Positions 1 through 64,000 of a DNA stretch of 64,000 nt are shown piece by piece (the first letter of the stretch is position 1; each line of letters opens with the position of its first letter). This stretch comes from Dimorphilus gyrociliatus (Eukaryota > Animalia > Annelida): the NCBI GenBank assembly GCA_904063045.1, contig CAJFCJ010000019.1:2610684-2674683 (forward strand), given 5' to 3'. Under the pieces are notes generated by a model. It worked only from the letters and a program-made list of their open reading frames with translations. It made no database searches and was not told the DNA's origin. A program made the position numbers and the translations under genes.

Positions 1-1040
1 AAAAAAACATAAAATTTTTAGCCTTTTCTTTTGCTATAGTCTTTAAGGCTCAAAGGAGAAATAGAAAGAGGTTGTTCGTTTTTTTTCTCTCTCCTCTCTT
101 CTTTTTTTTTTCATAATTCATTTTGTAAATGAATCTACGGCCTTCTGAAATCAGGATACTCTCTGTATATAGTCTTTTCATTAAGTTTTCTTTAACTTCG
201 TCGAAAGCCGGCGTAGATTAATCACAGATATACTGCTGGAATTTTAGATTTTCTAAGAAATACATCAATCCTATCCAACTTCTTATACCAGGATGATGAA
301 TTTGCTAGGGATCAACGTATTTTTAATTTTTCCCTAACCTCAAATATGATGATAAAACAAAAATTCGTCTACAGAACTTTAGACAGACATGAAATAATCA
401 AATTATATAAATTAATATTAATTAGGTGTATTCATAACGTTTTCAATATTTTATATGTCAGAATTATTCCAATTTTAAGAGTTATTAAGTCATATTTATT
501 CTTTAACTACAAGATATAATAACATAATTTTTGCCAATTATACTATCAGATAGCCATCATTTAGATTCATCACGATTCAACCGTAACGCCATCTACCTTA
601 CAATTTACCCTAGAATTTCTGGTTCTATAGTTTACGTTTCAGTTTAAGCTGAGTAAACCTATCTATTGCAAACAAATTTTATAGTTGTTATTTAAAATGT
701 ACGAGTTTACAATATAAAATGTATAAACCTTTCTCGCTGATTTCATTTAGTCTTTTCCAGCTTTCGTTTTAACTGTAATACGAGAAAAGTTCAAAAGGAA
801 TAAAGTATAAAATTACAGAAATGAAGCTAAATGAAAAAAGAAAGAAGTATATATAATGTCTATATAAGAATGCACGCAACTACATGAGAAAAATGATAAT
901 TCAGCGTTCTATTAATAATCTATTATCGCATATTTCTATTAGATTACCAAGCTAAATAGTGATAACTACCCTATTTAAAAGTTTAATACAAATTTACTTG
1001 CCCATTCTATGGTGAATAAAAAAAATACAACCGCCATTAG

Positions 1041-1199
1041 TGGCTCTATATCTTTCATGAGGAAACAACTTGAATGGCTATTGAAACAAATCAATATTAA
1101 TCAAGGCGAAGGGTATTTCACAAAAAAGAAATTAGCTTGTTTCTACTGTGTTAGTTAGAGCTGAAGATAGAAAGAATCAGGGAAAGAACGAAAGGAAGA

Positions 1200-1233
<34 letters not shown>

Positions 1234-1753
1234 TCGAATTTGAAGTAATCAATGACTGCTGTTAAGAAAATGAGTAATTTTTTCAATGGTTTAGATAATC
1301 TTTATCAGTTTAACCAGTTTATTTTAGTAAAGTAGAATAATTTCTTAAGAAAATATTTAAAAGACAAGGAACTTGATTTAATGAAAATAAAGAGAAATCC
1401 ATTGATCGCAGGCCAACCAAGCTTTTCTTCCCTAATCAAATTAGCCTTGGTATGCGTTTGTAGCTCTTTTAAACATTATATTAAGGACTAATTAATAAGG
1501 TTTTGCCCCCTTCCCCTTAGCACCTAGCAACGTATTGGTTTCATGGACATCGAGGAAAGAAACACAAAGGAGGAAAATAATGAATCTCTTTAAATTATAT
1601 TCCATTTCTATGGTGTTATTTTTATCTTCCAATAAAAAATTCTTCAATAATTTTCTCCCAAGAGTTTTTTCTTTCATTTCGACAATAGAAGTGTCATTGG
1701 ACGAGAAGAAAGTCAATATAAAAGGTACTTTAAGAGATGAATTGGGTAGCTAA
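1041..1753 (+). CDS. Possible 3' exons of an unidentified gene (about 1041-1104, 1411-1450, 1521-1753)
   Basis: AG/GT-flanked segments join in phase (..RKQLEWLLKQININQGEG|PTKLFFPNQISL|APSNVLVSWTSRK..GS*). No family recognised, and an antisense ORF also exists here. Confidence 0.25.
1202..1233. repeat. (GA)n microsatellite
   Basis: Direct GA dinucleotide run. A similar run lies at ~29075-29102. Confidence 0.95.
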
Positions 1754-2638
1754 GTTGAACTTTGTAGTTACTCCTTATTTGAATATTTTAGTTTATCAAA
1801 TCTAAAAATTTTTTGTTGGTTCCTTTCCTCATCGGCGCTCCAGTTTTCTTTTTTCTTTTTATACAAATTTTCCAACGGAAATTTAATTACACTGACGACG
1901 TAGGAGGCCACTTTTTTTACTCCTCCCACTAGGAGTACACTTTAAAAAGGGCTTTTTTTTTCTCTTTTTGATAAAAGTAATTATCAATCAATTATTGTAG
2001 TCTAATAAAAAAAAACAGTTGATCAATGAAACTACTATAAAATTCTGTAGATATTGTTAATGGATGATTGTAGTTTATTAGCGTTTGAAGATTAGTAGCT
2101 AATATTCTACTAATAAACTTTAAAAGTATACTGTAAAATATATGGGTCTTTACATTGAACGAATCTTTTGCACGGTCGAAAACAATAAGTCATAATGGAT
2201 GTAAAAGTTTCTGTTGGTAAAGTACAGGCTATTAAATTAGCTTCAAACAAACCCGTAATATGAAACGTTTATTCATGGCTTTTTTATTATGGTTTATTAT
2301 CGGTTTTTAACCAAAAATAACTCCAGTTTGCAATATGAGAAAGGTAAAGAAAAGAGAAATATATATATATATATTAAAGATAATGAAGGAAAAAAAATAA
2401 TTAAGTAAAGAAGAAATATATTTCAAATAAAATAAATGGTAAGAAAACAACAGATAGCACCAAATTACTTCAATGAATTAAGCATTTTTTGCATAAAAGG
2501 TTGAGGAAAAGATTTAATTAGCTAGCTACCTCAGGTAAAAAAAAACTAATAAAAAAACAAAACATGCAGTATTTTTTATTTTTTATAATGCATGTAGTTT
2601 GTTTTTCTTATGCAGGTTTACAACGAAAGATGGCGCAT

Positions 2639-5600
2639 CTAAGTTATTTCTTCACTATGTCTTATTTCAGTTTTTAACTTTACTATTTCCTGAGCCACTT
2701 CGTCGCTAGTTCTCTGTGCTAGAATTCGTAAAATTGTCCAACCGGTATCGTTTAGTGATATTCTTCTACCTAGGGAACACCACAGAGCGCAGGAGCCTTG
2801 TTCAACTATATCTTTTAATTGTAAAACACCAACTCCAATAATCCGATCTTCCCTTGCAAAACAATAGTCTTTTACAGTAATCTGCAGTTCGTACGATTCT
2901 AAATCCTCTTCATTACCGACGACGCTTTATAAATATGTAACGTTAATTAGGCCTATTAAACATTGAAGAGAAATAGATAGACTTACAAGTGAAATTTTTC
3001 ATCAAATTTAGGTGTCCAACAATTTGCTTTACTCTTTGTAGCTACCTTACGCCTTTTGTTCGATAGAAAAGGCCCAATTAGGTTAATCTGAACGAAAGGT
3101 TTAAACACACCGGATGATCTCCACTTCAGACCGTTAGCTGCAACAACTTTAATGGCTACCTTCCTTTCCCCCGTTCCTGGATGTGTTAGAAGGTCGATAT
3201 GGATAGAAATTTCACCCATTAATTCCTCTTCCTCTTCTTCTTCGCGTATTAAAACCTGATTGGCCTGAGTAGCAACGAAAGTTTTCAATAACGCGTCGGT
3301 AGTTTGGGAGTACAGGCTGAGAGCGTATTTTAAAGACTTCAATTCTGGGGATTTTTCCAGAAAGGTCTTCTTAAGACCTTGTCCATTCGCGTGAAAGTAA
3401 TCCTTTACAGTTTTCAGAGCCATTTCTACAACGGAACACTGCTTCGGGGATAAGGTATTTTGGAAGTCAGCCGCCAATTCCTGAGAAGATAAGGAAAAAT
3501 TATCGCTATTAGAGGTGCTATGTGTTTCAATTAACCTGAATAATGGATATAGACATTCTGGACGCCTGTTGAGTGACATTGCGTATAATAGAGCGAGAGA
3601 CATCTTCTAATTTTGTTTGAGCGTTTGACGGGGTGGGGAAATTCTGTAAAATTGATCGACAAGCTTAATAACTTGATGTTTAAATAATAAATGGTGTTTA
3701 AAGATGAGAGCTTGTTCAGCTAATTACCTGCTTAGGCTCTGAGACGGGTGGGAGAACGATTGTTTTCTCTAGCGAGAATACAACAATCCTCCATAACTCT
3801 TTCAATATCCTCTTGAACACAGTCTTTTCACAAAGATCAGTAAAAGCCGATAAGTAAGAGTCCAGCACTTCTATCAAGGGTCTGAGTACAACATCTACTT
3901 CATGTTGAGCTTGCGTACGCATGGCCTTTAATCCTTTAACTTTTTCCAGTTCTATTCCAACCTCCCTTATCGACTTTTCAACAGCCCCTTGCATTGTTCT
4001 GGTAAATTTAACAGCTAGTTCGTCAATAACACCATTCAGATATTGCTGCAAATTAGTCAGGGAAGCCTTAACGCTGTCATCCAAATTAACGCCGCCCATT
4101 AAGCCAAATAACTTTTCTAATTGTATTCTCAATTGCTGTATGTTATTGATTAATGTACAAGCAACCCTCTGCTGATTGGCAAAATGGTCAAAATCAGCTT
4201 TAAGAGATTGAGTATATCCTAATAGAACTTTGCAAACGGTTTGGGAAAATTTTCGCATATATCTCGCTTCGACTTGGGGATGAGGGCAATCCAGTTTGTT
4301 GATTACGCTAAAGCACTGATTAAGCTGAGTGAATATATCCGTTACAGAACAGGAAAAGAGAACAATATCCGATGTTTTTTGAAATCCCTCTGTCTTATCT
4401 CTTCGATACGCCGCTCTGACTACACCAGTGGAATTTTCTTCACTCTCATCTAACCATTTAAGAACGAAAGGTTCGAACCACAAGGGGTAGTCCAATACAG
4501 TTTTAGACTGATTATTTGGATCTACATATACTGAAAAAAGTCCTTTAACCTTAAAGTGCAAGTTCATGTAGTCGCTAGATTTGCAGGGTTGATTCTCCAT
4601 CACGTGCTGCTCGAGGGCAAATTTGACATCCTGCGAGAATAGTTGCCAAATCGCGTTGGCCGATACTTGACCTACGTTTAATTCATGTGGGAACTGACAA
4701 ACGGCTTTTGAGTAAACCTGTCTATCTTCTTCGATAACTGCTACTATCAAAGATATTAATTTGTTCCAGAAGAATAAAGTTTTGCCGCTTGGGCCGTTTT
4801 TGCTGTCGTCATCATCCTCTACGCTCTCCGACCTCTCTCGATGATACAAATCAAAGCAATTATCGAAAAGGAATTGATATGTAGACTTTGCGCAAGCTTT
4901 GACACATTCTGTAACTACTACGGATGCTCTGTCAGCAAGAGCTATACGCTGGACTTTAAGACGGAAGAATGAGATGGAAGTTAAGAGATCCACTATAGAC
5001 TTCAAATCTGCTAGCCTCGCACGGTCGGATGCAGGAAACGTATTCCGATAAACTGATAAGTCAATTCGGACGGAGTTGTGTAATTGATCTAAAAGCTTTA
5101 TGAACTTTTCTTTACCAAAATTAGAAGCGGCAAAACGATCGGAAACCGAATTGTGTACGTAAAAAGAGTTAATTTGGGCCAAGAGCGTCGAGAGAACTGC
5201 TGGAACGCCCGTCGACGTGTACTTGGTCGATAAGCAACTGAAGTGGGTCATAGCTTGATAAATCGATTCGATTCCGTATCTCATAGAAAATTCGTCTATA
5301 ACCTCTTGAGCAGGTTCCTCAAAGTATATTTTCCAAGCACCATCACCTTTCGCTTTAGGTAAACGAACGACACCAGAGTTAAGTTCATTCAGGTAATGGA
5401 AGAGATTCTGATGAAGGCACGTGTATTGGACGTGATATGGAGCCGCGTTCTCTTCGCCTTTTATCGCAACGCTCAACTGTAAACGAATCGATCCGGATAC
5501 AGCCGACTTATCCGTCCGTTTTTCTGTGGAAAATAAAATTTCATCATTCTTTCATTCATCGTAAATTGCCTGGATCTATTTCATTTATATCCCTAAAATG

Positions 5601-8600
5601 AAAAACTACCTAAATTATACCAGACATCCATTTCACCCGATAAAGTCCTAACGTCCACTATAGTCTGACCCAGAAAATCATCCGATTCCCTTGTTAATTT
5701 CTGCCTCAATTTCGATTTTAAATCATTATCTTCATCCCTAAATGATAACCTTAATTGTATATTTATCGTTAAACGTGTAAATAAGATTAATTAAATTACC
5801 ATACTCGTATCTTGATACGGTCTGAGGAGTTATGGCATTCGCTAAAGTATTAAATAAAAAAAGAAGACGTGAGAAACATCGTTAACAGTATTTTCTGTTT
5901 TTTTCCTTGTAAAGAGAATTAAATTAGGTAAATAAGGAAAGAGAGTAGAGGCAAATTAGGAAAATACATAAAGGCTGAAAAAACTAACAAGTAAAACTTC
6001 TCGTTCCAGATCGGATTTAAATTTTGAGCAACAGTCCTTGTTCTCTTCCTTATCTTACCAACTTGAACCGTTACATAGGGGTCGCTTGTTCCCGTTTTGT
6101 CCTTGCCAATTAGCCCTTGAGCGCTAATTACTATAAAACAGGAAAAAAAATAAGGAAATGTTTATAAATCTAATGGAGAGAAAATTATAATCGAGTTTTT
6201 TAAAAATTACCTGTGATAGTAATTTTAGCAGACCACTTTGAAGTTCCGTCTAGTACATTTTGCTTGATAGCTTTCATGTGGCCGACATGAATTTTTTCAT
6301 CCATACCAAACAATTTGCTGTATATACAAATCGAAACGATCAACGATCATTGATCAACTATATAATATACTCAATAGAAAAGAAACTAAAGAAGAAAGGA
6401 AGAAAGAATTCTATTCTAAATTTCTATACCGCATCAATTCAAATATTTCCGGATTGTTGCGTTCCCTTTCGTCCATACGCTCTTTCATTGCAGTAATCAG
6501 ATTCTGGGTCCGATCTTCACAGCCGTGCTTCGAGCTCTTTTGGGCCGCTCTTTGGAGGCAATCGGCGTTAAGAAGGTCTTTACATCGTTCGTGACATTTG
6601 ACGTTACATTCGCTACAACGCAACCCTTGCCTAGCCAAACCCCAAAGCAAACCACCGCATTCGAAGCAAAAGGTCGGAGAAGTAGCTGTCCAAATGTGGA
6701 AGTTATGCGGGGTACTAGATGAAATCGGATAGATTAACGCTTGAAGCGTCTTTTTGTAGACGTGAGATTTCTGTATATACAAGTATTCATTACAGTGTAA
6801 ATATGTATTCCAAAAGGTACAAGGTAACAGCGCGTGCTCCTTTGTCATCTTTGATACATTATTGAATGTTTACAAGCGCGTTCTTGTACTGATGAGACAC
6901 TGACGTTAATCGCGTTTTGTAAAGAGTTAAAAACTACTCAAAGTCTACTTTCGTTTCGTAAACATCACGAAATGAGTTTTTGTAAACAATCGACATTTAT
7001 ATTTCATAACGCTTAGATATAAAGGAAAAAGAGAGTAAACACATAGATTGGTACTACTACCATCCGTTAGGGAATGGGCGTAATGTGAGTAGAATAATGT
7101 AAATGCGACAGAAAATAATATACGAAAAAAGTCCAATGTGTAATTTTTTCTCGCCTCCTAAATGTTTAATCGATTTCCGGCTGAGGTGTCGACAAAAATC
7201 AAAATAGGTTGCTAAGCGAGGCGCGCGTTTAGAGAAAAAGGCGGAAATATATTCTAGTCGACCTATTCGTATAATCGATATGAAAAGAGAACGACCAAAT
7301 TCCCTGTAGTCGCTCCGACTTAATTCGTCGAATTGGCTCCCGGTACATAAATCGGAGTGGTGGAAGAAAATTATACATGCAGATAACCGCTACTCGTGCT
7401 GTCGCATACCACAAAATATTTTCATCACTCTTAACCCCCAAAAACCCTTCGCTATCCTTTTATTTTCCCTCCCGTTTCCCTATTATTTTACCACTCACCA
7501 GTTCCTCATCGAATAAAGATGCCCTGGCGGCGAACGTCGAACGCAAATTCGAATTACGTTTCGCAGCAAGCATTGTCTGCAAAGGATGTTTTAGTGAACA
7601 TATAGCAATCATAATACATAATTTATAGTACCCTCTATCTATTCGGAAGGTAGTGTGTTTCATAAAATAATGTCCTTATGTATATAATAATAATTCCTCT
7701 AAGTTAGTATATTTACTTTATTCGTATTTTTACACAACGGCATTACATATATATAGAAAAGCAATTCCTTTAATTCTTTATAATTATCAACCCAAAAAAT
7801 TGTTCTTATATATGCAAATGAAATATGTGCATATGCGCATATATGAATATTTATAGTTATTAATTGGCTTAGCATAAATGCTTGTTGCAAGAATAAATTT
7901 TCTTGCACGTAATCTAATAATTTATATAAAAATGTATACTCTTCTATCCCTTTATGAAACAGATCGTGCAATAAATATGAGGAAATTGTGAAAGGAAAAA
8001 TCGATAATCTTATATATAGGCTAACATACATATTTGGGTATAAATTTATAAATACATACCGTATATTTCATTAAAAAATAGATGTAGACACTATACTCTC
8101 TATTAAAATTACCTATTTATGGACTATCTTTCCTGATATCGAACTTATTGCGATCGTGTATAATTCGTTTATAGCTATCCTATACTCCTTTATATCGGTA
8201 GTGTACATTCTGTATGCATATATGATAGGTTTACTAAATATATAAAGAAAGTCTGTAATTATATATATATATACACGTATATTCTAGTATATACTTTTCC
8301 CATCCCGAGGAAAATATATACTAATACATTGTATATGTGGATATATATATAAACAGCATATCTATACAAACAAATACATATAAACAATATGTTTATATAG
8401 ATATATTAATTTTTTTTTTCTGTCTATGAAACACGACTAAATGCACTTGCAAAAGCTGATACATACAGTACGTACTCTTCGTTTAGAGAGAAGTTCTTAT
8501 TTTAATATCGAAAATGTATAGTGTACACATCATAATGGTATATTCTAGGGTTTATACTCATTTTCTTATATATATATACATATACAGTATATGGCATAGG

Positions 8601-9734
8601 TATGCGCATATATCCAGTATATATATATGTATAAACAAGACAGAGGAAATTAAATAGAAAGAAAGATATACATATATTTATGTTTGTACTGTATATACTT
8701 TTATATATATATTTAAACTGTTGGATGGAAAATAAGGGAAATATATATTTATGATATTAATATCATAATATACTATATTTAATGTATATGTGATAGATAT
8801 TTATATATATAAATGTAAAATTATGTTTATATAAAAGTATATACTTGACTAATTTGTTTGGTTTAGATAAATCGGGCTTTAGTTCGGAAACAAATCAGAG
8901 ATTGAAAAAATCAATGGAAATGAACATGCGAAAAATCTATAAAACGTATAAAATTTCAATCTATCTAAATAGATATACCTGTATAACCTGGAAAATTGTA
9001 CCGAAAAATTCTCATTTAGATGGTGTACTATATACTATATAGGCTCTAATAAAGATGAAACGAACCAGATCGGTGACCAGCGGAGCGGATTTTCTTGGTC
9101 TAATCTCGGGCATACTGTCAATCGAGGTGTAAAAGGGATTATGATCAGGTAAGGATCCATTGGAATCTTTCAGTGAATTTTCTCCCACTTTCTGCCGGAA
9201 AAGAAAGACATACAGATTAACGAAGAATTGAGGCAATAAAAGAAAACCGCCTCAGCAAATTGCCTGCAATCAATATAGAGAACAGGACGTGTGTCAGAGA
9301 TAATTTCAAAGAAATTGGGAGCTCACTTTTAATTTTTTTATGTTATTCTTCCAGCGACCAAATTTACCGGAATCACTAGACGTTTTCGGTGACTTGGGAA
9401 TTTCCTCTTCAGCATCCTCTCTGATAGGTGATAACGGACGGGTTGCACCGATGACAGACTCTTCCTCTTCCGTTAATTCTGTACTAGCATAAGACGGAGG
9501 AGGAGCAGCAAATGCAGGGTTATTCATTGGAAAACTCTCGTCCGTAGAAGTTGGTGTTGTCGATGTTACTGACGCCTCAAGACGTTCGTCAGCTAAAGGA
9601 ACGTAGACGAGAGACGCTTCCGGAGTGATTGGATGCTCAATGACGTCAGTACGGCGCTGTCTCGTGCGTTTGGCGTTGACGAGCATAAAAAAGGCCGGCA
9701 TTCCCGGACACATTAGGCCGCTCGCATTACCCAT
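2639..9734 (-). CDS. unc-13: Unc-13/Munc13 vesicle-priming protein (CaM-binding region, C1, C2B, MUN, C2C), multi-exon
   Basis: Exons include 9327-9734, 9066-9191 ([18 protein letters not shown]), 7499-7576, 6430-6770 ([22 protein letters not shown] plus C1 [20 protein letters not shown]), 6211-6317 ([13 protein letters not shown]), C2B exons ~5610-6130 ([26 protein letters not shown]), the large MUN exon ~3728-5523, exons at ~2984-3644, and last exon 2639-2924 ([10 protein letters not shown], stop TAG). All have GT-AG borders in phase. Confidence 0.97.
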
Positions 9735-10455
9735 TTTTAGACGGCACACATATTGTCGCTTCCTTCGTTTGAGAATGTCGGACTAGAAGCGATAGGCGGC
9801 GTTCAGGGCGCGTTCCGATCCGACGTCATCGAGGCACGTTTCATGATAAATATATAAGAGAAAGCGTACAGAGTCATTGATTCCTACCTGTCGTTCATCG
9901 ATCGTTTTCTCTTCACCCCTTATCTCTCCCAATTACTGGTCGATAGGTCAAGGGTTTTTAGTAAATTACTTCTCATGGCCACAAAATAACTTGATTTCAG
10001 TGGAGTAACTTTTCACCTATTTATTTATTTATGTTTCACTTAATAACACAAAATTTTCACCTATAATCGCATTTCCTTATATGATAAATAATCAAGGAAA
10101 GTATAATAGGAGAAAAATGAAAAGAATTACGATTAATCGACTGCCTTAAGGAATAAATAAAAGCGAAATAAGATTTCAATTTCACTGCCATCTGTCGGTT
10201 GGCAGAAGGTTTGTTTTGTTTTTTTATTCTAAATGTAAAGAAACGTTGTATCAGATAATTATTCAATTATAAATAACGGTAAATATTTATATATGTATAT
10301 ATAAATTTATACATATATACATATACATATAGTATATACATTTATATATATATATTTATATATATATATGTATATACTATGTATTTAGGCATGCCCCAAA
10401 AAGTTAAAAAATGCAGGTTGTCGATGAGGATTGCAGTAGGTTTTGTAGATTTTTT

Positions 10456-11049
10456 CTAAGATGGCGCTGCAGTTAAAGGAAGAGGAGAAGTCCACCATTC
10501 ATATCGGGGTCCCCTGGCATTCCTAATAGCTTGTTGTCGAACATAGGCTGTCAATTCATTGGCAGATAACCTGGATGCTCTTTCCGCTTTAAATTTTGTA
10601 GAACCGAACTTTGTACGAGCGAACATTGCCGCGGTCATTGGCTGGCCGATATTCGGGGCAGCATCAACTGGCTTAAGCAAAGCAGGATTGTTTTGCTGAC
10701 TAAATTGTAGAGGCTCACTATAGACGACTGAAACGGAACTACCTTGGAATTGATAAGATACTTCGCCAGGATCCACCCAGATGCTGAGATCAATTGGAAG
10801 ACAGGCGAGTAATTCGGTTAAATCCAGACCTGATACAGTAGCTGCTGATACTATAGCGGGATCGTTGTTAACTTTCAAGCAACGAAATGCAGAACCTTTG
10901 AAAGGTCTATCAGGATACCATTGAGAGGAAAATTTAGACAGCAGGTGACGCGCTAGTTCTTCACCAAACATGTCCACTCTCCTCCTTGGTAGTTTATTAA
11001 ATAAATATGACATAACCAATTCAACGGCAGCACGAATTTCGTTGTGCAT
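10456..11049 (-). CDS. tob: BTG/Tob antiproliferative protein (Tob type), single coding exon
   Basis: BTG box A/B (LPRRRVDMFGEEL..WYPDRPFKGSAFRC; WVDPGEVSY) and Tob-type C-terminal motif PMTAAMFARTKFGSTKFK. The ATG at 11049 is the likely start. Confidence 0.93.
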   Translation of the reverse strand: MHNEIRAAVELVMSYLFNKLPRRRVDMFGEELARHLLSKFSSQWYPDRPFKGSAFRCLKVNNDPAIVSAATVSGLDLTELLACLPIDLSIWVDPGEVSYQFQGSSVSVVYSEPLQFSQQNNPALLKPVDAAPNIGQPMTAAMFARTKFGSTKFKAERASRLSANELTAYVRQQAIRNARGPRYEWWTSPLPLTAAPS

Positions 11050-11285
11050 TTCCTGTTCAAAACAATTCAATTTGTAACTCTCTTGAGATACAGTTCATTC
11101 ACTTACAAAATAAAAAGAATATTCTCATTGATTGATATATAAATCTCCATATAACCACGAAAATAAGAAATAAACAAACACTAAACTTACCTAGTTTGTT
11201 AATTGCTAATACTTCGTCCAAAATAAAATAACGACGTTTCCTAACGTTTTATATGAAATATCTGTTAAGCGATTACAAACCCGAG

Positions 11286-11293
11286 CTTTTATA
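11286..11293 (-). promoter_or_regulatory. TATA box of Tob (TATAAAAG); CCAAT nearby and a CRE (TGACGTCA) at 11730-11737
   Basis: Canonical motifs upstream of a 5' non-coding exon (donor GTAAGT ~11190) that splices toward the Tob ATG. Confidence 0.5.
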
Positions 11294-12499
11294 TGAAAAA
11301 AATAGACCGCGCGAACGTCAAACTCCGTTTTACTACGCCAATGCGCACTCTTTTACTGACATAGAAAAATCACCTAATTAACAATTAATATTAATTAATA
11401 TTTAGATATTTTTAAAATAGTATTCACACTATTTTATATGCAACGTTAAAAGTAGAATTTTAGAATATTTTAATTCCCTTTTAAGACTTATTATTAAGAA
11501 CTCATTTGTTTTGCGAATTGCGGTAAACCGTCCTCTAAGGTCAATACACGAGCAGAGATAGTCTTTAAAAATATTTCTGTAAATCTTTTTTTAGGTGATT
11601 GTTCGCTGTTATAAATTTATCAAACTTAAACCCTAGAAACACAGTTTATTTTACTGAAATTATTAAGTCTAGATAAAAAAGAACGTCGATATCTAGAACA
11701 CCGGAAGTAAGAGACGTCAGCTGGAGTTATGACGTCAGTGCCATTCATAAATAGAAGCTTTTCTTAGGCCTACACATGTAGGCGATTGTAGATTATTTAC
11801 CGCGTTATTTTTAGGAGATTGTTTGCCTAGTTTTTGACCAGTTTATTTTTCGCGTAATTTTGTGTTGAACGTTCTTTAATTGTTCTTCGGTTGAAAAGTT
11901 CATAGATTCTGAAAATAGAAAATTGTACCATATGTTCCAAGATGAGGAACGAGATTGAATAATAACAATACAGGCTTATACTTTGAAATATTGAAAACAT
12001 GGAACAAGAACTTAAAAAACGAACAGATGTCATATTTTTGAAAAATATTCGATAAAGGTGTGTCGGATGAAGCATCTGTATGTGTTTATCGTTGATAAAA
12101 GTGCATTTTTTTCCGAAATGTAGTTAAGTAAAACATCTGCCATTTTTAAATTGTAAATGTATTTCATACACTTTACATAGTTTTATATACATAAATATAA
12201 AGCATATAGTAGTATATAGATACTGTATATATATATATATATATCAAATTAACAACATGCATAGCAGAGCATTCACCTGAAAGCTTCATTTAGCGTATAC
12301 ATTATGTATACAAGGATATATAGCATAAATAATTATTATTTGTATAAACTCGTGTCTAGTTTTCAACAGTTTAAAAAAGCTAACAAAAAATAAAAAATAA
12401 GGAGGGAGGAAGGGTTAGAAAAAGAGAGTTAGGCTCATTCAGGCCTACGGGAAAAAAGCAAACAAAGCTAATTTATGCAACGCATCGGATGGTCCTCTT

Positions 12500-13093
12500 T
12501 TACGAATTTTGCCACGTAATAGGATTTCGGTGGCGAGAGGCGGGGGCGGATCTGCACCTCCTGCCAGGATATGTAGCACTATCGTATTGGAAATCTTTGG
12601 GAGGAACATGGGTGGCCTTATAAGTGGTTATTGGCGATGAATTGACCGTTTGACTTTTTCTATAAAGCTGTGCTCGTTGGATGCTACACTTCTCCGAATT
12701 CCATTCTGAAAAAATGTATAGGCTTAGATTATTATTACAGACTATTTTACTTTTGGAATAACTACCAGGATGAATACAAAAATAGGGTCGTTTAGCTGAA
12801 CCTATAGTTCTAAAAACCGGAACATCTACATTTGCTCGATTGTTTGAACTTAGTGATCTGGATAGTTGCGATGGTTTTCCAGCTGGTGGTATTCTCCTTG
12901 CTTCTTCAGCCGTTAGAGGGCGCCTATCGTTCGTTTTTTGACGTCGACGTCCTCTGATCGAAGTTAACAAAAATCGATAAGAATAATTTTCATTACTACA
13001 TTAGCAATAAATAAACAAATTGAGTATGCAGTAAACTATCAATTAAACTCACCTCGTAGGACTACTTTTGGCATTAACTGCCACATTCTCCAT
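12500..13093 (-). CDS. Uncharacterised small basic protein, 3 exons (13053-13093, 12766-12953, 12500-12705)
   Basis: In-phase GT-AG introns. Removing the in-frame 60-nt intron gives the motif KRPYFCIHPEWNSE. The protein is Arg/Pro/Ser-rich. No family assigned. Confidence 0.7.
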
Positions 13094-13930
13094 TTTCTGT
13101 ATATATGCGAATCAATGCAAGCAATTTTGCAAATCTAAACAGACTATGAGAAATCTTCTAGTCCTTATTGCAGATTATTTTCCAGTTATATTCATGGATA
13201 CTTTCCTGTTATGAATCGATTTTGAAAATAGCCGTTAAAAGGGTTATTTTCCGAGAATATTTTCGGGATAATCCTATCATTCAGAAAAAAAATACATGTA
13301 TAGTGTAGGAGACGTTACGTCTACAGATGGCGTCTCGGAACTGAAAAGTTATTGATTTCCTTTACAGCGTCAAATGAATATGTAAACGCGGCATTATTTC
13401 ACGTTATTCGAAACGAGAGTTCATATAGATTCTCTCAATAGATTCTAAATATGGGCGGATTGTTCTTTTTATGTAAGAGGCTTATAATAGTAAAGTGTGA
13501 ATGAAATGAATGAAATTATCATGACAATTCGTTACCGTATAAATTCTTTTTAACTACATCCCCTGGCTTTATACTGTATATTATTTGAGATAGTATTGCC
13601 ATCTACTGTTAAATTGACTATTAATAACCGTAAAACACTGCTAATTGGTAGGTGAAGACGAGAAGGTTTTTTGTGAGACGTAATTACTAAAGCGAATATA
13701 CACATATAACTATATGTATTTATAGAAGGCAACAGTTTTTTTTTTGTTCAAAGAACTCGAACATTCGTTAGTCAAGTTGGCTATTCTTATTACCTATACA
13801 GACTACCAAAATAAATAATTTATCCCAAAAAGAAAGCTTATACAATGCAGTAAATCGCCCCATTTTCATCATGCATAGCTAAAAAGGAAAATACAAATAT
13901 AGAAGACGGAAAAGAGTAAAAATAAAGACG

Positions 13931-14785
13931 TCAGTCAATTTCCATTAGATGATGCCATTGGATCACTTCGACACCGGGATATTGTAAAATCCTGTTCCAT
14001 TGCTCGAATTCACTTTCCTCTGTCGCGTTTCGACCTAACCTAACTTGACCCCGGGGATCGTCGCTTCTCAGCCTCATCTGAGCATAAACAGTAACGTAGA
14101 GCGTCGTTTCGTTTAAGTCGTCGATTTTTGGTGAGATAGGAAGAGAGAAAAATTGCTTATAAGCCGGATGCGTGGATTTTTTGATAGTTTCCGTTTCGAA
14201 TTTTGACATTTTTTTGTTAGCTTGCTTCAATTCAACTCTCACATAACTATCTTGAATAAAGAGAAATATCAGGGTTTAATGCACATTAATTTCCATACGT
14301 TTGCATATATTACTGATGGGATTTTCGGTGATTATACAATTTATAAGGAGATATTTAATTTATATCTTTATAGTAGACCATAGATTTATATTATAAACTG
14401 TATTTAATACGTAATGAAGTCAGTTTACATATATCTTTTACAGATGCCTATTTTTCTTTTGTAAAAGGATGGATAAATACATCTCAATGTGTTTAGGCGT
14501 ATGAATTTTGTATAAACTTATAATTGTATGAGGATATTTTTTTACATAAGGTAGAAGGGTTTTAAGAGAACAAATGCAGCTATTATTATGAATAAAAGTG
14601 AAAGGGAGGGGGGGGGGAGGAAATTATGATTAATGATAGATAATTACCTGGTGCCCTTCCTAGTTGTTTGCGTAAATCGTTAGCCCGTAGAACACCAACT
14701 GATAAAGTTTCATTCTTTGGTTCAAATTGAACGCTTAATTGTAGCATGCCAAGTTCCTAAAACGGTTAAAAAGGAGATAGTATAT

Positions 14786-14822
<37 letters not shown>

Positions 14823-16032
14823 TAATATATATATATGTACATATATCTACAGTAAATATATACACTGTATATATATATATATATATATGATAAATTTTGA
14901 TGATGATGCAGGTGGTATATCTATTTTCATAATGATCTGCGTGAGATGAAAAATGCCTCTATTTCTCTTATAAAAATGACACATTAATCATGTATAATAT
15001 TTTAGCGTTGTATAATTTTGCAATTTGATAGAAAAAATGAAAGAAAGAAAGTGAAGGAAGGAAAAAAATAAGAACCGCTTTATCGATCTCCCGCCATTCC
15101 CGAATCTCCTTCACTAAATCCTGTTTCGAATTAAATTCAACTGTTACTTCACCCAATTTTTCTTCTCGTTTCAAATTTGCAGATTTGTGAAAGATTTTCA
15201 TCACTAATCTCGTTTCCGATAGCTTATTTGGCGGAAGTGTTTCGAAGAAGAATGTCTCATTGAAAACTGGATTATTAGTTCGTTTATGAATGATAGACGT
15301 CTGCTTTTGTACTTTAGTCGGCATTAGCATTACTTTAACGAAGGGATTAAGTGTCTCTTCCGGATCTGTTGATCGCAGATTCTCAGCTTTGAGAAGCGTC
15401 AATTTCAATCTCTCCGTTTTCTTGCAATATTGAAGGGCATATTTAAGTTCACCAAATTCTGAGTTTGGTTTACATATTTTTAATTTCTCCAAGTCAGCAT
15501 CTTCAACTCGAGGGAGTGACGAACGTCGTCTATTATAGGCTCTGTTTGACCTTTCGGTAGCTGCACGTTCTGACGAGTACTGCTCGCTTCCACTTTGAAG
15601 AGGCACCCCAAGGGGAGCAACTACTGAAGGAACCTTACGCCTCTTGCTGCTGGCCCTCCTTGTCAAACGGCAGCTAGTGGTCTCCGATTGTTTGTCGTCA
15701 TCATTCCATGAATGACTTCTATGCTTTGGAATATGAGAACTGCGGAAATCCTCTCCAGGTAACGATTTACTCCTCTGGAAAGTAGTAGAGCTTGGCAATA
15801 AAAGGCTCGGCGATGGACAAACAGGAGAATGTCTAGGAGAGGGTCCACTTGATAAACTATTTGAATCGTCATCGTTATTGTGGCTACTTGGAATGTAAAA
15901 CGTTGGTATTGTATTCGGTGTGACGATGTTTAAATGAGTTTTTCTTTCCTTATCCAAAGATTGTAACTGATTTTCCAATTCGCCTTTAACGTTTCTACAT
16001 CTGGTCACTAACCAATCCTTTATTGAATCCAT
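13931..16032 (-). CDS. Soluble tandem-C2 protein, C2CD4-like / synaptotagmin-like, 3 coding exons
   Basis: N-terminal NIVTPNTIPTFYIP resembles the C2CD4 motif NVLTPDKIPDFFIP. C2A (NPFVKVMLMP..NPVFNETFFF) is in exon 1. C2B is split over exons ~14649-14757 (ELGMLQLSVQF) and 13931-~14250 (DSYVRVEL..GQVRLG..QW). No TM segment. Confidence 0.85.
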
Positions 16033-17954
16033 AAGTATTTAACATACGGCATTTGTTAGTGTGAACATTTAGAAGCAGTGTGTTTATTACTATTATTTAG
16101 TCAGAAAATACAATATACATATACTTGTAAATATATACTGTCTATTTATTTATATAGCTATATATTTACACACGATTATATATACTGTATATATATATTA
16201 AATATAAATATGTATATATATATGTATTTATATGTAGTTATACATATATATATTTATTTATTTTATGTATAAATTCACATTCACATACATTAACACGTAC
16301 AGATAAAAATAAATAACATATATATAAATATAGATACTGTATATATATATATATATGTAGATTGTACAATATATGTTCGTATATACAGTATAGATATGTA
16401 TAAATATATCCGTATATTTGCCGCTTCAAAGTACAAAACAAGTCGGGATCATCCAAGCCTGCGTCGAATACGCAATAAAGCAACCGCCTAGTGCCCGCTG
16501 ATAAAGTAACGCCGTCCTTCGACCGATTTAGACGCCGCCCGCGACAAATAGAGTCGTATAAAGATTGCGGCAGTGCGCCGGCAAACTCGTTAATAAATAG
16601 TTATTGTACGATTTCTTCTACTGCTCTTGTTAAAGAAGAAGTATCGAATACAAACGCACGTTTGCAAAAAAGAAAAAAAAATCAAGGGGATAATCACCCG
16701 AATTGAACATCTGGTATTTAGCTTAAAGTCTTTAACCTGATGAATAAGACAAATTCAATAAAAAGAAAGAAATATTTTTGTACTAGACTAAAAACAGTCT
16801 GAACTTTACTGATTATATTTAATTACGTATCAGTAGTTTACACCTACGATGGGATGTTTTATCAGAAAATTATACAGTTTACTCTTACTGTACAGTAATT
16901 TTTCTTAATTATTACTTTTTATGGCTAATAAATAATTTATGGCTTATATTTTTTCCATCTTGAAGAAAGGGTCTTAAGAACCAATTTTCGCTTCTTTTTA
17001 TAATTTCTAAACTTGACGTTTTCACGACGTTGAGAGATTAGCGTCTGTTCGTAATTAAAAGGCAAGATGGCGCTGTAAAACTTGTTGCTAACAGAAAGAA
17101 GAGTAATTTGTAATTTATTTCCTATTCTCCTGTCTTCCTTTTAATCGTTTTCTTCTATTACAAAGGCAGAAAATGTGAAAATTTAAAATACAATAAACAA
17201 AAAAAAAAAAGAAATTGGGTCAGCTCTCCCATAAGAATCCCTTAATAAACTATTGGTAAAATTTTAGTAGTTTCTTCCGATTGTCATGTTTTGTTATCTT
17301 TACTTATTGCTAATTCGATACGAGGATCAGTATTGGACGGGGGAAATTATAATGACGGTATTATTTTTCGTCTTGTAATACTCTCTCCACTCATATTTTC
17401 TTTACACAAAAGAACAGAAATGAATGATAAGTAATCGAAAATTACTAGTTTTTTTTAAATATGGTGGATTATGTAAATCGTGTTATTATTTAATGTATTT
17501 TCAGTTTATTAAGATATAATTAACATTTCTACATAAAAGCTCATCATTTCAAAGAAATGTTTATATTTCATAATATATAAAAAAAGATTAACATAAATTG
17601 ACTAATATTTAATATCTTGTTACTAAGATTTTCTTTTGAAAAGAATTGCAGAGATACAAATTTCAATTTCTTTTTATTTGAGCAAAATTTCCAGAGTTTT
17701 TAATAGAATATGGAAGAGAGAGAGAGAGAAAGAGAAAGATAGAGAGAGAAGATAATTAATAGAGATAGATAGGATTAATTGAGGTGGACAGACGAACATA
17801 AATAGAACGAAAGAAGAAAAAAACTCATAGAGGAACATACTCAAGAAATAAGGCTTAAGGAAAAAAAATTAAAAATCATGAATATTTCAGGGGCCGTATG
17901 GAATTTTGACGACAACAAATACAGGAAATTTTTTATTGTTGTCATACAACAATC

Positions 17955-18319
17955 CTAGAAATTCATGATCCTGATTTCTTTCTGCTGTAGTATATTGAAA
18001 ACGGAATATTCGCACTTTTCGAAAATAGTTCCTCCTTTAAAGCAATCATTATAACAGAGAGCACTTATTCTTGCATTCAATATTTCCTTACATAAAACAC
18101 ATACTAAAGTGCAATACTTGTCTAATTTCATAACTGGAGACCTTCCTTGAGTCAATACTACCGAAATTATTATGCATAATGATAGAAATAGCCTGAAAAT
18201 ATAGAGAATAAACGTAAAAAAATTTACAAACTTTAAATATACAACAAACTAAAAAACTGTTACATTCATTTTGCAATAATTTTAATAATATAAAACAAAT
18301 TATAAGCAATTTACCTCAT
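17955..18319 (-). CDS. Secreted 80-aa six-cysteine peptide precursor (eclosion-hormone / CHH-ITP-like spacing)
   Basis: ATGAG at 18315-18319, GT-AG intron 18193-18314, exon 17955-18192. Product: MRLFLSLCIIISVVLTQG|RSPVMKLDKYCTLVCVLCKEILNARISALCYNDCFKGGTIFEKCEYSVFNILQQKEIRIMNF*, i.e. signal peptide plus C-x3-C-x2-C-x11-C-x3-C-x9-C. Confidence 0.75.
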
Positions 18320-20958
18320 ACTCGACACGGCTTTTTTCAAAGTACCAAAGTACTTGTTGTCATTTATACTAATTTATATTTGTTTGCTGATTGGTTCAAA
18401 TATTATTTAAAATATGAAACCTAGTCAATTCATTCTGATTGACATGAAAAATTGGAGAGCTTTTGTTAAGGACACTTTTTTTAGTTTAGCATCATCAATA
18501 CTATTTTATAAGCAGTTTATTTAATTAAAACCTTTTTATAAAAACTTATTCAAAGCTCTACTTAAATTTTATATATTAGGTTAAATAATTAACTTTTTGC
18601 AACACATGAAACTAGATACTAATTGGTAATCGGTAGACAAGTAGTTAAATTGTATTGCCGATATCACGATGTCTACTTTGTTGTCCTTCCTCTTTAATTA
18701 ATCTTCTCTCTTTCTTTTGTCTACTATCTATTATTTTTTGTATCGAAATATTACTAATTTTTCGTGTAATTTTCTGTTTGGGTATACTATAATCATGTCT
18801 TTTTTAGATGATAACAAAACTTATATATAATAGCATTTAATATACATCAGGTATTATTATTCTCATGTCGTGTGCGTTACAATTTTCTTGTTTAAAACTT
18901 TCTCTTTCATAAGAATTGAGAGAAAAAATATTAATAAAGTCTAAGATTAGATAAATAGCAAAAAAAAACTGAATAATATAAATAAAGAAATCATAACATC
19001 GATAAATTATATCCTGAATTCTTTCACTATTGTAATATATTACTACAATAGGGAGACGAACAGCTTCTACATTGCATTACATTCATTGTCTATATTTAAA
19101 TACAAGAAAAAAAAGAAAACTACAATATAGTACAGCGAAAATAGAAAAAAATAGAAGAGAAATGACTATATCTTGACAAACAGGGAGATTTTTTTTAGGA
19201 GGTAGGGGATGAGGGGAACGGGTTATATTGATGAATCAAATTGTGTCCGTATTTTGTGTGAAAATTAAAAATCGATTTCCGAAGAGTGCTTTCTCACCCT
19301 TTTTTCCGTTTGTTATTCTTTTGGTTTTTAGTCTTGTCTTTTTTTTTTTTAGGCGTTTAGTAAATTAAATCAACTGCACTGATTGCTTAGCAAACAGCAA
19401 ATTAAATATATCTGCAATAGTCTTTTTGTTTTCCTAATTTATTATTCAATTTTAAGTTACCCTGTTTTAACCACTATTTACTTCCTTCTTTTCTCTCTTT
19501 CTCTCTCTCTCTCTTTTTTTATCCAAACCATATTTAAATAAGCTTATTTGCATATTGTTTTTTTGTCGCTAAATGTTGGAGTGGATTTATTATTAGAAAT
19601 CCGTTTCTTGTTAATTGTAATAGAATCTTTGCATTTAATAATTCCTTTAAGGTAATAATACGTATTTTGAATTTTGCTGTATTCTCTTTGATCAACTCTT
19701 TTGATATTAGAATAATAAGGAAAGTTTTTTTAGTTTGAATTAAGCTTCTATTGCTTTATACTCTTCTTTGAAAAGCTTTTCCTATTTGGGATTATAAGTA
19801 ATTACATTTTTTTTAGAGCTTAAACAAAGACATGTCATAAAGCAAGATTATAAATTGGTATAACACACGTAGCAATTCTAGTTTAATCGTATAGATGGCG
19901 TTCTCAGTATTCTCTCAATCACAACGTATTTACAATAGTCAAGTCAAGTCGGCGTAAATGCAGATAAACAGTATTGATATATTGATAAAAAATTTAATTT
20001 ACTCAAATTTACCAGTTTTGTCTTAACTTTACTTTTTCCTCTTCGTGAGAATTAATTACTTAAATAGGAAATAGAAAAGGAAAATAGGCTAAGGAGGTGA
20101 AAGAAACTGAAAAATTTAAAGGTCATAAACAAGACATCCCTTTTTTAAACACGGAATAATATTCAATTTTAAAAGACCATATGGTGGTTTTTTTCTTAAG
20201 TCAACTTATTGTAATCATTAATAAACAATATGAAATTTGTAACATTGATTAAAGGGTTTCAAAACTGATGTCTATTTTAATTAAGTCGACCGCCCTTAGA
20301 GGGAACGATATAATATTTGAATTATTAAATACTTTTAATAGTAATCAGACCATTCCCTTTAATAATTAAATCTAATTGAAATTTTTTCTAATTTAAGCTA
20401 AAAAAGCAACAACTACGTTAAACGTTCTCTTAAACTTTGAAAGAATTTGTAACAATAAGAAGAAGAAGAAGAAGAAAAAGAAAAGATAAAAATATACTTT
20501 CCCTTAAAAGTATTATTATTATTATTACTTTTTTAAAGTTTTTAATTCTTTAAAACTTTAATCTAATATGAAAGAAGAAAGGGAAAGAATTTAACAGTCA
20601 ATGATTTCAATGGTTCGATACGATTAAAATTTATCCGATTAGGAAAAAAAGAAGCAAGATGGAAACTATATGAAATACAACTTACTTTTGTTTTGGTATT
20701 CTAACAATTTATACGAAAATACGTACTATTTTTGCAATTCTATCCACTTTTTTTGTGTGGTTTAATGCTATGGAAAGTAGCATATATACGGTATTATAAT
20801 ATTGAGTTGTGCCAAAGCAAATGTAGGTTCCATGGTCAATCACAAAGGAATTTTTTGACACTTTTAACACTCTGGACAATATTCAAGTTTTTTTTTATAG
20901 CGTGTTCTTGGTTTTCCTGTAGAAAAATCGAAGATTTTAACGTTTTATCGGAAACTTA

Positions 20959-21859
20959 ATGATGATTTCGTCAATTATACAGTTAATTTTAGCTTTCCAA
21001 TCCTTTCATTTATTAAATGGACGAATTATTGATATGACTTATACTTTTAATTCGGATACATACTATTGGCCCGGTAGTAAGAATTTTAATAGAACTGTTA
21101 TATTCAAGGGCTCCACTGGAAAATTTTGGTAAATATTGTTTGCACAGTTTTAAATACTAATTAAATACTGTCAATCTGTTCAGGTATTACGCGAATGAAA
21201 TGGAGTTCGCGGAACATGGTGGAACACATTTGGATGCTCCCAGTCACTTTTATAAAGATAAGTGGAATGTTGACGATATACCTATCGAAAGGTTAATTGC
21301 ACCTGTGTACGTGATCGATATTAAATCAAAAGCGGAAAAAGATAGTTCGGCTTTATTAGAAACGGAGGATATTCAAGCTTTTGAGAAAAATAACAATGTG
21401 AAGATTGAAAGAAAATCAATTATCCTGATGAACTCCGGCTGGCAAGAACGATTGGGTAATAAAACGTTATATTTTGGCAATGATAAAAACAATGCGTCAG
21501 ACTTTCATTTCCCTGGATTTCATCCGGATGCTGCTGAATGGCTTATTAAAGAGCGAGATATTGTTGGAATTGGTGTTGATACCGCTTCAGTTGATCACGG
21601 CCCAAGTTCAGACTTTTTAACTCACGTTGCGATTTCTAAAGGAAATGTTTATGGCTTAGAAAATGTTGCAAATATGGACAAGATACCTAAAATGGGGGCA
21701 AAGTTGACGGTATTGCCAATGAAGATCGGAAAAGGGAGCGGTGGACCGGTTAGAATCCTCGCCGAATGGGATACGCAATCAGGCGGTGCAGATGCATTAA
21801 ATCCACTTTTTATGCTATCAAACCTTATCACAATATTTCTATTAGTTTTATTTCTTTAA
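20959..21859 (+). CDS. Cyclase-family metal amidohydrolase (kynurenine formamidase/isatin hydrolase-like), secreted with probable GPI signal
   Basis: Exons 20959-21128 and 21184-21859. Signal peptide MMISSIIQLILAFQSFHLLNG, metal motif EHGGTHLDAPSH, GIGVDTASVD, GLENVANM, GKGSGGPVR, and a hydrophobic C-terminal tail. Confidence 0.92.
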
Positions 21860-24800
21860 ATGTATAAGATTATGTAAGCGTCCATGCGGAATAAGATCAA
21901 TGTACAGTAGTAGCAATGTATTTTTCTTTTATTGAAGCAATATAATAACGTTTAGCGATTTCTAAGTCGATTGGCGGGGAATTTTTTACAAACGTGACAA
22001 ACAAAGCAATATGATAACTCGCACGTGCGTTGGCCTCAATACTGGAAATCTATAATTATGGATACGACTATATATTCGGATGTAGGAGAGCTTTCTTACT
22101 CGTCTAGTGAGCCTGATTAGTAATAATTAGCTATGAAACGATACTCGTTTATCGCGCCTCGTTTGCTATCCGTTTCTATTTTTCTCCGTCGCTTTCATGT
22201 GTTTCATCCGTATCCCCGTATCGATCTCTTTCTTTATACGTACACGTTCTTTCCTCCTATACGCTTTCAATTATTCCTCCGTAGTGCTATTCACTTGTAT
22301 CCGTAACCTCCCAGCGAGTTCTTGTTGTATCACACAAAGTTAGACTCACCTACTAAAAGTAATATACAAAAACTGGAATTAATTATCTGATATTTCAATG
22401 ATGACAAGCACTTTCTCCTTATATAGCTGTTTGATCACGTTCCGAACGTCGACCCAAATACCTTTATAATAAAGTTTAGAAGTAGGCTTACTTCTGGTTT
22501 TTTCCATTTTCCCCTTTCCTTTTCGCAATTAACAATTTAATTTCCATTGTCCGATACTCTTCAATGAGAAGGAAATACTGTAAAGATAGAAAAAATGATT
22601 CTGCAAATTATGCAACCTAATTTATTTACTTTTATTATCTAAATTAGCTGAGAAATAAAACAAAGAGGAAATACTATACTAGTAAAAGCCTTAAGCAGTA
22701 TTTAAAGCAATCTAATATAGTTTCATTTATTATACAAATAATTAGAAACGGATTTTTTAAAAAGAAAACGTTAATTCAGCTAATTTTTTGGATTTTATCG
22801 TGAGCTTAATTACTGTAGACATAGAATCGATATATTGACAAGGCGCCAAGGTGTAAATGAGGCTACAAAGGCCAGATTCATCATTTTAGTAGGCGTGAGC
22901 CCTTAGGCTTCGTACAGGCACACTATTCTTGAAGCCATATGCATAACGCTTGTAGAAATAGTACTCAGGAATTGCCTCTTGATTTTACTAAGCTTTTCTA
23001 TTAAATTATCAGAGGGATTCACTGTCTGATAAACACGTTCTAAGCAAGAGGTGATTGATTAGAGAGGGGGGTTTGCGACAAATTATCATGCACTTAAGAA
23101 CTTGTCGGGTCTTTAGTATTTCATCCACTAACGAGTGAAGAATGTTATAGTCTTAAAGCTTCCGTAAAACTGCCTACTACAAGTCACTGAAAAGTCTTAA
23201 GCGATCGTTATTTTACTTTAACAACAAAAATAAAAGTAAATATAGGGAAAGTCAATAATAAGACTAGCCTTTTGGTAAGTGAAAATCTTAGGAATAAATA
23301 ATTAGAAGCTTCATAACTGTATTGTTAAATGAAAAGGCAGTAGTCAAAGCTAAGTACGATTAAAAAAGAATTGCAGCTGTTGCACGGTAAACGGCTCTTA
23401 CATACCTTTTATCTTAGTAAAAAAAAAAGACATTCAGAGTGACCTTGAAGAGCTATCGCCCACTCAAATCCTTACCCTGCTCCTTTTCTAACCATGACAA
23501 TATTTAGCAGTACCAACTCGACTTAATATCCGGTTTTTGTCACGATTAATCCCCGTTTACTGAGTTTAAAGAGAAAAAATTAATTTTACCCATCGCGAAT
23601 AGGTATGCCCAACGCCTTAGGAAAATGTTAAATAGGCAAAAGGGTGACGATAGGGAATAGACAATTGATAAGAGAAAATAGAAAGACAGTAAATACTTTT
23701 AATGAGGCGGGACGACATCCATTCTGTCAGCTAAAACGCCCATTCTCTTTTCGTTACTTAAACTATCTTCCTTTACTTTTTGACATTGAAAGACTGTTGA
23801 GACGATTGAAATTAGTGGACACAATGCCTGTACAAGGTTTCTCAATATTAAAATTTTCTCATCCAATTAACCATACAAAGAAAATTGCTATATTTTCTTT
23901 TTGATGGTTCTTTCTATGCTTCTTGTACATCCGGATCTTTATAAGTTTTTACTAACCTCTTTTTGGTTGATAAATGAAAGGAACAATAAAAGCAAAACCG
24001 TTTGGCATTGTGAAATTTTTCTCTTTGCACTTTTTAGCTTTGGGACTAGAAGTAAACATCGGTTTAATGTATAGCAGCCTGGATTCCATGACCCATTCTG
24101 ATACTTCTCAGTAAAATTATCCTACAGGACTACACGATTTTAATTAGGTAAAACCTGCATTGCAGTAACTGTATCTTTTTACCTGACACCTAGATAATAT
24201 TCATTACTAATATTAGACACCCTATCTTGTACACTCGATAGCGTCCAACCGTCTAATCTGGTTGAGTGATGTGTAAAGACGGATTGACGCTTAGACGCCG
24301 CTAATGCGTTTAGGCTCTTGGTCGTATGGAGGAAAGAATTCGTTATCATATACAACTTAAAAAAACAAAAGCCGTAATATCGAAAATAAACTCAAACAAA
24401 TGGCAGTTTAAAATGAAAGTTTAAAAGGAAGAGAAATGAATAAAAAAAAGCAATACAAAAGAAAAAAAGCTGCTAGTTCCTTTTTGTTTTGGTTTATTTA
24501 AGTCAATACTGAAGCGTCTCTGTATGTACTGTTTATAGACATTTGTCAATACATATTTTTTTTTTGTTTTTTTGTTTTTTTTTGCACAACTAGAGCAGAT
24601 TAACTTCGGATTATATTCTGGATTAAAAGTCTGTATATAGAAATAGATGAAAAAAATGGTAATCTATCAAATTATTACACGAAATGTTCAATAAATGTTT
24701 GAAATTATGAAGAAATGAATAGAAAGAAAAGCCTATAAACCATAAATGAAAGTTGTATATAACTTGTATCATTTATATTGTTTTTAAAAAAAAAAGGAAT

Positions 24801-26122
24801 ATTAGAAGATCGATTTTAATAGTAATCGTCATTATTTTTAAATATAGACATTAAATAATCTTACAGCGCAGAGATATGCAATTAAAAAAGGTAGAACGTC
24901 ATGTACGTCAATTTTTAACTATAGGCTTCTTTTTCCCTCTTCCTCTCTTTCTTTTTCATCCAATAGACAGTATAGCCGATGTATATGTTGCACAATAAAT
25001 TCATTAAACTATGTACATATAAAATAATACTAAGTACCGTACACTATAATGTATTGTGGTACGTATATTCTTTTTACACGTATAGACTACTGAGAATACA
25101 ATGAAACATAATGGAAATTCTTTTTTCATTTTCTGTAATCAATTATCTCGTTGATAAGATTATGAGAAATCTTTTAAATATTATACAATTGTAAACTTAT
25201 TATTTTAGTATTGATATTATCGCCCAACAGCAATTATAAAATTTTCCTCAAGAATCTTACTAAACACTTTCACACGCTACTATTATATTGCATTTTTATA
25301 CATTCGCATTTCGTCTAGAGAGCTTACTAGGCGTCGTTAGCGTCGACACAGTTTCTTTACCAAGCATTAGACATTTGGTATTCATCGGCAAAACGTATAT
25401 CTTTCTTACTGCCAGAGGATGAAAAGGTGCGTATATATAATCTTCTTTAGTTCTTAACGTATTAAGTTTAATTAGTAAGAACGTCTATGCTCTGCTTTTA
25501 GTTTATTAACTCTTAAAGGTTTACTTTAAAGAGAATCGAAAGATTATTAAATAAAGGTGACATACGCCGTAACTGAACAGAAAATAGCTGGTATCTATCA
25601 AAAGAAACTATATGGGTTTAGTTTTTAATAAAGGAAGTATTAAGAAATTATCTATTTCATACTTCTAATGTGTAAAAGAAGAAAAAGAAGGAGAAAAGAG
25701 ATAGATTATACAGTGATTATAGTTGTTAATTTTCGTAGTTTATTAGACGTCGCTTACATTCATTTTCGATATGCCTTTTAAAAAACGCTGTACAACAGAG
25801 CTTTTCCACTTAGCGTCTAGATTTTCAATCGTTTTATTAAAAGGGAAAAAAATCGAAGGTTTTTCTTTTCAGCATTCTACTACTTACGATCGGTGAAAAA
25901 TGGACGATTTTTTCTCTTTATTTCTTTATATATATATCTCTTTATATTTTGTATATATTGTATATATACTGTATATATTATATGGTTGCAATCTATTTGC
26001 TTATATAGTATGCCTACATCGCTTGCGTGTAACCAAAAACTGTTTCGACTATGTTTTGAAGCAGTGAGCGGAAAAGACTTGATCGTTTGATGTTTCTTTT
26101 TTTTATACAGACTGGTTCTCTG

Positions 26123-26906
26123 ATGGGCGATGATGAGCAACGCCACCGCGTCGTTTTCATGGGTGCTGGTCGAGTTGGAAAGACGAGTATTATTCGACGC
26201 TTTCTCCAGAATAGTTTTTCAAATGCTTATAGAGAAACAATAGAGGATTTGCACTGTAAGGATTATAACATTCAAGGAACTTCAGTAAAAGTCGACTTCC
26301 TGGATACGTCGGGCGATTTGGCATTTCCTGCAATGCGACGTCTTTCCATTTCGACGGTTCGTCAAATATTCGATTTGTTCAATTATATTTTCTATTTATA
26401 ATGTATAAAATTAAAAGGCTCACGCGTTCGTTCTCGTCTACTCGGTCGATGACGATCGTTCTTTCGACACTGCTCGATCAATTAGACAACAAATTAAGGA
26501 GCAAAGAAGTAATTACGAAGCGCTTCCCTGCGTCGTTGTCGCCAATAAGATCGATCTGGGACCAAATAGGCAAAAGGTTTCTACCGCCCACGTGGATAGT
26601 TGGTTAAATGAAGAGGGGATGACGAACAGTTTCGTAGACGTTTCCGCTAAAACTGGTACAAATATCCAGCAAATATTTCATAAACTTCTCGAGCAAGCCG
26701 ACATACCGGAAGTAAAAAAGTTAGAACCGATCCTCAGAAGGAGATTATCGGCTAACTCTGCCTCATTGGCAAGTATGCGTGAAAGATTGAGGGTTCAAGA
26801 AAGTTCACCCAAAGGATTTCAAAGAAGTAGAAGCCTCATACGAAGGTCAAAGCCGAAAGTAAAAGAAAGTCGCGATCCAACTAGTAGCGATTGCGTAATA
26901 TCTTGA
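26123..26906 (+). CDS. RASD/Rhes/Di-Ras-like small GTPase
   Basis: Exons 26123-26356 and 26418-26906. GAGRVGKT P-loop, YRETIED, DTSG, NKID, SAK, FPAMRRLSI, basic C-terminal extension and CAAX box CVIS*. Confidence 0.93.
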
Positions 26907-27739
26907 ATAATTAAAAAATGACAAAGAAGAACGAATAATAAAACAAATATTAACATCTATTTAATTATTTCGTCTTTGCACTGGAGATTGAGTTCTATTA
27001 TCAAATCGAAAATGCAAACAACTCTTTATAATACTGACAGAAATTTTTCTTCTTATAAATTTATACACGTCGTTAAGATGAGTCAATATTAATTGGTCAT
27101 GCTCATGAATTTAGTCTGGAAAATCGTCCGAGAGACAATACGTGATTACTGCGATTAGTTGGGCGGATATAATTGCAGACGCGATCAGAATATTTTAATT
27201 ATTAGTTTATATAAATATATATATATATATATATATGGGTCTATTTCATATATTTTTCATCTAGACATACTTTTGATAGAGAGAATATTTTATAAATAAC
27301 TTTTTATGAATCATCATTATTATACAAAGGGGATAAATATCTACACATGCACACACGCACATATACATATATATATATATATATATATACATACATACAT
27401 ACATAAATATGCTTAAATGTCGATGACTTATGTACAGCAGCAATGTTTTAGTCTTTCCAAAATTTATAGAAATAATTAATAAGTAGGGAAAAGTTAATTT
27501 TTAATAGAGCTTTAACTTTTCCTACGAAGAAGAGGGGTTTGAAGTTTTATCTATAAACATTTTTACAATATCGTCAAATGCAGTAGTAGGCAGTTTGGCA
27601 TTTAATTTGATAAATTTAGTGCTAAAAGTGAATTTATGTATACAATGAGCTTTCTGCTAAAAATATGTCTAGAAAAATAAGGGCCTTGAGAATAAACATC
27701 TAGACAACGAATCAGATCCATATATGCTATATATATAAT

Positions 27740-28230
27740 AATGATAATAATAAATATAGTATATATATTATATTAACATCTTTACGTATATATATATATA
27801 TAAAATATAATGTTAATATGACATATATATATATATATATAAATGTATATATATATAATGTATATATTTCATATAAAATGTAAGAAGTGTATAGTAAACT
27901 TGTAGTATGCTCTATTTATAACAAATAGATTGCGTATATATTTAATAAAAAGTTATATATATATATATATATATATATACTGTATATATATATATTTATA
28001 TGTACGCACATCTTTACTTGTATACAGGTAAAATACATATTAATACGTATACTGTATATATTTATATATACAATATACGCATATATAAATACATATATAT
28101 ACATATATATATATATAGTATATATATGTATATATATATACAGTATATATATGTATATATATATACAGTATATATATAAATGTATACATACTGTATATAC
28201 TTACTGTTTATACATATACAATATACACTA
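27740..28230. repeat. Degenerate (TA)n / TATAC low-complexity tract
   Basis: Near-pure A/T alternation. Similar tracts at ~8200-8840, 10290-10380, 14790-14890 and 16100-16410. Confidence 0.9.
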
Positions 28231-29071
28231 GACTCCTTAAGTAAACATTGCATACAAATGGAATGTAAGCATAAATATATTTCAATTTTTTCAAATTTTA
28301 CCAACTTGCGTAATTGGACTGGAGTACCGCAATCAGAAAATGTTCGAAAGATGAGCTGAAATGCTCTCAAATACCGCTCGCTAGTGGTAAATTATGCATG
28401 CTGCCAGTATCATTTGTTAGTTTGTCGGGTTTGCACAGGGCTTGTTTAGTTTTTATTAGGGTAACAAGCATCTTCTGTTCCTTCCTCTCTAATCCTCTTC
28501 TCTTTCTGCCTCTCTATCAATCTAAATATAGGTTTTTTCTATGAATACATTTTCATCCCTTCATATTGCCAACTTAATACCCTTTCAATACTAAGTTTAA
28601 TGATATTCGTTATCGATTACGAGATTTATTAATTTATAAATGACAAAAATCCAAGAAGAGATTAATCTCCAACGGATCGGTCCTAATTAGTAAGGAAAAC
28701 TAGGCACTAGATGAAGTCACGAATATTTCTATAATATTCTCATTGGACAATTTTCACTTTATTTAGGCAACATTCTTCAGTTTATCACTCGGAATTTTAT
28801 CCATTTTCATTGGCAAGGCTGAAAACGAAGCATGAAAATCATCAACTCTATTATACATGAGGTATCCGTTCGTGAGCCCTATTATGCGTAATTTTTCTAA
28901 GGTTTCCTTGAAATACTTGATATTCAGCTGGTAAATGTTTGCAACTAAAGCTATTAAAAACTCGTAGATTATTTTAAAGGAAGATAAATGAGTCAAAGGA
29001 GTAAAACAATTGACTGTTAAAGGTCATATGGTTATCCATTTTGGGTATATTATTTAAAAAAGAATAAGAAG

Positions 29072-29107
<36 letters not shown>

Positions 29108-30089
29108 AGAGATTAGAATCTTTCAAAAGAAACTAAACCCTATAAGGAAAGGACAATAGAATATATCATATAAACTGGATCTGGTTTAGTTTATTGGCCT
29201 GTCAGATCAACGGGATTTACAAAACAATGAACTGAATTTTATGCAGGCTAATGTTTCCTCTATTTTTGTTTACATATTATAAATTTTTGCTATATCAAAA
29301 TCTATATCAATATAAATACATTAATTGACAAAGATATTAGCCTATTAGATATAGCAAATTCACTATAATATTTCCAAGAAATTGCAACAATTGCAATAAA
29401 ATAACTACCATTTTTTTTTAATAATTAGGAATTGTAGTAGTAATCCTTCTTCAAGTAAAGAATGAAGAACTTGCAGAGTTCTGCTAATAATGACGTACTT
29501 CAGCGAAAATTTTGTAAATGACGAGCTAAATACCCGGAAAAGAAATTTAACAACTAATAATTACAAATTATGCTAGCTCACTCGTTTTCTTCTTCTATTG
29601 TTCGTCTTTATTTTAGAAACGATTTACTTCCTAATACGCTATAAATTGGTTGTATATGACGTAGTACAATATATAGTAAACAAGCATTTGTATATCTATT
29701 TTTTTGTGTACACGCCTACACGCGCAGTAAGTTAGTTCTTCCTTTTCGAAGATAAAACGAAAAATTGATTAATTTCGAGTCATCTTCAAAGGTCTTGGAA
29801 ATCCTAGAGATTGAGTAAACCTAATTCAACCTTATATTATCGTTTTTAAATTATTTAATGAACGAATTACTTTGTAATTAAAATAAGATTGCAAGTTCAA
29901 GGAAATATTTATCTCTCTTTAGTTTCTTTTGTTTTCAGCACGCCGAGAAGTGATTACTCTCTATATCAGAAGAATCAAAATTACTTAAACCAATTGTCAC
30001 ACGAGTAGTGTTTTTCTTATTAAAAGATAAGGCAAGAAACACAATATACGATAAAGGACAGATATTAAAAAGTTCGTGATGAATATTCA

Positions 30090-32456
30090 TTAGGAGGCGA
30101 ATATGCCTTTAATTTGTACTGCAAAACAAAATGGAATATTAGACAAAATGAAAACATATTGCGTGATTAGAAAATATTATACATACCAGACATATCAGAG
30201 AATCCGCTGTCTTTTAAGGCACTTATTAATCTACTTGGAGTCGCTTCGGATCCTTTCGATTTCTTCCATGTATATAAAGCTTCCAATGTTTTATCCTGTT
30301 TAGAGAATGATCGTTAAGTTTCATTTTATACTATTAGGGCTTAATATTAATTTATCTGCTCTTTATCCTTTAGCATATGTGCCCTTTCACCTTTCTTTTT
30401 ATATAAAAGTCAACTTTGAGAAAGAATTACAAAGCAGTTGCTTATTAAAAATTGTGCAATACCTTATTAGTTCCATTCTTATTATACTTGTCTTCAATGC
30501 AATTAAGGTCATTGTCTGTGAGAGTTAATTTTCTAGATAAAATTTTCCATTCCTCATTGATGAGAGCATTAGTTACAATTTTGGTGAAGGCTTTATTGAT
30601 TTTCTTGTCTGAATAATTTGAAAGTAAATTGAAGCCTTAAAGAAATATAAATGAACTACCGAAAATCTCGGAAGCAGATGAAGGTTTGCTTTCTTCTTCA
30701 TTAAAAACCCCGCAATTCCGTTGAAAAATCTTATCTGCGAGGTCATCCCGTCCCCCTTCAAACAATGCCCAGTACAAGATATTTACTTTATCAGCAGACC
30801 TATTTGTGCCTTTAAACCATCTGACTAGCATATCCTTGATGATGTTACCATCGGTCTTAGAATTTGACATTAATTCCATATCTTGTATTCTAGCGTTACT
30901 TATTCCCAATTTAAGGGCTACTAACCTCCATTCGTCACCTAATTCTTTAGCTATTTCATCGAATAGCTCTTCGTTAAGAATTCCAAACGACGCCATTTTG
31001 TAAGGAGCTTTCTTAATTCGCTCTAAATTCCTCTCCTCCTTTGGAAGTGATACTACAAGCTCTGTAAGTAATTTGCGTTCGAATTCGATCTCTCCTTTTT
31101 CTGTTTCTTCTTCCTTCTTCTTTATTTGCTTTTGATCCTTTTTTTTCTTAGGATCTTCTTCCAGCTGAGCAGGTACAATTTCGAACAATTGAACATGTCC
31201 CCTATACAAATCTAATCCATGTTGAGCAAATTTATCGACAACTCGTACTTGTACGTCGGATGAAGACGTGTTTACATGAGAATTATATATAAGGGGAACA
31301 CATTCTTCAGTTCCTTTGACGTTTCCCCTAAACCTCACCTCCAAACATTGACCCTCTTTAATAACAATATCATCACTAGGAGACGGTCCGTTAGTAAACC
31401 CTTTTTGCTTGAGGCGCTGAACATTGACAATAAAAAACAAAGCTGTATTACATGCTTCATAAACTATCTTTGGGCTAATATAATTAACTAATTATAAATA
31501 TAAGAATGGAATACAATTGTGTATCGGCTAATTAACTTCCATACATTCATGTAAATTGAATGGCTTAGTAATATATGAAATAAATATATTAGTATATGGA
31601 GTATACTAACTAAGAGCACGTCATCCATTTTATCAGCGCGACAACATTCTAAGAAGGCTTCTGTTTCTGTAGAATTTTGCTTTAGAATAAATTTAACTGT
31701 TTTTCTTGAAAGGCTTCTTTGCAATCCATTGGCGATATTTGGGACTTGAGTAGCAGTTATGTTTGATTTTACTCGAATTAATAGAAGTTTATATTCTCTG
31801 TAGGAGAAGTTTTAAGATAAATCTGAGGAAGCTTTGAAAGTGTCTTAATTAAGAATTTAGTTACTGGACACTGTAATCCAAGTTGATTGAATACAAATCA
31901 CCATCAATGGTAGACGACAAATCAGATGCTAAAAACCATTTGTCTTTGGAATTCTGATAAAGTAAATAAACATTTCCCTCCTCCTCTTGATCACCATCTG
32001 CGACGAAATACAATTATTGGTAATAGAAATACTCTAACGCAATACAGAGTAGGAAATATGTCACCTTTTTTAGCTTGGTAAGAATTCCCAACAGTTGGAA
32101 GACCACTACTTTTTTGAGAATCTTTTTTCACACCAGCACATTGCATAGTAACGGAGCTTTTGGGAAAAGGTACAGAGCCATATGTCTTTAAGCATACCTT
32201 AGGACTGCATCCCAGCAAAGAGTCTAATTCCTTGGGATACCTAGCCTTTGCTTCGCCAACTGTAGTACTATCGATCGGCTGAACCTGTTTTAAACCACTA
32301 GCTTAAGTGCAACGAGTAATATATAGGCTAAAAATAGATGCTGACAAAAATATATTTCATATGTACATAATATTTGCTGCCTATGATTTAGTATTTATAA
32401 AATAATAAAATATCTATACTGTATAGCATACATGCTTACATTACTCCTATATTCGA

Positions 32457-32488
<32 letters not shown>

Positions 32489-35400
32489 AATATATCGTAT
32501 ATTGATATACATACACCTATATGCAGTAGAGTTGATACTACGCATATGAATTATGTATTTCATATATTTTTCCTTTAGGAAAGTGCGCTCATAAATTTAC
32601 TGATTCACTTCCGAAAGTAATTTTTACAAAAGAAAAATGTCGTGGGGTGTAAACTATATCTCTCTTTTAAGTAGTTGGAATCACTCTAAATATAAAGGAA
32701 AAAAAACTATATAACTATTTTTTATAGATGAATTCCTTTATTTCACAGTATATAGGCTTCTATTACTCAACCAATCTTATAAATTGTATTATCAGATTTC
32801 TATCTGAAATCCATAAATGTACAGACCTGCTAGTTGTTGATCTTTATGAAAAATCGTTACTAACTACCTGAGTATTCGAAAAAACAAAACAAACAGTATT
32901 TATATTCTGCATTGGTGCATTGATAATTATCAGGGGTCACTCAGAGAATGCAGCGAGATTTAATCAATCAACAAGTGTTTTAAAAACGATGGTTCATATG
33001 GTAAACTCTCTTTTGCAGATGAATAGTGTTTTAGTCTGGATGAGTTAGATAATTTTATAATCTGGCAGTTCCATAACATAGTAAAAAACTACAGAAAGAA
33101 GACTCGGGGGATTCAAAGAGTGATGGGAATGGGTTTTGTTCTGATAAAGATGCTGCTTTAAGTAAGGTATCCTAAAAATATACGCGATATATTTTATTAA
33201 TTTCCCCAAAATAAAAAAGAAAAAAAAACTTGAAAGAAACGCTTTTATTTAAATTAGGCAAAGTACAAAAGCGTTTCTCATTTTTATACCGAGTAAAACA
33301 AAAGATTTATTCTATGATAAAGAAAAAAAGAAACTGTTTTAGAGCATAAAAGATGTTTTAGTTTGATCTTAACGCAATAGAAATTTTTTTTTTTTGGTAA
33401 TTGCTTAAAAGTAAGTAAAAGTATTATAATCTTAAGCAATAATCTATAATAAAAGATGATTGATTATTTTAAGATTTATTTGTAATAATAGATCTAAATA
33501 TAGAAACTTAAATTATATATTACTGTATATACTACGTATACTGTATAAAGTATTAAGTAAAAACTTAAATTGTATCAAATTGTTAATCATTTTACTGTGT
33601 AAACTTATCAGGGAAGTAATAATCAAACTTTCAACTCCAACTTGTATATTGTACTGTCATATATACAATATAATTTAAAGGTTTGTTTAAATGTAATTAT
33701 CATTATTATATGCATAAGACTAGAGTGCATATTGGTGTAATATTTAAGATATTGTGCATCGTACATAGCTTCATTCCATCAAATGTAAAAGCCTTTTATA
33801 CAATTTGTTAAATGACAACTAAAGCTTAAATGACATAATATGCTTCTGCAAATAGTAAAGCATTGCGATTATTTCATACAAGGGGTTTAAATAGATGTTT
33901 GGGTGTAAATATCATTAAATAATTTAATAAAAGGAATATAGTTGTCACAGTTTCGATATTATAGGCAATCGTTTTTAGATTCCAATATCTTAAGTTCTAA
34001 TATAGCTATGGACATTATTCATTATTAATGTATATGTACCTGCAATAATTGCGGATAATATCTGCTGATTTTGAGATATTCAATTGCTTTACTCGAGTAA
34101 AGTGGTAACTATGTAAATGATTTGTTTAGTACGTAAGAAGTGTATTGATACTACTTCTCTTATTGGTAGAGTCAATTTGGTAATGCCTAAAGTCGTTTAA
34201 TCCTTTTAGCTAATCAGAGAAAAGGTCACGTGATCATCGACCTTAAAGCAAACAGTTTCCGCTCACCTGTAGAGATAGTTCCGTAGCCAATCTTAACGAT
34301 CGTTTTGGAATGGTTAACGATACTCTGCTGTCAATAGTGGATACGAGTTTTCCTCCTTTGTTGTTAAAGGTTTCCTTTTCTTTTTTGAATCTTGATACAA
34401 CACATAAGGTCAAGTCGCGAACTTCATCGAAAAGAGCATCGGCAAATCGAATTTCCTTTTAATGGAATGGAAGAAAAAAAAACATTTTTTTGGGCGGTAA
34501 AAGAAAACCCGAAGGTACTTTATTATAAAAGGATGATAAAATAGGATAAAGTCACCTTATATTCGGGGTAGATGATGTCTCGAGTCAGTAAATCCTTATA
34601 GGGGCTTGTATTGAGGACCTTAATTACAAACTCTCTCGCCGGAAGCGCTCTTGGCAAGCTGAGTGGAATAGCTATAGCTATAGGCTTCTGGGTGTAACAT
34701 ACATTTTGCTTATTAACGAAATTATAAACTTTGTTTTTGTACTTTTGATTTATCTTACAGAAAATTTAACAGGTTCATCCCCATCGCAGTACACCCGAAT
34801 TACATTACTGACAATTTCTTCATCACAAGATAGAGGATATTTCCTGGAAGCTTCAGGAAACATTTCACCTTTTATTTGTCCATCGCTGTAGGCGCCATCT
34901 TGCGCGCGAATCATACAAACAAGACCACTGTTTATTATCTTATCGTCTCCTTCAATTCTGAATACAAGTGACAGATTCACAGTATTATTGCATACGATTT
35001 TGGTTATTATTGATTATATAATTGACTAGATATTGCTTACTTAAACATAGGCCAACTAACTGGATCTAACTTCTTTCTTCTCTCCTCCTCTTCCTTCTTC
35101 TTTTCTTCCAAGCGCTTCCGTTCCTCTTCTAAACGCCTTTCCTCTTCCTCCTTTCTAAAAACAGAGCGGAATTTTGCTAATAAACTGTACTATTTTTAAA
35201 TTATTTGAAAAAACTCACTGACGCTTCTCCTCTTCCTCTCTTTTCTCTCTTTCCTCTTCTTCCAATCGTTGTTTTTCTTCATCTTCTTCGTTGTTGTCAT
35301 CCGTTTTTGAATTCTCCACAGTATTTTCAGCTTTTTCAGCCTCATTTTTTACTTTGGTCAATTTCTCTTCCATATCGATTACTTTTTGTTCATATTCGGC

Positions 35401-36289
35401 AGCCAATTGTTGAACTTGGGCAAGTTCTTCAGCCACTTCAGCTAATCTTTTAGTGCTCTTAGCTTTTTTAACAGCCACTTCCGTTTCCTCAACGGTGGTT
35501 TCTTCAGCTGAAAAAAAAACGGAAGAAAATTGAAAGAAGAGGGCAACACTAGCTACTTCTATTAAAGGAAATCGCTAACGATTCAAACAGGTATACTACT
35601 ACTATAAATGATATAACAAAAGCAGCCATTCGATTACCATTTGATTGATCAATAAATCTCTTTAGGGTAGTATCTATTCAATATTGATTTGCTTAAAAAA
35701 ATGAACTGCCCAAGTTATTAAATTAATACCAATACCGTTCAATCATTTCCTTCTTATTTTTTAATTTTATCAATAGTTAACCAGTTGACTATTGTTAGAT
35801 ATTATTTATAAGAAAGTTCTAAATACTGAATGAAACTATACCTTGTGAATTGTCTGTCTTGACTTTTGCTATTAAATTCTGTAATGTGCCATTGATGTCA
35901 TCGACAAAATTTTGATTTTCCGACAATTTTGATTGATAAGCAATTGCTTTTTTCAATTCCCTTTTCAGCCTTTTGACTTTTCTCTTTACCTCTGCTGAGT
36001 CTTCGGCTATTTCTTCACCATTTTTAGACTCAATTGTATTTTTCAGAGCTTCGTATTCCTTTGTTAGACACTCAATAATTGTAAACATGCTTTGAGACTC
36101 ATCAACTGTAATTTCAAAGTCTTCATCCTCCTCGTTCTCAACTTGTTCTTCGTCATTCTCCGCTTGTTTCGTTTCTTCTTCAGTGTTCTCTTGGGTTTCA
36201 GTTACCTCCTCCTCTGCAGTATGGTTTTCAACAACACCTGATTCTTCAGTTACCTCCTCCTCTTGCACCGGTGATTGTCGATTGGACAT
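30090..36289 (-). CDS. DTHD1-like protein: acidic coiled-coil N-terminus, ZU5 x2, UPA, two Death domains
   Basis: In-phase exon chain from MSNRQSP (36289) through KPIAIAIP..REFVIK, KGGKLVSTIDSRVSLTIP|VQPIDS, KGFTNGPSPSDDIVIKEGQCLEVRFRGNV (UPA-like), Death 1 (ELGDEWRLVALKLGIS..DMLVRW..GRDDLADKI) and Death 2 (EEWKILSRKL..EALYTWKKSKGSEAT..LISAL) to the stop at 30090. Confidence 0.85.
32579..33811 (+). CDS. Candidate antisense gene nested in the 2-kb DTHD1-like intron (32285-34266)
   Basis: Five AG/GT-bounded segments (32579-32616, 32796-32855, 32934-33000, 33095-33166, 33719-33811) join in one open frame. Start exon not identified and no family recognised. Confidence 0.35.
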
Positions 36290-37970
36290 TTTTTGAAATA
36301 TCCTTAAAAAATATATAAATATGTATGTAAGAGATATCTGTTTATTATTTGGTTGCTGTAGGGAACCGCTGGCGGCCTCTAGCATGAAAGTAGCTACAAC
36401 GGACTCATTTATTACAATATGTCTTATTCAAAAAGGCAATACGTTTACGGAGATACTATAATCGAATTATATAACCAATATCGCTAGACTCTTTTGGGAT
36501 GAAATGATACAAGAGGGTGAGAAGAAAATAAGAAAATAAGAAAATAAGGAAACAAGAAGAGAATATATAAAGAGAAAAATTATGAAAAAAGTATCAAGTA
36601 AAAGGTCACGAAAGATATGGAAAATAACTAATAACTAAAACGGGACCAGAACAAAAGTAGAAAGGGGAATAACTGTTGAAGAAAAGGAGAAGAGCAAGAA
36701 AATTGAGGTATGTAAGTTATTAGAATGTTATTTCTGGTTGGTTGAGAAATTTAAGACGTTTCGTTTTCAACAGGACCGAATTTTTTTTAGATCTCTTCAT
36801 TAAAAACACACGACACGAAACAGCAGCGAAATCGATTCAGTGTATTCGTGAACTCGCTAATCTAACCGTTTTCTCTACTCTCATCTAGTTTAGGTGATTG
36901 GTAGATTGGCTGTTGCTGACTGAAGAATGTTTCCTATGCTGACAAAAGGTACTCAGCTACGCAGCTTTGACTGATAAAACAACCTGCTCAGTATTATTTC
37001 CTGTATTGTAAATACTTTATTGAATTGAAAGCAAAATAAACAAGTAACTTCTAAGTATAAAATTTCGGAATGACTATGAATGTTATATCAGTAATATACA
37101 ATGTAATTTAATTCATACTTAGGTATATTAAAACTAATATTTATATAGCGTATCTCATACGTTATAGACGTTTTATTTTCAAGCCTAGAAGCAAGTAGAG
37201 GTAAAATTCACATCTTTAGAGTTAATGACGAGAAATGTTCCATCTGCTCCTATATTGATCAAGAGTAAACTAGAACAATAACATATACAGTATTAAAGTA
37301 AGGAAACGAAATAGGAAAATGAGATAATTTACGATTTATAAAATATATAATAAGAACATTCCACGATGTTATAAATATAATCTAGCAATTCTAGTTAATC
37401 GTTGAGTAGTTAATGATAAAGTAGTCATCTTTAACGCAACCTTTTTTAACGTGACCAGATCGTATTTGATGCTATTCGAATGAAGTCCCTTAGAAATTAA
37501 TGAAAAATAACTGCGTGACTATGATTATTCCTTTTCTGTTTCTTTTTTTGGCTATAATTTTTTGTATCGATAAATACAGTATATAACTATGCAGGTAAAA
37601 TACATATATAGCTATATTAATAGATATAAATATAATTTATAAATATATATTTATATATGAAATATATTTCTTCGAATTCAGATTAAGAAGCCGGATATTC
37701 TGATTGAGTAAATTGCGCTCCGCCATAAAATTTATTTATATTGTTTACACCGATATAGCGTATAAGAACTAGATATGTCTGCTATGTTTTCGAGATATAA
37801 AATAAATAAGACATATTTACTGTTCATACGCTACTGCAAACATTATACTGTACATTGTAAAATATACTATGTTTTTTACTGTCAACAGTAAAAATTTTTT
37901 GCCATTCTCTTTCATTTATTATTTGTTCTCATTTTTCCCTTCTTATCGTTTTCTTCTCTCGTCCTTGTTG

Positions 37971-38796
37971 TCAGGATCTATTTTGCAATTTCCTCCGTCT
38001 CATCATTACAACAAACAGGCAGACGGATGAAGAGAGAACAATTAACGGCCAGAGCAGACCGTGAACAACGTGAGATAGCTGAAACCTTCTACGTCTAATC
38101 ACTTGCGAAGAATTTTTAGGATTGTATAGGCATTTATAAGTAGAACCTTTCGTACCATACTTGTTGACATATTCCAGAACGTCTTTTTTATTTCTTTCTT
38201 TTGAACTCCGGCATGGTGGAAAATACGTGCACTGTTTAAGAATAAATTAAATTTAGCCTTTGAAAGGCAGTATCCTTATTTGAATAATATATATTGTTAA
38301 TATTCTTTTAAATAGATGTACAAATGAAAATTCTAGAAAAGTTATTAAATGATTTACAATAAGTTCTATTATATAGATACAAAAGCTTCACCTTCTCGCC
38401 CAATTCGCTTTCATCCTGCGCGAGGACCGATGAATTTGTAACAGAATTTTTTACTTTAATAACGACACATGGAAAGGTACTAGCACACTCTTTTCCACAA
38501 GAACAGCGCTGTTCACCTCTATAGGTAGGACTCTCAGCTGGTGAACAAGTAGTCGTGTAAAAGGAAGCGCTTATTGAGAAAGGATGAACAATCAAAGCTG
38601 CCACTATTGCTAATGCTGTAAGACTAGCTGCAGTTGAGGCTGCGAGTATCGTATAAATGCAAATATGCAGAATTTTATTGTTGGTTACATATCGAAATCG
38701 CCAAGGTTTCGCCCACATAAAATGTTCCTCGTCATCGTCGCATTCCGCATCGTTGGGACAATGCAAAACCACAGCTTCGATTTCATCATCGTCCAT
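37971..38796 (-). CDS. BK (Slo1) channel beta-subunit-like protein, isoform A (exon 38392-38796 plus exon 37971-38231)
   Basis: TM1, loop CSCGKECASTFPC..|CTYFPPC..YGTKGSTYKCLYNP, TM2 HGLLWP. This is the two-TM Cys-loop KCNMB-type architecture. Confidence 0.88.
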
Positions 38797-39419
38797 CGTC
38801 GCCTTTTCGTTATATGAGCGCTTGAGAAAGGCAGGCGTCTCTGGTGACGCTTATATGCGTCTCTGACGGCGGCTAATGGCTAATAGACACGCTACACAGT
38901 CGGGTAATATGGGGATTACACTCGCTTTCCCCTTTTCTTTCACTCATATATTTTGCCTTTATGAAAGGCCGGAATAAAGAGACTCAATGACACTTGCGCA
39001 CGTTCGTGTCATAATCTTGTACACTAAAAAGATCTTATAAATTCTTAACCCAATTAACTAAGACAGGAGTTCAGATTTTTCTTTTTAAAAGTTAATAGCG
39101 CGATGGAAAATCGATGAGTAGAATAATCATATATGCAAAGAAACTGAAAATGCTATTTAATTCTCCACCCACGTTCTGTAAAAATGTATTCGACCTATCT
39201 GCGTATAAATACCGTCTAATTGGTGTTACAAAGGTTAGACGAGTTGTGCCATCTTGCGTCCAATTTTTAAATTTTTCACTGTTTGTATTTTAGAGCGTAA
39301 CCTAAGAATCTTAATGTTGTCGTTATTTCCCCCCATCAACAAAATTATACGACGTATTAGAAAAAATTAATAAAAGACGCTTATTTCGTAAACGTTTATT
39401 TACTTTGCAATATACTGAC

Positions 39420-39944
39420 CTCCTTATTAAGAATAGACTCATTTTCCTTTATTCTTACTAAATGATCTCTCAGCTCTTGATCTTTATATCGTACTGTAAC
39501 AATCAAGCAGGGGTAGACTGACGAGCAGGACTTTCCACATGTACACTTTCTATCTTGCGACACGTACTCCGTTGAAGTACATTGTGTCTTAATAAATGAG
39601 GAAGCCTTTCGCCAAGGCTCAACCAAAAGGACACCAATAACAGCTAAAGAGATCGCTGACCCAATAGCCAACAACGTTAACCATAAGTATAATGTTACAG
39701 TGCATAACTTTGTTTTTTCGCAACAAGAAAATAGAAATACATCACCATCTTCATCCTCATCGGTAGATTGGGATAAGCGCTTCATTAGGAATGCGGGCTG
39801 TGGAACGGTTAGAAGATCTTTGTAACCCTCGCTAGTGTTTATCGCTGTTCTGCCAGTTTCTTTGTCATCTTCATCCTCACTAGAATAGTTAAATAAGGGC
39901 GGTGGAGTGATAGTTACTGGTGGAATACGAGATGTAGATGCCAT
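39420..39944 (-). CDS. Second BK-beta-like first exon (isoform B), apparently spliced to the shared exon 37971-38231
   Basis: TM1 plus CTCGKSCSSVYPC, ending in a phase-0 donor (AATAAGGAG|GTCAGT) at the homologous position. No private second exon found between 38800 and 39419. Confidence 0.8.
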
Positions 39945-40919
39945 GAAAGGATGCGAAATGTAATTGCGCAGGTTTCTTATAGTAGAATTATTGATAAAAT
40001 TAATACCAGTTTTATCACCTTGGACGTTTCTAGATAAAACTTTCGATTACTCTATTCCCTTTGAATAAAAGGGAGATAAAGCGAAGAGACACAATGAGAG
40101 AAATTGAAAAAGAGAGGCCTGTGAGAGACAGAGAGGAAGACCGAGACACTTTATAATTGTTTTTCAACTTGTAGATTATGAAGAGTCAGATAAAAAAAGA
40201 TGACGCTCTGCCTAGTTGTTATGTCAGGTTGTCTGTAAAATTATGATTTTTTTCTTTTTTATTCAAATCATTGCGACTAGTTCTTATATCATGCAATCTG
40301 TGTTCATTTACTTAATGCAGTAGATGCCTGTACTTGCTCGTATTTAATTATTTTATAGCCTTTTCATGTATATAAAAAAATAAATAATTGCTTTGAATTA
40401 GTACAGTTCAACTTTAGCCGCTTAATCCTATAAAGAAAATGTACTATTTTATCCGGATGAGCATTACTTAATTTGGCTATTTAATGAATTTTTCTACACA
40501 ACTTTCAAGATTTTACATATGCGATAAGTAAAATAAGTATAAAAAAAGAGAAACAACGTTACCAACGGGAAGTAAGCGGGAAGCGGAAGTACTATATTCG
40601 TCAATTACACCCGATCACACTGCGCACTTTTTTTTAATAAAAGTAAAATATGCGAGAGAGGACAAAAAAGTAGACGCCTCAAGAGACGTCGTCCATCAAG
40701 CGACAAAAATTCGTTTCGACCGTTTGTCGCGAGAAATATGCCTTGATAATTTATTTTCTAGCTCTTTTCTCGGCGGAGACACTCCCCCTACCGGAATTTG
40801 CAGTAAGTTTTTTCAAACATAATCATCTACAGGATATTTACGACTATATGCAGACGTCTAAATAATCCTAAATTTTTGTCCTAAATTTAACTAGCCATGT
40901 CTTTATTGTAGATTCTTCT

Positions 40920-43900
40920 TTAAGGTTTTAAGTTATTTCCCAGAGGTTTCCGGTTATGCAGACAAACGGATTTCATTTGACGGAAACTTTCCTGAAGGGA
41001 AAAAGCGAATCTATCCGATTTTGTTTCTCCGCAGCTTACGAAGGAAGACACTACGACAACGATGTAATTCGGATGAGGGTTATAGCAAGCTCCGTAGCCG
41101 TCCTCTACAACAGGACCATAGCACATAAACGCGTCCATAGTGGTAGGAACCTGTCGTAAGATGGCGATACTTGTCTATAGTTATATGCTTTAAAAAATGA
41201 AAATTTTGTGAAAAAAGGTATTACAAATAAATGCCACTATGCCCGTAGAACACAATATATAGGAAATATGGGGGAGAGTAAACTAGATAAGGAGACTATA
41301 ATTGCCCACGAATTATCACCGGAAGTACATTTTTTAAGATACAATCATTTACATTGATTATTTTTTTCATATTTCTATATAAATATAACGGCCAATGGTA
41401 CGGGGCCAATAGTAGGTCTATAGTAGTTCGATGCGTATAGCATCTGTTGGCTTTTTTATTTCAATGGCTGATGACTCGACAACGTCGAATAATTTTGAAT
41501 TTCGACAAAACTCGTCAAATTCACCTATCGTAATAGGAACGACTGTTGGTGGAGTCATCTTAGCCATTGTTACAGTTATCGGAATATATGTCATAGTAAG
41601 AAAGAGGAAGAAGTTATCATATGAATCTGTTAAAGGCGTTACGCGATCAGCTCCCAATACAAGAAGTTCATCGCCAAAACCAGTTCATCACTTACAAAAC
41701 AGATCGAAGTCAACTTGTTTAGCTTTAGACCGTTGGAAAGAATACGAGAATGATATTTCGGATAGTTGTACGTCAAGGTATACTATTTATTAAACATGTT
41801 ATTTTTTTTTATCTATAAATAGAAATATTGAAATTTTCATTAAATTCAATCTTTCTGAAAAACATGTTTTTTTTCTCATTCATTAATAATATGTAAAAGT
41901 ATGACCAGTAATTCATGACTATATAAGTATATATATTTACTATCTATATTAGTATATATGGTATATGTATATAGATACTGAATATATATAAAATTTATTT
42001 AAGTGACGAAGATATTAGGAGGGGAACTGTACCGACTATCTCATTATTCCTAAAGAAGGATACAAATTGTATCGAATTAAAAGTTATCTGTATTAATGAG
42101 ATAACTAGCTCTGAAGAGCCTCTAACGAAGGGAGTTTTCGTTAACATTTTCCTCTATGATGGTAATAAAGAAATAAAGCGTCAACAAACAAAAACGATCG
42201 ATAGATCTAACGTAATTACATTTAATGAGACTCTCTATTTTCAGGTAAACACATTTTTATATATAGATATTTAAAAGTGTATATTTTAGAAGAACTATTT
42301 ATAGTACTACTAATAATTACTCTTCTCTCGAGGATTAAAGTATCCTCTTTAATTAAAAATCAATTTCCTTTAAATGAGGTTATTAATTCATTTTTTTCTC
42401 TTTTAAAGCTAAAGAAACGTTCGAAGAATTATCGTATCAGAATTTCTGCTTATAGAATTGATAGAGATAGAATTCGACATGAATTGGGTCATCAAGTTGT
42501 TCCCCTTGAAGAAATAGAGGACGAACGCTACTTTACAACTGAATTGTTACCCAATCTTCAATTAAAGGACGAAAAAAAGACCTCAGAAATAGAAGTATCT
42601 TTGATGTTAACTACAAATTCTATAATCATTCAGCCTATTCGGGTAATCGATGGACTACCAACAACTTCTGAAGCCTATTTTAAATTAACACTATTCGAGC
42701 ATGGCCATAAGAAAGATCGCCTCTTAACTGAGAAAAAGCATATGAAAGAATTAATTAATCTGGAAGATACTTATGAATTTCAAATATCTCTTACGAATTT
42801 GGAGGATTATAGTATTCGATTGGATTTAATCGAAAGCCTCACGGAGAAGGAACGTCTAATTGGAAGAGTCACAATCGGATCGTATCAATACGCAAGAGGA
42901 TCAGGTTTGGAACATTGGCAGGATACATATACAAACTTTGGTCGGCATTCAAGAATGCTGCATAAACTTAAAAGATAAACTGGCAGGGGTGTGGACAAAG
43001 GAGGCATACATTGTAAACTTAAAAAAAAAAAAATTAACAAATAAATTAAAAACGGAAAGGTGTACAGTAAAACGGGAAAAGCAAAAGGTCATTTTTACCT
43101 GGCTTGTACTCAGGGTAAAATGATTCGACATTTTGTAACTTTCATCAAGAAATAACTCGGGGGTTCCAAGGTTCTTCTCTTCTGATAAACGTTTAAGTGC
43201 CAATAAATGATTATCTATTCCGTATCCAAGTATAGCCTAAAATAAAGTTATTGTATGTTTTTTTTGTTAATTATACTAAAACTATGTTAAGTATTTAAAT
43301 AAATAGTGTCCGTATTTAAAAGTATAATAAAACGTCATACGTCCATAAGGATTTCTGTTTGTCTATTCATTGCTCTTCGAAATAATGACATCTTTTCTTC
43401 TTCCTGATAAAATTTCCAAAGGGACAAAATTAATAAAACACTATGAGAGGAGAAAAGAATTATTTCTTTTCTCTTTTTATTCTGGTCTAACCGAAACTTG
43501 AATTTCATCAACCATAGCTCGAACCCAGTCAAGGGCTTCTGAAGAGCAGGCTCGTATATTGTCAACTCTACCAAAACGGAATCTTCTAATTGATGCACTT
43601 TCGTAAGTTGAGACCAATTTCTTGTACTCTTTGTAGTAAGTTAGCTGAAGAGCCAGTTGAATAAAAGCATCCGGACTCATGTTTTGAGACTTAACAAATT
43701 CTTTTCCATAGTCAGAAAAACGGAGTATGTGTAAATCGAGCGATTCGATTAATTTATCGATTCTGTTACGGGCGAGTTGAATTTCATCTAGTATTTCTGG
43801 CTTCAATTCCCAGTTTAACTTCTGTGGCTCATCCAGATCCGTCAATGACATCAATCTACATAACTTCTGCTTTTGCAGTTCATCCCTGCAAGAAAAGATA

Positions 43901-45575
43901 ACATAAACAATTTTTTTTATTAACCTGTAGATGTCTCTAGTCGACGTACATATATTTGAGAAGATGTTCTATAAGCTGAACAACAGCAATGCCCTCTGCA
44001 GGGGAATGTTCGTAATTAAGACCGCAAGTTCCATCCATGCAAACAACAAATTGCATAGTCTTGTCGTACCATCTATTGCAGGAATTAAAGGAGCTTCCAA
44101 GCCCATGAAGCATCTGAAGGGCTTGAGAAACGTCGTCACGATTCTTTCCGGTCGTTTGATGATTGAATGTGGCCGGTAGCGTATGATCAATACAAAGTAT
44201 GAAGATACTATTCTCTATCAGGCTTAAACTCCTTTTATTGACCGGTTCTACAATCGATCAAGAAATTTCTTTTTTACCTTTATACGTATAACTAGATAAT
44301 TATTTCCCGCGCTAACCTTCCATCAATTTCAACCGACATTCAGCCCACTTATCTCGCTGTAAACTGGTTAAGACTCCCACTTCCTCGTTAGCATCTCCTT
44401 CATCGGCAAGGGTCATGATCCTCTTCAATTGTGCGTAAATATTATCAACACTTAGTCGGCTTCGATTATGTTTTAGATACAGCGGGAAGAGCTTTTAAAA
44501 ATGAAATGAGACAAATATCCTATTTCCCCTTTGTTTATCGTCATTTTATTATTTTATCCTACCTGGTTATTACATGCAACAATAATGTGTTCCGGTTCTA
44601 TATTGCCGGTGGTAGACATATATACGTGAGAATCTTTATGGATGCCGGGTTCCCGATAAGTTGAAAATAATCTATAATATTGTTCCATACATAATGGTTG
44701 TCCTTTCTTGCTATGCCGGGCGCGATCGACCGGAAGTTGTTTTCTTGAGATTAAGAAGGGTTTAAGTTGCTTATATAGAAAGCGCTAAGATATAATGTAT
44801 TACGATCAACTTACGAGTCAATCACAAGCTTATAATCCAAAATACCCGAAATAAGTCTGGCGGCGAATCTACAAGCGATTAAGGCGTTTAATAAAGAACA
44901 ATAGGATTATTAGGTGCCTTCAAAGAAAAACAATTATATAGGCGGCGCTCGCGAGCGATAAGACCTTCAACCCACTAATTCAGGCAATCGTCTCGCTAAT
45001 CGGCCGCAAGCATTTTTTGGCACAACCTTAAGGCGTCACTCTTTTCAGGGAAATTCTGTCTTGGAAAGACCATTCCGGGGTTAGAATTGACCGGAAGAGC
45101 GAGTTTGTTTTTAAAATACATGTCTTCCAACCAGAAATCGAATGCCTAACAGCGGGAAAATAAATTAATTAGAGTTATTAGCAAAATCGAATTGCACCAA
45201 AAGAGGCGCACCCAATTTTCCACTTGATTCGCGTAGTCGAGTAGCTCGCTTTGCAGATCGTTAGCGACCGTCTCTCGAAATTTCCCAACCAATCTTTTTG
45301 TATTCTCATACTGGGAATCACCTACCAATGGTCGTATACAGCGCAAATACTTATCAAGCGTTACATCGACATCCGGAACGGGAAGTTTCGGCAATTCTTT
45401 CTGTATAATCGGTTAAAGATAAGACCTGTATAGCCTTTTTATTCTCTTTTTCTTTAACCCCTTAATTAAAGAGTCTTACATTTAAATCCCACTGTGGGTA
45501 TTCTTCTATATCCAACGACGCGACGCGTTCGACGTACTTTTTCACAGGATGGGGGGATCTCTGCGGACGTGACAT
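40920..45575 (-). CDS. ChAT: Choline O-acetyltransferase, multi-exon
   Basis: LPKLPVP, LPVNSNPG, LCMEQYYRLFSTYREPG, NRWYDKTMQF, catalytic EHSPAEG, SPDAFIQLALQLTYY, STYESASIRRFRFGRVDNIR, GIDNHLLAL, LSTSQ|VPT, YGPVVEDGYGACYNP. The first coding exon (ATG 45575) is preceded by an acceptor. Adjacent to VAChT. Confidence 0.97.
41464..42978 (+). CDS. Divergent synaptotagmin-like protein (TM + C2A + C2B) nested antisense in the last ChAT intron
   Basis: Exons 41464-41777, 42004-42244 and 42409-42978 are in phase. N-terminal TM IVIGTTVGGVILAIVTVIGIYVIV followed by RKRKK; C2A ..ITFNETLYFQ..ELGHQVVPL; C2B ..AYFKLTL..LIGRVTIGSYQYARGSGLEHWQD. Confidence 0.85.
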
Positions 45576-46609
45576 GAATCTGAAAAAACAAGTTTATTCT
45601 TTTCCTCCTTGTCCTTTTTTTATCATAGAAAGATGGATTATAGAATATTTAACAAGGGAAAAAACCACAGTGCATTATTAGGTATTGTTTCATCTTAGTA
45701 TGTTTGCATAATCGAACACAATGGTATCCTGGAGAATCACGTAACTAATCAAGCTTGACGTCTTACGACCAACAACAAATTGCGTAAACAGGGCACGACG
45801 CTAACAAACAAGCGTTTCCGATGGGCAAGCACGCGTCCCGGGCGTCACTTTAGGCATCTATTTCTCATAGGCGTCCTTTATCATTTCTTCACTTCCATAA
45901 ATAGGATTGCTTTTTTTTTCATTTTAAAGACAGAGAGAGATAGACAGCGAGAAAGGAGAAAGCGAGAAAGCTCAATTATTTATATTAATGACAAAGCTTT
46001 ATCAATTTCACGTGAAGTTCTTGCTAAGTCTCTTAAAGCACAATAAAAGCATCTTAAACTTAATTGTGAAGCTATAATTGCCAATATATCTTTCATTTTT
46101 GTTTGGTTTTATTTACTTATAATATTTATTTAAAAATAATTAAACGTGCTTTAACATATACACATGGTTTATTTATATCAGGTAATTTCCTAATAAATCA
46201 TATTTACAAGTAATTTTTTACGTTTTTATCTTTTTGTTTTTCCTCATATTTATATAGAATAATTAAACAACATTATGACAATTAATATTTCCTATTTACA
46301 GAGTATTGCCTTGCACACACGATTTGTTTTGAAGGGAAAAAAGTAGTGCGAAAAGAGGAAGAAAGGATAGGTTATAATAAGTTAAAAATGCTTAAAACGT
46401 CAACTATAAAGCCTATAGTATTAATATACTTTTCGAATATTAATTATCTTGTCACAAGAAAACAAAATTTAGATTAGTTAACTAAAACAAAGTTATCTCT
46501 TATTATAATTGAACTAAATGGCTGGTATATAGAGAATACATCTGCTGGCCGCTATAAGGGAAAAAAGGGAATATTTGGAACTGTAGTATTCGATAATCTG
46601 TAGAACTTT

Positions 46610-48295
46610 TTATTTCAAGTCTGTACGATCGTTCAAATCAACCAAATCTCCCAAACTATTCCTTGATTCTGCTCCGACAGTCGGTGGGGGAGGCCTTGCC
46701 GGAGGAGGTGCATTGGAGACACTACCATAGGAAGGTGGAGGAGCATTTGTGTCTAGTTTAAGATGATTCATTGTTCCATTCGGAACCTCCTTTTCATCAT
46801 TTACAATATAAGTCTTGTAATCGACATCTGGCCCAGTTCCAGGCGTAGCAGTTACTAGAACGGCACCTTCATTTTCGAATTGCTTATAATCGTATACATT
46901 GCGCAAAAGTAGGAGTATTGGGACGTATAGTATATTGGAGAAGAAAATACCAACGTTTAGCCAGGTAAAGCCGATAGTTCTAACAATTCCACCTGCCACT
47001 ATGGGGCCAAAAGCATATGCAAGAGAATATGATATATCAGCTATTGCGTAAATGGAACCATAAACGGATACATGACGATTATCGACGAGAAAACCGAGCA
47101 TCGGCAAAACGGAAGTATCGATTAGCGCAATTCCAAAACAGCAAACACTCAAAGGTACAATAACGGCAAAAAAGTTCGTACAGAATGGTAGAACTAAACA
47201 ACTAATTCCCTCCATAGTCAAACCAGCAGCTGTAAGAATCCACTGCTTATTTGGGTAGGTTTTTGCTAATCTTACTGTCAGATATACGCCGAGAACATGT
47301 GGAAAGAAGGCAGGCAGCCACACCATTCCAATTTCCCATCCCTTGGCCTGCATTGTATCCGCCATCCACCGGGCTATAGTCGGTTCGATAAAGGCTAAAG
47401 AAACATTGGCCATAACTAGTGCACCGGCGCAAACTGCTATATAAGGGTCGAGAATGAGTTTATAGATTGGTGTGGCATTCGGAAGAGAGGACTGCATTTG
47501 CTTCCTCTCCCTTCTATTGGGTTTCATTACGAGGAATATAAGGAAACCATCGATTAACGCGACAAGCGCCAGAACTATAAACGGTATACATTTACCAGCA
47601 AAATCATAGAGTATACCGCCGAAGGGAGGTGCGAATAAGGAGCCGAAGCTTATAAATGCCTGGGATATGCCCAGCGCTTTCGTTCTTTCTGTCTCCTCAA
47701 CGTATATATCTGCTATCATAGCCATACCAGCCGTATCAGCAAAGGCTGAACCGATACCCTGCATACTTCTAGCAATGAACAGGACTGTATAACTACTTCC
47801 GAATGCGAAAATGGTTGTTGATAGGCACATAATCATTAGTCCTACGAAGAGCGGCAGATCATACCCCACTCTATCCATGACCGTTCCGGAAAATGGATTA
47901 ACTAACAGCTGAATTATGGCCTTTGAGGCGAAAAGGAGGCCGATAGCACCACTACTCGATTCTTCCCTATGAGGTGAATCGGTGGGTTTAATTCTTTCTG
48001 GCTTTAGTGTACTTGTCCAGTTAAGAGTTAATGATAAAGCAGCGGTTGAAAGAGGTGATGGCGATGTCTGAACATCTTTCTGTTTCTCTCCCAAGTAAAT
48101 CGGAATAATTGGGACAATGACCATATACAGCATATTATCGAGTAAAAGAGCAACGCAGACAATAATGAGTACGAGTCTGCGCTGCGACATAGGATCGTGG
48201 ACTTTTTCGTCAATACTACTGATAACATCGTGTGACTCCTTGTTTAGTAGTGGGACGCGAAAGTTAGGGATTCTGTAGATAAAGTTCAGTGCCAT
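46610..48295 (-). CDS. VAChT: Vesicular acetylcholine transporter (SLC18A3/unc-17), intronless ORF
   Basis: Multi-pass MFS membrane protein with ALLLDNMLYMVIVPIIP, IALIDT and the VAChT-type YGSIYAIADISYSLAYAFGP. Located between upstream non-coding exons and the first ChAT coding exon. Confidence 0.97.
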   Translation of the reverse strand: MALNFIYRIPNFRVPLLNKESHDVISSIDEKVHDPMSQRRLVLIIVCVALLLDNMLYMVIVPIIPIYLGEKQKDVQTSPSPLSTAALSLTLNWTSTLKPERIKPTDSPHREESSSGAIGLLFASKAIIQLLVNPFSGTVMDRVGYDLPLFVGLMIMCLSTTIFAFGSSYTVLFIARSMQGIGSAFADTAGMAMIADIYVEETERTKALGISQAFISFGSLFAPPFGGILYDFAGKCIPFIVLALVALIDGFLIFLVMKPNRRERKQMQSSLPNATPIYKLILDPYIAVCAGALVMANVSLAFIEPTIARWMADTMQAKGWEIGMVWLPAFFPHVLGVYLTVRLAKTYPNKQWILTAAGLTMEGISCLVLPFCTNFFAVIVPLSVCCFGIALIDTSVLPMLGFLVDNRHVSVYGSIYAIADISYSLAYAFGPIVAGGIVRTIGFTWLNVGIFFSNILYVPILLLLRNVYDYKQFENEGAVLVTATPGTGPDVDYKTYIVNDEKEVPNGTMNHLKLDTNAPPPSYGSVSNAPPPARPPPPTVGAESRNSLGDLVDLNDRTDLK

Positions 48296-49086
48296 ATCTT
48301 CTCCGTTCTGCTTCTCTTCATCACCCCCTTGAAGGCAGCAGCGGCGACGTATTTACGTTCATGTACAATACGTCCTGTTTTAGTAAGAAAGAAATATAAT
48401 AGTTTAATTTTTTGATTGATCCAAATTTTTGAACATAAAATTTAATGAATATATTGCAGCCTACATTCGAATATTGTCCCGCTGCTGCCCCCTTAGGAAT
48501 TGCGACACTCCCCAACTATATATGCAAACGAACGCAGCTGCCCGAACCTAATGTAATCCGCTATCAAATAGACGCCTTTTAGACGCTTCGCACACTCTGA
48601 TCAACCGACTGGCGTCTCGATCGAATTCGTAAAAACGTCGCAAATGGAAGTCAAAAAAAACGTTAAGCGCTTCCCAACGAATCAGACACATTCATGCAAA
48701 CGCTTGTCACTTGTCATCCGTAAAAACTTCTTTTTTTAGCTCTGTAATTCCTGCTATTTTGCATAATAAAAATCTTCCCTTTTTTCCTTGCGGCATCTTT
48801 TTTCGAAAACTATTATCTCTACTTTTATACTTTTATTCTTCTTTTTATTCAATAATAAAAAAGTCAATCGATTCTCTCTCTCTTTCTTGCTTTTCCTTTT
48901 TCTTTTTCTCTCTCTCTCTTATGTTAATTTAGATATTCCCTTTTTTATCCTTCGACCAAAGTAAGTACAATAAACGTATAACATAAACATTTATGTTAGA
49001 AATGATTGAAACAATATCTATGTATAGGTATTTTATTAAGGGATACATATTTTTACGAAATAGGTTTAACGGTGAGAAAACTTACA

Positions 49087-49364
49087 AAGTTTGACGAGAA
49101 GCGGCACTTCGAGCAGAATTCTTCCGATCGTCTCCTTCTATTGATGCAATCTGTTTTAAGGATTAAAGAATATTCATTGATATTGTCCTTGACCTTGCTG
49201 TTGGTAGGTTATATAAACGAATAATAGGAACATAAATTGGTATAGAGCAAGTACCTTTTACGAACTGTAAGAAAAACGGCGGCGTTCGAACGTCGTCCTC
49301 GCGCTACCGACGTATCGATAGTGACGTCACAGCCGCAATGGGCGTCTATTGGTCAATTGGCGTC
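49087..49364 (-). promoter_or_regulatory. Probable promoter and shared 5' non-coding exons of the cholinergic locus
   Basis: CRE TGACGTCA at 49322-49329, two CCAAT boxes (ATTGG on the + strand, ~49348-49360), and minus-strand donor-like sites at ~49256 and ~49087 (GTAAGT). Confidence 0.45.
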
Positions 49365-51135
49365 ACTTGGTTCGTTTAACGACGTTGGCTCGCATTTTTA
49401 TGCTTGACAAGTATTCAGGAATATAAAATACTTGTGTATATTTATAATACTGATATATTTTGTTTTTCTAATTTCTAGACTTGGAATGACTATATAGAAT
49501 CTTGTAAAGACGGAATTGAAATATTTCAATTAGCATTTAAATTAATTGAATAACTGAAAATTGATAGAGTACCCTCAGGAGCTTGGCTGTAGATAATTCT
49601 ACTTCACACTTGTAATAAGTAAATATACATTTCTGACTAATAATAAAGTATACGGCTCATAAATATTTCACAAAACTCTTTGAAATCACTTCATATTTTG
49701 ATGCGTATACAATGAAAAGAAGGTATCAAATGTTTATTACACCCACGTCAAAAACTGGATGCTTAAATCTTACTTTGTTCCTGTAGCATTGGTGTGCATG
49801 ATATATGCACAAGGGAAGGCTCACACATACACACAGAAGAATATATATATATATATATGCACTATATATTGTATTTATGAAAAATCGAAAGCATCCAAAG
49901 GCCAATCGATATAAATGTTTGTGAATGTATTCGATGACGGACGAAGAAACAGTCAATCTTCGCTTTTCAATAACGAAATAGGCTTAAATATAATTTTTAT
50001 TTATGTATTGAGAGTGGGAGGGAAAATAAAAAATACAAAAAAAGAAAATGATAACGTATATAAAAGGAAAAACTATATATATATATAAAATAAAGACAGA
50101 GACTTTCTACTCATTAGCATGGCGTGAGGTGGCGAGCATCTCGAGAGATTCAATGTAAACATTAGTAAGCGTTGGGTATGTTTATTACGCCGTCAATCAA
50201 AGCTCATTATACTCTCGGTCTTAATGAACAATGACGTTCTTCGGACGCTTCTTTCATTTTAGCTTCCATTACATTTTTCATTGTCTTTTGTCATAAAAAT
50301 TGATAGGAGTTTTTGCACTCATAAATCTTTAAAAAATTTTCAATGGTGACATATTCTTAAAATATTTAAAATAAAAGCAATTACACGTAGAAATGAGATG
50401 CGTTGCACTAAATGTAAAAGACGATACATTTTTTCTTATGCACTTATAAAAATTTGCATTAAAACATCTGGATTGATTATAGATAATTATAGTGCATTAC
50501 AGCAATTTTCTTTTTTCTTTAATGATGTTATGAGACGCATCGGCTGCTCTATTAAGATTTTACATATATCTGACTTATGAAATAGTAAGTTACGTTGTGA
50601 GCATTAAACTATCAAATAAAGTAAAACAATACTTGGAAATATTGCAAGAATAGGAAATAGAGAGAAAGATGAAGTAGAAAAGAAAATTATCTATTTATAC
50701 TATATAAATATTCAACTATATACTGATATATATGTATATATATATATATATAAATGAATATATAAGTATGTGCGCTAATGTCGTAAGTATGTATGCTTAG
50801 GCCTGCGACAAGATAAAAAAAATAACTAAGAGCTAAAAAAGAAGTAAAGGTATAGAAGCAACATTTTTTCCCCGACTTCTTTTTAAGGCTACGGGCAGCG
50901 AATAAAAAGAGAACAAGAAAAGCTAGTACATTGCCGAGTGCAAATCCTCTGACAACCGTTCCAATTACGACCGTTCGAACGATTCGAAACAAGCTAATCA
51001 CGTGACTAATTCGAACGATCCCGGCGGTCGAGGCACAGCATGAATCTGCAAAGTAAAGTTAGAGAACAAGGGAGATAATGAAGGATAATAGGTTAATGAG
51101 AAGGCCGGATCGAAGTGAATATAGAATGTGCAGGA

Positions 51136-51510
51136 ATGATTTTGCTGTCTATCATTGTCGCCTTCAACTTTATATTAGCACTACTTGTCAACGATGATTG
51201 CTTTGCGCGCTTTCCCAATTGTAAAGGAATGCGGAATAAACCAATCGAACGTTTGCCAACTTAATTGGCATCATTGACCAGGAGCGTGATCTGGGTGGAC
51301 TGTCGCTTTTTTAATTCAGTCTCAAACGATTTGAGACGTCAATTATGTAGGACTACTTTTGTTGTTTTTCGAGTCTATTGCCTTAATTATTCAATCAATT
51401 ATGACTTCGACCTTGCGGAACAGTTTAACCATAAGCGTCTCCTTGAGTCGGTCTACTTGATCAACGTACTGCTAATCAGCACAATTACTGGCAAAAGAGA
51501 CGCTCAATGA
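51136..51510 (+). CDS. Possible small secreted peptide precursor
   Basis: Signal-like MILLSIIVAFNFILALLVN. The same frame continues after one TAA that lies inside a possible 99-nt GT-AG intron (51221-51319). The C-terminal part carries RR, KR and GKR sites. Confidence 0.25.
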
Positions 51511-54500
51511 GACGCTGCAGGCAATGAGAATGTTCAAAGAAGCTTCACTCAATCGAAACCTATATCGAAGTTCAATTATTATTGATGAGTGACTATAGAT
51601 CTGAACATATACACTTGAGCGGTTTTTAGATGCTTCCACGTAACCGTTGCGCATATACGTAATCTGCGATATTTAGATAGTGTATTACTGTGTATACTGT
51701 ACAGGAATACGATACATTTTTATAGATGTGGAGATATTTGTCAAGTTTATTCATATCTAGCAGGGAGCGTATCTTTAAAAGTAACGTATTACTATGTAAA
51801 CGTAAATATTGCATTAGACGCTGAGGCTTCTCTTTAGTTTATAGGCTTACACGTAGTTGCGTGCTTTTTACGACAGTATTCACGAATAATTCCGAACGTT
51901 TTTCTCCGTTCGATACCGCATATTACTTCGAACGAGCGTCGTATCGATCGACGGCGATTCTTCAAAGCGCGCATGCCTGCGAACCACTCTGATGGTCCGA
52001 CCAGTCAGACGGACAGTCACGTAATCAAGTTTTAATTGCGCCTTTTCTAAAGGAAATACAAGATGATTGTAAAAAATCTTTTTCCAATTATCTACTAGTC
52101 ATATTTATAATTAATATAGCATAAAATAAAAAACCAACGCCTTTTTCTCTTCGTTCATTTGCAAAAACGGCGGCAAGGCAAATCTTATTAGTTGTGCCAG
52201 ACTCGCCTGATTGTTATCTTGCGCAGTTCGATGCAGTTGGCGACTATCGGTGCTAAGGGCATCTGATAAAGTTCTTGTACTCGCTTTATTTAGATGAAAC
52301 AGCCTCATTTCTCCTCAGATTATTAAGTTCTAACACAAGATTTTTTGTAATTTATAACTTCAAGTACATTTAAGTGTAATACATGTGTTTATATAAGTTA
52401 TTTTTGTCTATAAATTGATGTTTGAAGAGATAGTTTGTGCGATTAATTAGAATATCTTTTTTGTTAAATTATAGAGTTCATTTTTTTTAAAAAAAGGAGT
52501 GAACGTATTGTATTTGTACGTGACCAAAAGTGAAAAAAGTAAAGGGCAAATTCGAGGAGAATAATGAAAAGAGCAAGCATGAAGCATAAAGATGACTTTT
52601 GCATCCTCCAGACGACCCTTGAGGGATGGGCTGGCATCTAGTCATTCTTCTAACGCTTTATAAATCAGATCAATGGGAACTACAAGTATAAAATTTGACG
52701 CGTGAATTATATAATAAAAAGCGGAAACGTTTCCTAGCCATTCGATACTTAATTGACAAACAAAAGTTTGTCGTATACGAAACGGTGATAGAGAGCAAAC
52801 TTCCTCAAACAAATAGCGCCGTCTCTTCTCAAATATTAGCTCGGAAGTGGGCAAACACACTCGTGATGAGACGTCGAGGCTTGTGGCAAACTTGGCAAAC
52901 TCTTCGAACTACGCTATAAATATCGCTTTGACTCAACAAAAAATCAATGACGTATCGCACCCCTATCTAAAAAAATCCGCCCATTGTTTGTTGCACTTGA
53001 CAAACAAAAAAAGCTCGACGAGATTATAGATTTTTCTCGCACGGTTCTTTGATAATTTAAAACAATTAATCGTACGAATGCATAACTAATTAACTGTGAA
53101 CGAGATTTATACCTGATCCTGATTGGTGAAACCTTATTAGCGTAAACTACTCTCAACTTTTCCTAAGTACAAAAACTAGCAAAAAAACTGTGATAAACTT
53201 GAATGCCTGTTAACGTTGATATACGAAGTTAAGGTGGCCATCATTTGGGAAGAAAAGGCGGCAAAGACATTGACTTTCCTATAATTTAGCGCCAGTCTGT
53301 ACAAATCAAGCCTAAATGAGCGTTGATGAGGCGTAGAACTAGTCGGAAACAAGCCCTTCAGGCGTCATCGATTTTCACAACGAAGACGCCCGGCATGGGA
53401 CATTAGACGCCCAAAAACAGAATGTTACAGATGTAGAGTATATTGGGAGAAATAAAACATTTTTCGTCGTTGTCAACATCACGCCTTCACGAGTATTAGT
53501 ACACTCATTGTGCGTGCTGTGTTTTCTTTTTATTTTACTTATAGCGTCTCGTTTCACGCTAGATATTGTTTTTTTCTATTAAAAATCGCAATGCTGTAGT
53601 TCAGAAAGAAGGCTTTTGATCGTTGCAGATTCGAAACGATTAAAGTGAATTAGACGCTTTGTAGTGCCACTGCGACTTGTTTTATACTTAACTAGACGCC
53701 TCCTGACGATATTACTTCCGGTCGATATAATGACTTATAGATTGAGTACGTATAATTGCACCAAGAGAAAAAAATGGTGATGTGCGCGCGTTTTTACAGG
53801 TACGTTTAGTGCAAAGTCTCAAAGATGAAAGGGTTTCTAACGAGTACTCAACTACGGTGTCTATTAACATCGTAAATTCTCAGATATTCATATTTCTTAT
53901 CTGATACTAACGCCACCTATATGATATGTTAGCCATATTCGCAAACAGTCATTTATCAAAAAAAACGAATCTATTACAGTGTTTGTGCGACCTTCAATTT
54001 TTTCGTGTCAGAGTTTTGAATAATTCAGCAGCTTTCTATCAACAGAATTATCAAGTTAGATTATTTCACTGTCGTCACGGATGGAATCTACCACATGGAA
54101 CAATATAAACAGCGAACAAAGGAAAAACAATAATAAGAAACGCCTTTATGTAATAAAAACGTTCTTCAACACAATACCTGTACGCAAAAAAAAAACTGAA
54201 AGTAGTAAGAAATACAAACTACAATCCCATCTAGTTTTTTCTTTAATGCAGATTTACTGCATATACAATACGGAAAGTACATTTGGTAAAGTAAAGAAGT
54301 ATATATTTCTCCAATTCACTTTTTACGAGTCTGTGAATGTAAAAGGTGGACATATTTATATCCATATATTTTTATAGTTGAAAGTAAGTATCCTTGTACA
54401 GGCATTACGCATCCATACATACAAAATTACTTTCCTTAATATATATATATAAACTCTTCATTCTGAGGAGACATGTCTAATGCGTATTGACGGTGCGTTT

Positions 54501-56781
54501 TTATGTTTTGAAACAAATAAAGAAAACTTATTGATAAATGATAATAATACTTTATTTTACAAAAAGTTAAACAAAAATTAATGTAGGCCTAAATAGAGTT
54601 GAAATAAAAAATTTCCAATTATCAATAACTATTATTAATAATAATTAACAATTCAAGTACAATAAAAAAAAGCAATATGAGAGATACATCTACATATACA
54701 GAGTATTGTACGTCGTATTGTCTGCCACATAAACGATATTTTCGTCTATTTATTTAGTTTATAGTTATCTAACGCATATACATATACTGTAAACTTATCC
54801 ATGTATAAAGCCTTTCTTGTTTCCTCATTTCCAATAGTTGCCCGTAAATTTATGTATAAAGTAGTAAGAATGTATACTTTGTGTATACAAATACACGTAT
54901 TTATATTGTGCTTGTGAAGACAGCAGCCGGTGGAAATTTGCTCATCTTGGTTTTATCGAATTAATGCAATGTCACGTTCTGACAATAATTAGAACTATAT
55001 AACACCGTTTTCATTGATATGTATATTACTAGCATATACATATCCATCAATTGTACAAGATAATCATCGATTGTACCTTTCTTAGTGAAAGATTAGGTGG
55101 AGAAATTTCACAGTTTTTTCCTTTTATAACGCTATTTATCAACTAATAAGAAAAGTTGTGTTTCTACAATCCAGGCGCTAAAGACACGTTATACGCCTGT
55201 TTGTTTGTCTGATTTGCAACTATATATTATATAGTCTCTAGGAAGTTCTGCAAATAAGGTAGAACATACTCATTGGTGGGATATAGTAAATAATGAAAAT
55301 TCTGATAATGAAGATAAATGACCACATCAAAAACATATACTTTATGTAAGCTTTAGTGATAAATGTACATCTGTACAAACTATTATAAGACACCTTCAGT
55401 CCTTCTTCTAGGAGATTGTTTTTATAGATAAATTTTATGATTTTGTTAATCGTTATGAGAAAAGATAAACTATACAAAAAATCCAATTCTACTTTATTAT
55501 TAATGATTTGAGATTACAAATCTGCAGAATATAATAAAATAGTTTGTAATACATATTTATAAGTACCAATATATATATATATATATACATACAGGTATAT
55601 TCTGTATATAAATCTATGCAACATGTACAACTAGCATCTCTTTATATTCCCTAGTCTGCTTATTCCTAACATATTTTACTCATAATGTTCTTACAAACTC
55701 TTTTAATAACGGCAAACAGTTAGGTAATATGATTAGACAATGTTACCGATGCTATTGTTATATTTACAATGGAATAAGGTGTGATTTTTATTAAATATTT
55801 TTAAGTTTTTAATATAGAAGCTTGTTTTATAGACATAAAAGTTTTTTATTACCTTTCCTTTTTTAAGTATAAATCCTTTTTTTGGAATTTAAAGGAAGCT
55901 TAAAGGAAGCAAAAATTGAACTACATACATTCGCACATGTCAAGAAAATGCATTAGAAATCGTATAAGATTGCGTCAATTCACGTCGAATTACAAGATTT
56001 CATTCTCTTTATGTGTAAAAAGGCGTCTCTTTACGGTAAATTGAATGATTGGGACTGCATACGTGATATGTTTAAGACTAAACGAAAGTTTCTTGAAATC
56101 TTATAGAATATAACATACAAGTGGAGAAAGTAAAAGAAACGAAATAAAAGTTTACCTTATAGATTCTCTTCGATCTCTCTTGTCGTTTATATTTATATCC
56201 TCGTTCAATATCTCTGCGTGTAAGTACGAGCTGGACAGCTAAGCCGGCGATGTCTAATAGCGCGGACGACAGGCGTCACTTCGCTGACGACGTTGCGCTA
56301 TACGATTGATGATGTCGGAAGCTAACAAGCAGGAGAGCGTCATCGGAGCGTCGCCACATCAAAGGATGTACGAGAGGCGTTGAGTCTTTGTTCTATACTG
56401 CTTCGAAACAATCGTGCAACTTGTTCCACACATTCTTTTTTACACTTTAGCCATAGCTACAAAAACTCACAGGGAAAAGTAAATGGGAAAAGGTGGGCGA
56501 TTATAAGAGTTTGACTATTTATTAATTAGAAAGTCGGTCTCCACGTTGATTACCACGTAATTCGACGCTCGCTAAAAGTCTGTTTCTTCCAACAGTTTTC
56601 ACATAAATAAGCCTTGTTTTCTTCGCTTCGAGCGTCGAAACGACTACGCAGATGACGAAAAGAAAACGTGTATTGCCATAGGCATATATATATTTTCAAT
56701 CCAATAGGAAAAAAAGGAAAAAAAACTAAACGATTGATGTTGATTATATTTTCACGACATTTATCATCAGGTGCCGAAAGC

Positions 56782-57329
56782 CTAATAGTCCCAGAATGTC
56801 CCATCGGAGGACTGGAGTAGTGATATATACTAGTACAGTAAAAGGGGACCGACTTTATCATAAACTGACAGATGTCGTAGGGTCTCCTGGTTCATCAAAT
56901 TGTAAACCAACGAACGCTTCTGTTTTAAATTTTGCAGTCTGTATTATTTTTTATTACAACAGTGAATTATAGGTGGCATAACTTGTGAAATGATATACAT
57001 GTATATATATAGTATTCTTCCGGGACTTAATTTACTATTTTTATTAAGAATATGGTATAAATATTGTATTCAAATAAAGTCAATATATGTCAATTATCTA
57101 TCTTAACATTGCCTTAATGCAAATTCGAAAACCTGAGTATATAGATGGCGTTTTCCTTTAAGTAGACGCCCTCTTTTGGGTATCGGAGCTACTACATAAC
57201 CGAGGGAATATCTAAATCCAATTTCTGTCGAACCATTACCATATATCGTATTTTCCAGGGAGACACTTCGATTCTAATCTCAACGCTTGTCCTTACATCA
57301 CTTTCCTGGAATAGTAAATGATCGACCAC
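56782..57329 (-). CDS. Candidate unidentified multi-exon gene divergent from the rhomboid
   Basis: Segments 57240-57329, 57133-57188, 56854-56938 and 56782-56811 join in phase through 51-, 194- and 42-nt GT-AG introns. An alternative frame is also partly open. Confidence 0.3.
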
Positions 57330-57906
57330 CTATTCTTTAGTATATAAACTAAAGTTTACTGGTCTAAATATTGCTCTAAACATTTGTTTTTACTTTAAAT
57401 AAACGTCAAGATGTACACATAATAAATCAATGTTTATAGATGGTAAAGTGTTTATAGACGAACTTCTCATCAACCGAATGAATAGTTTGAATAATTGATT
57501 TCAAGCGTTTTCTGATCTTCATATTATATTTTCCATTGCATTTTTGAAATATTCATGAAAGCAATTGCTCTCTAGTGTCAGTGTATCTACAGTTTCAAAT
57601 GATATAAAAGGATATTTTTCACCAATGAAAGAGATGAAAATAGATCGTAAAAGTATTTCATTTTAACTTGCATGTCCGATTGATCACGTGATTTGCACTC
57701 TAAATGGCAACGTTTCGGTCGAACTGCGTCTAATTACTCGTCCATCACGCTTCAGGGGAGAGAATTTTTACACATATTTCTATCATCCGTAACGAAATAC
57801 GCCCTCTAGCGTCTGACGACCGAACGTCAGTCGATAGAGGAGCGTCGAAAACGGAACGCTGTCGCCTTTATTAGCCTTCTTTTTCTCCGATGACTGCGAA
57901 AAGTCG

Positions 57907-60900
57907 ATGGGCCACGTGACTGAACAGACGGCGTCTGTAAATGCAAAGTTAAATGCGTTGGCTGTTGTGAACAGTTACGATGAAAAGGATGTTGCAGATT
58001 CGGCAAACATCCTTTTACAGGACGTAAGTAACTGATTTAGTATGCACGACGGTCTTCTGGTGACGTCAGCTTTTTAGGTTTTATTTTTTTTTTTATTTTC
58101 TTTTTCTTTACAGAAATGGAGAACATTCTTTAGTAAGGTAGAATAAGTCAGCGTATTCCTTTTTTCATCTCAATTCTTTTTAAGAATGTTGTCGTCTTCC
58201 TTAGCCTCTTTCCAGGTCAATCTATTCAATTAGAAGGAGCGAGTAACGCGGCCGAATACAGCCGACTCGCTTTTTAGCATGCGAGCATCGTTTTACGTTT
58301 GTCATCTGGGCTTAGGATAGTATGAAATATTGCAAGATAAGTCGCGGGTTTTCCGATTCAGCGCACAGTCCGTAATTACCCTGATTTTTATTATATAAAA
58401 CTTTTATCGGATGACGTTAAGTCGAATTACCACAAACAATTAATCTGTAATTTTTTATACGATTAAAAACAAGAACTTTTCCTATAATAACAAAACTGTA
58501 TATACATAGATATGTTTTATTCCATATTTATATATATGTGTGTATCGCCCACCGACAGTTGTTTGCCGGCAGATTATTGCCGTCGATAACTGCACAGAGA
58601 AATACGACGGCCGAACAAAAAATTGATCGCTGTTATGTTTTTTTTTGTGGCAGAAAACGACTTTAGGTGGATTAGGTAAGAGTGAGAGAGTGAGTGAAAG
58701 AAAGAGAGCTAGAGAGAGAGAGGTTGTACAACGTACTAATATATATATATATATATATACAGTATATATGTTTGTGTGTGTTTTTGTTAAAATGTCTATG
58801 TTTTTATATGAAAATAGATTTCTTTTAAATCATTTGTTAAAAGTTTTTTTATGGTTGAAGTACTGTTTTTTTTATTTACGTAAGTGCATGTGAGATAGAG
58901 TAAGCGTGCGTTGGTATGGGAAAATGACAGACAGCAACTGAGGGTCAAATATCCACATCAAATCTAAAGGAAACTCAAAGGATAATACGATTGAATTTTA
59001 GCATATAAGCTTTTCTTTTTACAGTACCAATCCATAGCTTTTATTATCGTTAAATAGCTAACATACCCCTTGGCTGTCAATTATTGTTCTTTATTACCGA
59101 TATTGTTATTACTGGACTTTCTTAAGCGATTATTAATTATTAAGTTTTTCGTGCAGTTCGATGTACAAGACGGCCAAATTAGCGTTGACGACTTCCGAGA
59201 TTCCCATTTCCGCTCAGAATTTGATGTTTCTCGCTTGGAAGCCATGGAAGAGAAGGAACGAAAGGAAAGAACAAGGCATAATTCTTTGCTGCAACTTGAT
59301 AAAGTCAGTTAAATCTTTATTAAATCACTGTACACTATTATGTGTCGGCTGAGTGCATATGATTATGAATAATAAAACATTTAATACTACGATTCATTTA
59401 GGTTTTAGAGTAAGAGTAGCTAGAAAATATCAAATTCGATACAATTTAATAAAAGATAAATGTAACATGTTTGTAATTCAAAAAGGATTATCAAATCCTT
59501 GTGAGGATATTTACATATTATATATTGTATATATTACCAATAGTAGTCCGTTAAATTTCAGTTACTTAAGAATTCTTTGCAAGGGAAAATTCACTATTTG
59601 TATATGTCAGTATGACATTTCTTTAGTTATAACAATAATTTTTTCGATATACAATAAAAATATGACCTATATTATTTGCTATATTTTATTATTTTCCCTG
59701 AAAATGTTTCTCTTATGGAAAGATTGATCACTTCCTTTAAAGTAAATAAAGTACGATAGTTAAAGATTATGTAAATTAAGAATTACGTGTACACGTCTAT
59801 ATGCGTATATTGTACACGTGGTTTATAATATAAGAAGAACGCATAATACAATATATATTTATATATCAGCATCTATAAAAAAACTTATTGTGTCTAAAAA
59901 GGATAACATTATTAAGCGTACTCTTCACAGTAGACTTGTTTATCTTCTAGAAAGTCGTTATTTTCTACTTAACACTGAGATTGTTAAAGGAATGTTATTA
60001 TTCCCTTAGTTTTTTGAAACTGTAACAAAAGTTAATTTCATTCATAGCTCCTTTACATCTTCCATAAAAAACCTTGTCCAAAACCACTTTAGCCAATCAG
60101 CAACCGGAGAATAATAACTTTCTAAAAATAGTTTACTTTGTCACTGCCGTTCAACATTGTAAACACTTGATTTTTACCTCAAGATATATTTTCTAGTTAT
60201 ATATTAGTAGGGAAAATTTATTGGCAATAAATACTTAGTTTCCTTACGAAGGTATCTGCCTCGAGACAGAAAAATTTCTTTCTTTTTATGTGGTCAAACT
60301 GGACTATTTATTATAAGTAATGTGGACACACCAATTGAAAGTAAGTCTAGCTAATCATTCACAATCCCAAGAGTATGGTTTGTCGGGTAACGACAAACGT
60401 TTGCTTCGTCTATTACTACCACTACGTATCTATGAAGTAGAAGAATATTTACAATATATAATATAAAATTTATATACTTTATATTTATACAAACTATACA
60501 AAGTATAATATATTTACTTATTGCCTGATTGCTATTTGTTGAAAAATTTCGGTTATAAAGCTACAGTTTAAAGTATGAAAGGAGAATTTTCCTTAGAGCA
60601 CTCCAACAAACAAATTGCAATGAAATAACTTCATTTAATTCAAGTGCACTTTTTATAGTTAAGCATCAAAAGAACCGCAAGCTTTGAGAGAGCCTTAAAC
60701 TGTAATCATCAGATTACTGGAGATTCACAGGTTAAAAATGGTGAAATAGATTTAAAAACAAAAAAAAACTATGATTTCTGTTTTTCTTTAATTTGCCAAC
60801 AAGATAGATATATACCAGAACTGCAAACTTACATCGGGATAATAGAAAATCTTGTTTCTCTGGATTTGTTGCTAAAATTTCTTCAGACTATTTGGTTGAT

Positions 60901-61997
60901 GAAAACAGTCGATGCTTTTTTCGAAATCGTTATCGTTGTTTCCCTCCACCTGTATTCGTGCCTTTTGTAGTCATCTTGGAGGTAATAGAGTGGAATTATT
61001 TATATTGAAGATAAATGCTAAGGAATTGAAATTTTGTAGATTGTTTGCTATTTGTATTATGCCATAAAAGAAGGGTCTTTCAAATTAAGCGGTTCTGTGC
61101 CTAATCAATCATTTTTGCTGTACACACCGGATAGGAGGCAAGAACTCTGGAGATTCGTCTTCTATATGTTTCTTCACGCAGGGTTAGTGCTCATGTCAAT
61201 AGATGGCGTTATTCAGTCTTATTTCTTTTCATCATCCACTTCCTCTACATATTAATTTCTTTTTCAACAGGTGGATTCATCTTTCCTTTAATTTTCTTGT
61301 TCAGATTCTTGTCGGAATTCCTTTAGAAATGGTTCATGGCTCGACCAGAATTTGCTTAGTATACATGTCCGGAATTTTAGCTAGTTAGTAGGCAACAATA
61401 AAGAAAAAACAAATTTTCTTCTTTCTGTAGAAATATGCAATATTAGAGAATCTAATTTTTCTAGGTTCATTAGCGACATCCGTATTCGATAAATCAGCTT
61501 GTCTTGCGGGATCAGCTGGAGGCGTTTATGCTATTCTGGCCGCCCATCTCGCCAACATCCTTACAGTAATTAAACCTATTTTACTATAATAATCCTACTT
61601 TTCTTTCCGTAATATTTGATCCTTTTTTTCCCGTGCAGAATTATTCAGAAGTGGAAATTGGATTTGTTAAACTCGCTGCCATATTCATTACATGTCAGTA
61701 TCACATAAATTTAATTTTTCCGTGTAAGAACACTACATCATTTATCATTTCGCCTTGAACGTTACAGCATCAACTGACGTTGGCCTTGCAGTGTGGGACA
61801 GGTACTCAACTTCAAACTCACCTCCTGTTGGCTACGCTGGTCACCTTATGGGATCATTTATTGGATTAACCATAGGATTTCTGATAATCAGGTCGTTCGG
61901 TCAGAGTCTCCGATCGCAAATCTTATGTTGGGTTGCTCTGATCGTTTATGGTGCTTTAACAGTTATTGCAATATTTTGGAATATTTTTGCCTATTGA
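57907..61997 (+). CDS. Rhomboid-family intramembrane protein with N-terminal EF-hand-like region (RHBDL1/3-like); catalytic motif altered
   Basis: Exons 57907-58023, 58114-58137 (KWRTFFSK|[13 protein letters not shown]), then [24 protein letters not shown]|[41 protein letters not shown], and the stop at 61997. Some middle exons are unresolved. Confidence 0.92.
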
Positions 61998-62597
61998 AAA
62001 AAAGGAGGAAATAATTAAATATTATTTTACAATTGGATAGTGATTGGCAAATAAGGCGGCCTGGAATATGTATACAATAAAATCTATATACGATTATCAA
62101 TTATTTATTCATTTGTATTTTAAGTTTATTTCCCCAATAATTCCCCTCTAGACCAAGCTTAAGCGAAAATATACTCAATAAGAACTGATTTTATTAGTGC
62201 TTTTTATACATATATATATCCTAATATATGCATATATAAATGTATATATTATATAATATATATATATGTATATATATATATAACGTGTATATTTAATATT
62301 ATTTAGACAATTATACATCTTTACATGTAAAGCCACACTCGCCTCTATATTACAAATATACATTATATCTGTAGAGTTTTACTTTGATCAATTATTAACT
62401 CTTTTCGTTATTCAAAGAATATAGTTTCTCAGATGTAAAAACTATTGTCAATAATTCTTTTATTATTTTCAATATTCAATAAAACAGTTATTTATCCTCT
62501 TCGGTTAGTTCTTTTTAATTGTTTTTTTTACGTTTGTTTGATTTCTTATTCAAATACTTTACTGTCTATTAAATAATAATAACAAAGTACTAAAGAA

Positions 62598-62623
62598 GAG
62601 GAGGAGGAGGAGGAGGAGGAGGA
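62598..62623. repeat. (GAG)n microsatellite
   Basis: Direct trinucleotide run. Confidence 0.9.
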
Positions 62624-64000
62624 TATGGAAACGAATGGACGTCGTTTAATCCAACCTATCAAAAACTGCATGAAATTAGATTAAGTATTGGCATTTATTC
62701 AATAATAGTAATAATATTTCTGTAATAATAACAATTTCAATAATGAAGATAATCTTTTACACACAATATTTAAGGAAAAATCAAATTACGATAAGTTTTG
62801 TTTGAAAAGAAAAAGAAGATTATAAAATATTGATGTAATATGATTTTCATATAGTAATATCATTATTACTCCATTTCTTGTTAAACTATATAAGTAGAAA
62901 TAGTAGTAGTTCATTGGTAGCCAAGGCAAACTATTTCCTTTTCCTACCATGATCAATGGAATTGCGTTTCATACCATAATTTTCTATAATTGATAAAATA
63001 GCTATAATTTCCCGAATGTTTAAGGCTTGTATGGGAATATAAATTATTTACGGTAGGAAATCATCTTTTTGTTCCATAGGAATGGTGATTAAAAGGCGAA
63101 ACTGAAAGATAGAAGAGCAGAATGGAATAATAATAAAGATAGAGAGAAGGAAAAAGGGAAAAAAATAAAGTCTTTCTATTACGCAAAAAGCATTTTTTTT
63201 AGCTTTTTTTCCCTTTATTTCTTCAAATGAGAAGAAAAAATTGCAATATAAAAAGGGATATACAGAAGAATATTAAAAGAAGAAAAATAGTGTGTTGTCG
63301 TGATGCGTTTTCAAATTGGAATTGAGTAAACATTCGATTCCAAATCATTCAGGGTTAAAACCCAATTAAGATAGGATATATCTTATAAATAACTACGGAA
63401 ATTATTCTTCCTGATTATCTATGATAATAGTACGATTAGAAGAAAACTAAGTTATATAATTTATTGCTGATGTTGCAAAAATTGAATTACTTAAATATTT
63501 CTATCTCAATAGGAAGGATTAAAGAGATAAGGTGAAAATTAAACGCCAACTGAGAGACAGTACCGAGAAATGCTCTTTAAATGTTTCCTTTTTGGGTGAA
63601 AACTTCAATTTTGATCAGGAGGCGGGCTCGTATCCAGACCGAGTGGCTTAACAAATGCCAAGACTGACAATGACTTGCCAATTTTGGAACACAAGTTAAT
63701 ATAGGAAATTTTAGGAGAAAAGAGAGAAACAGAGTTGGAGCAGACAAATTCTCGCTACCCATTAAAGCAATCTTGATGAAATTTTCCTTCAGTTCACTTA
63801 CATGATAACGCAATCAATCAGGCAAAATTTATTTTGTACCGCCTTTATATTCGAGAGAATATTAATAAAAATTCTACCTCTTAGGCAGGTTATCGTGTTT
63901 TTACTCTTTTCAAGACGAAATTTTATATAAAGGGAATATGTAATCAACGAAGAGGGTGACCGTCAATAATGTTTAGGTATTCTCACAATACAATGAGAAT

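What the first reader, a model, noticed from the sequence alone, without database searches (positions are those of the whole stretch)
41151..43098. Synaptotagmin-like gene nested antisense inside the last ChAT intron
Seen: the final ChAT intron (41151-43098, ~1.95 kb, far longer than its other coding-region introns) fully contains a 3-exon + strand gene encoding TM-C2A-C2B with degenerate Ca loops. Known: the cholinergic locus is noted for VAChT nested in the first ChAT intron; I know of no vesicle-trafficking gene nested at the 3' end. Inference: a three-gene cholinergic unit (synthesis, vesicle loading, vesicle trafficking) that is either co-regulated or mutually exclusive through transcriptional interference.
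Basis: partly seen in the sequence, partly recalled or inferred. Interest (0 to 1): 0.75.

Follow-up and report, generated by a model that had tools for sequence, protein, structure and literature searches.

The report
Divergent synaptotagmin gene inside ChAT intron
A real but very divergent, probably calcium-insensitive synaptotagmin-like gene lies on the opposite strand wholly inside the last intron of the acetylcholine-synthesis gene ChAT in a compact annelid genome. It is conserved in a related species, but nothing yet shows that it works together with the cholinergic genes.

Summary
The minus strand carries VAChT (46610-48295) followed by a 10-exon ChAT coding region. ChAT's last intron is exactly 41151-43098 (1948 nt), while its other eight coding introns are at most about 150 nt.

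Inside that intron, on the plus strand, sits a three-exon GT-AG gene: 41431/41464-41777, 42004-42244 and 42409-42978, about 374-385 aa. It encodes a transmembrane segment, C2A and C2B.

Exon-by-exon profile searches, a confident C2B fold and family-specific motifs place it with the "synaptotagmin-15-like" proteins, on a very long branch. Nearly all of the calcium-binding aspartates are replaced.

A related species (Logan assembly) keeps exon 1 at 75% and exon 3 at 86% identity with no gaps, while the flanking non-coding sequence cannot be aligned. That indicates purifying selection. The relative's exon-3 protein and its ChAT exon share the same contig signature, so the neighbourhood is conserved there.

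The idea of a "three-gene cholinergic unit" is untested. The default reading is an ordinary antisense nested gene in a tightly packed genome, much like TIMP inside synapsin.

Human SYT15 and CHAT both lie in 10q11.2, which hints at old linkage worth checking.

The parts
41151..43098 (-). Last intron of ChAT (1948 nt), which hosts the nested gene
   Evidence: GT at 43098-43097 and AG at 41152-41151 on the minus strand. The flanking exons match Carn_acyltransf positions 467-532 and 520-574.
40920..41150 (-). Last ChAT coding exon, including the stop
   Evidence: Pfam PF00755 at 3.4e-11, profile positions 529-574.
43099..43236 (-). Penultimate ChAT coding exon; the 5' boundary is approximate
   Evidence: Pfam PF00755 positions 487-532; minus-strand frame map.
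41376..41385 (+). TATA-like box about 46 nt upstream of the first ATG of the nested gene. This is a consensus match only, in AT-rich DNA.
   Evidence: Read directly from the sequence. Not tested for function.
41431..41777 (+). Nested gene exon 1: short luminal N-terminus, a hydrophobic transmembrane segment followed by RKRKK, and a linker. The start is the ATG at 41431 or at 41464.
   Evidence: Translations. The relative's protein P0083 is 78/104 identical with no gaps, and conservation ends at the predicted donor. The clade-B profile matches positions 29-103 at E 1.6e-3.
42004..42244 (+). Nested gene exon 2: N-terminal half of C2A
   Evidence: Translation. It aligns to the C2A first half of P0032 and P0071, directly upstream of where exon 3 aligns. 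Profile E 1e-7.
42409..42978 (+). Nested gene exon 3: C-terminal half of C2A, the whole of C2B, and the stop codon
   Evidence: PDB phmmer: Syt4 C2B 7.7e-5 and Syt1 C2AB 1.5e-3. Representative search best distant hit 6e-12. Profile 1.6e-30. AF2 pLDDT 82.8, with Foldseek top hits Syt7, Syt4 and Syt1 C2B. Relative's P0001 is 140/163 identical.
43040..43045 (+). AATAAA signal 62 nt after the stop codon, still inside the ChAT intron
   Evidence: Read directly from the sequence. Not tested for function.
46610..48295 (-). VAChT, a single 561-aa ORF upstream of the ChAT coding exons on the same strand
   Evidence: PDB phmmer: VAChT 1.1e-157 (529 bits) against VMAT2 at 355 bits.
45197..45394 (-). First ChAT coding exon (LPKLPVP... 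motif); the 3' boundary is approximate
   Evidence: Pfam PF00755 positions 1-68.

Best explanation
The intron holds a functional, single-copy, fast-evolving member of the synaptotagmin family. It is a type-I membrane protein with a short luminal N-terminus, one transmembrane segment and tandem C2A-C2B domains.

Its nearest relatives are the proteins that databases call 'synaptotagmin-15-like'. Almost all of the aspartates that bind calcium in Syt1 are replaced, so it most likely acts as a calcium-independent membrane-trafficking or adaptor protein rather than a calcium sensor (inference).

The whole transcription unit fits inside the intron on the strand opposite to ChAT: a TATA-like box, three exons and an AATAAA signal. 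It would therefore be transcribed from its own promoter (inference).

The nesting is most likely a neutral result of gene packing in a very compact annelid genome. It is kept because it does no harm, and because removing it would risk both genes. Any interplay with ChAT would be limited to the generic transcriptional interference expected for any antisense nested pair (inference).
For: Gene model: canonical GT-AG sites and fitting phases. The exon 2 to exon 3 join is collinear on homologues.

Family: exon-by-exon profile hits of 1.6e-30, 1e-7 and 1.6e-3, in the right order on one strand. PDB sequence hits are to Syt4 and Syt1 only. The AF2 model has pLDDT 82.8, and its C2B superposes on Syt7 and Syt4 C2B at TM 0.86-0.88 and rmsd 1.6. 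The family signatures RH.LGH..PL and YARG..L.HWQ are shared with the Syt15-like consensus.

Selection: the relative's proteins are 140/163 (exon 3) and 78/104 (exon 1) identical with no gaps or stops. Similarity collapses right after the stop codon, after the donor site and in a ChAT intron.

Copy number: there is a single copy in the 77.9 Mb genome.

Neighbourhood: P0001 (nested exon 3) and P0002 (ChAT exon) both carry the signature '2 contigs, longest 4841' in Logan.

Ordinariness of nesting: intronic genes make up about 6% of Drosophila genes (PMC3786989 abstract). TIMP nested antisense in synapsin is conserved across animals (PMC2825198).
Against: No transcript evidence could be reached, and the organism's own proteome is not in the protein collection.

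Pfam C2 scores only 17 bits, below its 22-bit cut-off, and the genome-wide C2 scan does not list the gene.

The placement in the Syt15-like clade B has 93/96 support, is not starred, and rests on a branch of 2.56 changes per site.

The co-location in the relative rests on matching contig statistics, not on the DNA itself. Exon 1's homologue has a different contig signature (3 contigs, longest 2259).

'Neutral packing' is a default, not a demonstrated history.
Confidence: 0.65

Rival explanations
1. One reading: synthesis (ChAT), vesicle loading (VAChT) and a vesicle-trafficking synaptotagmin form one regulated cholinergic unit. The nested gene would be either co-expressed with ChAT or switched against it by antisense transcriptional interference.
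For: The nested gene is a vesicle-protein family member inside the cholinergic locus. The neighbourhood is kept in a related species. unc-13 and another tandem-C2 gene lie within 40 kb. Nested genes can interfere with host transcription (PMC3192792 abstract).
Against: No expression data were available. The nested gene has its own promoter-like and poly(A)-like signals. It is calcium-insensitive and highly derived, unlike core release-machinery genes. No paper was found describing such an arrangement. By general knowledge, most nested pairs show no functional tie.
Confidence: 0.12
2. The arrangement is a remnant of an old linkage between ChAT/VAChT and Syt15-type genes. On this reading the nested gene is the fast-evolving orthologue of a widespread 'clade B' Syt15-like gene that has long lived in or next to the cholinergic locus.
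For: The nested pair falls in clade B (93/96), and this genome has no other clade-B member. A sister relation to the genome's own clade-A gene is disfavoured (AU p 0.028). The clade-A Syt15-like gene lies on the same contig, 660 kb away. Human SYT15 is in 10q11.22 and CHAT/SLC18A3 are in the adjoining 10q11.2 interval (PMC11534156 and its reference to Stankiewicz 2012).
Against: A distance of megabases in human is linkage, not nesting. With about 17 human SYT genes, a neighbour within a few Mb is not very improbable. The long branch makes the clade assignment unsafe, and the AU test does not reject clade A (p 0.23). No other animal genome could be examined here.
Confidence: 0.15
3. The ORFs are a decaying or never-expressed relic (a pseudogene) of a duplicated synaptotagmin.
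For: The divergence is extreme, the calcium ligands are lost, WHXL has changed to LHKL, and Pfam is below threshold.
Against: All three exons are open with intact splice sites. In a species whose introns no longer align, both tested exons are 75-86% identical with no indel or stop, and conservation stops exactly at the exon ends.
Confidence: 0.05

Closest known systems
Synaptotagmin-15 and invertebrate 'synaptotagmin-15-like' proteins
   Same: N-terminal transmembrane segment and tandem C2 domains. It shares the signatures RH.LGH..PL (end of C2A) and YARG..L.HWQ (C2B), as shown. The best hits in 1.84 billion representatives carry this name. Calcium-independent behaviour is expected from the degenerate loops; calcium independence of Syt15 itself is from my own knowledge, not tested here.
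   Different: Only 22-30% identical to any of them, with a branch of 2.56 changes per site. The reciprocal best hit of a spider Syt15-like protein is a different gene at C19:1.99 Mb. The C-terminal WHXL reads LHKL, and Pfam C2 is below its cut-off.
TIMP nested antisense in an intron of synapsin
   Same: A protein-coding gene lying wholly inside an intron of a presynaptic gene, on the opposite strand, and conserved between species (PMC2825198).
   Different: That pair is conserved from flies to human. Here conservation is shown, indirectly, for only one close relative. Here the guest gene also belongs to a synaptic-vesicle protein family.
Cholinergic gene locus (VAChT within the 5' part of ChAT)
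   Same: The same locus, with VAChT immediately upstream of the ChAT coding exons on the same strand.
   Different: VAChT is on the same strand and is classically co-transcribed from shared 5' exons. The nested synaptotagmin is antisense, at the 3' end, and has its own start and end signals. A shared VAChT/ChAT 5' exon was not tested here.
Lineage-specific divergent invertebrate synaptotagmins (Syt22-Syt57 in Craxton 2010)
   Same: Stereotypical Syt architecture with sequence not conserved between phyla (PMC2823689). No close homologue was found outside one relative.
   Different: The tree gives it a tentative home in a multi-phylum clade, so it may be a derived orthologue rather than a new lineage-specific gene.

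Membership tests
Synaptotagmin family | Single N-terminal transmembrane segment with a short luminal N-terminus | tested here: met
   About 23 hydrophobic residues followed by RKRKK, starting about 20-31 residues from the start. Weak matches to Pfam transmembrane-segment families. The clade-B profile aligns its TM region (positions 29-103, E 1.6e-3). No dedicated TM predictor was available.
Synaptotagmin family | Tandem C2A and C2B domains at the C-terminus | tested here: met
   Exon 3 aligns from the C2A C-terminal half through C2B of Syt1 and of Syt15-like proteins. Exon 2 supplies the C2A N-terminal half collinearly. The AF2 model's C2B matches Syt7 and Syt4 C2B at TM 0.86-0.88. The joined protein was not folded.
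Synaptotagmin family | Pfam C2 (PF00168) above the gathering score | tested here: not met
   17 bits against a 22-bit cut-off for the exon 3 ORF. The gene is absent from the genome-wide C2 scan at E 0.01. This reflects divergence, since a profile of its relatives gives 1.6e-30.
Calcium-sensing synaptotagmins (Syt1-like) | Five acidic calcium ligands in the loops of C2A and of C2B | tested here: not met
   In the alignment to Syt1 and by direct reading, C2B has SEAY in place of SDPY and LIESLTEKER in place of LDYDKIGKND. C2A has TKGV in place of SDPY and YRIDRDRIRH in place of YDFDRFSKHD, so one Asp is kept. Syt1 residue identities are from my own knowledge.
Synaptotagmin family | C-terminal WHXL motif of C2B | tested here: not met
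   It reads LHKL, and W is nearly invariant in the relatives (column W184).
Syt15-like subgroup | Reciprocal best match with named Syt15-like proteins | tested here: not met
   Forward best hits are named Syt15-like. However, P0043's best match in this genome is C19:1992921-1993610 (42% identity, 1.8e-53), and the nested gene ranks eighth. For the clade-B proteins P0032 and P0036 the nested gene ranks fourth and sixth.
Syt15-like subgroup | Phylogenetic placement within the group | tested here: inconclusive
   It sits inside clade B with 93/96 support, not starred, on a branch of 2.56. The AU test does not reject clade A (p 0.23) and disfavours a sister relation to the genome's own clade-A gene (p 0.028). 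With Trichuris 'Syt12' included, the long branches attract each other.
Syt15-like subgroup | Family-specific sequence signatures | tested here: met
   RH.LGH..PL and YARG..L.HWQ are present in the nested protein and in the consensus of 23 Syt15-like proteins. Syt1 has different residues at these positions.
Nested (intronic) gene pair | Guest coding sequence and signals lie wholly within one host intron | tested here: met
   The guest CDS spans 41431-42978 within the intron 41151-43098, on the opposite strand. The TATA-like and AATAAA motifs are also inside. Transcript ends were not determined.
Cholinergic gene locus | VAChT and ChAT adjacent on the same strand, with VAChT 5' of the ChAT coding exons | tested here: met
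   VAChT ORF at 46610-48295. ChAT coding exons at 45394 down to 40920. The named best hits of a ChAT exon are choline O-acetyltransferases.
Cholinergic gene locus | Shared 5' non-coding exon, so that VAChT lies in the first ChAT intron | not tested
   This needs transcript data.

The most novel reading that the evidence does not exclude
The nested gene is the derived orthologue of an old 'clade B' Syt15-type gene that has been physically tied to the ChAT/VAChT locus since early bilaterians. The adjacency of human SYT15 and CHAT in 10q11.2 would be the loosened remnant. On this reading the tie reflects shared regulation in cholinergic neurons, making the cholinergic locus a three-gene unit in some lineages.
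Probability: 0.1. Interest if true: 0.75.

Novelty: new member of a known kind. Interest (0 to 1): 0.4.

Why it matters
The cholinergic locus is a textbook case of nested, co-regulated genes. A second nested gene of a synaptic-vesicle protein family at its 3' end would matter if it proved to be co-regulated with ChAT or anciently linked to it. It would give a simple system, in a tiny annelid that has published RNA-seq, CAGE and ATAC data, for studying host-guest transcriptional interplay in identified neurons.

As the evidence stands, the finding mainly adds a well-supported gene model. We could not find the gene in public protein sets, and its annotation status in the species' own proteome is unknown. 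It also gives an example of how far a synaptotagmin can drift while staying under selection.

Tried and rejected
The relative's 4841-nt Logan contig could therefore not be read, and neither codon-level dN/dS nor the gene order in the relative could be obtained.
- A scan of metagenome contigs with the exon-3 alignment found nothing.
- The exact-sequence look-up showed that the organism's own proteins are not in the protein collection, so annotation status could not be judged.
- The word search with exon 3 and with exon 1 found only the one relative each time.
- The repeat search found no terminal repeats or target-site duplications that would suggest arrival by a mobile element.
- The first tree joined the nested pair to Trichuris 'Syt12' by long-branch attraction. 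I rebuilt it without that row.
- A recent duplication of the genome's own Syt15-like gene was considered and is disfavoured (AU p 0.028).
- Pseudogene and chance-ORF readings were rejected on conservation and profile E-values.
- All searches were done exon by exon, by reference.
- No human contig was handled. The human SYT15/CHAT positions come from a paper only.
Full report
**Context.** The window is G000:C19:2610684-2674683 of a 77.9 Mb assembly in 349 contigs. It is AT-rich, at about 33% GC. A ChAT exon finds choline O-acetyltransferases as its best named relatives, with the annelid Lamellibrachia satsuma first at 81%. The size and contig count fit the published Dimorphilus gyrociliatus assembly (about 350 scaffolds; PMC7854359). 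That identification is an inference.

**The host gene.** On the minus strand, a single 561-aa ORF at 46610-48295 is VAChT. It scores 529 bits against solved VAChT chains and 355 bits against VMAT2. Downstream of it, exon blocks cover the Pfam Carn_acyltransf profile collinearly from position 1 (45188-45385) to position 574 (40989-41153), as shown.

- Reading the minus-strand frames gives ten coding exons, with eight introns of roughly 40-150 nt.
- The ninth and last intron starts with GT at 43098, directly after ...LSTSQ.
- It ends with AG at 41151, directly before VPTTMDAFMCYGPVVEDGYG.

This 1948-nt intron is more than ten times longer than any other coding intron of the gene.

**The guest gene.** The plus strand inside the intron carries three open segments that join through canonical sites.

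| Exon | Coordinates | Splice context |
|---|---|---|
| 1 | 41464 (or the upstream ATG at 41431) to 41777 | donor AAG\|GTATAC |
| 2 | 42004-42244 | acceptor TTTAAG\|T, donor CAG\|GTAAAC |
| 3 | 42409-42978 | acceptor TTAAAG\|C, ends at TAA |

The phases fit: exon 1 ends in phase 2 and exon 2 ends in phase 0. The product is 374 aa, or 385 aa from the first ATG.

- Exon 1 encodes a short N-terminus, a hydrophobic segment of about 23 residues, RKRKK and a linker.
- Exon 2 encodes the first half of a C2 domain.
- Exon 3 encodes the second half of that domain plus a complete second C2 domain.
- A TATA-like box (41376-41385) and an AATAAA (43040-43045) also lie inside the intron. The transcription unit could therefore be fully nested. 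These two motifs are sequence readings only.

**Is it more than chance?** Pfam alone is weak, with C2 at 17 bits against a 22-bit cut-off. All other tests agree with each other.

- phmmer of exon 3 against PDB sequences finds almost only synaptotagmins: Syt4 C2B at 7.7e-5, and Syt1 C2AB at 1.5e-3 with the alignment running from the end of C2A through C2B.
- A profile of exon 3 plus its one close homologue, run against 1.84 billion representatives, gives only 40 hits at E up to 1e-3. The best distant hit is 6e-12. All hits align to the C-terminal 170-190 residues of proteins of about 430-470 aa.
- The named hits are "synaptotagmin-15-like" from scorpion, tick and spiders, a snail hypothetical protein, and a Trichuris "Syt12". 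They carry Pfam C2 domains.
- I built a profile from twelve such full-length proteins and ran it against all 1485 six-frame ORFs of the window. The exon 3 ORF scores 1.6e-30, the exon 2 ORF 1e-7 and the exon 1 ORF 1.6e-3 (on the TM region of the profile), as shown.
- On individual homologues, exon 2 ends one residue before exon 3 begins. For P0032, exon 2 residue 79 aligns to 244 and exon 3 residue 8 aligns to 254. This supports the splice model.
- AlphaFold2 on exon 3 with 24 homologues gives mean pLDDT 82.8. Foldseek puts the Syt7, Syt4 and Syt1 C2B domains first, at target TM 0.86-0.88 and rmsd 1.6 Å.

**Calcium loops.** In the Syt1 alignment and by direct reading, the C2B positions that hold aspartates in Syt1 read SEAY (for SDPY) and LIESLTEKER (for LDYDKIGKND). 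The C2A positions read TKGV (for SDPY) and YRIDRDRIRH (for YDFDRFSKHD). At most one aspartate per domain survives. The C-terminal WHXL reads LHKL. I infer a calcium-independent protein.

**Selection.** The word-index search finds one close homologue for exon 3: P0001, from Logan, 179 aa. It finds one for exon 1: P0083, from Logan, 129 aa.

- Over the coding parts they are 140/163 and 78/104 identical to the window, with no gap and no stop. A ChAT exon from what is very likely the same organism (P0002) is 121/130 identical.
- Similarity vanishes immediately after the nested gene's stop codon, immediately after the predicted exon 1 donor, and in the ChAT intron read in frame.
- Non-coding DNA between the two species is thus beyond recognition at this level, while both tested exons of the guest gene are held. 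This is the pattern expected of purifying selection.

**Conservation of the nesting.** P0001 (guest exon 3) and P0002 (ChAT exon) both have the Logan record "2 contigs, longest 4841". Their genes are 500-900 nt apart in the window, so they very probably share those contigs in the relative. P0002 also reads through intron sequence, so the contig is genomic. P0083 has a different record (3 contigs, longest 2259). A TA-rich palindrome in guest intron 1 could explain a break in a short-read assembly. The neighbourhood is thus conserved in one relative. Full nesting there, with the last ChAT exon beyond exon 1, is not shown.

**Which synaptotagmin?** The guest gene is single-copy.

- The gene in this genome that best matches a spider Syt15-like protein lies at C19:1992921-1993610, with 42% identity and E 1.8e-53. 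It is 660 kb from ChAT on the same contig. The guest gene ranks only eighth in that search.
- A maximum-likelihood tree of the region homologous to exon 3 shows two Syt15-like clades. Clade A holds the spider proteins and the C19:1.99 Mb gene. Clade B holds the scorpion, tick and snail proteins.
- Once the long-branched Trichuris row is removed, the guest pair sits in clade B with 93/96 support on a branch of 2.56 changes per site.
- The AU test does not reject a place with clade A (p 0.23). It does disfavour a sister relation to the genome's own clade-A gene (p 0.028).
- Searches with the clade-B proteins P0032 and P0036 find no better clade-B candidate elsewhere in the genome.
- The guest protein shares the signatures RH.LGH..PL and YARG..L.HWQ with the group consensus.

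My reading is that it is a strongly derived Syt15-like gene, possibly the clade-B orthologue and not a recent local duplicate. Craxton's survey notes that many invertebrate synaptotagmins are divergent and not conserved between phyla (PMC2823689).

**How it most likely works.**

- Shown: the gene structure, the fold, the family, the loss of calcium ligands, the constraint between two species, and the position and strand.
- Inferred: it is transcribed from its own promoter inside the intron, and it encodes a calcium-independent membrane-trafficking protein.
- Also inferred: being antisense inside an intron that RNA polymerase must cross to complete ChAT transcripts, it may be subject to the generic interference described for nested genes (PMC3192792 abstract).

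Nothing here shows that it is expressed in, or excluded from, cholinergic cells.

- Nested genes are common. About 6% of Drosophila genes are intronic (PMC3786989 abstract).
- A conserved antisense guest in a presynaptic host is already known, namely TIMP in synapsin (PMC2825198).
- No flanking repeats point to a mobile-element origin.
- Literature searches found no report of a gene nested at the 3' end of ChAT.

**A lead worth following.** Human SYT15/SYT15B lie in 10q11.22, and CHAT/SLC18A3 lie in the adjoining recurrent-deletion interval 10q11.21-q11.23 (PMC11534156 and the Stankiewicz 2012 title in its reference list). Here one Syt15-like gene is nested in ChAT and the other is 660 kb away. 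This may reflect old linkage, or it may be coincidence. No other animal genome could be examined with the tools at hand.

**Verdict.** The family guess is right in outline. The functional "three-gene unit" remains a hypothesis. This is a new member of known kinds: a nested antisense gene, and a divergent Syt15-like synaptotagmin. Its location is curious, and it is of moderate interest.

Noticed in passing
window 2983-8031 (-), 13931-16032 (-), 40920-48295: Several presynaptic genes lie within about 48 kb: unc-13 (C1, MUN and C2 domains), a second tandem-C2 protein with no obvious TM segment, ChAT with its nested synaptotagmin, and VAChT. In a genome this compact the clustering may be chance, but it is striking.
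   Followed up: partly
G000:C19:1992921-1993610 (-), locus L006:2919-3644: The genome's conventional Syt15-like gene (42% identity to a spider Syt15-like protein) lies on the same contig, 660 kb from ChAT. Its exon for the C2A first half is about 2.5 kb upstream.
   Followed up: partly
window 38308-38796 (-) and 39396-39944 (-): Two paralogous ORFs with weak matches to the BK-channel beta-subunit family CaKB (1.3e-4 and 0.01, both below the cut-off) lie directly downstream of ChAT.
   Followed up: no
The true start may therefore be 41431.
   Followed up: partly
window 41928-41990: A TA-rich near-palindrome (29-nt arms, 83% complementary) sits in intron 1 of the nested gene. It may explain why the relative's short-read assembly appears split between exon 1 and exon 3.
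   Followed up: no
window 10456-11070 (-), 21200-21859 (+), 26087-26906 (+), 30637-31440 (-): The other genes in the window are a BTG/Tob family gene, a putative cyclase (kynurenine formamidase-like), a Ras-family GTPase and a death-domain protein.
   Followed up: no
whole assembly G000: The assembly statistics (77.9 Mb, 349 contigs) match the published Dimorphilus gyrociliatus assembly of about 350 scaffolds. None of four exact ORF products tested from the window is in the big protein collection.
   Followed up: partly
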